Assembly (NCBI GenBank): GCA_030704615.1 | Contig: CM060732.1 | Coordinates: 18,166,001 to 18,230,000, forward strand | DNA: 64,000 nt | Direction: 5' to 3' | Origin: Takakia lepidozioides | Lineage: Eukaryota; Plantae; Bryophyta | In this document: positions 1-64,000 of the stretch, in pieces | Position numbering within the stretch: the stretch's first letter is position 1 | Layout of the letters: each line of letters opens with the position of its first letter | Notes under the pieces: generated by a model | Databases searched by the model: none | Told to the model about the DNA's origin: nothing | What the model saw: only the letters and a program-made list of their open reading frames with translations | Made by a program: the position numbers and the translations under genes

Positions 1-600
1 TGCCCAAAAACTAGGGAAGGGGCTGGGCTTTTGGCTCAGCCTCGACTTTTTCAAAGTTAGTAAACAGAGGTACATGCACAATTCCCTTGATAGATTTGAA
101 GAGAGCGTCTCTTTGGTGAGAGAACCCCGGACAGTGTATCAGAAAATGAGTACTGTCTTCAGATTGCCCACACAACGGGCAATTGCACTCTTCCTTTCCT
201 CTCTGCTTCTGTTTGTTGTTCAAAGGTAGGCTTCCTGCCCTGAGTTTAAATTTCAGTCTAGTGCCGAGAGTGGGTAGACCCTTGAGGTCATCGAAGATGT
301 CCTCCCCCATGTCACTGACTGGAAACAAGTTCAGGGAAGTTTTTTTGCCTAACTTCATTTTCATCAGACAATCTCATGGCAACAGACATGGTTGGACACT
401 ACAGTCTCTAAGTCAGATTTATCCAGCAGGGTGAAGACTTGTGGTTCCAGGTCCAGGTCCTTGAGAATCTCTTCTATTGTCTTCTACCAGGACTTAGCCT
501 GTTTGACAGGTCGGTGGGCGGTCCTGTCTCCAAGATATAGAGTCGATTAACTTAGGATATCTGGTGTTGGACATATGATGCAGCTGACCCCACCATCTGA
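1..600 (-). mobile_element. 3' fragment of non-LTR retrotransposon ORF2 (C-terminal zf-RVT-like zinc knuckle)
   Basis: ORF 11-364: RLKFKLRAGSLPLN...CNCPLCGQSEDSTHFLIHC matches the CxxC-x(n)-E-xx-H-xxx-C motif at LINE ORF2 C-termini. Confidence 0.75.
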
Positions 601-2725
601 CCTCCCCCCCCCCAACCAATTTTTTTTCTTTGTTGCCCCCTCTCTCCCTCTGTCTCCCTCTCTACTGGGAATTGGCAGTTTGCTATCAATGTGGATTTTT
701 TGTTCCTCTATCAAGCTTTTTCATCCATACCAGATGAGCCACCAGGATGGACACTGAATTACCTCTAGGATGGTTCTTTTGGCCTTTTCATTCCTCCTCT
801 ATTGACTCTCATCCATACCGGATGAGTCACCATGGAAGAAAAGAATTACCTCTATGGAGGTTGCCAACAACATCCTGTTTTTCCATCCGTACCGGATGAA
901 AAACTACCAGGGTGATAATTTTTCATTCCTCTTTTATTGACTCTTGTTATCCATACCAGATGGTCTGGAAAGGAATGATAGAATTACCTAGATGGAGGTA
1001 AGGCGTTGCCACAGATGATATTCCCTACTTTTTCATCCTGACACATGTAAGGTGTCTATGGGTGATGTGATTATGACCTGGAATTGATCTTTACTACCCC
1101 TAACTATGATTAATTACGGTGGAAATCCTAACCCCTACCCCAAAACCTATTTTTAACCTTGTTACGGATGAAATCCGTCAGGGTTTATGGACTCGTCCTA
1201 CTATTTTTCATCCGCGGATGAAAAATCGGGGGACAACCCTATGTTGTCTCCCCCGCTGTCAGAAGCACGCGATGTGCTTTTGAGCTCGTGAGGAGAATGT
1301 TATGGCGGGCATGGTTCGGTGGCTGCCCTGTTTGTGGTGTCGTACCCATGCTGGACGAGCGCCTGGGGGGGCGCGAAGGCGGCGCCTTGTCTCTCTTGCA
1401 GCGGGAAACACCGCTATGAAAGCAGTGGCATCTTCCCTCCTCTGGCTTTTTCTGTGCTTAGCATGGATGCTTATGATGGGAAGTTCTCTCCCTCTTTTCT
1501 AGTGCCTTGCGTTTGTGCCTGCTTTGCTTCATTGCTTATGTGGTTTGTGGAGGCGGCTTGCTGCGGGTGGTGATGGCGCATAACCCTCTTCCCCAATCGC
1601 TTAAGGTGCCTTTGGAGTTTAGGGATTCTCATTTTTTTATCTCTTTCTCTTGCTTTTGAGTTTCTTAGTTGACATCGATGACAAGTGTGAGGGTCTGTGA
1701 TTCACCTGGGGCTCCACAATCCTCACTAACTTGTTGGTTTTTGTAGGTGAGGATCCTCACCTACTTTGAAGTTTCTTGAGCATGCAGATTGGGATATGGG
1801 CTGAGGAGACCTAGGGTTGTGCGCGCTGTGAGGTGGCTGCTGGCTACAGCCCCGATTTCAACACAACTGCCTTTGACTTGATATGCTCCAGCCTGCGTTC
1901 TGGCCTTTGTCGTTTGTAAGTTATTTTGGCCAAAGAGGATCTGGTTTTTGGTGGTAAGTTTTTGGCGGTTTTGGGTAACTATGGATCTGATGGCCTTGAA
2001 GTTTAAGGCGGCAGCCTGGTAGGGTACTGCCCTGCTCCTTGTCAGGCCCACTTCTGATGTGTACTAGATCGTAGTAAGGTGTTTTTTGCATGTCTTAGCA
2101 TGGAACTCTTGAAGGATGAGGATGGTAAGCTGCAATGGAATCCTACCTACTGTTTTGGATCTGTCATCACATCATGCCTATGACCTGCCATCTGTTTTTT
2201 ATACAAAAGAGGCTGGATCTCGGCTGTTCATGCTGTTTGTTGGTACAAATCTTGAACCTGCAATCTGACAGGCTGCATTCACATTCCCTTGATACCTTGT
2301 ATGATCACATGTCTCCGGGTGAATACAAATGATATGGAATCTACTTCATCTGGATCAAGTTGGACTGCTTGGTGGGATACTGAGATTCTGACAAAATGCA
2401 GGCTGGTCCTTATGCCTTGGCTGATGCATGACATGCCATAATTCATGGCTGAATTGGTAAGCTGCTGGTATATGTACAGGCTGAACCAAGAGGCCTTGCA
2501 GCTTGCACAGGGACAGCAATATCTTATCTTGTCCCACACAAGAACAAACCCCGCCCTCCCACCCTGTTTTGTCTTGGATGATTGGGTGGTGTCTTTTGGG
2601 ATGATTTGACAAGACTGGAAATGTGAGATAGTGCCCTATCCAGGGCTGTTTATGTCTTTAATTGACAATGACCCTTATGGGTCTTGTCCATGGCTTGACA
2701 TGACGTGAATATCTTCCCTCTCTCT
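600..2725 (+). mobile_element. Non-coding unit family A, copy 1 (putative non-autonomous retroelement)
   Basis: Poly-C/CTTTGTTGCCCC(CT)n head, TTTTCATCC/GGATGAAAA-rich segment, structured tail ending ATATCTTCCCTCTCTC. Repeated at 2822, 14638 and 16855. Confidence 0.6.
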
Positions 2726-2821
2726 TATTAACTTTTTCTACCCCCTCTTTCCCTCTGTGTTTTTTTTTTTTTGTGAGCAACACGAAAGAGAGGAGAGAGA
2801 GAGAGAGAGAGAGAGTAGCAA

Positions 2822-4410
2822 CTGCTCAGTCACTCCCCCCCCCCCACCTTTTTGTTTTTTCTTTGTTGCCCCCTCTCTCCCTCTGTCTCCCTCTCTACTG
2901 GGAATTGGCAGTTTGCTATCAGTGTTGATTTTTTGTTTTCTCATCCTCTATCAGGCTTTTTCATCCATACCGGCTGAGCCACCAGGATGGACACTGAATT
3001 ACCTCTAGGATGGTTCTTTTGGCCTTTTCATTCCTCCTCTATTGACTCTTATCCATACCGGATGAGTCACCATGGAAGAAAAGAATTACCTCTATGGAGG
3101 TTGCCAACAACATCCTGTTTTTCCATCCGTACCGGATGAAAAACTACCAGGGTGATAATTTTTCATTCCTCTTTTATTGACTCTTTTTATCCATACCGGA
3201 TGGTCTGATAAGGAATGATAGAATTACCTAGATGGAGGTAAGGCGCTGCCACGGATGATATTCCCTACTTTTTCATCCTGACACAAATGATCTGTCTATG
3301 GATGATATGATTATGGCCTGGAATTGATCTTCACTACCCCTAATTATGATTAATTACGGTGGAAACCCTAACCCATACCCAAAACCTATTTTTAACCTTG
3401 TTGCGGATGAAATCCGTCAGGGTATATGGATTCGTCTTACTATTTTTCATCCATGGATGAATAATCGGGGGACAACCCTATGTCGTCTCTCCCGCTGTCA
3501 GAAGCACGCGATGTGCTTCTGAGCTCGCAAGGAGAGTGTTATGGCGGGCGTGCTTCGGTGGCTGCCCTGTTTGTGGTGTCGTACCCATGCTGGACGAGCG
3601 CCTGGGGGGCGCAAAGGCGGCGCCTTGTCTCTCTTGCAGCGGGAAACACCGCTATGAAAGCAGTGGCATCTTCCCTCCTCTGGTTTTTTCTGTGCTTAGC
3701 AAGGATGCTTATGATGGGAAGTTTTTCCCTCTTTTCTAGTGCCTTGCGATTGTGCCTGCTTTGCTTCATTGCTTATGTGCTTTGTGGAGGCGGCTTGCTG
3801 CGGGTGGTGATGGCGCATAACCCTCTTCCCCAATCGCTTAAGGTGCCTTTGGAGTTTAGGGATTCTCATGTTCATATCTCTTTCTCTGGCTTTTGAATTT
3901 CTTAGTTGACATCGATGACAAGTGTAAGGGTCTGTGATTCACCTGGGGCTCCACAATCCTCACTAACCTGTTGGTTTTTGTGGGGGCTTGTGATGGGACC
4001 AGGTGAGGACCCTCACCTACTTTGAAGTTTCTTGAGCATGCAGATTGGGATATGAGCTAAGGAGACCTAGGGTTGTGCGCGCTGTGAGGTGGCTGCTGGC
4101 TGCAGCCCCGATTTCAACACAACTGCCCTTGACTTGATATGCTCCAGCCTGCGTTCTGGCCTTTGTCATTTTGCCGCCGATGCGCAGCTCGGCCTGACGG
4201 GCTTGTTTCCTGAGGCTTGCATACAAACCATACCCTACCTTTTAATCTTTGACAGCAAAGCCTGAGGATTACTAAGCTAGGTTGTAAGTTATTTTGGCCA
4301 AAGAGGATCTGGTTTTTGGTGGTATATTTTTGGCGGTTTTTGGGTAACTATGGATCTGATGGCCTTGAAGTTTAAGGCGGCAGCCTGGTAGGGTACTACC
4401 CTGCTCCTTG
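2822..4410 (+). mobile_element. Non-coding unit family A, copy 2 (3'-truncated variant)
   Basis: Starts CTGCTCAGTCACTCCCCCC and aligns with 600-2043. At 4410 it switches to a LINE 3'-end sequence. Confidence 0.6.
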
Positions 4411-4520
4411 TGAAGGTAAGTCTTACTATCAACGTCAACCCCTGACAGAGGCAGGTTCTGTCCCTTTTGTTTTCGCTCAAACAGGGCGCGAGGTCAATAG
4501 CCACAAGGCTACGGCAAACA
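4410..4520 (+). mobile_element. Short LINE 3'-end fragment, opposite orientation to the LINE pieces at 11425 and 13896
   Basis: GTGAAGGTAAGTCTTACTATCAACGTCAACCCCTGACAGAGG is the near reverse complement of the sequence at ~11453-11494 and ~13923-13964. Confidence 0.6.
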
Positions 4521-4602
4521 ACGTCTTACGAGTACAATCTTTTAACTTTTTCTGCACCCTCTCTCCTTTGTGGTTTGTTTACTTTTGTGAACAGCAAAAA
4601 AA

Positions 4603-6420
4603 AGAGGGAAGATATACATGTCATGTCAAGACATGGACAAGACCGCTAAGGTCATTGTCATTGAAAGACAAAACAGCCCTTTACAGGGCACCATCTAACA
4701 TTCCCTTTCATGTTTACAATCTCATTTGAATACCCCATTACATTTCAGGGTCTCTGAAAAAACAGGGCGGGAGGGTGGGATTCCAGGTCATTCATATCAT
4801 GAAAGCACCATAGTATGCATCATCATCTCAAAAATTCATTTCAAACTCATTTCAAAAACCAGATTGCAGGTTTGGTTTGAAGATGATGTTTTAGAACCAA
4901 GATATAAGCAAGATTCTTAAAAAGGAAGAAGAAACAAAAGGGTAGAGCCCCCTTAAGCAGGTATAGGCCTGGAATGGTATTTTAAGGCCTCATAAAATAG
5001 TTCTGCCAAGGTGAAAGAGCAGCTCAGAAACCCCTGTTTGTTATCAAGCCATGAAACCAAAATGATATGAGGGCCTTGAAGAATGTGTGTTATCTGTCAA
5101 AGCCTATCCTTTTGATCCATCAGAGTCATACCAAGAAGTCTCATTTCAGAGCCAGGTATCAAAGCAGTCAGAGTAATAACTGCTATTTTGTATCCTTGTA
5201 TCCTTCATAGCTTAACTCCTACACATGCAAATGTGGTTGTAAAAAACCATAAACAGGGGTAAGGAGAGAAGCAGATCCTCATTGGAGCCATCTTGAAGCA
5301 GGTCTGAAGCGGCATGGTGGCAGTTTGAAACATCAGATGGCATCAGCAGCATAGGCAGCAGCAGAATCCACATTTGCAAGAACAGGAGCTGCAAGCTTTC
5401 AAGAAATCAAGACAAGTGAAGACCCTCACCTGTGCCCGTCCCAAAAACCACCACATAACGATGTGTGTTAGTGAGGATGCAGCAGGTAAATGGCAGGTCT
5501 TCACAGTTGCTATCCATACATGTCAGTGTTGAATTCTAAAGCAAGTACAGATCACAATTCAAGCAAGGGTAAACTCAAAAAACCTTGAGTGTTTGTGGTA
5601 TGCCCTGCGCCATGGCGTCCAACAGATCATCTCCAACAGAACGCAATCAGAGTAGAAGCGTTCATAGATAGAGAATGGCTCATACACAAAGAGAGAGCAA
5701 CATGTAATCTGTAGATAAATAGGGATAGAGTACTTCCCAACAAGGAGTAAAAGCGCCGCTGCAAAATAAAGAACCATGAGTTTCTGATCAAAGCGATCAC
5801 CGCTTTGTCGTCTGCCAGAGAAGAATCTGTTTAACCACCAATGCGCATCCCAAGAGCCAGCCATCACGAGTACCATGTAGCAGTAGGGAGCAGGTTTATA
5901 CGGCGCATCATCAAGGTTCACTGAAGCACGAGTTCAGTGCTGTGAAGTGTGTCGGCCTGCTTAGGGCACAACTTCCCGATTCCTCGGGTTCCCTATGCGT
6001 TCTTTAACGCGCATCGGAGATTCTTTTTCTGCGTCTTCCAATAACTCTTTTTCATCCAGGGTGGATGAAAAATCACATTTTACCAAGAGAGGCACTTTGT
6101 CAATGGATGACATCCCATAGAAATGTATCTTTTAGGGTTATGGTATAGGCTTAGGTTTAATAACTGCCATCATTTATGATGGTAGTTTTATTATTCTCTT
6201 GGATTTTAAAATAGGTAACCATTATTTATGTAGATCATCCAGTTTAGATGAGAAATAGATGGTAAATCCAGCTTTCTGTACATTAAGTTTCATCACCCTA
6301 TAATAAAATCATCCAGATTTGGATGAAAAAGGCTGGGATGAAAAACTAAATAACCTCAAAAGGTTAAGGCCAGATGAAACCAAAGAGTTATAGAGGGAGA
6401 GGGAGAGAGGGAGAGAGAGG
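4603..6420 (-). mobile_element. Non-coding unit family B (3' tail / pseudo-LTR of the adjacent Penelope-like element)
   Basis: Near-identical to 12010-13760, 18628-20361 and 24967-26700. Tail is homologous to the family A tail in the opposite orientation. Confidence 0.65.
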
Positions 6421-9400
6421 GACCCACCAGCCAATCCCCTGGCATGGCAAAACCTTACGGAGTGAGTGTGGTATGCACTCACCCCGTAAGGGAGTGCATA
6501 CCAGACCTCTTCTCATAAGGTTTTCCCTCTTCCATGTAGTTCTATCCTCAGATTATACTATCCAAAGGAGTAGAATCCTACATCCTCACTTCCTCGGATC
6601 AAGAATGAAACGTTGGCATAAAATGTATCAGAGCAGAACTAGTATAGTATCACTAGAAAAGAACGGAGAGTTCAATGGTATAACTTAGCTCTGTATAAGT
6701 TTTTAGAAAGTACCTTTCAGTTTCTCAATAAGCTCTTGTACAGGGAAGAGCAGGCCAGGGAATGAACCACGTTCAAGGAATTTTGTCAAGATACGAGCAA
6801 GTTTTTGGTCTTGAAACCATTCATCCCAAGAGTGTTAATCAGAATGCTACACTCCTTCTCAGCCAAATCAGCATTGCTGGAAATGTATATAATAGGCACA
6901 ACTTGTGAAATCACAATGTTATAAGATTGATTCACAGGCCTATTGGATAAGAACTGGATATATTGAGTGTAAGAGAAAGGGAGTAGTCTTCTCTTGTCAT
7001 ATTTCTGGAAATGGAACTCACCTGTGTCACTGTTTGAGACTGTAATCTGGATATTCATGAAACAAGCTTCCAACCCCACGTATTGGGAATCGGTTTTAGT
7101 GCGTAGTAGCTCAGGTTTGATCTCCACTACATTGAGTGGGTAGATCCACCAAGGGTTGTTGCTGCTTCTGTCTGCCCATGGGTCCAGGAATAGCATTGCA
7201 TCACCCACATTCAGCCAGCATATATCATCAATGTATCTGAAGGCAGATTTAAACATAGGCATAAGCTGGAATTGTCCTAAAGCTGCAAGCCTTAAGATGA
7301 ATTTGATTTCATAAGAAAGGAAGTACATGTTGCACCATAATGGTGAGCATGAAAAAACCATAGGTATTCCAGAAATCTGCTGCCACACACGGTCCCCTAA
7401 GGCAACAAAACAGTGTGACATAAGCCATTTGTGGAGCATAAGTAGCTTGACTTCAGAAAGTTCAATCTAGGTACCTGATTTTGGGGAAGACGTGCCCCAT
7501 CTACTTTTTCCGAAAGTACCGTTTTTGGCTGGAATCCATAGAGTATGACGTGCTCGGGGGTGAGACCGATGGTGTTGCTGGAATGCAATCTTCACCACGT
7601 ATTCAATGGCGTCCCCTAAGTTATCCTGTCCTGTCAAAGGTATGTTCTCATAGCATTGTGTAATGTCAGCAACAAGATGTTATGGACTTTTTCAGGCAGG
7701 TTTAGTGTAAAGTCAGTGATGGAGTCAATAATCCAATACATAGCAGTAGATACTTTAAAATTGCTCATAAGTATCCAGCCTTGTCTTGGCCCATTCTTTT
7801 ACCAATGGTAGAAGATCCATGGTAGCCCTTGTAAGAAGGCTAGCTAGTTCACTGAAAACACATTTATGGGCATTGGTAATCCATCTGTATTTTTCTTATG
7901 TAGCTTGTAGATTCCCATAATGTAAGGTAGTCTATAGGAGGGAGCAGGTATCTCCGGAATCAGACTCTGTATTTCCACGGAAATGTTTCCTAGAACAAGG
8001 TCAGGTGGCAGCCATACCTCAGCTTGCTTGCATGGTGTAAAGTCGTTACCCATCAATCTGTGGAAGGCTTGAGTTCTTATGTGCTTTACACACATAAAAC
8101 ATACGTTGTTGTTAGCCTTGTCAAGACCAGAAAAATACAGGTGATTGAGAAGCCATGAAAGTTCATCTTTTGCCTCTTTTACAGTAAGAGGATTGCGCTC
8201 ATGGTGAGTGAAGTCGTACCTTCCTCTGCCGGCTTTTTGTTTCAATCTATCCCAGCATGTGTTTTTTACCCATTGGCAGCAGGTTGCGGCCCAAGATTCA
8301 CATGGGTCTACATGTAAAATTTCACAGGTTCTATGGAAAGCCAAAGACACTTGTTCAACAACGTCTTTCAACAAAGTACGTTTGAGAGGGATGTGATTCA
8401 TACCTAGGCTGAATAGTTCTTTCAGCCTTGCGTGTCTAATAATATTCAGGTCCATGGTACGTACGTGTTGCGTAGGTGTAGAACCAGATAGATGGAATTC
8501 TGTTTTTGTATCCACATCCCGAAAATCATGAAACCTCTTGGCACTGTCACATAGACAATCTGGTGAGTGAATCAGGTCTTGCATAAAGCAAAAATCACGG
8601 AAAACAGCAGCAGGCTGATAGTATTCAGAGCTGCTTTGTTTATGATATGTCCATCCAAAACTATCTCATCGATGAGAATAGCCAAGTCATTTTGTCCAAA
8701 TTCCAAAAAAGCTTCTTTTATCAAGTTCCTAGGGTTTATCCACTCCATACCACGGTTTGGGTACAACATATGAATGAGTCCCAAGGGAGCAGATTTTGCT
8801 GCCTGTTTTATGAATTTCCTGCCATGGGCATGAGTTTCAATTTGTCTGCAACCATCCTCAAGACCAAACAACGCATCTGCACATACAAAGTAGAGGAACA
8901 TACCAAAAATGAGATTTTTAAAGATCTGTCCATGATCCAAAATCTCGTTTGCGTATTGGGGAGAACTCGTCAGTGATACGACGAGTCTTGTATGACTCCT
9001 GGCTGGCGATGTTGATGGTGGTACTGGAATTAGCACCCGAACCCCCAAGTGATGACCGATTCGTTGCTCTTGAATTCTCAGAGGTGTTGGTAGTAGAGTA
9101 TTGTCCCCTGCCAGAGCGTCCTCCTCTTTGGTAGGGACCTCTTCCACGACCAGGGGTGCCTCTGCCTCGAGTGGCATTGTTCTTGCCTTGTTGAGGAGGC
9201 GTCTGCCCCTCCATACGCTGCCGTTTGTAGCTATTGAATTGTGGCCTGGGAAGGTTGTCTGAAAAAAAACCCAGGTTTCACAAGTTTCTCAATGTATCTG
9301 GCCCCCTTGGATTCTCCTAACTTCCAAGCAACTTGGCTTGGGGGTCAATTGAGAATTCACAAGCTGCTTCCATTATGAAGCCCCGGGTCATCTGGAAGGT

Positions 9401-10635
9401 AATTTGTGCAAGTACAGCAGATCTGGCAGCCCGCATGATCCACACCAGAAAGCTGTAATACTTGGTTTGCACCGAAGGATAGGCATCATCAGGGAAGAAC
9501 ACAATCAGATTGTTCAGCATATACCATACCATATGGTCAAACCAAGCAACACTCCCAATGCAAGAAGAGGGTGCCCCTCCTTGTCCACAGTTACATCTTA
9601 TGTAGGGACGATGCCAGTTGAAGAGTTGACTCTTGTGATTTTTGGGAGCCGAACCAGTCGGCAAGTCATTTTTGGTCCTCAAGGTAAGGTTCTCACCTTT
9701 GTCACAGAGCTTGTAGTAGAAGGTCCTTAGTGGCCATGCCACAACAATAGGTTCCTTTTTTATTCTCTGAAAACCCTCCTTAGCATCTGTGCACATCTAC
9801 TGCGTTAGCAGGGTTATGTTGCCCCATTTGACCCACATTTCAATAGAAATGGGTGCCAATAAATTGATATTAGCATGTGGGTGCCACATCATGTGGTCGT
9901 TATTGGCAACCTCTAATTCAACTGCACGGGGAGGCAACCAAGGGACAAACTGCAGATTTCCAGGAGTGGCACCTGCTGCCCTTTCTTGTTCCACTTGTGA
10001 GATTTCTACTTGTTCACAGAATTCTCTCACTGCCTTTTTCTTCATCCGGTAAAATCATGTGCCAAGGATTGGGTGATTACTTACAGAAGGGATGAAGTCT
10101 TTTTCAGATGTTTGTAGATTTCTGCGTGGAGACAGTCTGGTCATCTTCTGGGTTCGCCATTCTAAGAGCTGCCTCAATGGCTGATCCCTTCTTTTCCCAT
10201 TGTATCAGCTCCTCGGCATCATCTTCCAGTACCTCAATCATTTTAGTATTGAATTCCTGGAGCTTCTCCAGGTACCTGCCATTCTTATTTGCCATGATGC
10301 CAAGTGCAACCCAATTTTCCAAAGCCAAGTTTCAAGTAATAACACGGGGTTTTCATCACCTGAATTTTCCACGGCCTCAGTATCCATCTTTGCAATGCAG
10401 CATGGAAGTACTTGGTGTGACTTGTGCGAGGGTTGCTTGCACAGCAGGAATTGGAGGAGGTAGTGGGGACTGATACCCCGGGGCTATGAGGTCCTCATTC
10501 CAGCTAGGACCTCCTTTGGTGACTTTCTGTCAAAGCCCCCCGAGAACATTTGTCAATATATCAAAATGAGAAGGTGAAAATGAGAAGGGTAAGGGTAGAT
10601 GGTGTGTACAAAAACCACTAAGTACACTGATCAAA
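6421..10635 (-). mobile_element. Penelope-like retroelement (Naiad/Chlamys-type RT), copy 1, frameshifted
   Basis: Motifs CLC...HVRTMDLNIIRHARLKELFSLG, GLDKANNNVCFMC, QQISGIPM.FSCSP, FRYIDD and the thumb YDKR...SN.P...Y...SQ, all characteristic of PLE RTs. Confidence 0.85.
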
Positions 10636-10639
10636 TAAA

Positions 10640-11372
10640 GAGAGGGAAGATATACATGTCATGTCAAGACATGGACAAGACCGCTAAGGTCATTGTCATT
10701 GAAAGACAAAACAGCCCTTTACAGGGCACCATCTAACATTCCCTTTTTACAATCTCATTTGAATACCCCATTACATTTCAGGGTCTCTGAAAAAATAGGG
10801 CGGGAGGGTGGGATTCCAGGTCATTCATATCATGAAAGCACCATAGTATGCATCATCATCTCAAAAATTCATTTCAAACTCATTTCAAAAACCAGATTGC
10901 AGGTTTGGTTTGAAGATGATGTTTTAGAACCAAGATATAAGCAAGATTCTTAAAAAGGAAGAAGAAACAGCAGGGTAGAGCCCCCTTAAGTAGGTATAAG
11001 CATGGAATGGTGCTGTGAAAGGTGTCGACCTGCTTAGGGCACAGATCCCCGATTTCTCATCCAGGGGGGATGAAAAGTCGCATTCTAGCAGGAGATGCAC
11101 TTGTCAATGGATGACATCCATCAAAAAGATAACTTTTAGGGTTAGGGTATAGGCTCAAGTTTAATAACTGCCATCATTTATAATAAATGATGGTAAAATT
11201 ACTCTCTCCAGGATTATAATAGGTCACCATCATTCATGGAATTCATCCGTTTGGATGAAAAAGGGAGAAAACAAATGATAAACCAAGATTTATGCACAGT
11301 AAGGGTCATCATCCTAATAATTTCATCCAGATTTGGATGAGAAAGGAGATTAGGATGAAAAACCAAAAATCC
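10640..11372 (-). mobile_element. Short B-related unit (B 3' end joined to a diverged GGATGAAA-rich segment), directly upstream of PLE copy 1
   Basis: 10640-11010 matches 4603-4978. 11010-11370 is a diverged version of 5935-6350. Confidence 0.6.
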
Positions 11373-11373
11373 G

Positions 11374-11965
11374 CTGCTCAGTCACTCCCCCCCCACATTC
11401 TTGTTTTTCTTTGTTGCCCCCTCTCTTGGGGAAACAAAAGGGACAGATCCTACCTCTGTCAGGGGCTGACGTTGGTAGTAAGACTTACCTTCACATATAG
11501 AATTAATCCGGATTTTAGATATCCTCTACAAATCCCTTCACACAAGCATCAATCTGTTGTGTGTGAGTTGCCCAAAAAACTAGGCCTCAGAAGGGGCTGG
11601 GCTTTGGCTCAGCCTCGACTTTTTCAAAGTTAGTAAACAGAGAGGTACATGCACAATTCCCTTGATAGATTTGAAGAGAGCATCTCTTTGGTGAGAGAAC
11701 CTCGGACAGTGTATCAGAAAATGAATAATGTCTTCAGGTTGCCCACCATACATGGTTGGACACTACAGCCTCTAAGTCAGATTATCCAGCAGGGTGAAGA
11801 CTTGCGGTTCCAGGTCCAGGTCCTTGAGAATCTCTTCTACTGTCTTTACCAGGACTTAGCTGTTTGACAGGTCGGTGGGCGGTCCTGTTTCCAAGATATA
11901 GAGTCGATTAACTTAAGATATCTGGCGTTGGACATATATTGCAGCTGAACCCACCATCTGACCTT
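11374..11965 (-). mobile_element. Unit head motif (plus orientation) followed by an internally deleted copy of the LINE 3' fragment
   Basis: CTGCTCAGTCACTCCCC head, then sequence matching 13896-14637 with the ~170-385 equivalent deleted near 11747. Confidence 0.65.
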
Positions 11966-12009
11966 GAATTTATCTCGTCGGGAGCTTAAAAGAGAGCAGC
12001 ACAGAAGAG

Positions 12010-13836
12010 AGCGAAGATATACATGTCATGTCAAGACATGGACAAGACCGCTGAGGTCATTGTCATTGAAAGACAAAACAGCCCTTTACAGGGCACCATC
12101 TAACATTCCCTTTCATGTTTACAATCTCATTTGAATACCCCATATCATTTCAGGGTCTCTGAAAAAACAGGGCGGGAGGGTGGGATCCCAGGTCATTCAT
12201 ATCATGAAAAAACCATAGTATGCATCATCATCTCAAAAATTCATTTCAAACTCATTTCAAAACCAGATTGTAGGTTTGGTTTGAGAGTGATGTTTTAGAA
12301 CCAAGATATAAGCAAGATTCTTAAAAAGGAAGAAGAAGAAACAGCAGGGTAGAGCCCCCTAAGTAGGTATAGGCATGGAATGGTATTTAAGGCCTCATAA
12401 AAATAGTTCTGCCAAGGTGAAAGAGCAGCTCAGAAACCCCTGTTTGTTATCAAGCCATGAAACCAAAATGATATGAGGGCCTTGAAGAATGTGTGTATCT
12501 GTCAAAGCCTATCCTTTTGATCCATCAGAGTCATACCAAGAAGTTTCATTTCAGAGCCAGGTATCAAAGCAGTCAGAGTAATAACTGCTATTTTGTATCC
12601 TTGTACCCTTCATAGCTTAACTCCTACACATGCAAATGTGGTTGTAAAAAACCAGAAACAGGGGTTAAGGAGAGAAGCAGATCCTCATTGGAGCCATCTT
12701 GAAGCAGGTCTGAAGCGGCATGGTGGCAGTTTGAAACATCAGATGGCATCAGCAGCATAGGCAGCAGCAGAATCCACATTTGCAAAAACAGGAGCTGCAA
12801 GCTTTCAAGAAATCAAGACAAGTGAAGACCCTCACCTGTGCCCGTCCCAAAAACACCACATAGCGATGGTGTTAGTGAGGATGCAGCAGGTAAATGGCAG
12901 GTCTTCACAGTGCTATCCATACATGTCAGTGTTGAATTCTAAGCAAGTACAGATCACAATTCAAGCAAGGGTAAACTCAAAAAAACCTTGAGTGTTTGTG
13001 GTATGCCCTGCGCCATGGCGTCCAACAGATCGTCTCCAACAGAACGCAATCAGAGTAGAAGCGTTCACAGATAGAGAATGGCTCATACACAAAGAGAGAG
13101 CAATAACATGTAATCTGTAGATAAATAGGGATAGAGTACTTCCCAACAAGGAGTAAAGCGTCGCTGCAAAATAAAGAACCATGAGTTTCTGATCAAAGCG
13201 ATCACCGCTTTGTCGTCTGCCAGAGAAGAATCTGTTTAACCACCAATGCGCATCCCAAGAGCCAGCCATCACGAGTACCATGCAGCAGTAGGGGAGCAGG
13301 TTTATACGGCGCATCATCAAGGTTCACTGAAGCACGAGTTCAGTGCTGTGAAGTGTGTCGGCCTGCTTAGGGCAAAACTTCCCGATTTTTCATCCAGGGT
13401 GGATGAAAAATCACATTTTACCAAGAGGCACTTTTCAATGGATGACATCCCATAGAAATGTATCTTTTAGGGTTATGGTATAGGCTTAGGTTTAATAACT
13501 GCCATCATTTATGATGGTAGTTTTATTATTCTCTTGGATTTAAAAATAGGTAACCATTATTTATGTAGATCATCCAGTTTAGATGAAAGAAATAGATGGT
13601 AAATCCAGCTTTCTGTACATTAAGTTTCATCACCCTATAATAAAATCATCCAGATTGGATGAAAAAGGCTGGGATGAAAAACTAAATAACCTCAAAAGTT
13701 AAGGCCAGATGAAATCCAAAGATTTATAGATGGAGAGGGAGAGAGGGAGAGAGGGAGAGAGGGAGAGAGAGGGAGACATCAGGGGGCAACAAAGAAAAGA
13801 GAAGAAGGTGGGGGGGGGGGGGAGTGACTGAGCAGC
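12010..13836 (-). mobile_element. Complete solo family B unit
   Basis: Minus strand starts CTGCTCAGTCACTCCCCCC (~13835) and ends GACATGACATGTATATCTTC (~12013). Confidence 0.65.
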
Positions 13837-13895
13837 TGCTGCTGCTCAGTCACTCCCCCCCCCACATTCTCTGTTTTTCTTTGTTGCCCCCTCTC

Positions 13896-14637
13896 TTGGG
13901 GAAACAAAAGGGACAGATCCTACCTCTATCAGGGGCTGACGTTGGTAGTAAGACTTACCTTCACATATAGAATTAATCCGGGTTTTCCAGATATCCTCTA
14001 CAAATCCCTTCACACTAGCATCAATCTGCTGTGTGTGAGATGCCCAAAAACTAGGGAAGGGGCTGGGCTTTTGGCTCAGCCTCGACTTTTTCAAAGTTAG
14101 TAAACAGAGGTACTGCACAATTCCCTTGATAGATTTGAAGAGAGCGTCTCTTTTGAGAGAACCCCGGACAGTGTATCAGAAAATGAGTACTGTCTTCAGA
14201 TTGCCCACACAACGGGCAATTGCACTCTTCCTTTCCTCTCTGCTTCTGTTTGTTGTTCAAAGGTAGGCTTCCTGCCCTGAGTTTAAATTTCAGTCTAGTG
14301 CCGAGAGTGGGTAGACCCTTGAGGTCATCGAAGATGTCCTCCCCCATGTCACTGACTGGAAACAAGTTCAGGGAAGTTTTTTTGCCTAACTTCATTTTCA
14401 TCAGACAATCTCATGGCAACAGACATGGTTGGACACTACAGTCTCTAAGTCAGATTTATCCAGCAGGGTGAAGACTTGTGGTTCCAGGTCCAGGTCCTTG
14501 AGAAATCTTCTATTGTCTTCTACCAGGACTTAGCCTGTTTGACAGGTCGGTGGGCGGTCCTGTCTCCAAGATATAGAGTCGATTAACTTAGGATATCTGG
14601 TGTTGGACATATGATGCAGCTGACCCCACCATCTGAC
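13896..14637 (-). mobile_element. LINE ORF2 3' fragment (zf-RVT-like), duplicate of 1-600 plus its C-terminal extension
   Basis: ORF 14051-14401 is nearly identical to 11-364. Confidence 0.75.
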
Positions 14638-16755
14638 CTCCCCCCCCCCAACCAATTTTTTTTCTTTGTTGCCCCTCTCTCCCTCTGTCTCCCTCTCTAC
14701 TGGGAATTGGCAGTTTGCTATCAATGTGGATTTTTTGTTCCTCTATCAAGCTTTTTCATCCATACCAGATGAGCCACCAGGATGGACACTGAATTACCTC
14801 TAGGATGGTTCTTTTGGCCTTTTCATTCCTCCTCTATTGACTCTCATCCATACCGGATGAGTCACCATGGAAGAAAAGAATTACCTCTATGGAGGTTGCC
14901 AACAACATCCTGTTTTTCCATCCGTACCGGATGAAAAACTACCAGGGTGATAATTTTCATTCCTCTTTTATTGACTCTTGTTATCCATACCAGATGGTCT
15001 GGAAAGGAATGATAGAATTACCTAGATGGAGGTAAGGCGTTGCCACAGATGATATTCCCTACTTTTTCATCCTGACACATGTAAGGTGTCTATGGGTGTG
15101 ATTATGACCTGGAATTGATCTTTACTACCCCTAACTATGATTAATTACGGTGGAAATCCTAACCCCTACCCCAAAACCTATTTTTAACCTTGTTACGGAT
15201 GAAATCCGTCAGGGTTTATGGACTCGTCCTACTATTTTTCATCCGCGGATGAAAAATCGGGGGACAACCCTATGTTGTCTCCCCCGCTGTCAGAAGCACG
15301 CGATGTGCTTTTGAGCTCGTGAGGAGAATGTTATGGCGGGCATGGTTCGGTGGCTGCCCTGTTTGTGGTGTCGTACCCATGCTGGACGAGCGCCTGGGGG
15401 GGCGCGAAGGCGGCGCCTTGTCTCTCTTGCAGCGGGAAACACCGCTATGAAAGCAGTGGCATCTTCCCTCCTCTGGCTTTTTCTGTGCTTAGCATGGATG
15501 CTTATGATGGGAAGTTCTCTCCCTCTTTTCTAGTGCCTTGCGTTTGTGCCTGCTTTGCTTCATTGCTTATGTGGTTTGTGGAGGCGGCTTGCTGCGGGGG
15601 TGGTGATGGCGCATAACCCTCTTCCCCAATCGCTTAAGGTGCCTTTGGAGTTTAGGGATTCTCATTTTTTATCTCTTTCTCTTGCTTTTGAGTTTCTTAG
15701 TTGACATCGATGACAAGTGTGAGGGTCTGTGATTCACCTGGGGCTCCACAATCCTCACTAACTTGTTGGTTTTTGTAGGTGAGGATCCTCACCTACTTTG
15801 AAGTTTCTTGAGCATGCAGATTGGGATATGGGCTGAGGAGACCTAGGGTTGTGCGCGCTGTGAGGTGGCTGCTGGCTACAGCCCCGATTTCAACACAACT
15901 GCCTTTGACTTGATATGCTCCAGCCTGCGTTCTGGCCTTTGTCGTTTGTAAGTTATTTTGGCCAAAGAGGATCTGGTTTTTGGTGGTAAGTTTTTGGCGG
16001 TTTTGGGTAACTATGGATCTGATGGCCTTGAAGTTTAAGGCGGCAGCCTGGTAGGGTACTGCCCTGCTCCTTGTCAGGCCCACTTCTGATGTGTACTAGA
16101 TCGTAGTAAGGTGTTTTTGCATGTCTTAGCATGGAACTCTTGAAGGATGAGGATGGTAAGCTGCAATGGAATCCTACCTACTGTTTTGGATCTGTCATCA
16201 CATCATGCCTATGACCTGCCATCTGTTTTTTATACAAAAGAGGCTGGATCTCGGCTGTTCATGCTGTTTGTTGGTACAAATCTTGAACCTGCAATCTGAC
16301 AGGCTTTCACATTCCCTTGATACCTTGTATGATCACATGTCTCCGGGTGAATACAAATGATATGGAATCTACTTCATCTGGATCAAGTTGGACTGCTTGG
16401 TGGGATACTGAGATTCTGACAAAATGCAGGCTGGTCCTTATGCCTTGGCTGATGATGCATGACATGCCATAATTCATGGCTGAATTGGTAAGCTGCTGGT
16501 ATATGTACAGGCTGAACCAAGAGGCCTTGCAGCTTGCACAGGGACAGCAATATCTTATCTTGTCCCACACAAGAACAAACCCCGCCCTCCCACCCTGTTT
16601 GTCTTGGATGATTGGGTGGTGTCTTTTGGGATGATTTGACAAGACTGGAAATGTGAGATAGTGCCCTATCCAGGGCTGTTTATGTCTTTAATTGACAATG
16701 ACCCTTATGGGTCTTGTCCATGGCTTGACATGACGTGAATATCTTCCCTCTCTCT
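14638..16755 (+). mobile_element. Family A unit, duplicate of 600-2725
   Basis: Near identity to copy 1. Confidence 0.6.
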
Positions 16756-16815
16756 TATTAACTTTTTCTACCCCCTCTTTCCCTCTGTGTTTTTTTTTTT
16801 TTTTGTGAGCAACAC

Positions 16816-16851
<36 letters not shown>

Positions 16852-16854
16852 CAA

Positions 16855-18440
16855 CTGCTCAGTCACTCCCCCCCCCCCACCTTTTTGTTTTTTCTTTGTT
16901 GCCCCCTCTCTCCCTCTGTCTCCCTCTCTACTGGGAATTGGCAGTTTGCTATCAGTGTTGATTTTTTGTTTTCTCATCCTCTATCAGGCTTTTTCATCCA
17001 TACCGGCTGAGCCACCAGGATGGACACTGAATTACCTCTAGGATGGTTCTTTTGGCCTTTTCATTCCTCCTCTATTGACTCTTATCCATACCGGATGAGT
17101 CACCATGGAAGAAAAGAATTACCTCTATGGAGGTTGCCAACAACATCCTGTTTTCCATCCGTACCGGATGAAAAACTACCAGGGTGATAATTTTTCATTC
17201 TCTTTTATTGACTCTTTTTATCCATACCGGATGGTCTGATAAGGAATGATAGAATTACCTAGATGGAGGTAAGGCGCTGCCACGGATGATATTCCCTACT
17301 TTTTCATCCTGACACAAATGATCTGTCTATGGATGATATGATTATGGCCTGGAATTGATCTTCACTACCCCTAATTATGATTAATTACGGTGGAAACCCT
17401 AACCCATACCCCAAAACCTATTTTTAACCTTGTTGCGGATGAAATCCGTCAGGGTATATGGATCGTCTTACTATTTTTCATCCATGGATGAATAATCGGG
17501 GGACAACCCTATGTCGTCTCTCCGCTGTCAGAAGCACGCGATGTGCTTCTGAGCTCGCAAGGAGAGTGTTATGGCGGGCGTGCTTCGGTGGCTGCCCTGT
17601 TTGTGGTGTCGTACCCATGCTGGACGAGCGCCTGGGGGGGCGCAAAGGCGGCGCCTTGTCTCTCTTGCAGCGGGAAACACCGCTATGAAAGCAGTGGCAT
17701 CTTCCCTCCTCTGGTTTTTTCTGTGCTTAGCAAGGATGCTTATGATGGGAAAGTTTTTCCCTCTTTTCTAGTGCCTTGCGATTGTGCCTGCTTTGCTTCA
17801 TTGCTTATGTGCTTTGTGGAGGCGGCTTGCTGCGGGTGGTGATGGCGCATAACCCTCTTCCCCAATCGCTTAAGGTGCCTTTGGAGTTTAGGGATTCTCA
17901 TGTTCATATCTCTTTCTCTGGCTTTTGAATTTCTTAGTTGACATCGATGACAAGTGTAAGGGTCTGTGATTCACCTGGGGCTCCACAATCCTCACTAACC
18001 TGTTGTTTTTGTGGGGGCTTGTGATGGACCAGGTGAGGACCCTCACCTACTTTGAAGTTTCTTGAGCATGCAGATTGGGATATGAGCTAAGGAGACCTAG
18101 GGTTGTGCGCGCTGTGAGGTGGCTGCTGGCTGCAGCCCCGATTTCAACACAACTGCCCTTGACTTGATATGCTCCAGCCTGCGTTCTGGCCTTTGTCATT
18201 TTGCCGCCGATGCGCAGCTCGGCCTGACGGGCTTGTTTCCTGAGGCTTGCATACAAACCATACCCTACCTTTTAATCTTTGACAGCAAAGCCTGAGGATT
18301 ACTAAGCTAGGTTGTAAGTTATTTTGGCCAAAGAGGATCTGGTTTTTGGTGGTATATTTTTGGCGGTTTTGGGTAACTATGGATCTGATGGCCTTGAAGT
18401 TTAAGGCGGCAGCCTGGTAGGGTACTACCCTGCTCCTTGT
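16855..18440 (+). mobile_element. Family A unit, duplicate of 2822-4410
   Basis: Near identity to copy 2. Confidence 0.6.
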
Positions 18441-18627
18441 GAAGGTAAGTCTTACTCAACGTCAACCCCTGACAGAGGCAGGTTCTGTCCCTTTTGTTTT
18501 CGCTCAAACAGGGCGCGAGGTCAATAGCCACAAGGCTACGGCAAACAACGTCTTACGAGTACAATCTTTTAACTTTTTCTGCACCCTCTCTCCTTTGTGG
18601 TTTGTTTACTTTTGAACAGCAAAAAAA

Positions 18628-20361
18628 GAGGGAAGATATACATGTCATGTCAAGACATGGACAAGACCGCTAAGGTCATTGTCATTGAAAGACAAAACAG
18701 CCCTTTACAGGGCACCATCTAACATTCCTTTCATGTTTACAATCTCATTTGAATACCCCATTACATTTCAGGGTCTCTGAAAAAACAGGGCGGGAGGGTG
18801 GGATTCCAGGTCATTCATATCATGAAAGCACCATAGTGCATCATCATCTCAAAAATTCATTTCAAACTCATTTCAAAAACCAGATTGCAGGTTTGGTTTG
18901 AAGATGATGTTTAGAACCAAGATATAAGCAAGATTCTTAAAAAGGAAGAAGAAACAAAAGGGTAGAGCCCCTTAAGCAGGTATAGGCCTAGAATGGTATT
19001 TTAAGGCCTCATAAAATAGTTCTGCCAAGGTGAAAGAGCAGCTCAGAAACCCCTGTTTGTTATCAAGCCATGAAACCAAAATGATATGAGGGCCTTGAAG
19101 AATGTGTGTTATCTATCAAAGCCTATCCTTTTGATCCATCAGAGTCATACCAAGAGTTCTCATTTCAGAGCCAAGTATCAAAGCAGTCAGAGTAATAACT
19201 GCTATTTTGTATCCTTGTATCCTTCATAGCTAACTCCTACACATGCAAATGTGGTTGTAAAAAACCATAAACAGGGGTAAGGAGAGAAGCAGATCCTCAT
19301 TGGAGCCATCTTGGAGCAGGTCTGAAGCGGCATGGTGGCAGTTTGAAACATCAGATGGCATCAGCAGCTTAGGCAGCAGCAGAATCCACATTTGCAAGAA
19401 CAGGACTGCAAGCTTCAAGAAATCAAGACAAGTGAAGACCCTCACCTGTGCCCGTCCCAAAAACCACCACATAGCGATGTGTGTGTGTTAGTGAGGATGC
19501 AGCAGGTAATGGCAGGTCTTCACAGTTGCTATCCATGTCAGTGTTGAATTCTAAAGCAAGTACAGATCACAATTCAAGCAAGGGTAAACTCAAAAAACCT
19601 TGAGTGTTTGTGGTATGCCCTGCGCCATGGCGTCCAACAGATGTCTCCAACAGAACGCAATCAGAGTAGAAGCGTTCACAGATAGAGAATGGCTCATACA
19701 CAAAGAGAGAGCAACAAGTAATCTGTAGATAAATAGGGATAGAGTACTTCCCAACAAGGAGTAAAAGCGCCGCTGCAAAATAAAGAACCATGAGTTTCTG
19801 ATCAAAGCGATCACCGCTTTGTCGTCTGCCAGAGAAGAATCTGTTTAACCACCAATGCGCATCCCAAGAGCCAGCCATCACGAGTACCATGTAGCAGCAG
19901 GGGAGCAGGTTTATACGGCGCATCATCAAGGTTCACTGAAGCACGAGTTCAGTGCTGTGAAGTGTGTCGGCCTGCTTAGGGCAAAAATTTTTCATCCAGG
20001 GTGGATGAAAAATCACATTTTACCAAGAGAGGCATTTGTCAATGGATGACATCCCATAGAAATGTATCTTTTAGGGTTATGGTATAGGCTTAGGTTTAAT
20101 AACTGCCATCATTTATGATGGTAGTTTTATTATTCTCTTGGATTTTATAATAGGTAACCATTATTTATGTAGATCATCCAGTTTAGATGAAGAAATAGAT
20201 GGTAAATCCAGCTTTCTGTACATTAAGTTTCATCACCCTATAATAAAATCATCCAGATTTGGATGAAAAAGGCTGGGATGAAAAACTAAATAACCTCAAA
20301 AGGTTAAGGCCAGATGAAATCCAAAGAGTTATAGAGGGAGAGGGAGAGAGGGAGAGAGAGG
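18628..20361 (-). mobile_element. Family B unit / 3' tail of PLE copy 2
   Basis: Near identity to 4603-6420. Confidence 0.65.
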
Positions 20362-23300
20362 GACCCACCAGCCAATCCCCTGGCATGGCAGAACCTTACG
20401 GAGTGAGTGTGGTATGCACTCACCCCGTAAGGGAGTGCATACCAGACCTCTTCTCATAAGGTTTTCCCTCTTCCATGTAGTTCTATCCTCAGATATATTA
20501 TCCAAAGGAGTAGAATCCTACATCCTCACTTCCTCGGATCAAGAATGAAACGATGGCATAAAATGTATCATAGCAAACTAGTATAGTATCACTAGAAAAG
20601 AACGGAGAGTTCAATGGTATAACTTAGCTCTGTATAGTTTTTAGAAAGTACCTTTCAGTTTCTCAATAAGCTCTTGTACAGGGAAGAGCAGGCCAGGGAA
20701 TGAACCACGTTCAAGGAATTTTGTCAAGATACGAGCAAGTTTCTGGTCTTGAAACCATTCCTCCCAAGAGTGTTAATCAGAATGCTACACTCCTTCCCAG
20801 CCAAATCAGCATTGCTGGAAATGTATAGAATAGGCACAGCTTGTGAAATCACAATGTTATAAGATTGATTCACAGGCCTATTGGATAAGAACTGGATATA
20901 TTGAGTGTAAGAGAAAGGGTAGTCTTCTCTTGTCATATTTCTGGAAATGGAACTCACCTGTGTCACTGTTTGAGACTGTAATCTGGATATTCATGAAACA
21001 AGCTTCCAACCCCACGTATTGGGAATCGGTTTTAGTGCGTAGTAGCTCAGGTTTGATCTCCACTACATTGAGTGGGTAGATCCACCAAGGGTTGTTGCTG
21101 CTTCTGTCTGCCCATGGGTCCAGGAATAGCATTGCATCACCCACATTCAGCCAGCATATATCATCAATGTATCTGAAGGCAGATTTAAACATAGGCATAA
21201 GCTGGAATTGTCCTAAAGCTGCAAGCCTTAAGATGAATTTGATTTCATAAGAAAAAGAAGTACATGTTGCACCATAATGGTGAGCATGAAAAACCCATAG
21301 GTATTCCAGAAATCTGCTGCCACACACGGTCCCCTAAGGCGACAAAACAGTGTGACATAAGCCATTTGTGGAGCATAAGTAGCTTGACTTCAGAAAGTTC
21401 AATCCAGGTACCTGATTTTGGGGAAGACGTGCCCCATCTACTTTTTCCGAAAGTACCGTTTTTGGCTGGAATCCATAGAGTATGACGTGCTCGGGGGTGA
21501 GACCGATGGTGTTGCTGGAATGCAATCTTCACCACGTATTCAATGGCGTCCCCTAAGTTATCCTGTCCTGTCAAAGGTATGTTCTCATAGCATTGTGTAA
21601 TGTCAGCAACAAAGATGTTATGGACTTTTTCAGGCAGGTTTAGTGTAAAGTCAGTGATGGAGTCAATAATCCAATACATAGCAGTAGATACTTTGAAAAA
21701 TTGCTCATAAGTATCCAGCCTTGTCTTGGCCCATTCTTTTACCAATGGTAGAAGATCCATGGTAGCCCTTGTAAGAAGGCTAGCTAGTTCACTGAAAACA
21801 CATTTATGGGCATTGGTAATCCATCTGTATTTTTTCTTATGTAGCTTGTAGATTCCCATAATGTAAGGTAGTCTATAGGAGGGAGCAGGTATCTCCGGAA
21901 TCAGACTCTGTATTTCCACGGAAATGTTTCCTAGAACAAGGTCAGGTGGCAGCCATACCTCAGCTTGCTTGCATGGTGTAAAGTCTTTACCCATCAATCT
22001 GTGGAAGGCTTGAGTTCTTATGTGCTTTACACACATAAAACATACGTTGTTGTTAGCCTTGTCAAGACCAGAAAAATACAGGTGATTGAGAAGCCATGAA
22101 AGTTCATCTTTTGCCTCTTTTACAGTAAGAGGATTGCGCTCATGGTGAGTGAAGTCGTACCTTCCTCTGCCGGCTTTTTGTTTCAATCTATCCCAGCATG
22201 TGTTTTTTACCCATTGGCTGCAGGTTGGCCCAAGATTCACATGGGTCTACATGTAAAATTTCACAGGTTCTATGGAAAGCCAAAGACACTTGTTCAACAA
22301 CGTCTTTCAGCAAAGTACGTTTGAGAGGGATGTGATTCATACCTAGGCTGAATAGTTCTTTCAGCCTTGCGTGTCTAATAATATTCAGGTCCATGGTACG
22401 TACGTGTTGCGTAGGTGTAGAACCAGATAGATGGAATTCTGTTTTTGTATCCACATCCCGAAAATCATGAAACCTCTTGGCACTGTCACATAGACAATCT
22501 GGTGAGTGAATCAGGTCTTGCATAAAGCAAAAATCACGGAAAACAGCAGCAGGCTGATAGTATTCAGAGCTGCTTTTTTATGATATGTCCATCCAAAAAC
22601 TATCTCATCGATGAGAATAGCCAAGTCATTTTGTCCAAATTCCAAAAAAGCTTCTTTTATCAAGTTCCTAGGGTTTATCCACTCCATACCACGGTTTGGG
22701 TACAACATATGAATGAATCCCAAGGGAGCAGGTTTTGCTGCCTGTTTTATGAATTTCCTGCCATGGGCATGAGTTTCAATTTGTCTGCAACCATCCTCAA
22801 GACCAAACAACGCATCTGCACATACAAAGTAGAGGAACATACCAAAAATGAGATTTTTAAAGATCTGTCCATGATCCAAAATCTCGTTTGCGTATTGGGG
22901 AGAACTCGTCAGTGATACGACGAGTCTTGTATGACTCCTGGCTGGCGATGTTGATGGTGGTACTGGAATTAGCACCCGAACCCCCAAGTGATGACCGATT
23001 CGTTGCTCTTGAATTCTCAGAGGTGTGGTAGAGTATTGCCCCTGCCAGAGCGTCCTCCTCTTTGGTAGAGACCTCTTCCACGACCAGGGGTGCCTCTGCC
23101 TCGAGTGGCATTGTTCTTGCCTTGTTGAGGAGGCGTCTGCCCCTCCATACGCTGCCGTTTGTAGCTATTGAATTGTGGCCTGGGAAGGCTGTCTGAAAAA
23201 ACCCAGGTTTCACAAGTTTCTCAATGTATCTGGCCCCCTTGGATTCTCCTAACTTCCCAAGCAACTTGGCTTGGGGGTCAATTGAGAATTCACAAGCTGC

Positions 23301-24578
23301 TTCCATTATGAAGCCCCGGGTCATCTGGAAGGTAATTTGTGCAAGTACAGCAGATCTGGCAGCCCGCATGATCCACACCAGAAAGCTGTAATACTTGGTT
23401 TGCACCGAAGGATAGGCATCATCAGGGAAGAACACAATCAGATTGTTCAGCATATACCATACCATATGGTCAAACCAAGCAACACTCCCAATGCAAGAAG
23501 AGGGTGCCCCTCCTTGTCCACAGTTACATCTTATGTAGGGACGATGCCAGTTGAAGAGTTGACTCTTGTGATTTTTGGATCTGGCCGAACCAGTCGGCAA
23601 GTCATTTTTGGTCCTCAAGGTAAGGTTCTCACCTTTGTCACAGAGCTTGTAGTAGAAGGTCCTTAGTGGCCATGCCACAGCAATAGGTTCCTTTTTTATT
23701 CTCTGAAAACCCTCCTTAGCATCCTGTGCACATCTACTGCGTTCAGCAGGAGTTATGTTGCCCCATTTGACCACATTTCAATAGAAATGGGTGCCAATAA
23801 ATTGATATTAGCATGTGGGTGCCACATCATGTGGTCGTTATTGGCAACCTCTAATTCAACTGCACGGGGAGGCAACCAAGGGACAAACTGCAGATTTCCA
23901 GGAGTGGCACCTGCTGCCCTTTCTTGTTCCACTTGTGAGATTTCTACTTGTTCACAGAATTCTCTCACTGCCTCTTTTTCTTCATCCGGTAAAATCATGT
24001 GCCCAAGGATTGGGTGATTACTTACAGAAGGGATGAAGTCTTTTTCAGATGTGTTTGTAGATTTCTGCGTGGAGACAGTCTGGTCATCTTCTGGGTTCGC
24101 CATTCTAAGAGCTGCCTCAATGGCTGATCCCTTCTTTTCCCATTGTATCAGCTCCTCGGCATCATCTTCCAGTACCTCAATCATTTTAGTATTGAATTCC
24201 TGGAGCTTCTCCAGGTACCTGCCATTCTTATTTGCCATGATGCCAAGTGCAACCCAATTTTCCAAAGCCAAGTTTCAAGTAATAACACGGGGTTTTCATC
24301 ACCTGAATTTTCCACGGCCTCAGTATCCATCTTTTGCAATGCAGCATGGAAGTCTTGGTGTGACTTGTGCGAGGGTTGCCTGCACAGCAGGAATTGGAGG
24401 AGGTAGTGGGGACTGATACCCCAGGGCTATGAGGTCCTCATTCCAGCTAGGACCTCCTTTGGTGACTTTCTGTCAAAGCCCCCCGAGAACATTTGTCAAT
24501 ATATCAAAATGAGAAGGTGAAAAGGAGAAGGTAAGGTAGATGGTGTGTACAAAAACCACTAAGTACACTGATCAAATA
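20362..24578 (-). mobile_element. Penelope-like retroelement, copy 2
   Basis: ORF 21245-22240 holds DKANNN, YIMGIYKLHK, ADITQCYENIP and QQISGIPMGFSCSP. ORF 20878-21327 holds FRYIDD. Confidence 0.87.
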
Positions 24579-24966
24579 AAGAGAGGGAAGATATACATGT
24601 CATGTCAAGACATGGACAAGACCGCTAAGGTCATTGTCATTGAAAGACAGCCCTTTACAGGGCACCATCTAACATACAATCTCATTTGAATACCCCATTA
24701 CATTTCAGGGTCTCTGAGGGCGGGAGGGTGGGATTCCAGGTCATTCATATCATGAAAGCACCATAGTATGAACTCATTTCAAAAACCAGATTGCAGGTTT
24801 GGTTTGAAGATGATGTTTTAGAACCAAGATATAAGCAAGATTCTTCCTATAGCCGTTGCAAATGGCAAGGCACAGGCCTCCCATTGCTAAGAATGGTCGG
24901 GGGTTCTTCAAGGTCCCATGCCATTTGGGAGAGGGTCTCAAAAGGAAAACACCAGTTGTTGGTTTA

Positions 24967-26745
24967 AGATATACATGTCATGTCAAGACATGGACAAGAC
25001 CGCTAAGGTCATTGTCATTGAAAGACAAAACAGCCCTTTACAGGGCACCATCTAACATTCCCTTTCATGTTTACAATCTCATTTGAATACCCCATTCATT
25101 TCAGGGTCTCTGAAAAAACAGAGGGTGGGATCCAGGTCATTCATATCATGAAAGCACCATAGTATGCATCATCATCTCAAAAATTCATTTCAAACTCATT
25201 TCAAAAACCAGATTGCAGGTTTGGTTTGAAGATGATGTTTTAGAACCAAGATATAAGCAAGATTCTTAAAAAGGAAGAAAGAAACACAGGGTAGAGCCCC
25301 TTAAGCAGGTATAGGCCTAGAATGGTATTTTAAGGCCTCATAAAATAGTTCTGCCAAGGTGAAAGAGCAGCTCAGAAACCCCTGTTTGTTATCAAGCCAT
25401 GAAACCAAAATGATATGAGGGCCTTGAAGAATGTGTGTTATCTATCAAAGCCTATCCTTTTGATCCATCAGAGTCATACCAAGAAGTTTCATTTCAGAGC
25501 CAAGTATCAAGGCAGTCAGAGTAATAACTGCTATTTTGTATCCTTGTATCCTTCATAGCTTAACTCCTACACATGCAAATGTGGTTGTAAAAAACCAGAA
25601 ACAGGGGTAAGGAGAGAAGCAGATCCTCATTGGAGCCATCTTGGAGCAGGTCTGAAGCGGCATGGTGGCAGTTTGAAACATCAGATGGCATCAGCAGCAT
25701 AGGCAGCAGCAGAATCCACATTTGCAAAACAGGAGCTGCAAGCTTTCAAGAAATCAAGACAAGTGAAGACCCTCACCTGTGCCCGTCCCAAAAACCACCA
25801 CATAGCGATGTGTGTTAGTGAGGATGCAGCAGGTAAATGGCAGGTCTTCACAGTTGCTATCCATGTCAGTGTTGAATTCTAAAGCAAGTACAGATCACAA
25901 TTCAAGCAAGGGTAAACTCAAAAAACCTTGAGTGTTTGTGGTATGCCCTGCGCCATGGCGTCCAACAGATCGTCTCCAACAGAACGCAATCAGAGTAGAA
26001 GCGTTCACAGATAGAGAATGGCTCATACACAAAGAGAGAGCAACATGTAATCTGTAGATAAATAGGGATAGAGTACTTCCCAACAAGGAGTAAAAGCGCC
26101 GCTGCAAAATAAAGAACCATGAGTTTCTGATCAAAGCGATCACCGCTTTGTCGTCTGCCAGAGAAGAATCTGTTTAACCACCAATGCGCATCCCAAGAGC
26201 CAGCCATCACGAGTACCATGTAGCAGCAGGGGAGCAGGTTTATACGGCGCATCATCAAGGTTCACTGAAGCACGAGTTCAGTGCTGTGAAGTGTGTCGGC
26301 CTGCTTAGGGCACAACTTCCCGATTTTTCATCCAGGGTGGATGAAAAATCACATTTTACCAAGAGAGGCACTTTGTCAATGGATGACATCCCATAGAAAT
26401 GTATCTTTTAGGGTTATGGTATAGGCTTAGGTTTAATAACTGCCATCATTTATGATGGTAGTTTTATTATTCTCTTGGATTTTAAAATAGGTAACCATTA
26501 TTTATGTAGATCATCCAGTTTAGATGAAAGAAATAGATGGTAAATCCAGCTTTCTGTACATTAAGTTTCATCACCCTATAATAAAATCATCCAGATTTGG
26601 ATGAAAAAGGCTGGGATGAAAAACTAAATAACCTCAAAAGGTTAAGGCCAGATGAAATCCAAAGAGTTATAGAGGGAGAGGGAGAGAGGGAGAGATCAGG
26701 AAACCAAAAAATAAAAAAATGGGGGGGGGGGGGGAGTGACTGAGC
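24967..26745 (-). mobile_element. Complete solo family B unit (a deleted B 3' end lies at 24581-24843)
   Basis: Near identity to 12010-13836. Head motif GGGGGGAGTGACTGAGC on the plus strand at ~26729-26745. Confidence 0.65.
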
Positions 26746-26989
26746 CCGTGGTGCTCAGCAGCTGTTGGTGGTGCTCTGTCACTTCCCCCCCACCTTTTTC
26801 TCTTTGTTGCCCCCTCTCGAGACCCCGAGCACTTGCTGCTCTCAGCCCCCGACATGCTTGGTTTTTTTTGTTTTTGATCTGGAATGTTCCTAATGAGGCC
26901 AACTTGTGGGTTTGCATGACAGGTGCCAGCTTATGGGGAAAGAGAAGAAGTCCCCTGCCCCAAAGAAAGGGGCGGACAATCCGTTTGCT

Positions 26990-29170
26990 CTGCCGGCACG
27001 TGTGACGTGCCAGGGCGTCACGGCTAACCAGCCCGTCGACAGCCGCAGCGGAGGGCTCGTCTGCCCCCGAGGCCAGTACCCCCCCTCTTGTCCACATCTT
27101 GGATGCACAGGGGCCGGCTCAGCCAGCTCTCCTATTCGGGAGGTTGTTGCTGAGCCGGATGCTCAGTTGAGCACACCCCGGCCACCAAGACGGGTGAAAT
27201 GTACCTTGGCAAGCACATCACCCGTTCGGGGGCCCGGTATGGGCACCTTTTGGATGTCACCCCCATAGCGACCCCTTCCTCCGCAGCAAAGGCTGCACTT
27301 GCCAAGGCCCAACGTCAGGTTCAAGGGCCTTTGAAAGCCTCCATTGCCAGCCCATTTGTCGATGAGGGAGGAGGAGACGAGGAGGGCCAATGAAGTGGCC
27401 AAGATAGCGAAGCGCCTCGAAGAAGTCAAGCGGGTGAGGGCTTCTACCCTGATACGCATTTGGGGGGGGGGAGAGGAGGAGGTATGGGCCGGTTTGGAGC
27501 AGCCTAGCCGATCAGCGACACCGCCCCCTGAGCCTGAGCGGTCAGCAAAGAAGGGCCTGGACTACGGGGCGCCGCCGCCGGCTATGCTCCACATCTGGAA
27601 TCTACTTCCAGTGGCGCTCCGGGAGGGGATAGAGCGGGCACATCCGGAAACGGGGACTCCTCCACATCGGGTGACACCAGGGCGAGTCGGACAAGCTTGC
27701 AAAGGTACAACTGTCGCACCTTGTTCCATGATTTATCCTTTCTTTGCATGCATGATTTTCTTTGTTGTTTGTTTCTTTTTTTGAATTTGGAGGGGTTATT
27801 TGTCTTCAGGAGGCAGCAACATGGCTGGCCTCATTGGTGCAGTCCAGTGGGGTTGCCAATGAGGGAGAGCACGTGGTGTTCATGAAGGACCCGAACACCA
27901 AAGGTAAGAAGAAGAGGCCTCGATCTCCCGAGATCCCTTTTACCATCAATGAAGGGGCTGGGAGAGAGAGAGAGAGAGAGGGAGAGGGAGAAGGAGAGAG
28001 AGGAAGTAGGGGAAGGGGAAGGAGATGGTCGGAAAAAGAAGAAGAAGAAGAAAAAGAAGTCCATGGAGAGGAAGGGGTGAGTGTGCATGCGGGGGAGGGC
28101 AGGGGTAACAAAGGAGCAGGGGAAGGAGGCTACAAAGAAGGGAGAGGGTGGGATGGCCTTGGTGATACAGGACGTGGAGTTGGCAAAGATCGTGGTGCCA
28201 CCGGTGGAGGTGAATCGCCATGGTGACCCCTGCGGTGCGTTCTGGGAGGCTATGAGAAGAAGCCTTCGAACTCGCATTGAGGTGGTTCCCTTTGCACATC
28301 GAGTGGGCTGATCAGCACTTTGGCGCGAAGCGGGCGTATGCCGTGAGTTAGATCGCCGTTTCCGGGCAATTGGAGTGACACAAGGGTGATGGAGATGGTG
28401 GGGCGAAACTTGAAGGACAGGAGGTACCGTGCCAGACAGATCATTCGGAGGGCAATGGAAAAAGGGGGGGGCCATAACAAACCACCTTATGGAATTACAC
28501 AGGTTGGCAAATCCTGAATCATGTCACCTTCCATTTGTCGCATGTGCATTAATGAGGTGGATTCGATGCAACTATGTGTGTAATTCACTAATTGTGGGGG
28601 GGGCGGTATCGTGGGATGCACTCATTGCGGGAGAGACTGATGCCGCAAACAAGCCAAATTTGACCGGGCACGCGAAGCAACAACAGTCCGCCTTGACAAG
28701 CACGAATCCACACACAAGTGGGGCGCCGGCGGATCCAAGGGTTTTATCTTGCGATTTGTAAGTCGTACTTCCCTATGGATTTTGTTATGTCTTCTTTCTG
28801 GCTCCATCATCGCGAAGAACTGACTTTAATTTGTGGCATGTGTAGCAACGCGCGTTTGAGAGGAAGCCATCCGTAGAGTACAACTACGCCAAGGAGCATG
28901 GTTGGCAATCCCTCATGAAGAACATGGCCAACACAGAGGGGATGAGTGCACTACAGGCACTAGTATGGATGAGGTCGAGGGTCATGCCAGGGATTGGATG
29001 AGAGCTCTGTGGGACTTAGGGGAACGCCACCTCATTTACGTGCTCTGGCAAAGGGCGCGGAGTCATCAGGCTCATCGGATAGCTCTGAGTCCTCCACTGA
29101 GGATGAGGATGAGGATGACTAGTCCTAGTCCATGTAAGTCCCAGGGTCAGTCTACTGAACCCTTGTGAAC
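26990..29170 (+). pseudogene. Degenerate intron-containing gene, possibly a TnpA-like accessory gene of the CACTA element
   Basis: GC-rich, Glu/Arg-rich coding-like blocks separated by T-rich intron-like segments, lying upstream of a CACTA end. No diagnostic motif recognised. Confidence 0.25.
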
Positions 29171-29394
29171 TTTTCAGCTCATTTTGTAAATATATTTCCA
29201 TCTTTCCATCTTCCATCTTATTCATGTGTCGCACCGTCCTCCCCTCGATTCATGCTTGCTCAATTGTGTACCTGCTAACTCAGAGAAATGGAACTGTAAG
29301 TTCTCCCATCCCCAAAACAAAACCAAGGAAAAAAAAAAAAACCACCCCCAATTCACCCCAAAATGAACCCCCAAACCCCACCCCCCCCCAACCA

Positions 29395-30079
29395 GGCTGC
29401 CCTCGCGACTGCATCACGTCGCCAATGGCGACGTGTTTTTTGGGCGGGGTCGCAAGAAGCGACAGTCGGGCGTCGCCCCATTTGCAGGCGGCAACGCCGA
29501 CACCCCCTGCGACGTGTTTTTTTAGTCCGGGGGTCGCAATCCGCGACGTCCTAGCGTCGCGGAGACCGCCACCCTGCTTGCGCCACGTTTTTTTTTTTTT
29601 TTATTAAATTTAAAAACAAAGCGACGCCGGAGCGTCGCAACAACCCACGCCGGGCGTGGCGGAGACCAACTCCCGCTGTTTTGTGCCACGCCCAATAGTC
29701 GCTGGCAGCGACGCACGGGCGTCGCTTGGCGTACCACCCGGCTGACTCCCGGGCAGGTTAGAAAAAAAAAGGGGATGCAACGCCGTGCCGGCGCCCCCAC
29801 CAATGCCGTCGGCTGGAGGGCAGCGACGGCGAGACGTCGCTCGAAGAGGCTCCTGTCATCGGCGCGCCCGAAAAACCGACGTCCGGCAGTCGGGGAGTTG
29901 GAGCGGGGGCTCGCGACCCCCATACGTCGCATTTTTGCGACGTCATTTTGGCGACGCCCTTGCAACTGCAGGGCGACGGCCGGCGTCGCAAATTCTGCGC
30001 TCCCGCGTGCCCAAAAAGGGCGTTTTCCGACGCTGCGGCATGGCGCGGGCGTCGCAAAGGCCCCCCTTTTCCTGTAGTG
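29395..30079. mobile_element. Terminal region of a CACTA (En/Spm) transposon
   Basis: Ends TTTTCCTGTAGTG (reverse complement CACTACAGGAAAA) at 30079, preceded by ~650 bp of dense direct and inverted GCGAC/GTCGC subterminal motifs. Confidence 0.75.
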
Positions 30080-30779
30080 CCCTTTGGCAATGAGAACTCT
30101 CTATGAAACAACTCATTGAAATGAGTCATCTTCCGTGTATCCATGTAGTCTCCTAGACTCTCATTCTCTCCTTCCTCCAAGGCAACTTGAATTGGCCGAG
30201 TTGAGTGGTGTACAAGGCAAACTGAGCCAAGGCAACCTTGCGAAGCTGCCAAAAAAATACAGTCAGTTAAATAACTGTGTTAATGTGTCATCAACAAAAT
30301 GAATCAATTGCCTTGAGAATATAGTGATTATAAATGTACCTGCCACCAAAAAGTCCTTCTATTCAGCCAAGGATCAAGTGTTGGCCCACTGATAGGCCCG
30401 GGTGGAAAAAAATTACGGTCGTGAAGTGTTTGGTCTCTATTCCATATATGTAGCCATTCCACCTTTTCTTCTGGATCCACCCGGGCTGTAGCAATGTTCA
30501 CCATTTTCTCTTGGGTCATTTCCTCTGATCCTGCCTTTACACGTGACCAATGCAGTTTAAGTTCTTGGCCTAGAAGTTTGGTGCAACCTTCCATGTACAC
30601 ACCTGCAATTGAGGAAGATTGGGGTGTGGAACACCGGGAAGGGGGGGGGTGGTATTTGGATATGCCCAAGGGTACTATCCCCTATGCAGAAATGGGACTT
30701 CATAAGGAATGTGTTCGCAGGTAGTCAGTGAGTGATGAAGGGGGTATCTCCACTGAAGTCCCTGTTTTTGATCTGGAGC

Positions 30780-32668
30780 ATGCAGAACAGATTGCTATAT
30801 AGGCCGCTGACGCTGTGGCCCAAGTGGTCCCTGCGGTTGTGGGTGTACCAAAACGCAAATCACGAAAAAAGAAAAGGTGCGGATGTCAATGCAGGTGTGG
30901 CCCCCAATGCAGGTGTGGCTTCTATTGCTGGTCCTATTGATAGTTCTTGTAGTGCCTGCACCTACTACTCGAGGAAACAAGCCAAAGGCAAGCGAACATC
31001 CTTACAGTGCAGTGTCATTTTCCGGTGGTGCACCTAGCATGTATCGCATGAAGATCATGCCTACTCATTTCATTGATATGGTGGAGGCCTCAAGTACATC
31101 TCCTGATGCGACCTTGATAGAGCTCATGGAGTTCTTCAAAAATGTAAGTTTCCCCCAACAAACAAATTTGAATGTAAGGAATTCTTCGATGTTTTTACAT
31201 CCTCATCATCCGGCTATTGACTCCTACATTTTATGTATGTTGTTTGATGTTGCCAGGAACTTGGTCTAGTGTTGTGGATGGAAAAAGCGTGCCTGTGGCT
31301 GTGGACGTGATCATTGTGGACTCCCGACAGGAATGCCTATACAGGGCTGTTTGGATGGTGTACAGGTTCCCCCCTGGAATGCTTTTGATAAACGGTATTG
31401 GGAGTATGCATTCTCCATTGCTAATGACCTGTTGGATGACAATGGATGCTTGGTGTTCTTGCAGGGCTCTAATGATTCTTTTGCATTGGAGCTCTTTTCT
31501 TACTCCAGGGCAGCTCTGTTTCCGTGCTATCAAGGAAATATACTTGCATCAATACCACCCCAATACACACTCAGACAGGAAAGGTAAAAATCATCCCTCT
31601 TCAATATCTCATTGTTTGCTATTTCATCTTCCTACTCTCATACATATTATTAAACCATCCGGGTGCACTGTTTTTGTGGAAATGGCACGTTTAACATCCA
31701 CCATGTTCTTCCACGCCCATGTCCTCACCAAGCAAGGAGGACTATTCAAACTGCGTGAGTCTGGCAAAGTTGTGGACCCCCTTGCAGACCCTGTTGAGTT
31801 GGATGCCATCTACAACCACATTCCAGATGCTGCATTGCCCATGCAAACTCCTCAACAAGCTTGAGGGGGTGCGCGAGATCGTAGTCCCACCTTCATGCAA
31901 GTGTTGTTGGAGACATGCTCACCTCCTGGCTCCCGCATTTTGGATCAAGCTGGCACATGTTTGCATTGGTCTCCATTTTGTAATTAAAATCTTCTGAGTT
32001 GATTCATGATTATTAACTGTTATCCGATATAATATCACCATTGCATGTTTTTTTCCTGCAGGTTCTACATTTATTGCTGCCCGTGAGTCTGGACGTCACG
32101 TATTTGGTCTTGAGGGGGACCAGACGTTGTATGCAGCACGTCTCTCTGCACTTCAAAATACTCGACCTGTTTTGGTTTCATCTGTGGTAACTCCAACCAT
32201 TCAACGTCATGTGAGTTTGTTGGAACCCCCCGCTCCCAAGGTGGTGCGTAAGCTTGGTCTTCATCTCGGCAGTACTTCCTGGTGAGCATGTCTCGCCTCC
32301 ATTCCCTTTATTGCAATCTCTATATTATTTGCAAAGCAAACCATTCCCATTTGATTTGTTAACATAAGTATATATGTATGTGTGATGCAGTGATGGGATT
32401 GTGTGGACCATCTACGACAGTCTACCCCAAAGTCCTCCTTTCATCGTTTTATCTACCTTCGTATGCCGAGTCCCAAGCTTTGCATTCAATACATCAACAA
32501 CGTGATGTAGGTCTTTCCAATGATCTGTTGTTTGAACGAAGAGCAGCTACTGTTGGACAATCCATGGATAGGTTGCGTAGAGTTGAGGCTTTCATGGATG
32601 TGTATGCCTCTGAATCACAGGCTTATGACACGGATGATGAAGTATCAGCTGATGATGTGTGTAGGTAA
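30780..32668 (+). pseudogene. Beta-class N4C/N6A DNA methyltransferase-like gene 1 (multi-exon, disrupted)
   Basis: VDVIIVD(x)PTG (motif IV-like, frameshifted) ... YWEYAFSIANDLLDDNGCLV ... RSPTFMQVLLETCSPPGSRILD (motif X/I). After an AG acceptor at 32061 comes GSTFIAARESGRHVFGLEGD. In-frame TGA at 31862 where the paralog has Trp. Confidence 0.72.
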
Positions 32669-33939
32669 TTAAATTTGTACAATACATTATCCTCATTGTC
32701 AGGCCGAATTTTTGGTTTTTTTTTATGATACATGTGTTTCTCTCTGTGTTACGGTAAAAAAAATGGGGCAAATGACATGGTTGAAATCAGATTTCATGTT
32801 ATCTTCCTGTCATTTGATTTATCTATGTAATAGTTTGTACATAGATCTCTACTGCATTTCATAGATCCCTTTACTGGAATGCGAGTCTGACATGCACTTC
32901 GGCACTATCAAATTTCATCATATTAGTAAGATCAACCCTTATGAGTAGTGTGGCATGTTATGTACACACAGGGTGACTATCTTTATCTCATTAGTGTTTC
33001 ATTTCATTAGTGTTTCAAGTCTGAATGGGTAATATGGTGTATGAACTATTTGATGGATATCTTTGGTGGACATTATGTTTTTGTAAAATAAAATAAAAAG
33101 AAGAAGATAGATATTAGATACTGCAAAACCTATGTAACAAGATTAAATGGGTGGTGGTTTGGTAAGGATTACGTTTTTTAAGTTATGAGATTGCGGGTTC
33201 AATTACCAATCAATAGTGTTTTTTGTAAAATTGAATTCCCTTGCGGGCCATCGCCATTTACTGCCCAAATGTGTAGGCGGACCATCTCCATCACATTGTC
33301 AAGCTCCCTAGCATTCCTTGAGCATTGCTCCATTCTGAACTTCAAACTAGACTCCCACCATTGGAAGAGCCCGTACCTTCACCATGTGTATCTAACAAGG
33401 AGTCGTGCCTCGTCACTTTTTAATTTTTTGACCTTTTTTCACATGTTGGAAAGCCACAAAAGCCACATGTTCCTCTCCCATTCCTACACTCACCCATGTG
33501 GAATAATAATACAATGAATATGGAATATTCATATATAGAATATATTCTTATTCCATCCTTTTGATATTTTGACTATGGACCCTAAGATTAGATGAATCAC
33601 AATTTTTTTGTTTTTTTGGGTACCCTTATTTAAGTGATGTGCATATAAAATTGCTCATATGCATATCTAAAATTTGTATGCACGCATACATTCCTACATA
33701 TGCATGCATTTGTGTGCGCATATAGTATAGGCTGCCTCGGTCGATCTTGTAGCGGAGGAAGGTGCTGCTTCTCAATATGGGGATCTCGACTTCTCCTACC
33801 TGGAACAAGACGTTCGTGACAACAGGGTAGATAATGGATGACTCGATTCTCCCACATGATCTGCCCGCCTATATTCCCAAGAATACAGGCACGGCTCTGG
33901 GTGGTCCATTTGAATAGCCCCTTCCCCCACTCTGTGGGG

Positions 33940-34179
33940 GAGGAGGAAAATGAATTTTCTCTTTGCCACCACAGTGAGAAGCTGGCCATTGGTTTTGGGC
34001 TGATCAGCATGACCCCTAGGACGCCTCTCCGTCTCATCAAGAATCTTCGAGTGTGTGGTGACTGCCACACCTCCACCAAATTCATCTCAAAGTTTGTTGG
34101 CCGAGTAACTGTTGTATGGGATGCTAACCGCTTTCACCACTTTGAAGATGGGATTTGTTCTTGTGGTGATTACTGGTGA
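33940..34179 (+). pseudogene. Isolated C-terminal DYW deaminase fragment of a PPR RNA-editing factor
   Basis: HHSEKLA...[10 protein letters not shown]...[16 protein letters not shown]. No upstream PPR, E domains or PG box. Confidence 0.92.
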
Positions 34180-34662
34180 AATGATGATTTCTTGGCAAGA
34201 TGCAAGTGTCTTGCTTCATTCATTGATCCGTGTAGCTACTCAGACCATCCGCCATTTCCTGAGAGTCTTGACCATCATGTACTGCTAGAGAGGGCTGGAG
34301 GATCAGATGAGGGTTTGACATAAATCGTTAACGGAGGGTGGCTGAACACTGGAGATTCTACTGCTCACAGTCCCGAATGTGCATGGATTAATGAAGGGCA
34401 AGTCCAAAACACTGGATGGGATGCCTTCCCTTCCTCACCCGTTCATTCTGTTCCTGTCAACAATGGCTGGGATGCTATCCCTTGCAATGCTACAATTAAT
34501 GATAAACACAATCTGTCAGGTGGGTCACCCTCCAACACTGCAATGGACCCCAATAGGGTTCCTTCTGGGACATAAACAGACAAGAATTGTGGCTGGCTAG
34601 TCATGGAGGCAAATGACGAAGTCAGTGCCACCATGCCATCACAAAGCCTCACTAGTATGGAC

Positions 34663-35321
34663 CAGTGTCGGACTGGTATATAGGGTCTGGCCGGGTATTA
34701 ACCAGGGTATTGAATAACTGACCCGGCTGGTATTGGCTTTTGTAATATTATGGTTAATAACCGACCCGGCTGGTATTGGCAATTCCAATACTATGCTTGA
34801 TAACCGGACCGGCTGGTAGTGCCAAGACAATACCTGGACCCGGACTCGGACCCGTATTATGGGCAAAAACAAGGACTATACCATGGTATGAATAAGAAAT
34901 TGGGCGGGTGCACATGATGTCAGGGGTCAGGGTAAGAGGGTGCACATGTCAGGGAGGGCATGTCCAGCCCCAAGGGCCCGCCCCTATTCTTTCTTATTAT
35001 GTAATGCAAAGTTTGAATTTTGCAACATAATAATTAATTTCTGTGTGAAATCAAGTGAAATCTTCTAGATTCAATTAAAGACATATTAATTATTTAGTGG
35101 TTATTTTAATTTTAATTTTAATTATTTATATCCGGGTTAACCGGCTGGTATTAGATTGGAATACCCGTCTGCAAATCAAAAATCATACTACTATTGAGAA
35201 CCGGCGGGTGTTAAAATTAAGAGATTCTTCCAATACTATGGAACCGGCTGGTATTGAAAATTAATTTTCTTTTAATACCCGGACCCGGCTGGTATTAGAA
35301 AAAGCAACCCGCCCAACACTG
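34663..35321. mobile_element. Non-autonomous hAT element (MITE), 659 bp
   Basis: 8-bp TSD GTATGGAC at 34655-34662 and 35322-35329. Imperfect TIR CAGTGTCGGACTGGT / ACCCGCCCAACACTG. Repeated subterminal CCGGCTGGTATT motifs. Confidence 0.9.
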
Positions 35322-36199
35322 GTATGGACCGGCTAAGAGTTTTTAATATAACTCTGAGTGTATTTAGCATAAAACATTTTGTGGAGTAAGATAAAATAAA
35401 TTCCCCAAATAATTTATCAATAAATTAACCAGGGCTACAATCCCCCTGTTAACTATAAAAAAATAAAAAATAAAAAATAAAAAAGTGAAAAAAAGATTAT
35501 ATTGGTAAAATATAAAAGTACATATCTAGTAAACCCTTCACTGTTTACATGGTTCAGATGGATCCCACTAACTTTTGGCGAGGACTACGCTTACTCGACG
35601 AGTTTAAGGCAAGCGTGTGAGGTGGTGGGGCCCGCTGGCCTGAGCTCCTGGAGGCTCCGGCAGACTATGAGTAAAATTTCTTCCCCCATTGAGGTGGGGG
35701 AGCGCCCACACCTCCTGCTCCCTCCTCACGCTCCCCACCTTTAGGACCATGTTCCCAAACATTCTCCAATTTTGCTCCCCTGTTCCCAGTCCAAGATCCT
35801 TGCTCCCCATAGAGCGAGGAGGGGAGCAGGGACCAGGAACAGGGAGGTTAGCTATTTCATGAGCATGAGCGGCATGAGCGGAGTAGTAAGACAATCGGTT
35901 TTCATGAGCAAGAGTACAAATTTCGAAAATAAAAAACAATAAAAAACAATAATTTAATGCAATGTGTCAGGAAAAACAAATATATTATTCGGCCCCTTGA
36001 AGGGAAAATTGTATTTGACAGTTGTGCTCATGATATTTCGTCTTCCGCTCATGCCAATTCCCAGCGACATGTGCAAAATATGGCGCCGAATTTCGCGGTA
36101 ATAGGGTCCGTAACCTTAAAAAAACGGCGACGGTATTTCGCGGGGATAAGGTCTCTCTGGCGAAAAATGGTGCGAATTCCGCGGCTATAGGTCCCTCAT

Positions 36200-36440
36200 G
36201 ACAGGTAATCGGCGCCCATTTCCAGTGCATGTTCGGACTTAGCCAGTTTTTCGGCGCAAATAGGGAAATTCGGCGCCATTTTTCCAGACACTGTACCAGT
36301 GCATGTTGGGACTTAGCCAGTTTTCGGCCCAAAAAAAAAGAAATCGGCGCCATTTCCAGACACTACGGTACCAGTGCATGTTGGGACTTAGCCAGTTTTC
36401 GGCCCCAAAAAAGAAAATTCGGCGCCATTTTTCCAGAAAT
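36200..36440. repeat. ~75-bp tandem repeat x3 (GGACTTAGCCAGTTTT and AAAT(T)CGGCGCCATTT cores)
   Basis: Direct reading. Shares cores with the array at 40513-41075. Confidence 0.85.
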
Positions 36441-36591
36441 GGCCCCACAACTGCTTCTGTTGGATCTCAGTTTGAATGGAATATTGCCTCATTCCATGAG
36501 TTTTGGGGTGCATTTCATTACACTGCAAAAAAAAGTCTGATACAGCAAAATGCAATTGAAAATATCCATATGGAGGATTCCCTTTGCCCCA

Positions 36592-39500
36592 TCAATGATT
36601 TCTGGAATCCCTAAGGAGGAGTTTGTGCAGCTCGTTCACGCTCAACGTCGGTGCATGAATAAAGTCATCAATAGTCACGTTCATCCTCAACCTCTTCAGG
36701 TAAATGTAATACAGATGCTTGCACGGATAATACTTCGAACCCTTCTTTGCTTCCATCAACGAGAAGTCCGTACAATTGCAAGTCGGCTCCACTCCAATCG
36801 TAATTGTGTATACATCGTCGCGTACAGCCGAGCCGGCCGTTGCCATCGATACACACGCCCAAGGCCGGGTGGGGGTACGTCCACGGAGCTCTGAATAGTG
36901 CAAGCCATCCCAAGAGCATTGGCAATCCGAGTCTCATTCAACTTGTTGGGAGGGTGTGTCGTCTCTTCACTCTTCCGAATCGCATTGTGGGATGTGCAGA
37001 ATTGTCCAATCCGTCTCTACTGGACCGAGCAGTCTGCAATGGCTGGATCTGAGGAACCGGAAATGCGTGGGTCGGGATGTCTGTGCGTTGCACCATTCGA
37101 CATCCTGCTGCAGATAGAGCATCCGCCTCATTCTGAGAGAGGCTTCAACCCGGTGCAACAGGCCAGACGCCGGAGGCTCCGGCATTCCCTGAATCCCGTA
37201 CTTGGGCTTGCAAATACACAGGTCATTATGTCGTGCCTACAGAACCAAAATGTCTGCGTTGTGGCGTGAGCAAATGTGGGAGTAAAAAATCTGCCGCTGA
37301 AACAAGGTGCAGATACAGCACCGTGTGGGTTCCTCCGAATCATCTCACCACATCGTGCTCTCGTATCCACCCGGATGGCGCAGCACTTCCCTCGAAATGC
37401 CGGCAATGTCCTCGCAATTCTCCATTGTGACTCCAACACTCTTGTCTCCACAATGGGAATGTTGTACTGCTTTACTACAATGGCTCGTTATGTTGCCGGG
37501 GCACGCGCCCTGTGCTCAAAGGAGATGACGATCTTGAACGTGCAGGACTTGCGGTGCTCGACGAGACCTCCTCGGGCAACATCACCAGACCACGAGGGAG
37601 CGTGCGAATATTCTGTCAGCTCGCCATGAATCCTCTTCTCGGCCAGGTGCCTCGTCAAGTCTTCGTCTCACTGGACGGGTATGAACATCTCCTTCCAAAT
37701 GTTGGCCTCTTCGCAGCAATGGCGTGTCCCAAAGGCCCTCTCGCAGGCCGCCGCCCACTTCCGAGGATTCTTCGATCTAGAGGCAGTCCGCATCAGCATT
37801 TTTCCTGCCTGTCCGGCCCCAAGCCCCACTGTTTCCCTTTCAAGAACTCGTTGTACCTGCATTGCTGCATAATTGACCTCACAATGTCCTCCGTTGTGGC
37901 AGTGAGGATGTCCACCAGATGCGCCGTAGAGGAGGCACGCCGGGAAGAATGCATTGATTTGGCCATGTTTGTCGTGGGCATGTCGGTGTCGGGTCGACAC
38001 ATTTCCTGCCACACAAGCACATGTTGAGGTTACAAGCAAGTTACAAATATGACCAAGAATATATTCACAACGGACCGAATTCATGCAACTCACCTCCCGC
38101 ATATAGTCGCCGAACTGGAGGAAATGATAATGCCACCATGCTAGCCAACTGACCAATTGCTCCTCGTCTGATTTCCTTACAGCACCTGACGATGTCCACC
38201 AGCCCGTATACATGCAAACTGTGTCTCTGCATCATCCAAGGTGGGAGCGCTTCCACGCAAGGCACATGGAACGGTTCTCCTCTCTGAAATCTGGCGCCAC
38301 GAGCCTGGTTGTGTACTGCGAAAGGCTCTGCAGAAAATGGAACCCACAAGATCTCTCATTGCCTTCCATGGGAACATTGGGGTCTTGCCCGTACACCCTT
38401 CGGATGGCAGCCCAATTTGCTTGTGCGTTGTCCGCCATGAAACCACGGAAATTGGGAGGGGCAATCCGCCTTGGCCATCTGTTCGTTTATTCCTGCCAAA
38501 GAAGCATCTCCGATTGTGTGTCCTCTCCTTTCATCTCACAATAGCAATTGTCATTAGCATCCTGCAGTGGGTGTCGTAGACATGTGCACCCATTGTCACC
38601 CACTGGTGATTTGTAATTCGCTTGATATGGTCGAACATGACCCAACTGTTTGACAAGTCCCTGGGCACTCGTCATCCTGTCGACCAGTTCGACGCCGCTG
38701 CTAGGTCCACACGTGGACATTTTGAATACGAAACAATGATCTGCCTCAGTCCCTTGTCCTGGAAACCTACTTCCTTGAATGTAGTCATATCCACATCGTC
38801 GCTTCACCTCCAGAATGGAGTGCATATCCGAGCCACGCCCAATTTTCTGTTTGCATGAGACAATGTGGTTTCGGACATTCGGTGAACATACGTGGGACAC
38901 GACTCCAGTAATGCCTCCATTTCCTTCTCATCGAGAGGAATTCTATCAGAGCCGTCTTCCGACATAATTCTGGCCAATGCCATCTTATGGGCGGCTTGGA
39001 GCTGTATCTGTTTGGGTTTGGCACCCGGTCTCAACTTAACCTCCTCCTTAACGAGCTGCTCTGCCTCATGGGCAGCCTCCCGCGAGTTCCCCCTCGCCAA
39101 TTTGTGACAATGGGAACCAACATGTATGCAAGCTTGGGTGAGGTCAGGGAAACGGTGCAACACATAGAACTGCTTGGCATTACAAACAGACATGCAGTGT
39201 GGTGGTGGTTCTTTGCAATGCGCACACTTAAATGTGGAGTTCGGAACCTTCTCCTGAGCTCGAAATGGTTGATGAGCTGTGCCTGTCCAATCGGGTCTCG
39301 TTCCTGTGACCTCTGGATTTAAAGTGGAAGCAAGTTGGGGAGAAACACCGCAACGCGCCGCACAAACAACGTAGCGCACCCGCACACCATCGAGCATCTT
39401 CATGCTGTGGTTTTGGTAACGCACCAAGGATGACCGTCATGTTTTCTATCCATATCTGTCAACATTCCGGACGCCCTCGAGTAGTCCGCCCGAGGAGGGA

Positions 39501-40116
39501 ACTCAAAGAAGATATTACCGTCGACGTCGGCGGGAAGGCATGTAACCGATTTAATTGCAAACTTGTTGTAGTCCAGCCCGGCCAGCTCCGACCGGTGTCC
39601 CTCCAGGTGAAGCCCTTGTAGAATTTCAAGAATAGATCGAACTGCGGTGCTCGTGCTGGGAATATGACTCCCTCCTCCACTAACGTCCATTGAGGACTTG
39701 CCTGATCTCCAGGACGACCTCGGAACTTCCATGACCTCATCTGAGTCGGACAGGTTGTGAACAACCCGGTTCTCGCTCGTCTTCATGGATGGGTTCGGCT
39801 CTGGATTTACTTCGTTGCGGACTTCTCTCTTTGAGGTAGCCACTCTCTGATTCGCGGATTGTTTCGTGGAAGACGCCAGGATAGAAGGTACATTTGGCGT
39901 GCAAATGAAGTCCCCAACAGCCCTGTATATGACGCTGTCCGATGGTGGAACTCGCCATTCCCTGCCATCGCCGAAATCATCGTGGAGCACAACAATACTC
40001 TCGACAACAAGGCCGTTTGAGTCCTTCCTTTCCTCCTCCAAAAAAACCGACCCCGGTTTCAGGTGGTATCGAACGCACAATATTTCTCCATCACCCGGCA
40101 GATGTCCCCTCTGCAC
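36592..40116 (-). pseudogene. Mutator-like (MULE) DDE transposase with C-terminal SWIM zinc finger, frameshifted
   Basis: CFVFKMST, VMFDH, GFMADNAQANWAAIRRVYG, CGFH (CxxH), WLAWWH, TNMAKSMH (expected catalytic E appears as K). SWIM TCNCTDF...CKHLYYIY in ORF 36592-36903. Confidence 0.75.
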
Positions 40117-40512
40117 GGAAATGAAGCTCTATGCTCGTGAGGAGGGCAGTACACTGTAGCGCTCGGGTTTTCCGCCATGGGAGATGTGCACACAGACTGC
40201 CAGGATGGCGGTGCGGGAAGCTCCCTGATAGAAGGGGGCAGCGATGGGAAGGAATGCGGTGCCGATTTGTCCGAGCGACGAAGCCTGATCCAAATCCAGG
40301 GAGCCAACTATCTCAAAAATCCACAGTCAGAGTGTTAATGAACCTTGTCTCCGGAATGCGGCCCCTGGGTCTTTGCGCAATAACTGCCAACGGTATGCAG
40401 TCAGAAAGTGGGGGGCCGTCCGGATGATGTCGGCTGAAGGGGAGAAGCCGGCACCGTGCCGTCACATTACTACCCCCGAATGGAAATTCGGCACCTAATA
40501 TCCAACATCCAA

Positions 40513-41075
40513 AGTCCCTAGACTGGCTGGCCCGGAACTGGAAATTCGGCGCCATTTTCCAGTTCTAGGCCCTATCCGTTCAGGGACTTAGCCATTTTCG
40601 GGCTAAGTCCCTAGACTGGCTGGCCCTGAACTGGAATTCGGCGCCATTTTCCAGTTCCAGGCCCTATTGCCGTTCAGGGACTTAGCCATTTTCGGGCTAA
40701 GTCCCTAGGGTGGCTGGCCCTGAAGTGGAAATTCGGCGCCATTTTCCAGTTCTAGGCCCTATTGCCGTTCAGGGACGTAGCCATTTTAGGTGGCTGGCCC
40801 TGAACTGGAAATTCGCCTTTTTCCAGTTCTAGGCCCTATTGCCGTTCAGGGACTTAGCCATTTTCGGGCTAAGTCCCTAGGTGGCTGGCCCTGAACTGGA
40901 AATTCGGCGCCATTTTTCCAGTTCTAGGCCCTATTGCGGTTCTGGGACTTAGCCATCTTCGGGCCAAACCGGGAAAAATGGCGCCGAATTTCCAGTTCAG
41001 GGCTCCCAAGATGGCTAAGTCCCTAGGGTGGCAGTCACCGAAAACCGAAATTCGGTGCCATTTTTCCATTTCTAG
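40513..41075. repeat. ~94-bp tandem array (~5 units plus an inverted partial unit) with internal hairpins
   Basis: Units begin GTCCCTAG at ~40513, 40607, 40701 and 40873. Stems GGACTTAGCC/GGCTAAGTCC and AACTGGAAA/TTTCCAGTT. Confidence 0.9.
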
Positions 41076-41156
41076 GCCCACTCACATCCGCCCCACCTGG
41101 GAAAATGGTGCTGAATATGCATTTCAGGGACCTCATTGTGTTTTTCATGAATGCAG

Positions 41157-42601
41157 GTACTGCAAGTTCTCCCTTTTGGAGAAATGTCATCTGTCTTTCG
41201 AGCCACCATTCTTCCTGGCATGGAGGAACCCTGGGGCTGACTCCATGTACACTGACGATATTGTGAAGGAGTGGCATCTGGAACATTTGCGTGATTGCCC
41301 TTGGTATGTGGACCTTCCGCCCGGCTCGCTCGACCCATCCGAGTTTCAATTGAAGCTGGATGCTGAATTCCGACGAAACCGGGCTCCGCTGCCTCCGTTG
41401 GGTGCAAAAGAGGCAAAAGCGCTTGCGAACTCCAGGAAAGCGGCAGAGCTTGCTCAGGCAGGAATTCAGGAGAAATTGCATGAGAAGAGTAAAGGCCAAA
41501 GGAAAAGGACAGGAAAACATGAGTGCAGTAACACCCAAAAGAAGAAACCATCGGGGCATCGGAGGAGGCGCAGGAGGGGACCCAAGAGAGTGACTCGGGC
41601 GACGACTTTGTTCAAGGTCCTGCGACTGCTGTTGCTCCTACCCAATCACCGGTCGTTCGGGTTCCCAAGTCAGTTCGGTGGGACTGGCTCTGCCAAGAAG
41701 TTGGCATTGAGGACGAGCCTACACGGCGGTATTTGGCAGTGACGTTTACGCACAGCCAAAGCTAGAACCTCCAACCATCATCCAATGCGTCAATGAGAGC
41801 TTCCTTGACGCTCTCGCTGCCAGGTGAAGAAGGTGGCACACAACAAGTCTCTGGCGGAGCAGAAGGGGAAAGCCAAGAAGAGGGCTGGCGGTACAGAGCC
41901 TAAAGACACCCCTGGTTTTGAAGCCATGATGGAATTCTTCACGGCTGCACGGATTGCAAGAGCACTCGGGGGGGGGGGGGAGAGAGAGCTTGCGACATGA
42001 TTCTCATCGACATTCCAGATGGGGACTGCTGGAGGGCCTGGATGGTGTGCCCACCTGGAACAGGTTTACCGAGGACTACTGGAAAGCCGGGTTTGGGCTG
42101 GCGGGGATGCTTCTGGATGACGGTGGATGTGTGGTTGGGAAGACCACAGAGAATGCGGTGGCAAGGTGGACACCGAAAAGTGTCACCCCGGTCCTCCTCA
42201 GAAAATGGTTCTGCATCAGTACACAGGGGTTGCGAACAGAGGGCCAAAGTGTAAGTTATCAATCTATTGCATTCACTTCATTGTGGTGTATGTTAAGTAG
42301 ACCCTGGAGTTGATCCCTTCTTTGTTGGATGTGCAGACATTGGTGTTTGAGGCATATTGCTTTGTGAAGAGAGGGTCTACGTTCAAATTCCGCAACGACG
42401 GTCGTCTTGTTGATGTCGCTGTGGACCCTGTAACCTACGATGTCATCTACAACTATGTGCCCCACTCCAGTATGCCGAAGGACACAAAGACAGGCAAACC
42501 GTGGCGGTACAGCCGGACCCGGAGCCCTGCTTTCATCCAAACCCTCATGGAGACGTGCTCGGATGTCCAAGGGCGGATTCTGGACCTCACATGCGGCACG
42601 G
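41157..42601 (+). pseudogene. Beta-class N4C/N6A DNA methyltransferase-like gene 2, divergent from the MULE transposase and interrupted by the Gypsy element
   Basis: DMILIDIPDG...VPTWNRFTEDYWKAGFGLAGMLLDDGGCVV; intron ~42251-42336; RSPAFIQTLMETCSDVQGRILDLTCGTG then a GTAAG donor at 42602. Clearly homologous to gene 1. Confidence 0.72.
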
Positions 42602-42656
42602 GTAAGCCTTCACGTGCTCAGTTTGTACCCTGGCCCGATTGCAATTGCATGCCGCA

Positions 42657-43343
42657 TGTCGTGCGCATACATATCGCTACACAACTACATCGCTGTCCAA
42701 AACCACACAACACATGTGCACACCACACACTAGTATACCACTAGTCCACCACTAGTCCAGCCACTAGTCCACCACTAGGCTACAACTAGTCAGTCACTAG
42801 GCTGCCACTATGCTGCCCACTATGGCAGTCACTAGTCCACACAATGATAAAGAAGAAGAATACAAGCACGAGCTCACAAAGCTGAAGCATAAACTCATGC
42901 ATATATAACCTCATCACTCAAATACAAGTCAAGCCAAGTGCACCCCACGCCATGGGGAATCCACACTACGGCGCCATAGCTAGGCGCGGTGAGGCTCAAC
43001 TCGAGAAAGATGAGCCTCCCGCGCTTGCCGTGAAGATAACCACTCCAGGGCCTAAATCTGCCTTGACCCCTGGATTGACACTTGGGCCAATCCCAAATGT
43101 CAATATGTAAAAGCTAGCTATTTCCTTCCTAGCTAGTTTCACACTAGTGGTAAAATAACTTGACAGCTGTCGTGCGCATACATATCGCTACACACTACAT
43201 ATCGCTGTCCAAAACCACACAACACATGTGCACACCACACACTAGTATACCACTAGTCCACCACTAGTCCAACCACTAGGCTACACTAGTCAGTCACTAG
43301 GCTGCCACTATGCTGCCCACTATGGCAGTCACTAGTCCACACA
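42657..43343 (-). repeat. 3' LTR region of the Gypsy element: two ~180-bp TG...CA direct repeats (42657-42843, 43168-43343) separated by 324 bp
   Basis: Both start TGTCGTGCGCATAC and end CTAGTCCACACA. A PPT-like tract (minus strand AGGGGGGCGAT) abuts 43343. Confidence 0.75.
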
Positions 43344-43603
43344 ATCGCCCCCCTAGCTGGTGCTTAGGTCCCTCTAAGTCCAGGTAGCCACAAGATGTGA
43401 TAGTGACCATAGCCTCACTAAGTCCTCCACCACTATCCCTACTACACTCAAACTCGATAGATCAAGAGGCCGGGTGCAAGAGTTGCCCCATCGTTAGTCG
43501 CCGTCTTGCAACCTGTGAACTTGAGCTTGGGATCTCATGTATTGACTCCTATGAGCTTGGCCTCCCATGTCTTGTTAGCTGCCTCCAGTCATGTCCACTG
43601 CCA

Positions 43604-43747
43604 CTATCCCAAGCAGTGTGGACACAACCAATCTCCGTCAGGAACCTTCTCAAGAGGTGGTGTCAAGCATCCCATATGCCAACCCCTTGAGCATCGATCA
43701 CACAGCATGGTGGCTGCCCCTTTGGCAGACCCACAGAGCATGCACCT
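43604..43747 (-). CDS. PHD finger at the integrase C-terminus
   Basis: CMLC...MLCDRCSRGWHMGCLTPPLEKVPDGDWLCPHC, a canonical C4HC3 with Trp before the last CxxC. Confidence 0.93.
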   Translation of the reverse strand, partial: RCMLCGSAKGAATMLCDRCSRGWHMGCLTPPLEKVPDGDWLCPHCLG

Positions 43748-45000
43748 CAAACCTGCAGGTACCACTGCCAAGTTTGGGTCAACTCTGCCATCGACATTGG
43801 GAAGGTGACATGGCGCACAATTACGCACATGGTCCTTCCAAGTCATGCCATCCCGACCCTCCAAGATCAGGACCCCTGAGGGCAACACCTCTCGAACCCT
43901 CAGAATAACACGCCCTGCAGTAACATCCAGAGTCGTAGGAGCAGTCTGCTGCAAATAAACATAGTCACCAGGGCTAAACCTCCGAACCCCAGGACGATAT
44001 CCTCCACCACGTATAGTGGCATACCTCAACGTATCACGGTGCTGTGTGCAATGGCAAGGTTCTCAAAAGCCATGGGCATGACTTTCTTGAACAACTCTGC
44101 ACGCTGATCACATGCACGTACCCACACGTCCGGATCGTCAAGGTTAAGGACTTGAGCAGTGTCCCTACGAATGGCTGCAGGCAAATCCGGCTCTCGGCCA
44201 AAGAGAAGGAAATATGGTGAGAAGGAGGCAAGTGATGCTTGTTTGCTGAACCTGTAGCCCATGGCTAACCAAGGAACCTGAAGATCCCAATCTCCTAGGT
44301 GTCCCTTCTGCAAGCCATACTTGCGCAAACCCCTCTTCACCGTCTGAACAACTCTCTCTGCTAAGCCATCGGCCTCAGGATGATCCCGAGAAGTGGTGCG
44401 GTGGTCTATCAAGGCTTTATCACACAAAGCCTGAAACTCCCCCAAGAACTCTCTCTCTCCCTTGGTCCGTGAGTACCTCAGCTGGAGCACCAAATCGGCT
44501 AAGCACACGATCCAAGAATGCATACGCAGCCCCCTCACTAGCCTTGTCAGGCAATGGAACCAACTCAATCCACTTGGAGAAGTGCTCCACCATCACCAAC
44601 ACATATCTGTGGTGGCGCATAGTCAGTGGCAACGGTCCTGCGAAGTCAAGACTCCACCTGTAGCCCAATCCCATGATTGGTAAAGGATGCAACTGTGGTG
44701 TAGGGGCGTTGAATGAAGCACGCACCCTGTCACACACCATGCACCTAGCCACGAACTGTTGCACCTCTGTATGCATACCACGCCACCAATACTGCCCCTG
44801 CAGTAAACTGTGAGTGCGTCGCACTCCAAAATGCCCCAACTCCTCATGGGCATGCCGCACTAACCGTGCACGCTGTGTGGGGTGAGGCACAATCCTCACC
44901 CGACCATCCTCCCACACTCGAAGTAGGTGTATCCCCTCCCACTTGAACCTCTTGGCTCGTTGCAGGATCCGATCCCTCTCCCTGGCAGTCACAATGGCTG
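43748..45000 (-). CDS. Integrase (HHCC zinc-binding + DDE core), frameshifted
   Basis: HEELGHFG...CMVC; WSLDFAGP; LTDQG; ADGLAERVVQTVK. Confidence 0.93.
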
Positions 45001-45224
45001 CCGTGTCTCCCGTGCGGAGGTAGTCCAACACAGCCGAATCCTCATGTATATCTCTGGCACCACCTAGCTCATCACTAGCCTCAGGGTCCTCAGACACTCC
45101 GTCTACAGTCATCCCTGTTGTAGGTCCAATCTGACCTCCCGATGCCAAGATACACAAAAATGCAGATGCGTGCCATCCCGGCACCATCTCCTCGTCCGTC
45201 TCACCATGCCACCGAGCTCCAGTG

Positions 45225-45542
45225 TCATCCTGCTGGCTCCTGCTTGTCTGACTCCATCAACCACTTGAGTGGCTGGTGATCCGTGACAAGGGTGAAAAGA
45301 TTGCCGTATAGATAGCACCTGAAGTGTGCCACGGCCCACACTGCAGCTAAGCACTCTCCCTCATATGAGCTGTACTTAGCCTCTGCAGCGTTGTTCGAGC
45401 GGCTAGCGTAAGCCACTACGAACTCTCTTCCCTCATCATCCACCTGTGTGAGCACCGCTCCAAGCCCCAGCATGCTCCAATCCGTATGCAGCTGAAAGGG
45501 ACGCCCCCTGATAGGTCGTCTCAAGATAGGCGCCGAGGTCAA
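45225..45542 (-). CDS. RNase H (C-terminal part apparently deleted)
   Basis: FQLHTDWS..GLGAVL; VVAYASR; YSSYEGECLA; TDHQPLKWL. The usual RW..L.EY...NAD.LSR tail is missing. Confidence 0.9.
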   Translation of the reverse strand: MTSAPILRRPIRGRPFQLHTDWSMLGLGAVLTQVDDEGREFVVAYASRSNNAAEAKYSSYEGECLAAVWAVAHFRCYLYGNLFTLVTDHQPLKWLMESDKQEPAG

Positions 45543-45576
45543 CCTCGCCTTGAGCTCTTGAAAAGCTCGTTCCTGC

Positions 45577-46463
45577 TCATCTTCCCACTGCCACTGGGTC
45601 CACCTTGGTCAGCTTGGTTAGAGCCTTTGCAATGGTACTAAATCCCTTGACAAACCGTCTATAATAGTTTGCCAACCCCATGAAAGCTCGAACTCGGCTC
45701 ACATCCGTGGGGCGTGGAATTTGTGCAATGGCCTCTACCTTAGTCTGCTGTACCCCCAATCCTCCAGGATATATCATGTGACCCAGATACTCAATCTGGT
45801 TGTGGAAAAACTTGCACTTCCCCGGATGCAACTTCAATCCGTGCGCTCTCAAGCGCTCCAATACCACCTGAAGGTGTCTCTCATGCTCCTCCATCGTAAC
45901 ACTAAAGATGATGATGTCATCTATGTAGCACCGAGCAAAGTCCACCCCTGCTAGAATCCTATCCATGACTCTCTGAAACTCTGCAGGAGCATTCTTAAGC
46001 CCAAATGGTAAGAACCGCCACTGATATAGGCAATCCTTGCCGTGCTCATTGATCCCCCAATGCCGTCTTCTGCTTGTCCGCCTCCTTGATTGGCAACTGG
46101 TGATATCCGGATCGTAAATCCAAAGTGCTAAAGGCCTTAGCATGCCCGATGGCATCAAAGATCTCCTCTGGTGTTGGCATGGCATACTTATCGGACTTGG
46201 TCTGACGATTTACAGGCCGGTAATCACCGCACATACGTCTCTCCGTCCAATTGCCATAGACATCCTTCTTGGCTGGCATCACTGTGGCTGAAGCATACTC
46301 TCCACCAGAGAGCTCCACCAAACCTGCCTCCCAGAGATCTTGAGTCCTCATCTGAATCAAACCTCTCCATGTCACTGTATCTATAGGGTCTCCGAAAGAT
46401 TGGCGTGTCAGTGGCCAACTCAATACGGATCTCTTGACCCTTCAGTGCTCCCAAGTCCTTCAA
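45577..46463 (-). CDS. Reverse transcriptase (Ty3/Gypsy), frameshifted
   Basis: RMCGDYRPVN, FSTLDLRSGYHQ, LPFGLKNAPAEFQR, YIDDIIIFS, YLGH. Confidence 0.95.
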
Positions 46464-46929
46464 ACTGAAGGCAAAGCAATTCCTGTAAGCCCTCAGGAAC
46501 CGCCGTATACGTCGTCTCTCTCCTCCGGTGACAATGGGTCCAATGTCAGGCTCCCAATTGTCCTCCGTAACTGCAACCTTAAGTCCAGTGGGCTTAGAGG
46601 TAGAGGACGCGTCCAGTGGTTGCTATGTTGCAACCTCTTGAGCAGTACTCCCTGCCTGCTCAGTCAATGACAAGGCCTCATCCTGCCCCATCATCTCATC
46701 CTTGAGGACCTCCTCAACCCGAGAAGAATCCCCAACCTCATCCATCACAGCCGCCTTGGCTGCCAACTCCCTCTGAACCTCGAGCACCTCCCACGTGTGC
46801 CATGGATGCATGCACCCCGTGGTCCTCACATGCTCGCCCCCACTCACTGCCTGTACCGTCTCGGTAGGCAGAGAGACCATTGAGGGAAGTGTACTCCGCA
46901 CTCTGCGTTGCTCAGCCAGAGCCAAGCTG

Positions 46930-47880
46930 ATAATCCAGGTCAAGCAATTGAGATCCATTGCTTGCCCCAACACTTGACGACGTGATGCCTCAGAAAGAGA
47001 CGACACCGCCGTGGTACCAGTGGTAAAACCCATTGCCCGCTCACGCTCGTCAGCATTAGGCTCCACTAACTGCTGCAACTGAGCATCCCACAGGAGGCCA
47101 GGTCCACTATCCCGGAAAGCATGCGATCCTGGGAAGCTGAGCAGTGTAGGTAATGCTGCTCGTGGTTGACCCACCTTGTGACCACTGCCAAAGGCGAACG
47201 GTCATCGTGTCTCACACGCTGAGACTGCCTCCCTGTGTCCAGAATGTTATCCACTGTGAGATGTGCTGGCCGCTGCACCCCATCAAATGCGCTTGAGCAG
47301 TGCGGGTGGCATCAAGTTAGTCCACCATAGCCGTGGACGATGAGCCCGTGACCCCACTGTAGCTGCATCTAGCAACACTGCTGACCCAAGCCACGACCGG
47401 ACTTGATGCACACTGGCCATCACCCTGGCCCGAGAATCGCCCATCAGTGGCACATTCTCCAAGATGTATGCTGGAGATAGCTTGATGAAGCTGCAAGTGG
47501 CGCAAAACCCGCACCATCTCCCAAAACAGACCCGACCTCGAGTCTCGCAATCCATTGCCATGCCCGGCTGATGAATGCCCTTGGCAGGGCCAACCTGCCA
47601 CTACCAGATCAATGGAGCCAACCCGCTCCAAATCCTGCGCCCCCCAGCAACGAAATGTCTGCTGGCAAGGCCTGCTGATATCCACGAATTGCAGACACCG
47701 ACAACAACTCAGGTACCGCTGCACCAACTGAGCAACATGGCGAAGTGAAACGCGTCGTGCAGTCTCATCCCTCTCCACATACAGGTAACGCCGAACTCGT
47801 ACACCTGCCTGTAACACAGCAGCCAATCCGGTGCTGATCCCGCCAAACAAGTCCAGAAGACAAATGCCTTCATCCGGATA
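46930..47880 (-). CDS. C5-cytosine DNA methyltransferase (DNMT3-like) domain within pol
   Basis: Motif I LLDLFGGISTG; II YVERD; IV IDLVVAGWPCQG (~47581); VI YILENV (~47451); VIII AHRPRLWWTN; IX EPNADERERAMGF; X RRQVLGQAMD. All in canonical order across 1-bp frameshifts. Confidence 0.92.
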
Positions 47881-48084
47881 CTGCCACACATAGGTGTGGT
47901 GTCCAATGGAGACAATTGAGGTGGTCCTGGTGCAATCCCCACACTCTCCTCCTCTCCTGACGGTACAAAAGCCTCCACCCAGGCTTGTTGCACCCGTCGA
48001 TCAGCATCCCGCTGCAAATCCTTGCTCGTGCCCCACAATGGAGTCTGAGCAACCATGGTAGGCAACTCCGCCATACCATACATG

Positions 48085-48641
48085 TCATCCTGCTCTCCCG
48101 GGAGGTGGTACATCCTCTGAATGAGCATTGCCCTCAAGCAACTCTCTAGGCCAACTCACTGCCGCTGTGAATGCTGCTAGTGTCGGCATCTTGCCTCGCT
48201 GGGCAACCGCAACTCCTCCTATGAACGTCACAGGGAGCTGCACACGCCGGCCCTCCCCTGACTGCCATGCAGGCCTATAGGAAGCTGACTCCTCCCAAAA
48301 ATCCAGGGTGAAGCCCATGGGGTACAACACTGCCCCACCAACCAGGACATCGTATGAGACCGCGTCTGTCACAATGGCCTTGGCTCGCATCACTGAGCCA
48401 TCTGTAGGGTGATCCGGCCGTAGTCTGATAGCCAACTCACGCCGTGTCATGCCCCGAGCCTGCTCCGATCCTCCCAGAGACGTCTGTATCTGGAAAGGAC
48501 AAGGCTCCATATCCGCCTCCGTGAGGCCCAAGCCTGCAATAGCAGCTCTGCCCCAGCATCAATGGCTGAGCTCCCGAGTCCAACAAGACCCGCAGTGGCC
48601 GGTACCTCTTGCCTGCCGGTCCACTCAAACAGAAAATGCAT
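48085..48641 (-). CDS. Aspartic protease
   Basis: RVLLDSGAQPLM ... YDVLVGGAVL. Confidence 0.85.
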
Positions 48642-48875
48642 CCTGGTTGTCTAACATGACAACTCCAGGTGTCACCATGGCGCGCTCAATGGCTGGCCTA
48701 GCTGGCAGCTCCATCAACCTGGCAGCTGCAGCTTGCCATGGCGCCGCCGTGGCAGTCTTGACCCTCAAATCCGAGGATCCCTCCGGCACTACACCTCCCA
48801 CTATCTCCGCAGAAGATGAAGTAACCTCCCCACTCTCACAGAGTGTAGCTGCCAGCCTGAACACCTCAGCTGGTC

Positions 48876-50785
48876 TTACCCCGGCGTCGCAATCATGGTA
48901 GCCGAGAACAATGGAGCCTGGCACACAGATGTGGCCGCTCCTAGCAGCACACTAGCTGCCGTAGCCTTGGCAACACTAGGTAGTGGTGCTACCCGTGTAG
49001 CTCTCCCCAATGGCATAGTAACCTCCGCCTCGGTAACAGTCGGGCGAGAACTAGGTGCCATGGATGGCGTCGACACTGTCTCCGCCAATGTGAATGACTG
49101 AGGAAGCCTAGCCTGACGGCTTGCCTCCCCACGCTGTGGATCCAACTCCACCTCTGCACCTCGTGGCTCAGGAACTCGTGCTGCTCCTCGAGTCACGGCT
49201 GCAGCAGACTCCACCTGCACTAGTGGTAGTGCTGCTCCACACATGAATCCCATGCCTCCCATATCTCCTCCCTCAGGAGCAGGAGGTGGACCATCCGGCC
49301 TTAGAGCCGGTACCACCTGAGCTGTAGCCATGGCAGCGAGCCTCTGCTCTAGCTGCTGAAGCCGGTTGGCCATGCCTTGGTCAACACCCTGACCTCCGCG
49401 TCCTTGGCCATGTTGAGCTTGCCCTTGGCCTCGTGGCTGGCCACCTCGTCCTCTCTGGGCTGCTCCACCTCGCCCCCGGCCACCATTGTTCCCTTGGAAC
49501 TGGCCTGGGCGCAACTCAGGATGCAAACCATAACACTGGGCCTCTCCATGCCCGTGCTTGCCACAATGCCCACACTGCAACTGTGCAGGCTGTGCATGTG
49601 CCGGCCCTTTGCCTCCCTCTGGGCAATCCTTCTTGACATGGGGTCCTCCACATGTCCAGCACACCACATCCGCCCGTTGTTGGCCAGCAAATGAAGGGAG
49701 AGACCCCTGCATCTGAGGTCCTCTCTGCCCTTCCCTGAGCTTCACCTGAGCCCCTTGTTGCCTTGAGCACGTTGAGGTAGTGGTTGGCTAGGAGCACCAC
49801 TACCCCGTGGTGTCTCCTTAGCAAATCCCACCATGACCACTTCGTTCCTCCACCATGTTGAGCTCTATCCGCTCTGCCAGCAAAAACACATTTGCTAAGG
49901 TGGGTTGGGCCGCTTGTAGGAGAGTTGCATCCCGCACCCTTCTCCTCAGCTCCTTGTCCAATATCCCATACCAGAATTGGACTGCCTGAGCTTCCGTAAC
50001 CCCTTGGGTTACATTTATCAAGCGCCTCATGCGAGTGAAAGCCTCCCTCAAGCTCTCGGTCGGCTTCCGTTGGAACTCTTGCAAGCTCCGCAACTTCTCT
50101 GTCCTCACCCCTTGGTAGTTCCCTCTCAACTCTTCGAAGAACTCCACAACAGGGTTGAAGGCAGGCACGGGTGCTAGTGCTGGTGCGGTAGTGGCTTGGG
50201 TGGACGTCGTAGCTACTGTACCACCAGTCCCACTGCTGCTTGCTGAAGCTGCCGGTGCAGCGGCAGGTGTAGCCACTGCCCTCGTGGCTCTAGTGCCCCT
50301 AGTGATGGAGACATAGTCGGGTGACCAGTACATCCTCCACTCCTCGATCTCAACCTCATGCCCCCCCCGCCTGAACTCATGGTAATCATCCATAGGCGGC
50401 CCCTCAAGGTGCTGAAACAGCCCTTCCATGCCATGAAAGGCGTAAATAGTTGTGGATTGCGCATTTGCTGCAAATCACACCAACTATCAAACTCTTGGAT
50501 AAAATCATCCAACTCGATGGTGCCCACCGCCCCAGAGTACCTTCGTGGCCCCTTGGTAGCTCCATACATCTCCTCCATTGTGTCCCCAAACAATGGCAAA
50601 GAAACAACTTGCACCGCCGGTATGAGTCCTCCTGATTCACAATCCGAATCAGAACCTTCCGTAGAAGACACAGGAGGTGAAGGTGGCCTAAACCGCACAC
50701 CTCGTCTCGTGTACCCACTAGTATCGCTAGTGCTCGAACCGGCACTGTCCCCAGCAACTAGTGGCACCTCCGTGTTGACACTCAA
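48876..50785 (-). CDS. Gag with two CCHC-type zinc knuckles, frameshifted
   Basis: LRSLQEFQRKPTESLREAFTRM (major-homology-like); CWTCGGPHVKKDC; CGHCGKHGHGEAQC. Confidence 0.85.
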
Positions 50786-51518
50786 CCGGTCATGAACATG
50801 TCCCTAACCCCCTCTCCACAAGGTAACCGGGTAGAGAACCTGTTGCGGCTTATGGTTTGGAATACTAAGTTCCTAACATAGCCTACACCTGTACCTGCAT
50901 CCACCGCAAGCACTCCTATGGTTGGCTGGTCATCACCTCCAACCTCACCACAGGAGAAACAATGATGGTCTGGCTGGTCATCACCCCAGCCTCACCATCG
51001 ACAGCATGCTCTAGGACTGGCCGGTGATCAAATCCGGACCAATCACCTATAAAAACAAGCGCCCACACAAAACTAGCATGGCGCACAGTCAAGCATGCAG
51101 GTATGGAGGGGATCCAAACACAAGAAATCAGAACGACAACTCCCCCACACCAAAAACAACTCCACGGTGTTGCTCCTGCAAGGACACCCCAGCCCAAACC
51201 CGGACTGACTCTTGCCTCCACCTACGGAAAGGTCTTGGCCTAATGAGAGGTGGAAACTACGAGGAAGAGAAGCTAAAGCAATGCCTAACCCAGCATGCCC
51301 TCATCCCAACACTCTTCCTCTCCTCTCTTCCCTCACTTGCATGACCATGGGAATATCATGAAGATACTCCTCAAACCGCCCTCCACGAGCTTCAAAATTC
51401 GGCCTTCCAACCACATGCCAGTCCTTAGGCAGTCCACCAGTGCCTCCACGAGTCAGCACAGGCCGTCCACAGGTCAACACGGGCCACCACAGACCAGCAC
51501 AGGCCCACACAGCTCACT

Positions 51519-52521
51519 GGTCACAGCCGTCACAATCCCAGGCCAGGGCCCAGCCTGTCATAGCCCTCACAGCCCCACACGCCTGTCACAGCCCCGCACA
51601 CCCCACAGCCCGTCACACAGCTCGCCACATCCCCTCACCCATCAAGCACGGCCCACACAGCCCCTCACAGCCCGTCACAGCCCCAAAGGCCTCAGGCACG
51701 GCTTGTCACAGCCCGTCAAGCCCGTCACAGCCCAAAGGCCATGGGCTCCTGTCACAGGGCCCCACAGCCACTGGGCACAGCCAGTCACACCCCGCACAGC
51801 CCGTCACAGCCCCCACAGGCCACTGGGCATACCTGTCACAGCCCGTCATGGCACAGCCTGTCACAGGCCCCTCACAGCCCCACAGCCCCACAGGCCACTG
51901 GGCACAGCCTGTCACAGCCCCTCACAGCCCCAAAAGCCACGGGCACACCCGTCACATCCCGTCACAGCCCGTCAGCCCCACAGGCCTCAGGCACGGCCTG
52001 TCACAGCCCCTCACAGCCCATCACCCAAACAGCCCCAAAGCCATGGGCACGCCCGTCACAGAGCCCCCACAGGCCTCAGTCACGGCCCTGTCACAGCCCC
52101 AAAGGCCATGGGCACAGCCTGTCACAGCCCCTCACAGCCCGTCACAGCCCCAAATGCCATGGGCACAGCCCGTCACAGCCTCACATGCCACTGGGCACAG
52201 CCTGTCACAGCCCCTCACAGCCCGTCACAGCCCCACAGGCCTCAGGCACGGCCTGACACAGCCCCTCACAGCCCGTCACAGCCCCAAAGGCCTCAGGCAT
52301 GGCCTATCACAGCCCCTCACAGCCCGTCACAGCCTCAAAGGCCTCAGGCACGGCCTGTCACAGCCCCTCACAGCCCATCACAGCCCCAAAGGCCATGGGC
52401 ACAGCCTGTCACAGCCTGTCACAGCCCCTCACAGCCTCAAAGGCCTCAGGCACGGCTTGTCACAGCCCCTCACAGCCCATCATAGCCCCAAAGGCCATGG
52501 GCACAGCCCGTCACAGCCCCA
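51519..52521. repeat. Minisatellite of (G/C)TCACAGCCC 10-mers with a ~50-bp higher-order unit, in the Gypsy 5' leader
   Basis: Repeated CCTGTCACAGCCCCTCACAGCCCGTCACAGCCCCAAAGGCC. Confidence 0.92.
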
Positions 52522-53085
52522 TCCATGGCCGCTCTGGCAGTTTAGCCATTTTTCCAAGGGGTTTAGCCACGCCAAGCTAGGGTTTGTGTCTCTTGGACTC
52601 TAGGCTTCTTTCCACCGAGCTATGGCGGCTGTGAGGAAATCAACAAGGTATTCTTGCTCTATCGGCTCCCACACCACCATAGTAGCCCTAAGCCATGAGG
52701 TGGTTGCCACAAACCAAGCCTTCTTTCTCACTTAGCCTCCCCAAACACGCCACTAAACTCAATGGCAAACAACCAAGCCCTGCTGGTTCCCAGCCCTTGT
52801 GAGCACTCATTCAAGCACTCTCCTTGGCCATAGCATCTGTCTTAGAGCCTATTCCAGCCCCCTACACCTGCTGCTTCAAGAGTTGCGCTCCCTTCAAGCT
52901 TGAAGTTGAAACCCCAACTCACATAGGCCCTACAAGTGCTTTTCTTTCACTCCAAGTGGAAACCAGCCCTAGACCTTCCGTTCTAGCTCTCTAAAGCTTG
53001 AAAACAAGAGCTTCACCAGAGACAATGGTGTGCCCAAGTTGGTTGTTCTGATGCGGAAACTAAGCCAATAGGCTCGTCCATCAAG

Positions 53086-54003
53086 TTGCCAATGTTAGAT
53101 GATTCATACATCGTGGTAGCTATCCGCGAGGAGCTCATCTCCACGATTTGCTTTGTTTGCGACGGCGAAGGTCATGTGCAATCTGACTGTCCCAAAATCA
53201 ACAGGCAAAACATCTCCGACGCTGCCAAGCACCCCTTTCCACAAACAGAAGTAGTTGGCTCCTCATACAAGACTGCTGCTCAGGCCACTCACGCTCCAGT
53301 CACCATGAAATCAGACGTGGAGGTCCCTCATCAGGGCCAGACTTCTAAAATAAGGAAGAGAAACGGAGAGAAGTCCGGGTCGTGGATACACCCAAACCGC
53401 CCATATGATCTACATCATGTCAGAGTGAAGGACGCTTGGGCATCTTTTCCTTTCTCTGAGGAGGAGCTGCAATTTTTGGATAGCACAAGTCTTGCAATTG
53501 CTTTCCTAGAACTGCACACTTTCACCATAAATCCTCTCACTGGATGGGCCCCCGGATCAGCATATGCGCGAGATAGGGCAGCTATTTGTGTAACTCCTCT
53601 GGTTTACACCCTTTCTGACGATTACACAAATTATTGCTTGCCAGAGGACGGGGAGGGTTTCCGCTTTGCATGGGTTTCTAAGCCCCTGGCCAAGGATTTG
53701 GGTGTCGGAAGTGTGAAGGATATCACTCTCTTCCTCACCAGCCAGATCCTCAGGGAGTTCTTCCCCCATATATCTCTATCTCTATCTCACATTCATGACA
53801 TAGGCATCATGGTAGAGAACAATGTTGCCCTTGTCAATTTGGCAGTTATACATGTGCTCCCAATCTTCCATGTTATCGACTTGGGACAGGCCTCAAGCAA
53901 GCCTATCAATGGGGTATGGGTGGACAAATTTGGCTTGTCTTGTAGGGTCAACAACCCTAATGCCTGGGCACGCAGTTCCCTAATCATGGAAGAAGGTATT
54001 TGA
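53086..54003 (+). CDS. 305-aa ORF with an N-terminal CCHC zinc knuckle, unknown function (possibly retroelement-derived chimera)
   Basis: CFVCDGEGHVQSDC. The rest is not recognised. Confidence 0.35.
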   Translation: MPMLDDSYIVVAIREELISTICFVCDGEGHVQSDCPKINRQNISDAAKHPFPQTEVVGSSYKTAAQATHAPVTMKSDVEVPHQGQTSKIRKRNGEKSGSWIHPNRPYDLHHVRVKDAWASFPFSEEELQFLDSTSLAIAFLELHTFTINPLTGWAPGSAYARDRAAICVTPLVYTLSDDYTNYCLPEDGEGFRFAWVSKPLAKDLGVGSVKDITLFLTSQILREFFPHISLSLSHIHDIGIMVENNVALVNLAVIHVLPIFHVIDLGQASSKPINGVWVDKFGLSCRVNNPNAWARSSLIMEEGI

Positions 54004-54243
54004 ATGGTAGCAGAATTGGCAAGTTTGCCAAAGCTCAAAGGCTTGGCAATGCAGGCTGTGCAGGAAGGCAGGAGTGTGGTTTCATCAACAACAAGGAGTT
54101 GGTGATATACAACAACACAGACATGGTGCTCTCCTCCAATGGGGCACACACAGCCTAGCAGGACAGGTGCATGACGAGTGAGGTTGGCACCTACAGGGTA
54201 GCAAAATTATAGTAAGAAATCATAATAAAATGGAATTCTAGCA

Positions 54244-54890
54244 ATGGCAGAGCCGGAGAACCAGTCGAAGGACAACTCCTTGATTCTGGGATTGACAGAC
54301 CATGTGACACTAGAATGCGTTGCACGGGTGCTTCGCTCTTATTATTTACCGTTGAAAGGTGGTTGTAAGAAATGGCATAATGCGCTAGCAGTGGTTGATG
54401 ATGAAGGCCGCAACGATGTCCTTGAGACTCGCAAACGGGTAGAGATCAAGGAGGAATGGGTTTACATATTGGCTGGGCCTGCACACAATGTACAGCCTCA
54501 TAAGTGCACGGAAGTGGTGGGCGTTTGATTCCGTTAGTACGCGTTGGTGTTGTCTGCTTGACTACCCTGTGGAGTATACCTTTGAAGTTTCTGACAAGGA
54601 GTCGGCAGTTACATGAACTCAACTTTTGGTTTGCGGACAGTACCCTAGAGGCTACATGGTATGGAGGTATGATTTAGAACTCAACGAATAGTCTTCAACG
54701 CCAAGAATGATTCAAGATCGATGTCTTTTTGACTCGGCAAATGTGGGCAAATATGTCTATTTGTACTGGAAGTCTTAGCAATAGATGACTCTCAAAGCAA
54801 TCAAGTGCTACAACTCGCTACTTCAAGCATGGGAACCTCTCCCCGATCTCAACATAGCACGGGAAAGGGAGCTAATGGGAAAACAAGGAT
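54244..54890 (+). pseudogene. F-box/kelch-repeat protein pseudogene
   Basis: SLILGLTDHVTLECVARV...CKKWHNAL...RKRVEIKEEWVYILA, followed by decayed kelch-like segments with stops. Confidence 0.75.
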
Positions 54891-57386
54891 AAATGTGAAC
54901 CGCTGGATTTTGGTTGATCAAGGGTAACGATCCCCACTTCCCAAACGGATGAATGACATGGATGATGAGCAACATTCATGAGGACTTAAAACGGCTCATG
55001 TATCAATGTAAGTTGGTCATGTCCCTGGATGGATGAAAGTTACAGATGGATGAAAATTATGAGGAAGAATAAAAATGGATGAAATCAGCGGATGGAACCA
55101 TGGATGGATGACAATGGATGGAGGAAAAACACGTGGTTCGATCTGGTCCGTTCAGGTGGAGGGCGCAGATCTGAAGGATTAAAAAAAATAAAAAATCTTA
55201 TATTAATGGATACTCTAGGGAAAACTAATTAAAAACTTTAACTAGGTGTCGGTGCTTAAATGCACCAGTGGTGATTTATTATTTTTTTGAGAAAGGGATG
55301 GATGATAGCCGTCAAAACAAATGACGGATGGAGGGTGACGGGCTGCTATAAATCAGCCGGCGAAAGGGAGAACACGGACAATCTAGTTCTTATTTCTCTC
55401 GCTCCCTCTCTTCCTCTTCACTCTCTCCCTCTTCGCTCTCTCCCTCTTTGCTCTCTCCCTCTTCGCTCTCTTTCTTCATTTTAGTGTATGCTAGATGTGG
55501 TAGTGAGAGGGTAGTGAAGAAGAAAGGTGTATAGTGAACTGTTTTGGATCAAATATTACAGCCACAAGTCGTTGGGATCAAGGTGCCGTCTTAGTTGAAG
55601 TGAGTAGTGTGGTACACCGAGACGTGCATGATTGAATTAGAGAAGCTTCTTATTGTCTAGATTTCCTTTGAGTTGTTCGTGTACATACCTCTATATAATC
55701 TGATCGGTCGTCCGTACCCTAGCAACTCATATCAGTTCCGTGAGCAGAATTCATCAAACCTGCACCACCAGCGACATCAATTTGGGACTAGTACTCGGGT
55801 GAGCACCGTGTGGGAAGATCTACCTCGAATAGTTGATTAATTTGTATAAGACTACCCTCTATACCTACCTGGAGTTCTATGGAGACAAACTCGAGTCTGA
55901 ATTTCAGATATCCCAGACCATCCTAGATTTACACCGAGCTAAGGGAAACGACCTTGGAAATCTAGCACTCCGAAGCTACAGCCAAATCGTTTTAAAGAAG
56001 TGTCTCGTCTTGGTTGTTTGTTTTCTTTTTCTTCTTTCTTCCCTGTTCTGTTCTCTTCTATCCTTTCCAGGTAACGAGCCTTGGGTACTTGAATTGAAGG
56101 CGGCTGGTCATCAGAATACCGCCCTATCGATTTTCAACTGGGAAGTCATATCAGGATGTGACTTAGTTTGTCTTCTTGTTGGCCCAACACATCAAGTATT
56201 ATTGATTAAATTACTAACTTCAAGCTGAGACCTTAATTAGTGTTTGGATGATCTAGAAGAGGTGCTTATTGAAGCTCATAGAAGGAAGAATGTTAATGGG
56301 AATTTGATTCAAATTTAAGGAAAACAAGTGGTGAGTGCAGAATTAGGAATTTTTGAACAGGGTCAATTCTTGACTACAAAATAGTTTTGTTATTATTACG
56401 AGCAGCCACGATTTGAGCTAAAACCTTTTTATGGACCTTGATTCACAAACTAAATCCAAAATCTTTTGAGTAAAGCTTAGGTTAGAGCTTCTGCTTTACA
56501 GCAAGTAAATTGAAGAATGTAGTAGGGACTTATGAATTTTTGAAAACAGGGAATTCTAACTGCCAGGCCATGTTAAAGAGTGAGATATGACTATTGTGTT
56601 TAAATAACTAAAAGAAACCCTCTTATAACAACATCTCTAGGTTATATTGATGGTTAGTCTGGTAGTTTACACTTCAGGGGTTGGGGTTCAACTCTTGCCG
56701 GCTGCAACGTATTTGGTTTTGCTCATTTGTTCATAACCTTTGTAATAGCCCTATAAGTACTTAGATAGACAGGTTGGCTTTGAATATAACTTGAGGGATT
56801 TGTCGATTAGAGAGGTTACATTCGAGGTTGGGGTTTCGTATCCCAATAGCCGCCACATTGCTTCCCTATAGTTGGTTTTGATTATCTCCTTTTATTTTGG
56901 TTATATTAATATTGTTTGTTGGTCAGAATGATCTAAATAATTATATATTCTTGACTCACCTAAATTAATGGGTACTAGTAAAAACTAAATAAATCAGTAT
57001 CTCTATTTTTGAGCATATACATAAAGTTACTCAAAAATAAAAGAAATAATAAAGTTGGTTAATTGAAATTATTATTTTTGTTGTTTACTGAATAATTAAT
57101 ATTTACACTAGAATATCTCTCCTCTAAAATAACCATAACCTTTTATATCGAGGGTAATTATACATTCGCATTACTGATTTCTGGACTATTATTTTCGTAA
57201 ATACGTCAATGAGTTAGTACTAACTGTTGGTTACAAATTACAAACACAAACACTTATAACATAGAAAATTTATCAATCCACACTAGCAGCACCCTTGGAG
57301 CTAGGCGGCGCCTTCGGGACCTAACCTGGCTCTGTCTAACACGAACCTTAAATAAGTATACAACTGTTAATGGGGTGCATTAATGG

Positions 57387-60253
57387 TTGACAATAACCTT
57401 ACTCAATTCTTCTTACAAAATCATTGCCAAGGCTTTAGCTTTGAGGATTCAACCTTTGCACCCGAAAATTATCAGAAAGGAGCAAACTGGATTCCTCAAA
57501 GACCGTATGATATTGGACAATATTCTTTTGGCCCATGAGGCATTACACAGAGCCACCTTGAACAACCAGCCACTTGCTTTCCTGATGCTTGACTTTGAAA
57601 AAGCTTTTGATTCTATTGACTGGACTTTTCTCTTGGCTGCTTTAGAAAAATCGGGTCTGGAAGGCCACTTTATGTCTTGGGTTTGAATGCTCTTACAGTC
57701 TGCCTCTAGTAGGGTGATGGTGAATGGAGTGATATCCCAATCTTTTCCTATATCCAGGTCGGTGAGGCAAGGCTGTCTCTTGGCACCAGTCCTCTTCTTA
57801 ATTGCTGCAAATTCACTCGGACATTTGTTTGAGGCTAGACATGACATTGTGGGCCTTCATTTACCTACCTATGTGCCAGAAATGGTTAAGCTCTCAATGT
57901 ATGCCGATGATACATCCCTGCTGCTGGACAATTCGACCCGTGACAACATCGACCGTGCTCTTCAAGCCCTGCAAGTTTTTTGCCTAGGCTCGGGACTAAA
58001 AATCAACTTGATGAAGTCCATGGGTCTCCGGAGTCACACACTTTGTTGGGCCACCATATTGGACTTGACTTGTCCCAACAAAGCATAATGCAAAAAGTGA
58101 TCTCTGGGCTGAAAAGATCTTTGGCACACTGGTGTTCCTCCATGCTATCCATTGCTGGAAGGGCACTGGTGGCAAACCAGGTGCTTCTCGCATCTTGCTG
58201 GTTCTCTGCAGCTACATGGGATCCAGGAAAAATCATGGTAAATGAGATTAGAGCATTCATTCGAAATTTCATATGGGGTGCATCCTCACACTCCCAAGTT
58301 AGAAGGGCTCTGATTTCCTGGGAGCAGCTCTGTCAACCGAAAAATAAAATAAAGGCTAGGCCTTTTGGACCCAACGACGCAAATAAAGGCCCTACTGGCC
58401 AAGTGGATTCCTAGAGCTATCAATCACCGACATAGCCCCTGTAGTAACTTTAGTCCAACCATATTTAATGGGCTTCTTCCCCCCTTTGGGCTCACTCTCT
58501 GTATTGGATTGTGCAAGGGAAAAATGCTAATGTGCAGCTCGGATCCCGTCCTTGGCGATCAATCTGGGCAGCTTGGCAGTCCATAAAAGGCAAGCTGATC
58601 CAAAGACCTCCGGTAAGCTTCGCGGAAACATTCAGACAGCCCCTGTTTTGGAATTCCATCATGAACTCAGAGGTGTTGTCCCTTCCCAAGTGGGGCTTCT
58701 GGGAATCTGCTGGTTTCACGCATGTGGGGGCTGCCTGGGAGCAGAATGAGTTTTTGCCCGCCGCTACAACGTCACAATTGGTGGGTACCAGACGTGCCAG
58801 AGCTTGGCCATCTTTGCTGCAGGCACTTCCGGACTACATGTCCCCTCTGCTCAGAACTGGGGAAGACTTGGGGTCTCTGCCAGCCTGGATGGCTTCATCA
58901 AACGACAATGGTAATACAGCTCTGCTTGTGCTCTCCTTGCAGGACCACATTGCCTCGGGAATTGCGTTCTTGGCAGATTGTGAAGGAAGCCTGAGAATCA
59001 TGGGCTCGCTGGATATTCATAAGCAACACTTGTATCCCATTAGAGTGTTGGATGGAAATGGCAACCCCAACCCAACCCCCCCGGCAGGACAGGAAATGCA
59101 ATGGGCCTTGCATTCGGACCTCCTCTGGTTCCTGAACTACCCCCTGGCTTCTTTTCAGTTTGACCCAGGGGAGTGGAGCTGGGCTGATGACAACCACTCC
59201 CCTTTCTTTGCTTACAAGGTCAAGTTAGGTTATTCCCTCTTGAGGCCAACTACATCTTTCTTTTCTAGATGGAGTGAAAAATGGAGGCATCTGAATTTGA
59301 CGCAGGGTGACTGGGAACTCTCAACAACAACACTAACTGTTGTTTGTGTATGGCCCAGCCAAAGTCCATAGAGCACTGTCTGGTAGACTGCCCCTTCCCT
59401 GCCAGAGTTTGGCGAGCTGTTTTGAATTTTTACGCCAATTGGGAGTCTTTCCCATCCCCCCCCCCCACTCTCTGCTGATGCTGAATTTCCTGCCTGCCTG
59501 CTCACATGCATTCTGCTTCCCCTGTATGGGCCAGCCTTAGGGCTTTAACTTTGTGGAACCTTTGGAAAGTGAGATGGTGCGTATGTTTATGAGGGGAAAC
59601 CCCCCAGGGGTAGGTCCGTGCTCTTCTGCATATACCAAGACCTGCTTACTGAGGGGAGAAAAGCTTGGAACACTCTGTGTGCAGCTGTTTCCAGATCTTT
59701 AGAACAACGCGGGAGGCAGCTGCTCGATGACTTTCAACAGTCATGGGGCAAAAATGACACTCTCGGAACCTATCTACCTGTCATGCGGTTTTGCTGGCAA
59801 GTCACTACTCCCACTGCTTGGGATGTCTCCTGGTGATGGAGATGACGAGGACTTCAACTGGAGGCACAAGAAGGCTCGCGTCACAAAGTTTAGAACACAG
59901 TTGCGTTTCTAGTACGTAGCAGTTGGCATTATCTGCAGCCTGGTTCCTGTTTCCAATCGGGGTACTTACAATGTGACAATCTCGTCCCTCTTCACTCTAG
60001 GCTTGGATAATTTTGCTGCTTATCAGCATTCTCCTTGGCACGATTCTCCCCTCTTCTCAACTCGTTACACCATCTGTCTTCTCATTTCTCGGTTTTCTTA
60101 CCTCTTCAGGTAGCTTGTAGGCTATGGTTACGGGGAAGATTCCCCTCTATTAGCCTTACGGCCTCCCTGGTGGTTATTTTTTCCACCTTTTTGTGAACCT
60201 TTTAAAAATTTAATTTGATTAAAAGGGTCTCCGTCCCCTTGTATCTTAAAAAA
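57387..60253 (+). mobile_element. 5'-truncated L1/Tx1-type LINE (RT and C-terminal region), disrupted
   Basis: ITLLNSSYKIIAKALA, QTGF, LDFEKAFD, RQGCLLAP, MYADD, LSIAGRALVANQV. A-rich tail near 60248. Confidence 0.9.
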
Positions 60254-60329
60254 CTAAAACTAAAAATAAAAATAAATTAATAACTCCATTCCGAGTAGCA
60301 GACACGGTAGGGTAAGTTTGAATGCCAAA

Positions 60330-61376
60330 TCCTACATCCCCAAGAAAGCCTACAGGGCCCTCATCCATCCGCTTCCCCTTTCCTCCAAATGGAATGACAA
60401 GTGGGCTCACTGGGGTTTCTCAAATGAAAACTGGGCACCGATATGGTCTTCGATTTGGCTCAAGATTAGGCCAGCCAAAATCTCGGCTGTCCTTTGGCAA
60501 ATCGCAAATAGAGCCCTCAAGGTAGGAGAGTGGCTGCAATTCCATGACGCACTCTTGTGCTCGTGCAGTTCCTCAGGAATCATCGAGACCCACGAGCACT
60601 GCCTACTCACCTGTACTACACCGACTAAAATTTGGCCCTTAATCAAAGTCTTTTACAAACACTGGAGCCTGAACGACATCTCCCCTCTAGACCTCCTCCT
60701 CAACTACAACAGGTCCACCAAGGCAAGATCCTTCCCTTGCCCAGTCTTCGAAACTCTCAGAGCTTCTACCCTGTGGCATTTGTGGCGTGCTAGATGCAAA
60801 ACTTTCAGTGCTGAAACGAGTTCTACCTCGGGTTTACTGTCATTGGTCGACAGTGACCTGCTAACGGAATAAAAAAAAGCTTGGGCGAAATGAGTTGTAG
60901 ATTGCGAGAAGGCCCCCAGGCAAGCGCCCGCAATCCATGCCACTTTTAGATCAACGTGGGCTGCCATGGCGTCGTTTGCCAAAGCAAGATCTCTGTGTTT
61001 GGAACACTCTCCCCCCTCACTGCTGGAGAAACCTCCGAGCTCCACTCCACGGCCTCGCCAGATTTGAGAGAGACGTCAATTGGAAGCACATCAAGCACCC
61101 TGCCACGACCTCCAGGCTTAATTTTCGCTAGTATGATTTCTCGTAGATTAGCTCCTCGATAATCTCGGCTTCATACGGCGTTTTTTTTTGAGGACTCTCT
61201 CATTATTAAGGCTTGGCTTCCTTAGCCAGTTCAATACTGCGCTTTTTTATGCAGGGTTTTTGGTTCCCCCCCACACTGCCTACGGTGTGTAACCCTTACG
61301 GTGTCACTTGGGGTTTTATTTTTTCCCCCGATTTGGTTATAAAATGAGAATTCCTTAAAAAAAAAAAAAAAAAAAA
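60330..61376 (+). mobile_element. 5'-truncated L1-type LINE with poly(A) tail and TSD
   Basis: zf-RVT-like C...ETHEHCLLTC; poly(A) 61357-61376; AATGCCAAA duplicated at 60321-60329 and 61375-61383. Confidence 0.88.
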
Positions 61377-62212
61377 TGCCAAACGTTTTGTAAAAGCATA
61401 CAAGGGCAGAGACCTAATAATAAGCTGGGGTGGCTATGGCGGAGTTGCGTGGATTGGTGTGCGGAGGGCTTGAGTGATGGAGCACACATGCATGCGAGGT
61501 ACCTAGGCTAGGTGTTTCACAGAGCGGACAGTCTCGCCACCTTCCTTTGCGGTGGAGGATTGGTGGTGCATGCGGAGTAGGTATTTTAGGGTTTTAGAGA
61601 TGAAGGGAGTGCTGCTGCTGGTGCACCGCGGTCGTTGATTCACGTCATCATCATCACGAGTGGTGCAGTACGGGAGAGCAGCAGATGATGAGTATGCCGA
61701 TGCCACCTCGGTTGTTGGAGCGCGGGAGGGAGCGCGTACCATCGTTTGGCCGTGTTCTTTTGCACAGCGTTCCGCACTCTCTTGCCCATCCTCAAGCACT
61801 GCGTATGGAAGCAGGGCCTCCTCTTCATCGCCAATATGCTCGGCATCCTCGTTTTGATTTTGAAGAAGGCGAATCGCGGGCAGTGATGTCGATGCAACAA
61901 TCTGGGGCGCCTATGATCATTACCAACACTGTACCAGGGACTCTCGAACCCTGGGATCCTCAAGCACTTGCAGCCTATCGTCATAGAACTCTAATTGCAC
62001 AACACCGTGCTCCACAGAGGGTCCAGCCAGTAGAGTGGGAGGGGCCTGTTCAGATTCGCCATTCGCCAACTACCAGCGCTTGTCCCCCAGGCTTCGAGGC
62101 CAACATGCACGTGAGCGATGCATCACCGGCGCTTCTTCGGCTCCGCCCTGCCGTGACTTTTAGTAGGACGGAACTCCTGGATTACAAGCACAATTTGAGT
62201 AGGGTGGAGAGG

Positions 62213-64000
62213 ATGGGAGAAATTATGGACAAGCATGAGTATTCTGATGTGAGATCACGAATGGTTGCCAAAAGACAAAGCACTCATGGTTGGGACTCGA
62301 GCATTTTCCTGGATGAGAGAGAGGGGATGGGTATACGCCGAACTGGTAATCATCTCCAACCTACTTTTTCCCAATCGAAGCCCTCAATTCAGCATACAGG
62401 AAACCACAACCGGGCCGCCGGATTAGAACGGGATGATACTAGTCGGTATATTCGTCGACCTTCCTCCACATCTGCAATGGAAAAGATCTTGTCACCTACA
62501 AGATCGCAACCTAAGGATCCGTCACGGAAAAGAGGGCGGGAGGAACATGTAGAAAGTGGTAGCTTGGCTAGATTACAGAGAAACCGACGTTCGCCAGAAG
62601 CCATTGCTGGCAGTGTACATTCGCAACCTCTCAAACGTGTAAGAGAGGGGCATGGAACCATTGGCAATCCTTCAGAGGCTCTCAGAGTGGTTCGAGAGAC
62701 GGGCAAGGCAACGTTTGATGGATTTTGTAGAAAAGATGGAGAGCCTGAAGATGGTCAGCTTAGTTCGGCCTCTTCACTCCTTTCCAGAAGGTGGCTGTCT
62801 GATGAAATCCCTGTGTACTCTGATGCGGGAAGAGCCAAGCAATCCAAACAGACTACTTCTCTGAGCCGACAGCTTGGTGGCAATAGGAACAATATTTCTG
62901 AGGCTGAGAGAGGTGTAGCTTCCCCCCGGCTTAAGGATCGCCTCGTATTTCCCACAGGAACTTGTGAAGATGTAATGGCCCGGCCTAGTTCTTGCAGTTC
63001 CAGGCTTTCAGAGCCGAGTTCGGAGGCCTTGAAGCATCCTGTCAGGGAACATGCTTTTGCAACAAAGCGGGAGCCATCATCATATTCATTGGGTAAGCGC
63101 TGTGAAGTTGAGAGCAGGTTGGACCAGTTGTTAATACCAAGCAGTAGAGAGCATTCACTCATCCTGTCATCAAGGGACAAATCAGATACTCAGAAAAGGT
63201 TGGACCATTTGTTATCACCAAACAGTAGAGAGCATTCACTCTCATCAAGGGACAAATCAGATACTCAGAAAAGGTTATTATCACCAAGCAGTAGAGAGCA
63301 GTCACTCATCATCTCGTCAAGGCACAATTTCGATGCTCGGAAAAGGTTGGACCAATTGTTATCACCAAGCCGTAGAGGGCATGCGCCCATCATCTCATCA
63401 ACGGACAAATCAGATGCTCGGAAAAGATTGCGACCTTTGGAAGATTTGCACAGGCCGGTTGTGGGGTCTCGAAGTCCTAATGTACCACGACAAACCACGA
63501 ATGTAAAGAGCCAACCACAAGATGGCGATGTCCGCAGGGAGGGTAGTTTGATTAGTATACCTGCAAGGAGGACGACAGGGAGTAGCAGGTTAGGGGAGGA
63601 AGCTACCAGAGCTGGTTCCCCACAACGGCGGTCAGTGAACTCACTCAATGTCAAGGTGAAGAAAGAAGGCCAATCTGATGTAATGGCTATCTTGAAATCT
63701 CAGCTTTCAAGAGAAGAGATTGAGCTCGGGAAGGAAGTACAACACAGACGTGGTAAGCAACACTCCTATTGTGGTGAGGGGAAGTATAAGGAGTGCTTGA
63801 TTTTTTCTGATACTCAAAAGACTGCACCAAAGACATTGGTGGCTCAAGCAGATAGTAAGGTAGACAAAAAGTCATTGCAGGCTGCGCGATTACAGGAAGA
63901 TGCTCCAAAATTGCATCAGGAGAAGGTGTTGCGGTCTGAAAATGTTGCAAAGGTGCTGCCCTTGCAGAGTATTCCTCAAGAAGAATTGGAAGTTATACAT
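62213..64000 (+). CDS. Long open reading frame (>=596 codons, runs off the window), Ser/Arg-rich, probably a host gene
   Basis: Manual translation MGEIMDKHEYSDVRSR...PQEELEVIH shows no stop. Absent from the ORF track because it has no terminator in the window. Confidence 0.7.
   Translation, partial: MGEIMDKHEYSDVRSRMVAKRQSTHGWDSSIFLDEREGMGIRRTGNHLQPTFSQSKPSIQHTGNHNRAAGLERDDTSRYIRRPSSTSAMEKILSPTRSQPKDPSRKRGREEHVESGSLARLQRNRRSPEAIAGSVHSQPLKRVREGHGTIGNPSEALRVVRETGKATFDGFCRKDGEPEDGQLSSASSLLSRRWLSDEIPVYSDAGRAKQSKQTTSLSRQLGGNRNNISEAERGVASPRLKDRLVFPTGTCEDVMARPSSCSSRLSEPSSEALKHPVREHAFATKREPSSYSLGKRCEVESRLDQLLIPSSREHSLILSSRDKSDTQKRLDHLLSPNSREHSLSSRDKSDTQKRLLSPSSREQSLIISSRHNFDARKRLDQLLSPSRRGHAPIISSTDKSDARKRLRPLEDLHRPVVGSRSPNVPRQTTNVKSQPQDGDVRREGSLISIPARRTTGSSRLGEEATRAGSPQRRSVNSLNVKVKKEGQSDVMAILKSQLSREEIELGKEVQHRRGKQHSYCGEGKYKECLIFSDTQKTAPKTLVAQADSKVDKKSLQAARLQEDAPKLHQEKVLRSENVAKVLPLQSIPQEELEVIH

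Follow-up and report, generated by a model that had tools for sequence, protein, structure and literature searches.

The closest described relatives of the element reported here are the PLE-X elements, an endonuclease-less subgroup of Chlamys that Craig et al. described in 2021 from Chara and Selaginella (PMC8557442). As defined there, PLE-X has a CxC motif, no GIY-YIG and an extension with the motif CxCX1-8C. A canonical hammerhead is given for three of the four published families, X2_cBra being listed without one; in Selaginella the families target a single, exact 28S position, and Chara PLE-X1 favours (CA)n (PMC8557442). How PLE-X inserts without a known endonuclease was left open in that paper, and a literature search that took in few subscription papers returned no follow-up on PLE-X. 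Two further groups of Penelope-like elements (PLEs) serve for comparison: Chlamys and Naiad with an endonuclease (EN+), and the EN-minus Athena and Coprina, for which the published scheme (Fig. 1 legend) shows introns and, as an option, an ORF1 upstream.

The window, that is the whole stretch of 64,000 nt from Takakia lepidozioides which we analysed, contains an element that is on sequence criteria a damaged copy of PLE-X (Table 1), a lineage already described in 2021. This assignment is based on the CxC, the lack of GIY-YIG and the CxCX1-8C motif, together with two matches in Chara: a window fragment from the ORF1 region matches Chara braunii P0194 (E 4.7e-5 in 1.84 billion; 30% over 103 aa) and the reverse transcriptase (RT) matches P0187 (31% over 308 aa). 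NxLAPI, RPYxxCxC and WFDH are, compared by eye, common to the window and the published PLE-X N-termini. A preliminary description had recognised an RT of Naiad/Chlamys type, and the expected landmarks are found on the minus strand: the CxC linker (DCLCD, 8560-8546), which aligns with the CxC of homologues, DKA (8114-8122), motif A (7670), motif B (7370), 100 codons after motif A, and YIDD (7224-7235). The unspliced frame stops at 6705-6703, 282 nt short of 6421, in good agreement with the earlier estimate of about 300 nt. In copy 1 (6421..10635) the RT exon is interrupted by five frameshifts and one stop. Homologues of the window RT number 78, at 43–50% identity, and all 78 are 583–790 aa long, in a search that covered 582–2000 aa. 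In a quick tree, taken without EN+ reference or outgroup, the window RT falls together with 21 relatives of land-plant type and the long-branched L009, and two Chara RTs stand apart.

With PLE-X1/X2_cBra of Chara braunii and PLE-X1_sMoe/_sTam of Selaginella the element shares the Chlamys-type RT, CxC, DK(A) and the lack of GIY-YIG; as in the published account of PLE-X (PMC8557442), there is a CxCX1-8C upstream region, a predicted acceptor before the RT exon and an apparently non-telomeric location. The microsatellite link is common to Chara PLE-X, with (CT)n in the window and (CA)n in Chara, and by eye a (CA)n tract inside Chara PLE-X1 likewise follows a G-rich end resembling the one here. In contrast to the Selaginella families the element is not in rDNA; targeting of rDNA was rejected, as the window gave no Rfam match. 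Unlike most published PLE-X, no hammerhead was found in it by Rfam, and a descriptor search yielded nothing beyond a string at 6551 that resembles the core and has a stem II of 2 bp. Finally, whereas the published model takes the upstream region as an extension, we see in it an ORF1 of its own, in which a fourth Cys is conserved and a splice donor is predicted near the start.

Table 1. Features of the element and its surroundings in the window (slashes in AG/GT mark the splice point)
Feature	Position	Strand	Evidence
Coding body of PLE-X element (ORF1, RT exon, 3' hairpins); copy 1, indel-broken	6421..10635	-	
Copy 2 of coding body, within ~14 kb tandem duplication	20362..24576	-	
ORF1, about 536 codons, frameshifted in copy 1; own stop 8920-8918	8918..10526	-	Relatives' profile maps along ORF1; intact two-ORF relatives
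ORF1 leader, about 55 codons, predicted to join RT by splicing	10360..10526	-	Leader profile
Predicted phase-1 splice donor, AG/GT at conserved Gly codon	10358..10359	-	Loci comparison
Four conserved Cys (C ... WNxxRPYxxCxC-x7/8-C), then WFDH; predicted zinc site	9533..9706	-	94–99% Cys conservation
RG/S-rich low-complexity ORF1 tail, conserved SP..R..W end	8918..9274	-	Same tail in relatives
Predicted phase-1 splice acceptor (CAG) of RT exon	8877..8878	-	41 nt past ORF1 stop
RT exon, about 721 codons: linker, CxC, DKA, YIDD, thumb	6714..8876	-	Profile map and landmarks
Predicted splice donor at RT C-terminus (unspliced stop 6705-6703)	6712..6713	-	AG/GT
Conserved hairpins, end GG(T/A)GGG, adjoin microsatellite	6421..6502	-	Aligned in 7/7 sequences
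(CT)n-type tract, internal to repeat unit	6392..6421	-	Also in relatives
Unit U: 1.83 kb non-coding pLTR-like family sequence	4589..6420	-	No coding conserved with relatives
Stem-bulge-stem module in U, conserved, ends in AGGTGAGG	5410..5545	-	Shared spacers
Internally deleted U copy upstream of ORF1	10634..11367	-	U end 96.6%, U start 76%
ORF-less U copy	11994..13753	-	
Further ORF-less U copies	18614-20361, 24575-24845, 24966-26695		
Unit V, ORF-less U relative, opposite orientation	602..2730	+	Shares U end (84%) and module
Further unit V copies	2833-4411, 14638-16760, 16866-18440		

The preliminary description had seen no GIY-YIG motif, and strict and loose pattern scans and Pfam likewise gave no credible one. 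The strict GIY..YIG pattern had no match in the six frames of positions 1-27000 of the window; a looser one matched none of the 78 RT homologues and one of 134 ORF1 homologues, there in a helical N-terminal stretch. With Pfam, neither 11 window fragments nor the 92 ORF1 sequences of the alignment matched a GIY-YIG family, and no nuclease family was found in ORF1 with Pfam, NCBIfam and PHROGs, the best nuclease row being LAGLIDADG_2 in one of 92 sequences (E 0.083). These searches returned no nuclease motif from the upstream region. GIY..YIG-like strings in five rows among the 37 loci compared (L011-L013, L021, L032) were discarded: they lie in AT-rich, stop-laden frames and are lost in the L025 counterpart. 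A hidden endonuclease exon in unit U was also rejected, as U and seven other spacers share no stop-free conserved translation. Of the earlier characterisation as an EN-less or EN-replaced plant lineage, the first part holds at the level of sequence motifs; the second is not supported, and the region in question is a separate ORF1.

This region had been taken for the N-terminal part of one long protein. Judged by its own stop at 8920-8918 and by the two intact ORFs in the relatives L001, L002, L004, L005 and L006, it is instead a separate ORF1 and not an extension of a single ORF, which is new with respect to the PLE-X description. By eye, a stop ahead of the RT is likewise present in the consensus DNAs published for sMoe, sTam and X2_cBra. 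The roughly 550 upstream codons with CNC...C noted before correspond to about 536 codons (10526-8918) with CNC-x8-C at 9595-9560. ORF1 matches with E up to 1e-10 number 70, the longest of 562 aa. The four Cys are kept at 94–99% (88–91 occupied rows of 92), and the published CxCX1-8C motif, CNC-x8-C in the window, lies within this four-Cys site, which in the window is modelled at pLDDT 94. The tail has 16 R, 16 G and 6 RG within 118 residues and ends in a conserved SP..R..W(D) motif followed by the stop.

Structure models of ORF1 are confident (pLDDT 87 and 94); helices predominate in them, beside three or four short strands. Those at GRxY and WxD recall zf-GRF, a three-stranded zinc ribbon found in APE2, NEIL3 and Top3, with GRxY-x-x-C on a strand, then C..W-x-D, and four Cys (PMC9369019); the zf-GRF of APE2 binds ssDNA (PMC5861430). 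However, zf-GRF-like zinc-ribbon scores are weak (5 of 92 ORF1 sequences, best E 0.007), with PF23549 reaching E 0.005–0.007 at best and 16–17 bits against a cut-off of 27, and PF06839 gave no row for ORF1 sequences. The scores come only from more distant ORF1 sequences, the Cys spacing differs, and the site is embedded in a larger helical domain. A fragment search among long proteins found none of 199 candidates homologous, 16 stretches of viral contigs held no relative, sequence searches of PDB with ORF1 were empty or noise, and ESM Atlas had no usable match for the window fragment. With Foldseek, the full ORF1 model found nothing at E 0.001 in PDB and viral structures, and the window domain model had no match; against VIA the best values were Z 4.7 (rmsd 3.9, 71 aligned) for the full model, where generic helical bundles and residues 3–99 dominate, and Z 3.5 (rmsd 2.9, 70 aligned) for the window domain. 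Neither a new fold nor the lack of a nuclease fold follows from these absent matches to models. We predict that ORF1, with its helical domain, predicted four-Cys zinc site and RG-rich tail, binds nucleic acid and does not cut it.

Position 6421 had been regarded as the 3' junction. It does not border host DNA, but is followed by the (CT)n tract and then by 1.83 kb of family sequence, a partly deleted copy of which is also present upstream of the ORFs. The tract lies 3' of the hairpins in L001, L002, L004, L005 and L006 and is short in L003; fold z of the hairpins is -5.7 in the window and -3.3, -2.1, -1.7 and -1.0 in relatives. The longest sense stop-free stretch of unit U is 124 codons. Its module is common to the spacers of L001, L002, L004, L007, L011 and L025 and to unit V, with 5 of 15 pairs changed on both sides; such a flank RNA module is not mentioned in the account of PLE-X in PMC8557442. 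The two coding copies are not independent insertions: the window matches itself at 1-5974 and 14041-19989 (98.8%) and at 6048-10951 and 19988-24845 (97.6%), an alignment of copies 1 and 2 over 4421 columns has 29 substitutions and 40 columns with gaps, and both copies have the frameshift near 6816, pointing to one duplication of ~14 kb. The chained array consists mostly of ORF-less flank copies, together with this duplication. ORF-less head-to-tail derivatives are known from EN+ Chlamys and Naiad too, which also resemble the element in RT type, CxC linker, partial-tandem and inverted arrangement and microsatellite bias; unlike these it has no N-terminal GIY-YIG with R, H, E and N residues and has an unrelated ORF1 upstream. 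Fragments of LINE 3' ends occur inside the same array.

Conserved phase-1 splice sites and the protein P0012 suggest that the RT arises when most of ORF1 is removed by splicing; ORF1 would then be nested in an RT intron. The A/GGT donor is present in both window copies and in all five loci that hold the leader region, these representing about three independent lineages. Its Gly is the sole one of four invariant ORF1 Gly columns encoded in this way; in a three-sequence control, 1 of 15 invariant RT Gly columns has the same pattern. The acceptor (NCA G) is found in six of six loci and both window copies, just 33–41 nt past the ORF1 stop in the window, L001 and L002. A leader profile matches window positions 10502-10334 and the first 44 residues of P0012, the only one of the 78 RT proteins with an ORF1 leader start (iE 1.5e-6), which switches to RT at the donor Gly column. 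Read from the protein alone, this join could instead be a genomic deletion, and a search of 134 candidates for a second leader-RT protein gave P0012 alone. In two sets of contigs presumed to be RNA, which cover the stretch in part, no 10359-8877 bridge was seen. At the RT C-terminus, the AG/GT donor occurs in four of five matched loci and both window copies, L003 being without it.

With moderate confidence we favour a PLE-X with a separate, likely intron-nested ORF1, an element that probably does not cut DNA itself but inserts by priming reverse transcription where (CT)n/(AG)n microsatellites already have nicks or ends. Unspliced RNA would give ORF1, and spliced RNA would join about 50 leader codons to the RT. 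ORF1 would bind the element RNA and single-stranded DNA, like ORF1/Gag-type helpers. Base pairing would occur between the (CU)n stretch of the transcript and a free (AG)n 3' end, generated either in host repair or by the nuclease of another element. With a (CT)n tract in every unit, new copies would tend to land on existing ones and form chains. Extension of existing DNA ends or breaks is our best guess, with Athena and Coprina, which also lack an endonuclease and prime at existing 3' ends, as working analogy; these belong to another RT clade, and their telomeric repeats and hammerheads were not found here. Passive priming fits the one-site 28S insertion of the Selaginella families poorly.

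That ORF1 and RT form one polyprotein through removal of an intron close to where ORF1 ends (the arrangement shown for PLE-X1_sTam), or that the RT arises by reinitiation past the ORF1 stop, is possible but doubtful. The published model was inferred from Selaginella gene models (PMC8557442), automated gene models of Riccia and Chara (P0109, P0155, P0193, P0203) join ORF1 and RT, and an in-frame ATG lies just upstream of the acceptor in three of seven sequences (window, L001, L006). However, those four models join at other, differing places, the last 50 ORF1 codons hold no phase-1 donor common to six sequences, ORF1 ends in its conserved motif and stop, and none of the 78 RT matches exceeds 790 aa. 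A GIY-YIG nuclease supplied in trans, by an EN+ Chlamys or another element of the same genome, seems rather unlikely to us: the published tree places PLE-X together with an EN+ family (PMC8557442) and the array has LINE 3' fragments, but intact members of the family without a cis nuclease are abundant.

It is unlikely that ORF1 itself is a nuclease or nickase of undescribed type in place of GIY-YIG. R194, E197, N214, N298, R301, D324 and H325 (numbered as in L004) are conserved between Chara-like and land-plant sequences and might be catalytic, the site-specific 28S insertion in Selaginella requires a source of specificity (PMC8557442), and ORF1 lies upstream of the RT in 16 of 37 loci. Against this stand the negative family searches, the replacement of H325 by Q in 12 of 90 rows, and the helical bundle, predicted zinc site, RG tail and own ORF, which suit a structural protein. 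Unlikely, too, is a broader version, in which PLE-X is widespread in seed-free plants, makes its telomerase-like RT by splicing around a nested ORF1, and uses ORF1 as a zinc-dependent nickase or target-finder that replaces GIY-YIG and steers insertion to microsatellites here and to the 28S site in Selaginella. Attachment to telomeres or chromosome ends as in Athena and Coprina, at which the preliminary description had hinted, is very improbable. The lack of an endonuclease motif and a single C-rich, degenerate tract present in both U and V would agree with it, but at 18 and 19 of 28 this telomere-like tract scores no better than shuffled sequence (maximum 18), and it is absent from seven related spacers. 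The window has no tandem TTTAGGG and no hammerhead, the array adjoins ordinary Ty3 and LINE DNA, and the relatives lie inside contigs of 12–68 kb with ordinary flanks, which suggests that copies are spread along chromosomes with no telomere repeats at their junctions.

The question is now narrower: the puzzling region is a protein of its own that can fold and is intact in L001, L002, L004 and L005, its conserved residues are named and a splice is predicted, which makes binding, nicking and splicing each accessible to experiment. The window copy is damaged and alone adds little. ORF1 homologues reach Riccia and Calypogeia, which extends the range of the PLE-X ORF1 to liverworts.

The minus-strand element of the window has an RT of the Naiad/Chlamys type, as the preliminary description held, with all three motifs (CxC, DKA, YIDD) in place, and the end of its RT frame, put there at about 300 nt from the 3' junction, lies 282 nt short of position 6421. 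Likewise upheld is the absence of a recognisable GIY-YIG endonuclease: motif scan and Pfam found none in the window, none of the 78 RT homologues has one, and the single hit among 134 homologues of the upstream region is spurious. The supposed EN-less plant lineage indeed shows no such domain at the sequence level, but it is already known, and the element is a rediscovery of PLE-X. In the passages of Craig et al. 2021 considered here (PMC8557442), PLE-X is the third Chlamys type, from Chara and two Selaginella species with further matches noted in mosses; CxC is kept, GIY-YIG is missing, an N-terminal extension with CxCX1-8C is likely delimited by an intron, and the insertion mode is declared unknown. 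The upstream region of the window carries CNC-x8-C. The 134 proteins matched by its upstream fragment include Chara braunii proteins, which by eye resemble PLE-X1_cBra in the published material considered, and liverwort proteins from Riccia and Calypogeia. In a quick tree of 28 sequences the window ORF1 came out as sister to a group that includes the liverwort sequences, at an unstarred support of 94. These relatives point to a seed-free land plant as the probable host.

The two-ORF reading, a fourth cysteine, a predicted splice and the liverwort range are added here to the PLE-X description; some of these additions may already stand in the 2021 supplement, including its figures. Literature searches, judged mostly by listings, yielded no PLE-X follow-up after 2021, nor did the checked passages of bioRxiv 10.64898/2026.07.22.740005.

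Features of the element and its non-coding modules (positions in the window unless a fetched homologous locus, L, is named)
Feature	Position	Strand	Remark
Penelope-like RT element	10635-6421	minus	Naiad/Chlamys hallmarks
CxC motif	8546-8560	minus	Naiad/Chlamys hallmark
DKA motif	8114-8122	minus	Naiad/Chlamys hallmark
YIDD motif	7224-7235	minus	RT landmark
Two-stem module	5410-5545	minus	U/V
Two-stem module	1660-1775; 3900-4025	plus	U/V
Two-stem module, relatives	L001:6280-6400; L004:420-540; L007:11620-11750
Short C/G-rich module	13781-13892; related 602-650, 2814-2896, 11373-11430, 26676-26818		ahead of (CT)n start of ORF-less units

The long region upstream of the RT, described as N-terminal, is present, but it is a separate ORF (ORF1) and not the N-terminus of the RT. 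Its profile matches upstream of the RT in 16 of 37 fetched loci, many others being short or 5'-truncated. In L001, L002, L004, L005 and L006 it is a single open frame of at most about 590 codons from stop to stop, which closes before the RT exon. A stop ahead of the RT is likewise visible by eye in the parts considered of the published DNAs of sMoe, sTam and X2_cBra. The best 70 ORF1 matches do not exceed 562 aa and the 78 RT matches 790 aa. ORF1 opens with a leader rich in proline, continues with a helical part and four cysteines (94–99% conserved) that WFDH follows, and closes with an RG-rich tail finishing in SP..R..W; since four cysteines are conserved, the published CxCX1-8C represents three of them. 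The AlphaFold models of L004 ORF1 (pLDDT 87, pTM 0.83) and of the window domain (pLDDT 94, pTM 0.89) are predicted with confidence and consist largely of helices.

Copy 1 is damaged, its RT profile map falling into seven pieces across three frames. A second copy (20362-24576) belongs to a tandem duplication some 14 kb in size; aligned with copy 1, it shows 29 substitutions and 40 gap columns. Many of these differences fall in homopolymers, so sequencing error may account for some of the damage; a frameshift near 6816 is common to both copies.

How the RT is expressed can be approached from the exon borders. A phase-1 CAG immediately precedes the start of RT homology in both copies of the window and in six of six loci. 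This acceptor lies only 33–41 nt past the ORF1 stop in the window, L001 and L002, so the donor should be inside ORF1 or further upstream. The window and five of five loci use A|GGT for a glycine close to codon 52, the only one of four invariant glycine columns for which this holds, and the database protein P0012 begins with the ORF1 leader (iE 1.5e-6) and switches to RT at this very column. On these sequence grounds an early donor is probable. Against it count the ATGs ahead of the acceptor in three of seven sequences and the automated gene models, which place ORF1-RT joins elsewhere; P0012 is the sole leader-RT protein among the 78, a search for a second having failed, and in a control on three sequences one of 15 invariant glycine columns in the RT was also of A|GGT type. 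A single fused protein or reinitiation, a rival on expression only, appears doubtful. A further donor occurs at the RT end in four of five matched loci, and the fewer than 100 codons between it and the microsatellite are too few for a nuclease.

The RT is followed by hairpins, a G-rich end and (CT)n, aligned in seven of seven sequences. Beyond lies non-coding unit U (4589-6420), in which no conserved coding was found. U is family DNA, because L001 and L004 are tandem units, related sequence flanks the ORFs on both sides, direct or inverted, in several long loci, and a module is shared. Terminal redundancy of 123 nt in the L001 contig and of 117 nt in the L004 contig means that their families exist as tandem units or circles. 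The module, common to U, its ORF-less, oppositely oriented relative V and six related loci, begins with the fixed string GACAT.GAT..CAA and also comprises a stem-bulge-stem and AGGTGAGG. Five of its 15 pairs are changed on both sides, and 0 of 500 shuffles reached its covariation score, a control which relatedness can inflate. It has no Rfam match, and an ATG often lies within it, just ahead of a possible donor. One contig of run X1, a set guessed to be RNA, reads from the U end through about 30 nt of body into (GA)n, which would fit a pLTR and tail landed in a microsatellite. The true 3' end may be the (CT)n tract, or else U may carry it at its distal end.

The first 26.8 kb of the window hold two bodies, U/V copies that lack ORFs and run in either orientation, and LINE 3' fragments (1-603, 11569-11964, 14051-14639; CCHC zinc finger, zf-RVT, E 0.0034). 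This array matches the arrangement of partial tandems and inversions that the passages considered of PMC8557442 describe for PLEs. The firm ground for a mechanism is that a cis nuclease is not recognisable, that there are two ORFs and that a microsatellite lies within the unit. ORF1 might package or chaperone the RNA and may also hold single-stranded target DNA; the RT would prime at an (AG)n 3' end that is exposed and base-pairs with (CU)n of the RNA, and copies landing on one another's tracts would form chains. In its GRxY-x-x-C and C..W-x-D spacing, ORF1 is reminiscent of zf-GRF (PMC9369019, in part), a ssDNA-binding module in APE2 according to the text considered of PMC5861430. A GRF-like zinc ribbon scored weakly in five of 92 ORF1 sequences, and we take this likeness as a lead, not as membership.

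That ORF1 is itself the nuclease seems unlikely, and we also consider supply of a nuclease in trans rather improbable. Attachment to telomeres, hinted at earlier, is very unlikely, as a telomere array was not found; searches for rDNA and hammerheads were negative as well. Priming on exposed microsatellite ends would remain our reading.

The miRNA scores at the C/G-rich module are spurious, since two head-to-head copies form a palindrome. Elsewhere in the window, Ty3-type LTR element pieces (43604-50800, minus strand) include a C5 DNA methylase-like frame upstream of the RT (47317-48000; PF00145, E 5.7e-10) and a PHD finger past the integrase (E 3.8e-10). A broken LINE lies at 57449-60872, plus strand (RT E 9e-13, zf-RVT E 5e-5), and a C-rich tandem array with a 51-nt unit at 51551-52520. 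Cys/His-rich reading-frame pieces without Pfam match (37400-40130, minus strand), bracketed by inverted/tandem arrays of 75–95 nt repeats (36222-36437 and 40512-40964), are possibly a DNA transposon.

Follow-up and report, generated by a model that had tools for sequence, protein, structure and literature searches.

We analysed a 64,000-nucleotide stretch of the Takakia lepidozioides genome (contig CM060732.1 of assembly GCA_030704615.1, positions 18,166,001 to 18,230,000 of the forward strand; hereafter the window) that carries two old paralogs of a DNA amino-methyltransferase-like gene, copy A and copy B. Copy A is broken, and the subfamily of copy B probably serves as a binding accessory gene of a Mutator-like transposon that acts without methylation; we give this reading as a whole about an even chance. 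The B-type protein itself is likely a DNA-binding helper of the transposon rather than an enzyme. Among described systems, it is best placed as a variant of the algal ParB-methyltransferase accessory genes that occurs in a land plant and is probably catalytically dead, with the ParB domain putative. The features of the locus are collected in Table 1.

Table 1. Features of the two methyltransferase-like copies and of the neighboring transposon, in window coordinates.
Feature	Position	Strand	Remark
3' end of CACTA-like element (label presumed), ends TAGTG	30071–30079	+	inserted just 5' of copy A
AMRTLY, candidate counterpart of AMRLLY (end of the upstream exon of the B subfamily)	30087–30104	+	weak, 5/6 residues
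Copy A, whole	30545–32281	+	paralog of copy B (41157–42601)
Conserved N-terminal block, copy A	30545–30700	+	tblastn with B, 34% over 58 aa, E 3e-5
Low-complexity linker, copy A, ends ELMEFFKN	30701–31143	+	contains stops and frameshifts
GT-AG intron, A only	31144–31256	+	B uninterrupted at the equivalent place
Copy A exon: degenerate motif IV (DxPTG), motifs V–VII	31257–31583	+	two internal frameshifts
Phase-0 intron, common to A and B	31584–31699	+	acceptor AG absent in A
Copy A exon: motifs VIII, X, start of I	31700–31958	+	TGA at the Trp of B; motif I minus one codon
Phase-1 GT-AG intron within motif I, common to A and B	31959–32061	+	
Copy A exon: end of motif I, motifs II–III (STFIAARESGRHVFGLEGD)	32062–32281	+	
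Candidate extra tail exon of A	32391–32665	+	basis: splice-like sites only
Array 1, GGCGCC-centred near-palindromes	36080–36445		
Frameshifted Mutator-like transposase gene, C-terminal SWIM finger	36595–40150	-	
Array 2, same GGCGCC-centred near-palindromes	40480–41130		between transposase and copy B
Copy B, whole	41157–42601	+	frameshifted; truncated by LTR
Copy B long exon: N-terminal block, linker, EFF, motif IV (DIPDG) to motif VII	41157–42250	+	10 deletions versus subfamily
Phase-0 GT-AG intron, copy B	42251–42336	+	skipped in one X6 contig, retained in DNA contigs
Copy B exon: motifs VIII, X, I (LDLTCGTG)	42337–42601	+	
5' part of phase-1 intron, copy B	42602–42656	+	cut by LTR starting at 42657

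Two old paralogs with a partly shared intron plan

The original prediction had described copy A as a diverged paralog of a gene about 10 kb away. All 13 peptides that it quoted are present on the + strand, at 31120–32120 in A and 41923–42561 in B, 10.8 kb apart, and the paralogy itself holds. With X placed at the breaks, 78 of 201 residues are identical (39%, E 1e-42); the Smith-Waterman score is 338, and 1000 shuffles reached 47 at most. The homology also reaches upstream of the proposed start, into the N-terminal block of Table 1. Codon-position identity is 0.49, 0.69 and 0.37 over 86 aligned codons; third positions are near saturation and second positions are kept, which points to an old split, as had been proposed, and to a protein formerly under selection.

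The introns had been read as apparently falling at equivalent points, and this is correct for two of the three: the phase-0 intron, with its donor at 31584 in A, and the phase-1 intron inside motif I, whose donor in B is at 42602, are common to both copies. The intron after EFFKN is confined to A, and the subfamily of B reads straight on there. Copy A retains the GSTFIAARESGRHVFGLEGD exon, as predicted; that of B was lost in the window to the LTR.

Splicing was supported for one copy type. A single contig of run X6 skips exactly 42251–42336 with GT and AG ends (joint 42250–42337), and contigs of run X5, a plant metagenome DNA run, keep this intron. The same contig also carries 204 letters beyond the donor at 42602, the first ten codons in frame and reading as a plausible motif I tail. 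That one contig, of a single study and with X6 taken as RNA by guess, supports two junctions in the B subfamily. An X5 contig continues past the same donor to an acceptor-like CAG. For copy A, no junction had such support. The acceptor of copy B at 41155–56 coincides with the end of the aligned part of an X6 contig; the upstream exon, of at least 385 letters in X6, and the last exons of B were not found within the window.

Copy A is a pseudogene in the window and copy B represents an open subfamily

Copy A is interrupted by in-frame stops and about five frameshifts; it has also lost an acceptor (AG is absent throughout 31600–31720, at its second intron) and has a one-codon gap in motif I, with GLEGD intact in motif II. 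As read in the window, it is a pseudogene, the relic of an old intron-containing gene. Part of these lesions could be assembly errors; an X5 contig covers copy A at 96.5%, with 64 gap positions. This copy lies on one low-depth X5 contig of 2.46 kb. No RNA run was listed as containing its region, and the two runs guessed as RNA give almost no cover on its methyltransferase exons; both results are uninformative on expression. No carrier element for copy A was found in the window. The element that ends just upstream of it, which we take to be CACTA-like, was considered as a carrier and rejected. An X5 contig has 400 different letters ahead of 30080, so the insertion seems absent there and appears to be a later event. 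This element occupies 26800–30079, with GCGACG repeats at 29400–30060, and its right end alone was found.

Copy B is frameshifted as well. All 12 indels listed, of 27 between B and the contigs, are letters absent from the window. Restoring the lengths of the ten long-exon indels gives a single stop-free frame of 374 aa, and random placement of the same indel lengths gave a stop-free frame in 7 of 20000 trials. On the strength of this restored frame, we judge the subfamily of B to be intact over its visible part. Contigs of X5, X6 and a third run, X7, at ~80–87% identity to B over 42175–42613, represent further paralog subfamilies in the organism.

A beta-class methyltransferase fold

We compared both copies with 14 beta-class enzymes, namely YhdJ of E. 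coli and 13 related phage proteins that were selected among 40 entries listed out of 783 records. A hidden Markov model of these controls gave 13.2 bits for A and 2.0 bits for B, and none of 500 shuffles reached either score. A profile comparison over motifs X-I-II-III (hhalign) returned 96.6% with E 5e-10; the best of 30 column shuffles reached 1.45%, and PrmA reached 0.2%. The motif order, IV to VIII, X, I, II and III, is collinear with the 14 controls and places IV N-terminal to I. A catalytic motif IV that precedes the SAM-binding motif I is a beta-class feature (the accessible part of PMC8885841), and the beta-class reading of the original prediction is supported. In the Atlas search, the first match was PF01555 (0.90), all ten best named matches were of one family or clan, and 133 of 256 features were in common. 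These comparisons support descent of A and B from a gene related to bacterial and phage beta-class DNA amino-methyltransferases.

Pfam and NCBIfam gave no methyltransferase match on any single exon, a structure model of the 88-aa exon had a pLDDT of 44.6, and the N-terminal pieces present of A and B had no Pfam match and no usable Atlas match. Motif IV alone contributes ~0 bits to the Markov model, and its assignment therefore rests on order and alignment, where DMILIDIPDG of B lies against DMVCTDIPYG and DMILCDLPYG of the controls.

Motif IV has lost its aromatic residue

The fourth place of motif IV is Tyr in all 14 controls, Asp in copy B (DIPDG) and Thr in copy A (DxPTG). The Asp and Pro of the motif are conserved, and neither copy fits the pattern (D/N/S)-x-P-(Y/F/W). 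No substitution at the B codon 42019–21 was seen in X5, X6 or X7 among the 40 of 99 rows listed, weaker nearby rows included. Motif I of B (DLTCGTG) is glycine-rich and normal-looking and aligns with DNTMGSG or DFTMGSG of the controls; the motif II exon of B lies outside the window. In the accessible text on rotifer N4CMT, the motif IV Tyr is modelled as stacking on the target base (PMC10406627), and a change of SPPY to APPA, which alters two residues, abolishes activity (PMC8885841).

The working enzyme implied by the original prediction is doubtful in view of DIPDG in B and DxPTG in A; that account had overlooked both the decay of the copies and the missing aromatic residue in each. The B-type protein likely binds SAM and DNA without normal catalysis. 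Since the motif keeps its Asp and Pro, methyltransferase activity is still conceivable, and the subfamily could encode a working amino-methyltransferase of non-canonical type that places 4mC or 6mA on the transposon carrying it. An open frame under purifying selection would agree with this, as would a motif I that resembles those of three controls with D[IV]PYG and the retained Asp and Pro at the first and third places of motif IV; activity has been proposed likewise for algal accessory proteins (PMC12477816, in its accessible part). The transposase has a CpG observed/expected ratio of 0.83 and B one of 0.64, compared with 0.42 for A and 0.47 for the LTR element, which fits an escape from 5mC but equally a young age. 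Against activity stand the exchange of the base-stacking Tyr, modelled for N4CMT, for different residues in A and B, and the loss of N4CMT activity on mutation of SPPY, although two residues were altered there. On balance we regard an active enzyme as unlikely.

Copy B adjoins a Mutator-like transposase and palindrome arrays

Copy B stands head-to-head with a transposase gene across a palindrome array. The transposase was recognized by a SWIM finger (Pfam E 8e-4, 19.3 bits, just below the cut-off of 19.6) and by the motifs FDHIKR, GFMADNA and CGFH, read by eye, which we take to be the Mutator DDE core; the Pfam MULE model gave no match on its fragments. SWIM domains are common in MULE groups (Table 1 of PMC6446971, seen in excerpt). 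The near-palindromes are concentrated around the transposase, with 10 of the 13 scored sites of the window within 36050–41130, and the last degenerate array unit lies at most 30 bases from the acceptor of B. An X5 contig of depth 125 spans 41091–41226, from this last unit into the exon of B. The left 400 bases of the element match only the array motif elsewhere in the window. A stretch of ~200 bp (35860–36055), in which inverted repeats of its own were seen by eye, borders the high-depth block on the left and is possibly a separate MITE.

Single-contig depth in X5, a copy-number hint and no count, is 205 and 242 for the transposase, 125–211 for B and 17.5 for A, a roughly tenfold difference between the first two and A. 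The claim of an expanded family holds in this sense for the subfamily of B only, through the depth hint (125–242 versus 17.5 for A) and the diverged paralog contigs. The claim of mobility is supported for B, by its adjacent transposase and shared palindrome arrays, but not for A, around which no carrier was found. We found no contig joining the transposase to B, and neither element termini nor a target-site duplication; the right end was lost to the LTR insertion. B and the transposase probably form one mobile unit.

The upstream exon of B is missing from the window, so the transposase unit could instead sit inside the first intron of B. A and B might also belong to a host gene family like Marchantia DN4MT1, with a Mutator-like element that happened to land in or beside one copy. 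The absence of a carrier around A, on its one low-depth contig of 2.46 kb, agrees with a host family, and an inserted element would displace the first exon of B, which is missing at that place. The array end and the B exon nevertheless share one high-depth contig, depth is high and similar on B and on the transposase, and DN4MT1, as far as its description was accessible, has TSPPY and forms a tandem pair. We consider a host family unlikely, slightly more so than an active enzyme. Functionless cargo, captured passively in the manner of a Pack-MULE and copied with the element, is improbable. In its favor are the damage to A and B in the window, the loss of the catalytic Tyr and the first exon missing there, but the subfamily of B has an open 374-aa frame and a spliced junction, and amino acids are conserved between A and B despite saturated third positions.

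Other elements in the window

A Gypsy-like LTR retroelement on the - strand (42657–53000), with an LTR at 42657 and again at 43168, cuts the intron of B. It contains pieces of a C5 cytosine methyltransferase between protease and reverse transcriptase (PF00145, E 6e-10, 47320–48000), a second transposon-borne methyltransferase in the window. Large tandem duplications lie within positions 1–26800 (1–10951 versus 14041–24845, ~98% identity) and hold reverse-transcriptase-like frame fragments with YIDD (6789–7466 and 20881–21333), presumably Penelope-like. Between copy A and array 1 lie a C-terminal PPR-DYW fragment that ends in DYW and is indicative of a land-plant host (33835–34176, + strand) and a ACCCGGCTGGTATT repeat array (34690–35330). 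A stop-free frame of at least 799 codons (61604–64000, + strand) runs off the end of the window; the assembly is not frameshifted everywhere.

Relatives and described systems

No relatives outside the source organism were retrieved in our sequence and pattern searches. Word-index protein searches with a B exon, an A exon and the N-terminal piece of B found nothing among longer proteins, which is weak evidence. Scans with the A/B alignment confirmed none of 107 pattern matches in metagenomes, none of 48 in viral contigs and none of 117 in prokaryote genomes, and all seven matches of a degenerate motif pattern were chance. A tblastn search of phages gave 12 records (best E 0.9), none annotated as a methyltransferase, and sequence searches of the PDB returned nothing relevant.

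Comparison was made with systems described in the accessible portions of the papers cited below. The nearest described case would be the accessory gene of Ectocarpus Sola1-1_Ec32, whose product combines a ParB-like region with an N4/N6 methyltransferase, is encoded opposite the transposase and has reported counterparts in green and red algae (PMC12477816). In both systems a prokaryote-type amino-methyltransferase gene lies on the strand opposite a transposase, of DDE type in the alga and putatively so here. For the algal protein, binding and modification of the element that carries it have been proposed, and own-element binding is what we propose for B. The likeness is one of description, and the present case differs in its land-plant host, its Mutator-like transposase and the lost Tyr of motif IV. 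No ParB-like domain of the algal type was recognized by Pfam or the Atlas in the N-terminal pieces present in the window, and the first exon of B is absent from it.

Plavaka elements of Bostrychia and other red algae carry PAG2 (PF01555 plus SET) and PAG3 (ParB plus 2OG oxygenase), and homologs are also reported in Chondrus Mutator elements (bioRxiv 10.1101/2025.02.11.637652). PF01555-type cargo and tandem inverted-repeat arrays that adjoin the accessory gene recur here, whereas no SET or oxygenase domain was found and single exons score nothing on Pfam PF01555. Arabidopsis VANC, the accessory protein of a MULE, serves as the model for anti-silencing through binding (PMC13317346). The locus resembles the VANDAL/VANC non-TIR MULEs in its Mutator-type element, accessory gene and short motifs in non-coding DNA; VANC, however, is not described as a methyltransferase fold in the text available, and we claim a likeness of layout and no homology.

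The host enzymes rotifer N4CMT (PMC8885841, PMC10406627) and Marchantia DN4MT1a/b are likewise eukaryotic beta-class amino-methyltransferases of bacterial origin, but they are active, with SPPY and (T)SPPY, respectively, in place of the DIPDG and DxPTG found here in a transposon context. With prokaryotic and phage PF01555 N6A/N4C enzymes, the copies share motif order and a collinear alignment; they differ in their spliceosomal introns, long N-terminal extension and motif IV without Tyr, and in having RSP at the HPTQKP-type segment.

Section 8 of Iyer et al., as far as accessible, lists no such land-plant clade, and the same paper describes inactive methyltransferase domains in DIRS1 elements (PMC4738411). 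Its clade 6, considered as a moss or lycophyte relative, was rejected as a haptophyte, unpermuted clade. The accessible domain table for active TIR elements of plants lists neither PF01555 nor N6_N4 (PMC12973397), an absence that says little because Pfam misses the A/B family on exons. Within the open, non-subscription literature, we found no land-plant transposon described as carrying such a gene.

Discussion

We favor a model, built on sequence and layout, in which the gene of copy B would travel as an accessory gene of a Mutator-like transposon. Its protein would have kept SAM and DNA binding and lost catalysis, and would bind the palindrome arrays of its own element without methylating them. 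Binding to these CG-containing GGCGCC arrays might shield the element from silencing by host 5mC; alternatively, it might help transposase assembly. In its most far-reaching form, the model describes a land-plant Mutator element whose long-carried methyltransferase has become a pseudo-enzyme, or has acquired a new active site, and now reads the palindromes of the element and blocks 5mC silencing independently of VANC, the first land-plant case of the algal class in the literature searched. We offer this full version only tentatively and rather doubt it.

The value of the locus lies in paralog B, an open, spliced and probably disarmed subfamily; copy A, the one flagged by the original prediction, is a relic only. 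A plant protein with a PF01555-like fold should not be taken as a sign of 4mC or 6mA. Amino-methyltransferases carried by transposons are on record for brown, red and green algae, where self-modification is a proposal. The altered active site of B separates binding from methylation, and an open, spliced land-plant copy with such an active site, beside likely binding sites, makes the idea of self-modification directly testable.

Follow-up and report, generated by a model that had tools for sequence, protein, structure and literature searches.

Introduction

The closest described relative of the element reported here is KnitGypsy-Dnmt3 of Klebsormidium nitens, the 'Gypsy-DNMT3' of streptophytes (de Mendoza et al. 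2018, PMC5890265), which unites the domain set of a Gypsy retrotransposon with a DNMT3-like domain in the Pol ORF and with DIRS-like repeats. The word PHD is absent from the text of that paper and from three of its supplementary text files, figures aside, and its Fig. 4c might draw such a domain. In chromoviruses, a chromodomain occupies the place behind the integrase and is presumed to guide insertion (Neumann et al. 2019, PMC6317226); within the literature cited here, no histone reader other than the chromodomain has been shown to direct the insertion of plant or fungal LTR elements. The EpiLTRs (Fernandez-Moreno et al., bioRxiv 10.64898/2026.05.21.726589) are Ty3/Gypsy elements that carry a chromatin reader together with DNA methyltransferases, namely a chromodomain, a DAM and a DNMT4-related DNMT; in the available text of that preprint, 'PHD' occurs solely in the acknowledgements.

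PHD fingers have been captured by other mobile elements, among them CR1 LINEs, REM1 (PMC6673714), Ginger1 (PMC2836005) and those treated by Grau-Bove et al. (bioRxiv 2021.11.30.470311), where an influence on insertion is proposed, and in retrotransposons they are called widespread (PMC6673714; bioRxiv 2021.11.30.470311). Among the passages of these sources considered here, none describes a DNMT-bearing Gypsy element whose integrase ends in a PHD, and Supplementary Table 6 of Grau-Bove et al. may list such fusions. Neither a PHD-tipped integrase in a DNMT Gypsy element nor a readthrough site of such an element appeared in the titles and abstract openings searched, a scope outside which lie most subscription papers and all figures. 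The readthrough signal that matters below is that of TMV, in which UAG is followed by CAR YYA and the short product is made in about 10-fold excess (PMC2754532).

Here we describe an element of the bryophyte Takakia lepidozioides on contig CM060732.1, where the window, meaning the whole stretch of DNA analysed, spans 64,000 nucleotides (positions 18,166,001 to 18,230,000). The family, PHDs in transposons, and elements that pair a reader with a methyltransferase have each been published already, and the element in the window is an under-described variant of a known family. What we add is how widely the PHD is spread through the lineage, that PHD and DNMT have each been lost separately, and a conserved readthrough-type stop.

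Results and discussion

A DNMT-bearing Gypsy element with split repeats

The domain order of the element is Gag-PR-DNMT-(TAG CAR YYA)-RT-RH-IN-barrel-PHD, and its parts in the window are as follows.

49497..50761, minus strand: Gag with zinc-knuckle-like motifs, frameshifted (PF03732, E 0.0011, below the cut-off)
48223..48625, minus strand: aspartic protease, LDSG at 48583
46914..47850, minus strand: DNMT3-like C5 cytosine methyltransferase in three frames (motifs FGG, WPCQ, ENV, RAHR, GQAM)
46617..46625, minus strand: conserved in-frame TAG CAA CCA that separates DNMT from RT, a predicted readthrough site (UAG-CAR-YYA)
45706..46363, minus strand: reverse transcriptase, YIDD at 45927, frameshifted
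45216..45587, minus strand: RNase H (PF17919, PF17917)
44137..44887, minus strand: integrase H2C2 zinc finger and DDE core with a single frameshift (PF17921, PF00665)
43808..43987, minus strand: putative integrase C-terminal beta-barrel, degenerate GPY/F-type, SH3/Tudor-like fold (predicted structure)
43604..43747, minus strand: PHD finger, C4HC3, the final pol domain, with TAG after it (PF00628, E 3.8e-10)
43168..43345, minus strand: split direct repeat B1 (against B2, 0 substitutions and 4 indels)
43162..43171, no strand: palindrome GACA-GC-TGTC at the B1/A2 junction, a head-to-tail copy of both element ends
42846..43165, minus strand: repeat A2, whose 5′ partner A1 is absent from the window
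42657..42845, minus strand: split direct repeat B2, the 3′ end of the element, terminating in GACA

Gag, PR, RT, RH and a DDE integrase follow in Ty3/Gypsy order, with Ty3 Gag-Pol as the best PDB match, and the DNMT (PF00145, E 5.7e-10) lies upstream of RT and IN. In the intact relative L042, the DNMT is closest among PDB entries to DNMT3A/3B/3C, a matter of similarity and not of a DNMT tree, and the protease matches PF13650/PF13975 only below the cut-off. From RT to PHD the window copy is broken into seven frame pieces, and its 991 aligned residues contain no in-frame stop. The half from gag to DNMT is likewise frameshifted, and its alignments hold 11 stops, the conserved TAG among them, which are not readable as true stops since these alignments run across frameshifts. 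That B1 and B2 differ by indels only is what one would expect of a young copy that carries assembly indels or has decayed by indels. The predicted barrel has five strands (ORF residues 34-85) and no Pfam match, and we infer that it is a degenerate GPY/F-type integrase C-terminal domain. Foldseek matches it to the PHF1/PHF19 Tudor domains (TMt 0.75-0.78). A role for the barrel as a Tudor reader, suggested by Foldseek matches to PHF1/UHRF1, was set aside, an aromatic cage not being evident by eye; integrase C-terminal domains have the same fold as Tudor-like barrels.

Two terminal LTRs are not present in the element, which carries split direct repeats in the order A1...B1-A2-B2 instead. In the full-length relatives L008, L024, L028 and L062/L063 the 5′ copy A1 equals A2, and the ends read TG...CA, some of them mutated. 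All four independent full-length relatives examined have a 4-bp TSD (AAGG, TCTC, AATC and TTTG), which points to insertion of the integrase type. The junction palindrome, GACA-NN-TGTC, is also found in relatives and joins both element ends. Several copies (L038, L039, L040, L047, L068 and others) seem to stop at the first B repeat, about 290 bases past the PHD and without A2-B2, the outcome expected of recombination between B1 and B2.

Judged by its Gypsy domains, its DNMT3-like domain and its DIRS-like repeats, the element is of the KnitGypsy-Dnmt3 kind. It differs from the published element in the arrangement of the DNMT, which there lies in the Pol ORF (as given in the text of PMC5890265), whereas here it is in frame but with a TAG-CAR-YYA before RT.

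A positional match between PHD and chromodomain

With the barrel-plus-PHD ORF as query, 76 longer relatives were found, those with a name coming from Marchantia (M. polymorpha has MARPO_0060s0038, Mp_7g09570 and Mp_2g26090 of this lineage), Calypogeia, Sphagnum and Chlamydomonas eustigma, to which an RT-RNase H search added Klebsormidium nitens, Closterium, Chara and Haematococcus (among the best 120 of 1792 matches); in IMG/VR no relative of the integrase was found. A quick IQ-TREE tree of RT/RH was computed from 54 of the 131 aligned rows, with SH-aLRT support and a midpoint root. One side of a branch with support 100 is formed by 38 lineage rows, which include the window element and K. nitens P0106. 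Twelve outgroup rows, three of them chromodomain-bearing, fall outside this lineage and, in a tree that holds no named reference chromoviruses, nothing shows descent of the element from a chromovirus. The K. nitens proteins P0106 and P0134, which we assume to be the published K. nitens copies, belong to the same RT/RH clade as the window element, and both end inside the integrase, before the position of the PHD. No PF00385 chromodomain was found among the lineage proteins listed.

The first-pass annotation had described a complete C4HC3 PHD where chromoviruses carry a chromodomain. Since the element belongs to a DNMT3-Gypsy clade apart from the sampled chromodomain rows, that description stands in a positional sense only: the distance from the end of the IN profile to the PHD is 129 aa in L042, and from IN to the chromodomain it is 131 aa in P0185. 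The likeness to chromoviruses is therefore one of a histone-reader-type domain at the same place behind the integrase; the window element has a PHD and not a chromodomain, split repeats and not LTRs, a DNMT, and an RT/RH clade separate from that of the sampled chromodomain proteins. From the EpiLTRs it differs in pairing its PHD with a DNMT3-like domain and in having no Dam match.

The finger and its histone-reading class

Read on the minus strand from 43747 to 43604, the finger is R-C-x2-C-x10-C-x2-C-x3-H-x2-C-x14-W-x-C-x2-C-LG-stop, with all eight zinc ligands in place, the first Cys at 43744 and the TAG stop at 43606-43604, two residues beyond the finger. It matches PF00628 over model positions 1-47 of 47 with 40.1 bits (cut-off 24). 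The AlphaFold model of the ORF, made from a 30-sequence alignment, has a mean pLDDT of 67 and values of 69-78 across the PHD, and its Foldseek matches are the PHDs of ATXR5 (TMt 0.79, rmsd 2.1), DPF2/3, BAZ2B, BHC80 and UHRF1; the top PDB matches, among 79, are CHD4, KDM5B/KDM5A PHD1, ATXR5, PHF12, BHC80 and WSTF. The finger is a genuine PHD at the integrase C-terminus.

To place it in a histone-reading class, the window finger was compared with 78 scored family fingers. The loop between C2 and C3 has 10 residues in the window and 11 in 61 of the 78. At the position that we take for the cage Trp of H3K4me3 readers, two residues before the His, the window has Gly, and 76 of the 78 fingers have Gly or Ala. 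An aromatic cage with an invariant Trp defines the PHDs that read H3K4me3 (PMC3241642). An Asp follows Cys3 in the window and in 72 of the 78, the residue before Cys3 in the window is the hydrophobic L, and the P-x-G-x-W motif, which reads PDGDW in the window, keeps its P in 72/78 and its G in 64/78; beyond the zinc ligands, the most conserved residues are those of the H3 A1 and R2 pockets. By these residues, and by its nearest solved relatives, which are PHDs of the H3 N-terminus/K4me0 class, the window PHD belongs to the non-K4me3, H3 N-terminus/K4me0-like class and likely binds the H3 N-terminus.

Readers of K4me0 (AIRE/BHC80/CHD4 type) contact K4 either through acidic residues clustered directly ahead of Cys1 or, in the BAZ2A/KDM5 type, through an acidic wall before strand 1 (PMC3241642, PMC5415848). 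Neither feature is seen in the window PHD: Cys1 is preceded by P-A-G-L-R, and the loop at the acidic-wall position contains no D/E. In other family fingers there is a D at Cys1-3 in 36/78 and a D/E at the wall position in 23/78; the loop lacks any acidic residue in 34/78 and has three in 16/78, and P0066 is an example of a member with an acidic loop. The acidic features are missing from the window PHD and its closest relatives, while deeper-branching members often have them. Since acidic residues are missing from the K4-contact positions, the finger may respond only weakly to methylation of K4. Of the first-pass assignment to the type that reads unmethylated H3K4, the class, the P-x-G-x-W and the Asp stand, and specificity for K4me0 is unsupported. 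Unmethylated K4 is found on far more than silent chromatin. A predicted complex of the window PHD (ORF residues 93-152) with the H3 tail (L087, residues 2-31) scored 0.18 and 0.17, the mark being 0.34, in runs without alignment or controls, and weighs neither way.

These residues bear on a possible, if somewhat unlikely, reading in which the PHD is a nucleosome tether blind to marks, a binder of non-histone proteins or a stabiliser of the integrase, with no preference for a chromatin state. The missing acidic cluster and wall in the window copy and its closest relatives favour it, as does the finding that neutralising the acidic patch of BAZ2A weakens H3 binding up to 17-fold (PMC5415848); some PHDs are known to bind non-histone proteins (PMC3241642), and the TSDs and 3′ flanks of the relatives examined show no sequence bias. 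Against it, the conservation beyond the zinc ligands is highest in just the H3 A1 and R2 pockets, and the loops of deeper-branching members are acidic.

Co-occurrence, losses and selection

The first-pass annotation saw in PHD and DNMT a reader-plus-writer pair, whose co-occurrence across related elements would be informative, and the two domains do travel together. The locus sample comprised the best 80 of 380 metagenome loci, picked by integrase-core patterns that contain neither PHD nor DNMT. With the window they formed 60 clusters at 97% identity, of which 27 have both domains, three have the PHD only, two break off before the PHD and 28 were not judgeable on one or both domains. Both domains are thus present in 27 of the 30 assessable clusters (L011 rescored by hand) from these best 80 of 380 loci. 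At 80% identity there are nine groups, seven of them assessable and six of these with both domains; with just nine groups at this identity, the co-occurrence counts are far from independent.

The exceptions include true separations. Two of the three PHD-only clusters lack gag or protease upstream and appear 5′-truncated. In L076/L080, which are nested among DNMT-bearing copies, the PHD is kept and a block of about 1.45 kb is missing, the block that holds the DNMT in the sibling L066. Conversely, the Closterium protein P0085 keeps its DNMT and has no PHD after the barrel, and Closterium members are without the finger; L027 and L060 end inside the barrel, and the finger of L078 is decayed. Of 99 lineage proteins chosen by RT similarity alone, 44 have an IN tail that can be assessed; 38 of these are PHD-terminated, and one of the six other tails, that of P0098, has a divergent finger. 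DNMT and PHD share one ORF in 20 lineage proteins. The place of the DNMT varies: it precedes RT in the streptophyte-type rows, and in a subclade that contains chlorophytes it stands between RNase H and IN. An apparent loss of the DNMT from several long relatives in precomputed Pfam annotation was rejected when a family profile found it in P0038, P0047, P0050, P0052, P0069, P0072 and others.

That the PHD of the window copy might be a non-functional passenger or a chance capture we regard as highly improbable. The copy is frameshifted, its PHD loop is one residue short, and the Closterium members do without the finger, all of which would suit such a view; it is largely refuted by the retention of the PHD from chlorophytes to liverworts and mosses and by pN/pS values well under 1. 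Those values are 0.10-0.43 for the PHD and 0.04-0.33 for IN (15 pairs of six copies, uncorrected and with synonymous sites near saturation), and on such ratios the PHD is under purifying selection.

Several variations on the domain set were seen along the way. The DNMT motif IV, usually GWPCQ, reads GWECQ in P0047, P0050, P0052, P0060, P0115 and P0152 and GWSCQ in P0044, with the catalytic Cys kept and the Pro changed. Many chlorophyte-type members extend 100-470 residues past the PHD, and P0052, which has a long C-terminal tail, shows a PTM/DIR17-like Tudor match after its PHD at residues 1552-1606 (E 8e-5, below the cut-off). In an adjacent Gypsy clade, P0148, P0153 and P0168 carry a Dam adenine methyltransferase ahead of RT, and their PHD lies between RNase H and the integrase; P0163 of that clade shares the placement of the PHD and is without a Dam match.

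A conserved stop between DNMT and RT

In the window, TAG CAA CCA at 46625-46617 lies in the frame of the DNMT, and that frame runs on into the start of RT. L042 consists of exactly two in-frame ORFs, a Gag-PR-DNMT of 1369 aa and an RT-RH-IN-PHD of 1047 aa, with one TAG between them. The window reads TAG-CAR-YYA, as do L010, L042, L046 and L058, the four relatives with the least damage, and the large decayed family has TAG CAA CCC at the stop. Of 44 RT starts that could be assessed (not dereplicated), 30 have TAR-CAR at a distance of 50-80 codons upstream of RT, against a background of 1 in 1435 windows. The context is identical to the UAG-CAR-YYA of TMV (PMC2754532); the difference is that the stop here follows Gag-PR-DNMT in a retrotransposon. 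It is probably leaky, a predicted readthrough site. In L010 a further in-frame stop precedes the DNMT; it is not conserved and was discarded as a signal. No shared RNA structure after the TAG was evident in four copies compared without a shuffle control. The stop is not lineage-wide, given the 20 proteins in which one ORF holds both domains. Where it is present, the DNMT falls on the Gag side and the integrase-PHD on the readthrough side, so PHD and DNMT likely work apart.

The reading we lean towards, with a little more belief than doubt, is that the PHD anchors the integration complex on the N-terminal H3 tail while the DNMT, encoded before the probably leaky stop, acts separately on the element's own cDNA. 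Most ribosomes would halt at the TAG, making Gag-PR-DNMT the abundant product and RT-RH-IN-PHD a minor product of readthrough, from which the protease would free IN-PHD. The PHD would grip A1-R2-T3 of H3 through its P-x-G-x-W pocket and the Asp after Cys3, a grip that would disfavour H3K4me3 promoters and would not amount to seeking heterochromatin. The DNMT carried in the particle may methylate new cDNA, as has been proposed for the DNMT3s of DIRS elements (PMC5890265). CpG o/e is 0.53 in the element, 0.36-0.82 in neighbouring repeats and 0.32 in the DNMT-less L076; since the depletion of the element is unremarkable and L076 is depleted too, self-methylation is unsupported here.

A rival reading, after the first-pass annotation, couples the two domains instead: the PHD, acting like an ADD domain, would take DNMT and integrase to H3K4me0 chromatin, with insertion in silent regions and methylation of the site. 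We consider this quite unlikely. The co-occurrence counts given above from the best 80 of 380 loci (27/30 and 6/7) are what it would lead one to expect, yet shared ancestry alone could explain them. The DNMT is DNMT3-like, 20 proteins join the two domains in a single ORF and in one subclade the DNMT stands directly before IN-PHD, but in the subclade of the window a conserved stop parts DNMT from IN-PHD, the domains have been lost independently (the DNMT in L076/L080, the PHD in P0085), the adjacent clade pairs a PHD before IN with a Dam methylase, and the insertion context is unproven. What survives of the pair is the presence of both domains lineage-wide; their coupling does not, in view of the stop and the losses, and writer activity finds no support in the K. 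nitens Gypsy DNMT, which showed no activity and no methylation in yeast, a result deemed inconclusive by its authors (PMC5890265).

A PHD-tipped integrase would be a second route by which a histone reader steers insertion, one that intact members such as L042 make testable, and the conserved stop turns a question left open in 2018, whether the Gypsy DNMT3 acts on particle cDNA or at the target site, into a concrete prediction in favour of an abundant, Gag-linked enzyme on the cDNA. A wider picture can be sketched in which an old, green-lineage-wide, non-chromovirus Gypsy clade avoids H3K4me3 by its PHD, packages its DNMT3 at the level of Gag through TMV-type readthrough so that the cDNA is methylated beforehand, and integrates by way of a cleaved palindromic end-to-end junction; taken whole, it is speculative and rather doubtful.

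Insertion context in the window

The surroundings of the element contain the following features.

41100-42610 and 30590-32280, plus strand: two copies of an intron-containing gene, 40-60% identical, the right-hand copy interrupted by the Gypsy element
About 36078-41118: probable DNA transposon with a broken minus-strand gene that ends in a SWIM finger (PF04434, E 8e-4, just under the cut-off)
About 52600-61230, plus strand: broken LINE (zf-CCHC ORF, RVT_1 at 57384-58085, zf-RVT at 60276-60869)

The 3′ end of the element lies about 45 bases past the likely splice donor of the interrupted plus-strand gene. In the paralog at 30590-32280, an intron occupies the same position and is followed by a methyltransferase-like exon; the end of the element thus probably sits in an intron of a methyltransferase-like gene. 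The label N4/N6 DNA methyltransferase-like is one that we assign from motifs, and this two-copy gene of the left flank has no significant Pfam, PDB or database match (best PF05175, E 0.18). To the right within the window, neither the next exon of the interrupted gene nor repeat A1 nor a matching TSD was found, and 51-bp tandem repeats beside the LINE (51400-52550) occupy the place where the 5′ end of the Gypsy element is expected. With that end absent, nesting inside another transposon, as the first-pass annotation had it, is unproven, and the 3′ end speaks for a probable gene intron. The region is repeat-rich, and a single insertion cannot show targeting.

Three further observations concern the rest of the window. 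The SWIM-finger element is flanked by a 16-bp motif with 11 copies in both orientations, where 0.54 are expected. Positions 1-26800 consist of tandem units, 92-99% identical, with minus-strand RT-like ORFs that have no Pfam match and whose motifs, in our estimation, resemble Penelope-like elements. At 33862-34176 on the plus strand there is a DYW deaminase domain (PF14432, E 7e-35), a domain typical of land-plant PPR editing factors and a pointer to a land-plant host.

Follow-up and report, generated by a model that had tools for sequence, protein, structure and literature searches.

A decayed land-plant retrotransposon with a DNMT3-like methyltransferase ahead of a conserved, probably leaky stop codon

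The window, the whole 64-kb stretch of DNA that we analyzed, carries what is likely a decayed copy of an abundant land-plant retrotransposon of the Ty3/Gypsy type and the KnitGypsy-Dnmt3 lineage, in which a conserved UAG-CARYYA stop would be read through and a DNMT3-like cytosine methyltransferase (DNMT) would methylate the cDNA of the element. DNMT-bearing Gypsy elements are known from one alga; new here are land-plant members in which the DNMT closes the first open reading frame (ORF1) at a conserved stop. The original prediction had placed the methyltransferase inside pol. This part has to be revised, because a conserved in-frame stop parts gag, protease (PR) and DNMT from reverse transcriptase (RT), RNase H (RH), integrase (IN) and a PHD finger, and the DNMT ends ORF1.

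Architecture, identity and spread of the element

The element reads, on the minus strand, gag, PR, DNMT, RT, RH, IN and PHD finger (Table 1). The protease of this copy had no Pfam match and was located by tblastn with a Marchantia relative; translation places its LLDSGAQ motif at about 48590-48570 on the minus strand, upstream of the DNMT. The gag-PR-RT-RH-IN order and the DDE integrase are those of Ty3/Gypsy-type elements. A tyrosine-recombinase element of the DIRS/PAT kind was considered and is ruled out by the rve integrase and, in relatives, the 4-bp target duplication. A 333-codon frame with a CCHC knuckle (53002-54003, plus strand) adjoins the truncated 5' end of the element.

Table 1. 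Features of the element in the window, in 5' to 3' order of the element
Feature	Coordinates	Strand	Evidence and remarks
Tandem repeat array with periods of 51 bp and related lengths, probably within the 5' untranslated region; this copy lacks the 5' A repeat	51551..52520	-	contig cover runs on to 53000
gag (capsid region), frame-broken; Cys/His-rich stretch after it, to ~49550	49842..50578	-	61-78% identity to Marchantia P0007 (tblastn); Retrotrans_gag at E 0.0011, short of the curated cut-off
Aspartic protease (LLDSGAQ), frame-broken	48247..48604	-	translation, tblastn; relatives score Asp_protease_2 (Pfam)
DNMT3-like C5 cytosine methyltransferase domain, motifs I-X unpermuted, catalytic Cys codon 47586-47584, ~5 frame breaks	46935..47868	-	Pfam, translation; DNMT3A is the best PDB match of an open relative
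Open 103-codon tail beyond motif X, closing ORF1	46626..46934	-	translation; Marchantia, Calypogeia and other relatives end 66-190 aa past motif X
TAG in frame, then CAA CCA (CARYYA); predicted leaky stop	46617..46625	-	translation; no variant at >=2% in four runs; kept in relatives
Reverse transcriptase, frame-broken	45598..46357	-	Pfam (RVT_1, E 2.3e-25); RT-RH tree
RNase H	45243..45593	-	Pfam (RT_RNaseH_2, E 2e-34); RT-RH tree
DDE integrase: zinc-binding domain, core, C-terminal part; frame-broken	43760..44881	-	Pfam (rve, E 6.5e-10), tblastn
PHD finger closing pol	43613..43744	-	PF00628 E 3.8e-10; also downstream in 22/80 loci
Polypurine tract adjoining repeat B1	43346..43354	-	same in relatives
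Terminal repeat B1, CA end	43168..43345	-	repeat comparison
GC spacer and repeat A2 (TG start; A itself 43165-42846); B1/A2 junction CA-GC-TG	42846..43167	-	named A by position, from full-length relatives
Terminal repeat B2, 92% identity to B1; element end is the CA at 42657	42657..42845	-	repeat comparison

Three-frame translation of the minus strand (46500-48700) gives motif I of the C5 methyltransferases, DLFGG, at about 47853-47839, then VERD and motif IV, GWPCQG, with the catalytic cysteine, ENV (47459-47451), HRPR (~47342-47331), ERERAMGF (~47048-47025) and LGQAMD (~46970-46953). The six motifs that had been read from the letters are all present in order with the catalytic cysteine retained, the search with PF00145 proposed beforehand returned a match (E 5.7e-10), and the domain lies between protease and RT on the same strand, as predicted. 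The motif set is real and well above chance expectation. It is also scattered over three frames; the frame breaks lie near 47710, 47640, 47480, 47290 and 47178. This copy is dead: about five frame breaks in the DNMT leave no way to encode an intact enzyme, and gag, PR, RT and IN are broken as well.

The domain belongs to the DNMT3 family and not to the DRM family, as judged from its unpermuted motifs I to X and from the sequence and modeled fold of L019, an open relative; its activity is predicted. Against PDB sequences, the L019 domain scores DNMT3A at an E value of 9.5e-8, HaeIII at 4.5e-5 and DRM2 at 0.085. DNMT3A is also the best fold match of its AlphaFold model, a weak one (pLDDT 54) with low confidence outside the Rossmann core. 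Tested on this relative, the DNMT3-like identity first proposed was borne out both by sequence and by fold.

The DNMT tree (71 entries, with five phage C5-methyltransferases as the outgroup and host DNMT3 left out) places the window in a 13-entry clade with Marchantia, Calypogeia and Sphagnum (100% support), nested in a 98% clade of 29 entries. Complete members of the DNMT clade end 36 to 190 residues past motif X; the exceptions are two gene models that leave out the stop region. The Klebsormidium DNMT is 46% identical to that of L019, and the element DNMTs group apart from the phage enzymes in this tree, whose deep forks are weak and which holds no host DNMT3. A 31-entry RT-RH tree gives the window the same neighbors (support 100/99), so that the DNMT and RT phylogenies proposed at the outset agree. 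The Klebsormidium protein P0112 (KFL_009030040; profile match E 4.4e-71) has PR-DNMT-RT-RH-IN in one frame. This is the same order, and it supports the assignment to the lineage of de Mendoza et al. 2018, as far as the accessible text of that paper describes it.

The host can be placed from a DYW deaminase domain in the window (33835-34179, plus strand; Pfam E 9.1e-35), which has a canonical DYW end. Its named best matches are in Sphagnum, Ginkgo, Cryptomeria and Diphasiastrum, and because these are land plants, the host is a land plant, as had been supposed. The narrower term "bryophyte-like" fits the nearest named relatives of the element, but the DYW search did not narrow the host beyond land plant. 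No PPR motifs were seen directly upstream of the DYW domain, which is a fragment or a last exon.

The element is not a one-off insertion. When contigs from four public runs, drawn from two samples at most, were aligned to 42000-53000 (over 100,000 contigs in each of two runs), the DNMT reached a depth comparable to that of gag, RT and IN. The summed depth in X1, which is not a copy number, is ~21,000 for the DNMT, 14,000-21,000 for gag and ~33,000 for RT. Among the indels listed, many contigs differ from the window at two of the DNMT break sites; these two frame breaks are hence not family-wide. Among the 15 of 508 joints listed, a few skip DNMT-containing parts, at depths of a few hundred, compared with several hundred thousand for the run. 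A metagenome scan was evaluated for the best 80 of 327 confirmed loci, a set that includes duplicates and represents few families. Within these 80, a protease lies upstream of the DNMT in 67, RT downstream in 56 and both in 49, a PHD finger is reached in 22, and RT is absent in 5 despite more than 900 bases of room. The PR-DNMT-RT order in these 49 loci, the contig cover and tblastn with the Marchantia relative together uphold the prediction of a family-wide domain.

Named protein relatives come from Marchantia polymorpha, Calypogeia fissa, Sphagnum troendelagicum, S. fallax, Closterium and Klebsormidium nitens. A scan of genome contigs gave one locus, L112, that is filed under a cyanobacterium and is evidently a member of the element family; L112, P0056 and P0108 are eukaryotic element members filed in bacterial metagenome-assembled genomes, probably through contamination. 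In viral contigs we found only phage C5-methyltransferases (28-51% identity). A profile search of 1.84 billion representatives returned 421 clusters at E <= 1e-30, and 70 of its 142 new rows have the DNMT in another order, after RNase H or before the integrase. A sister group (P0090, P0096, P0102, P0113, P0185 and about 100 more) reads RT-RH-DNMT-IN-PHD, often with 600 to 1000 extra residues after it. One of the ten clusters looked up from this group is from Scenedesmus sp., which suggests chlorophyte hosts; the literature searched held no description of the group.

The DNMT domain is under purifying selection in the relatives. Among four open loci, dN/dS of the DNMT was 0.068, 0.115, 0.115, 0.086 and 0.096 in five pairs, and the sixth pair was saturated. 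These values are comparable to those of the protease and slightly higher than those of RT (0.035-0.043). The window and its sister family differ at 15% of nonsynonymous and at 76-77% of synonymous sites, the latter being saturated. The catalytic motif PCQ or ECQ is kept in 60 of the best 80 of 327 loci, most of which are decayed.

The stop codon between methyltransferase and reverse transcriptase

The in-frame TAG (46625-46623) follows 103 open codons, and the same frame goes on through CAA CCA into the N-terminal region of RT. Within the family in this host, the contigs of the four runs have no variant at 2% or more at positions 46616-46627; positions 46615 and 46628, which flank the stop region, differ in ~65-70% of the depth in the three deep runs. 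The sister family (26 loci, 23 distinct copies after 3 duplicates were dropped) has a stop at the homologous place in 23 of 23 copies, with 19 TAG, 4 TAA and no sense codon, and the contexts are TAG CAACCC (18), TAA CAACCC (3), TAG CAACTC (1) and TAA TAACCC (1). L019 and L021 read TAG CAG TTA, and L030 and L112 read TAG CAA TCA. The exact UAG-CARYYA is thus present in the window and these four loci, and the CAACCC of the sister family lacks the final A. The residue that follows the glutamine varies (P, L or S), yet the bases remain pyrimidine. As a control, we took the distinct decay stops of these loci: of 383, 6 were followed by CARYY and none by CARYYA. The five lineages share descent and hence are not five independent draws. 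L019 consists of one open frame of 1369 codons and a second of 1047, parted solely by the TAG; many copies may have been collapsed into its assembly. Purifying selection continues over the 90 codons past the stop (dN/dS 0.10-0.18 in three pairs).

UAG-CARYYA is known as a read-through signal in plant viruses, including tobacco mosaic virus (TMV), from the accessible parts of two papers (PMC4132726, PMC2194720). Like TMV, the element has an in-frame UAG followed by CAR-YYA, and its read-through is a prediction. Available accounts of SIRE1 and MuLV also describe a stop between two retroelement ORFs. The element differs from SIRE1, MuLV and TMV, so described, in that its stop follows protease and methyltransferase and not gag or pol. 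We consider it probable, from this sequence context, that the UAG-CARYYA stop is read through to make RT-RNase H-integrase-PHD.

The DNMT runs into RT without a stop in Klebsormidium, in Closterium and in a second land-plant clade (L041-L080), and Gag-level output of the DNMT is hence not required in the lineage. This second land-plant lineage, which also includes P0092 from Calypogeia, is ~40% identical, has a GWECQG active site and keeps the DNMT continuous with RT; it shares the split repeats, the target duplication and the self-priming signature with the lineage of the window. Clade B offered a candidate for a further leaky stop, but its 26 distinct copies had 18 Gln codons, 7 stops and 1 gap, which fits C-to-T decay, and we dismissed it.

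Could pol be reached by a route other than read-through? The layout might be as described, with pol made from a transcript of its own, by re-initiation, or by splicing in which the TAG acts as the 3' splice site; in each case Gag and the DNMT would still be produced together. The available description of the yeast element Tca2, in which read-through of the gag-pol stop was below detection in a test system, would fit such a route. TAG suits a YAG acceptor and outnumbers TAA by 19 to 4, and three of five relatives have an ATG at most 14 codons past the stop (3 codons on in the sister family, codons 5 and 14 in L021 and L030). However, the 60 bases ahead of the stop have 47-48% A+T and 20-33% T in five lineages, unlike plant introns, which are U-rich. 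The tail ahead of the stop stays open with a dN/dS of 0.2-0.6. Moreover, the first methionine past the stop comes only at codon 85 in the window and codon 117 in L019 and L112, inside the conserved N-terminal region of RT. We regard these routes to pol as quite improbable.

Split terminal repeats and the surrounding DNA

Past the PHD finger the window has the repeats B1, A and B2, in this order on the minus strand. A 5' A repeat or second A copy was not found anywhere in the 64-kb window, and neither was the missing half of the flanking repeat that the element interrupts. Full-length relatives explain the names: six have the arrangement A-coding-B-A-B and four have A-coding-B. Instead of two complete direct long terminal repeats (LTRs), these elements thus have A-coding-B-A-B. 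The relatives end in TG and CA, and the window copy keeps only the 3' CA end. Among ten relatives with both ends, the target duplication is an exact 4 bp in seven, mismatched in one, absent in one and unresolved in one, and the relatives thereby have the TG..CA ends and a duplication within the 4-6 bp of Ty3/Gypsy-type elements. The split repeats lower the claim to a canonical Gypsy element and not the lineage call, as KnitGypsy-Dnmt3, in the accessible description, has the same exception.

How could such an arrangement arise? In the relatives, the sequence that directly follows the 5' A is reverse-complementary to part of A, mostly near position 164, and this match is a self-priming signature. 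In the sister families, the transcription start is predicted near position 164 of A. Self-complementarity of at least 10 bases occurs in 22 of 27 loci and in 1 of 135 control windows. Self-priming has been reported by REXdb for the Tcn1 clade, according to the accessible part of the report (PMC6317226). After such priming, standard reverse transcription would leave B-A at each end; the integrated form therefore implies joined ends and an integrase cut at the internal junction, which reads CA-GC-TG or a decayed version of it in the relatives. Foamy virus integrase, which cleaves a palindromic LTR junction, is a precedent in the available text (PMC1180852). The joined-ends model also predicts the opposite permutation, and a B repeat at the 5' end was found in 0 of 27 loci, which counts against it. 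Self-primed reverse transcription, followed by an integrase cut at the internal CA-GC-TG, may thus produce A-coding-B-A-B, and we put this forward tentatively, as slightly short of an even call. In the literature consulted we found no description of integration via an internal CA-GC-TG of a joined-ends intermediate for retrotransposons with a DDE integrase.

The repeat hit by the insertion of the element contains an open frame (42301-42744, plus strand) that ends in ILDLTCGTG, which we take to resemble the SAM-binding motif of N4/N6 methyltransferases. The frame has no Pfam match; in the Atlas it matched by feature, at 0.92, a cluster in which 54% of the members carry PF01555, which is a lead only. 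A related stretch (…LLTPGQLCF…; YWEYAFSIANDLLDD…) may sit near 31200-31900. Positions 1-26700 hold large tandem or segmental repeats with spacings of ~2.2, 6-7.4 and 14 kb. RT-like frames at 6786-9288 and 21245-23777 contain YIDDI and GIPMGFSCSPL and have no Pfam match; presumably they resemble Penelope-like elements. At 36200-41100, SWIM-finger and transposase-like frames are flanked by 94-bp tandem repeats that occur as inverted copies (36235-36445 and 40512-41079); the region is possibly a Mutator-like element. A fragment at 54229-54528 (plus strand), without a Pfam match, is by its motif presumably from an F-box/kelch-like gene, and a decayed LINE with RVT_1 and zf-RVT matches lies at 57384-60872 (plus strand).

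Proposed role of the methyltransferase and comparison with known elements

Why would a retrotransposon carry a cytosine methyltransferase in ORF1? We hypothesize that Gag-PR-DNMT would be the main product and that occasional read-through of the TAG would yield the full polyprotein, so that the DNMT would be made at the level of the capsid protein, in excess over RT and integrase. It is somewhat likely that the DNMT is packaged with Gag and freed by the element protease. In the particle it would methylate cytosines of the fresh cDNA before insertion. That cDNA is its main substrate, with new insertions arriving methylated already, is plausible but falls a little below an even chance. The PHD finger might guide the integrase to a chromatin state, and whether it steers insertion via histone tails is evenly balanced. 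We would call it unlikely that the full scenario holds in every part, namely, that retrotransposons with a DNMT3 are spread across the green lineage and predate land plants, that one land-plant branch put the DNMT before a virus-type leaky stop, that its particles deliver premethylated cDNA, and that self-priming is combined with integration via the internal CA-GC-TG.

The DNMT could instead act chiefly after insertion or in trans, on the insertion site, sister copies or host chromatin, or serve as a DNA- or RNA-binding protein of the particle. An abundant ORF1 product could also leave the particle. The Klebsormidium domain had no activity in yeast, a result that its authors call inconclusive in the accessible text, which reports also that the related domain of SymbioDIRS-Dnmt3 methylates CG de novo in yeast (PMC5890265), a finding that counts against this alternative. 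CpG and CHG ratios do not set the element apart from the rest of the window, and its CpG observed/expected ratio of 0.53 lies within the 0.36-0.77 of other window DNA, with no stronger depletion. Against a role away from the cDNA, the catalytic motif is kept in 60 of the 80 mostly decayed loci, the whole domain is under purifying selection, and fusion to Gag, or to RT and IN in other clades, puts the DNMT beside the cDNA. We consider such a role unlikely, though a serious candidate. A functionless passenger, either a fragment captured from a host gene or a nested insertion, would fit the broken domain of the window and the stops in most fetched copies. The selection signal (dN/dS near 0.1) already mostly refutes it; in addition, the domain occupies the same position from Klebsormidium to mosses and liverworts, the DNMT and RT trees give the window equal neighbors, and Pfam found no match in the element DNMT to DUF3444, which is present in host plant DNMT3. 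A passenger is therefore very improbable.

Among known systems, KnitGypsy-Dnmt3 of Klebsormidium nitens is the closest in the accessible text of its description (PMC5890265). It shares the intronless, unpermuted Dnmt3-like domain between protease and RT, a Gypsy-type pol, the DIRS-like split repeats (of which the window keeps B-A-B only) and purifying selection. In KnitGypsy-Dnmt3 and P0112, DNMT and RT are in one frame, whereas in the window element the same frame is split by the conserved stop; the host is an alga in the one case and a land plant in the other. The C-terminal PHD finger, the self-priming site, the 4-bp target duplication and CA-GC-TG belong to the lineage of the window and are not described for KnitGypsy-Dnmt3 in that text. 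SymbioDIRS-Dnmt3, from the same source, likewise has a Dnmt3 in a retrotransposon polyprotein and A-coding-B-A-B repeats, but it has a tyrosine recombinase where the lineage of the window has a DDE integrase, TG/CA ends and target duplications. The EpiLTRs of Cymbomonas and Euglena are also LTR elements with a cytosine DNMT and a chromatin reader; in the accessible part of the preprint, their DNMT is sister to DNMT4 and comes with a DAM domain and a chromodomain, and the elements are stated to be distinct from streptophyte Gypsy-DNMT3 (bioRxiv 10.64898/2026.05.21.726589). Troyka (PMC12440569) has a Gypsy-like domain order, as in the window, but was rejected as a match, being animal-only with CG..CG ends, 3-bp target duplications, ordinary rather than split LTRs and no methyltransferase mentioned. 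Later papers mention the lineage, in the parts accessible, only as streptophyte elements (PMC12344493; bioRxiv 10.64898/2026.05.21.726589). We found no description in the literature of a land-plant DNMT-Gypsy element, its stop, its self-priming site or its junction, in a search with thin coverage of subscription papers, Repbase reports and supplements; a supplementary tree elsewhere may already hold bryophyte sequences.

These findings bear on how such elements are recognized and studied. LTR finders that demand two full LTRs would likely miss them. In the genomes of liverworts and peat mosses, genes annotated as "DNA methyltransferase" may be ORF1s of such elements, and the gene models P0025, P0034, P0060 and P0121 appear to skip the stop region. 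The conserved stop leads to the prediction that DNMT is present in excess over RT and integrase. The genetic model Marchantia polymorpha has members of this lineage, so that the benefit of a transposon-borne cytosine methyltransferase can be tested there.
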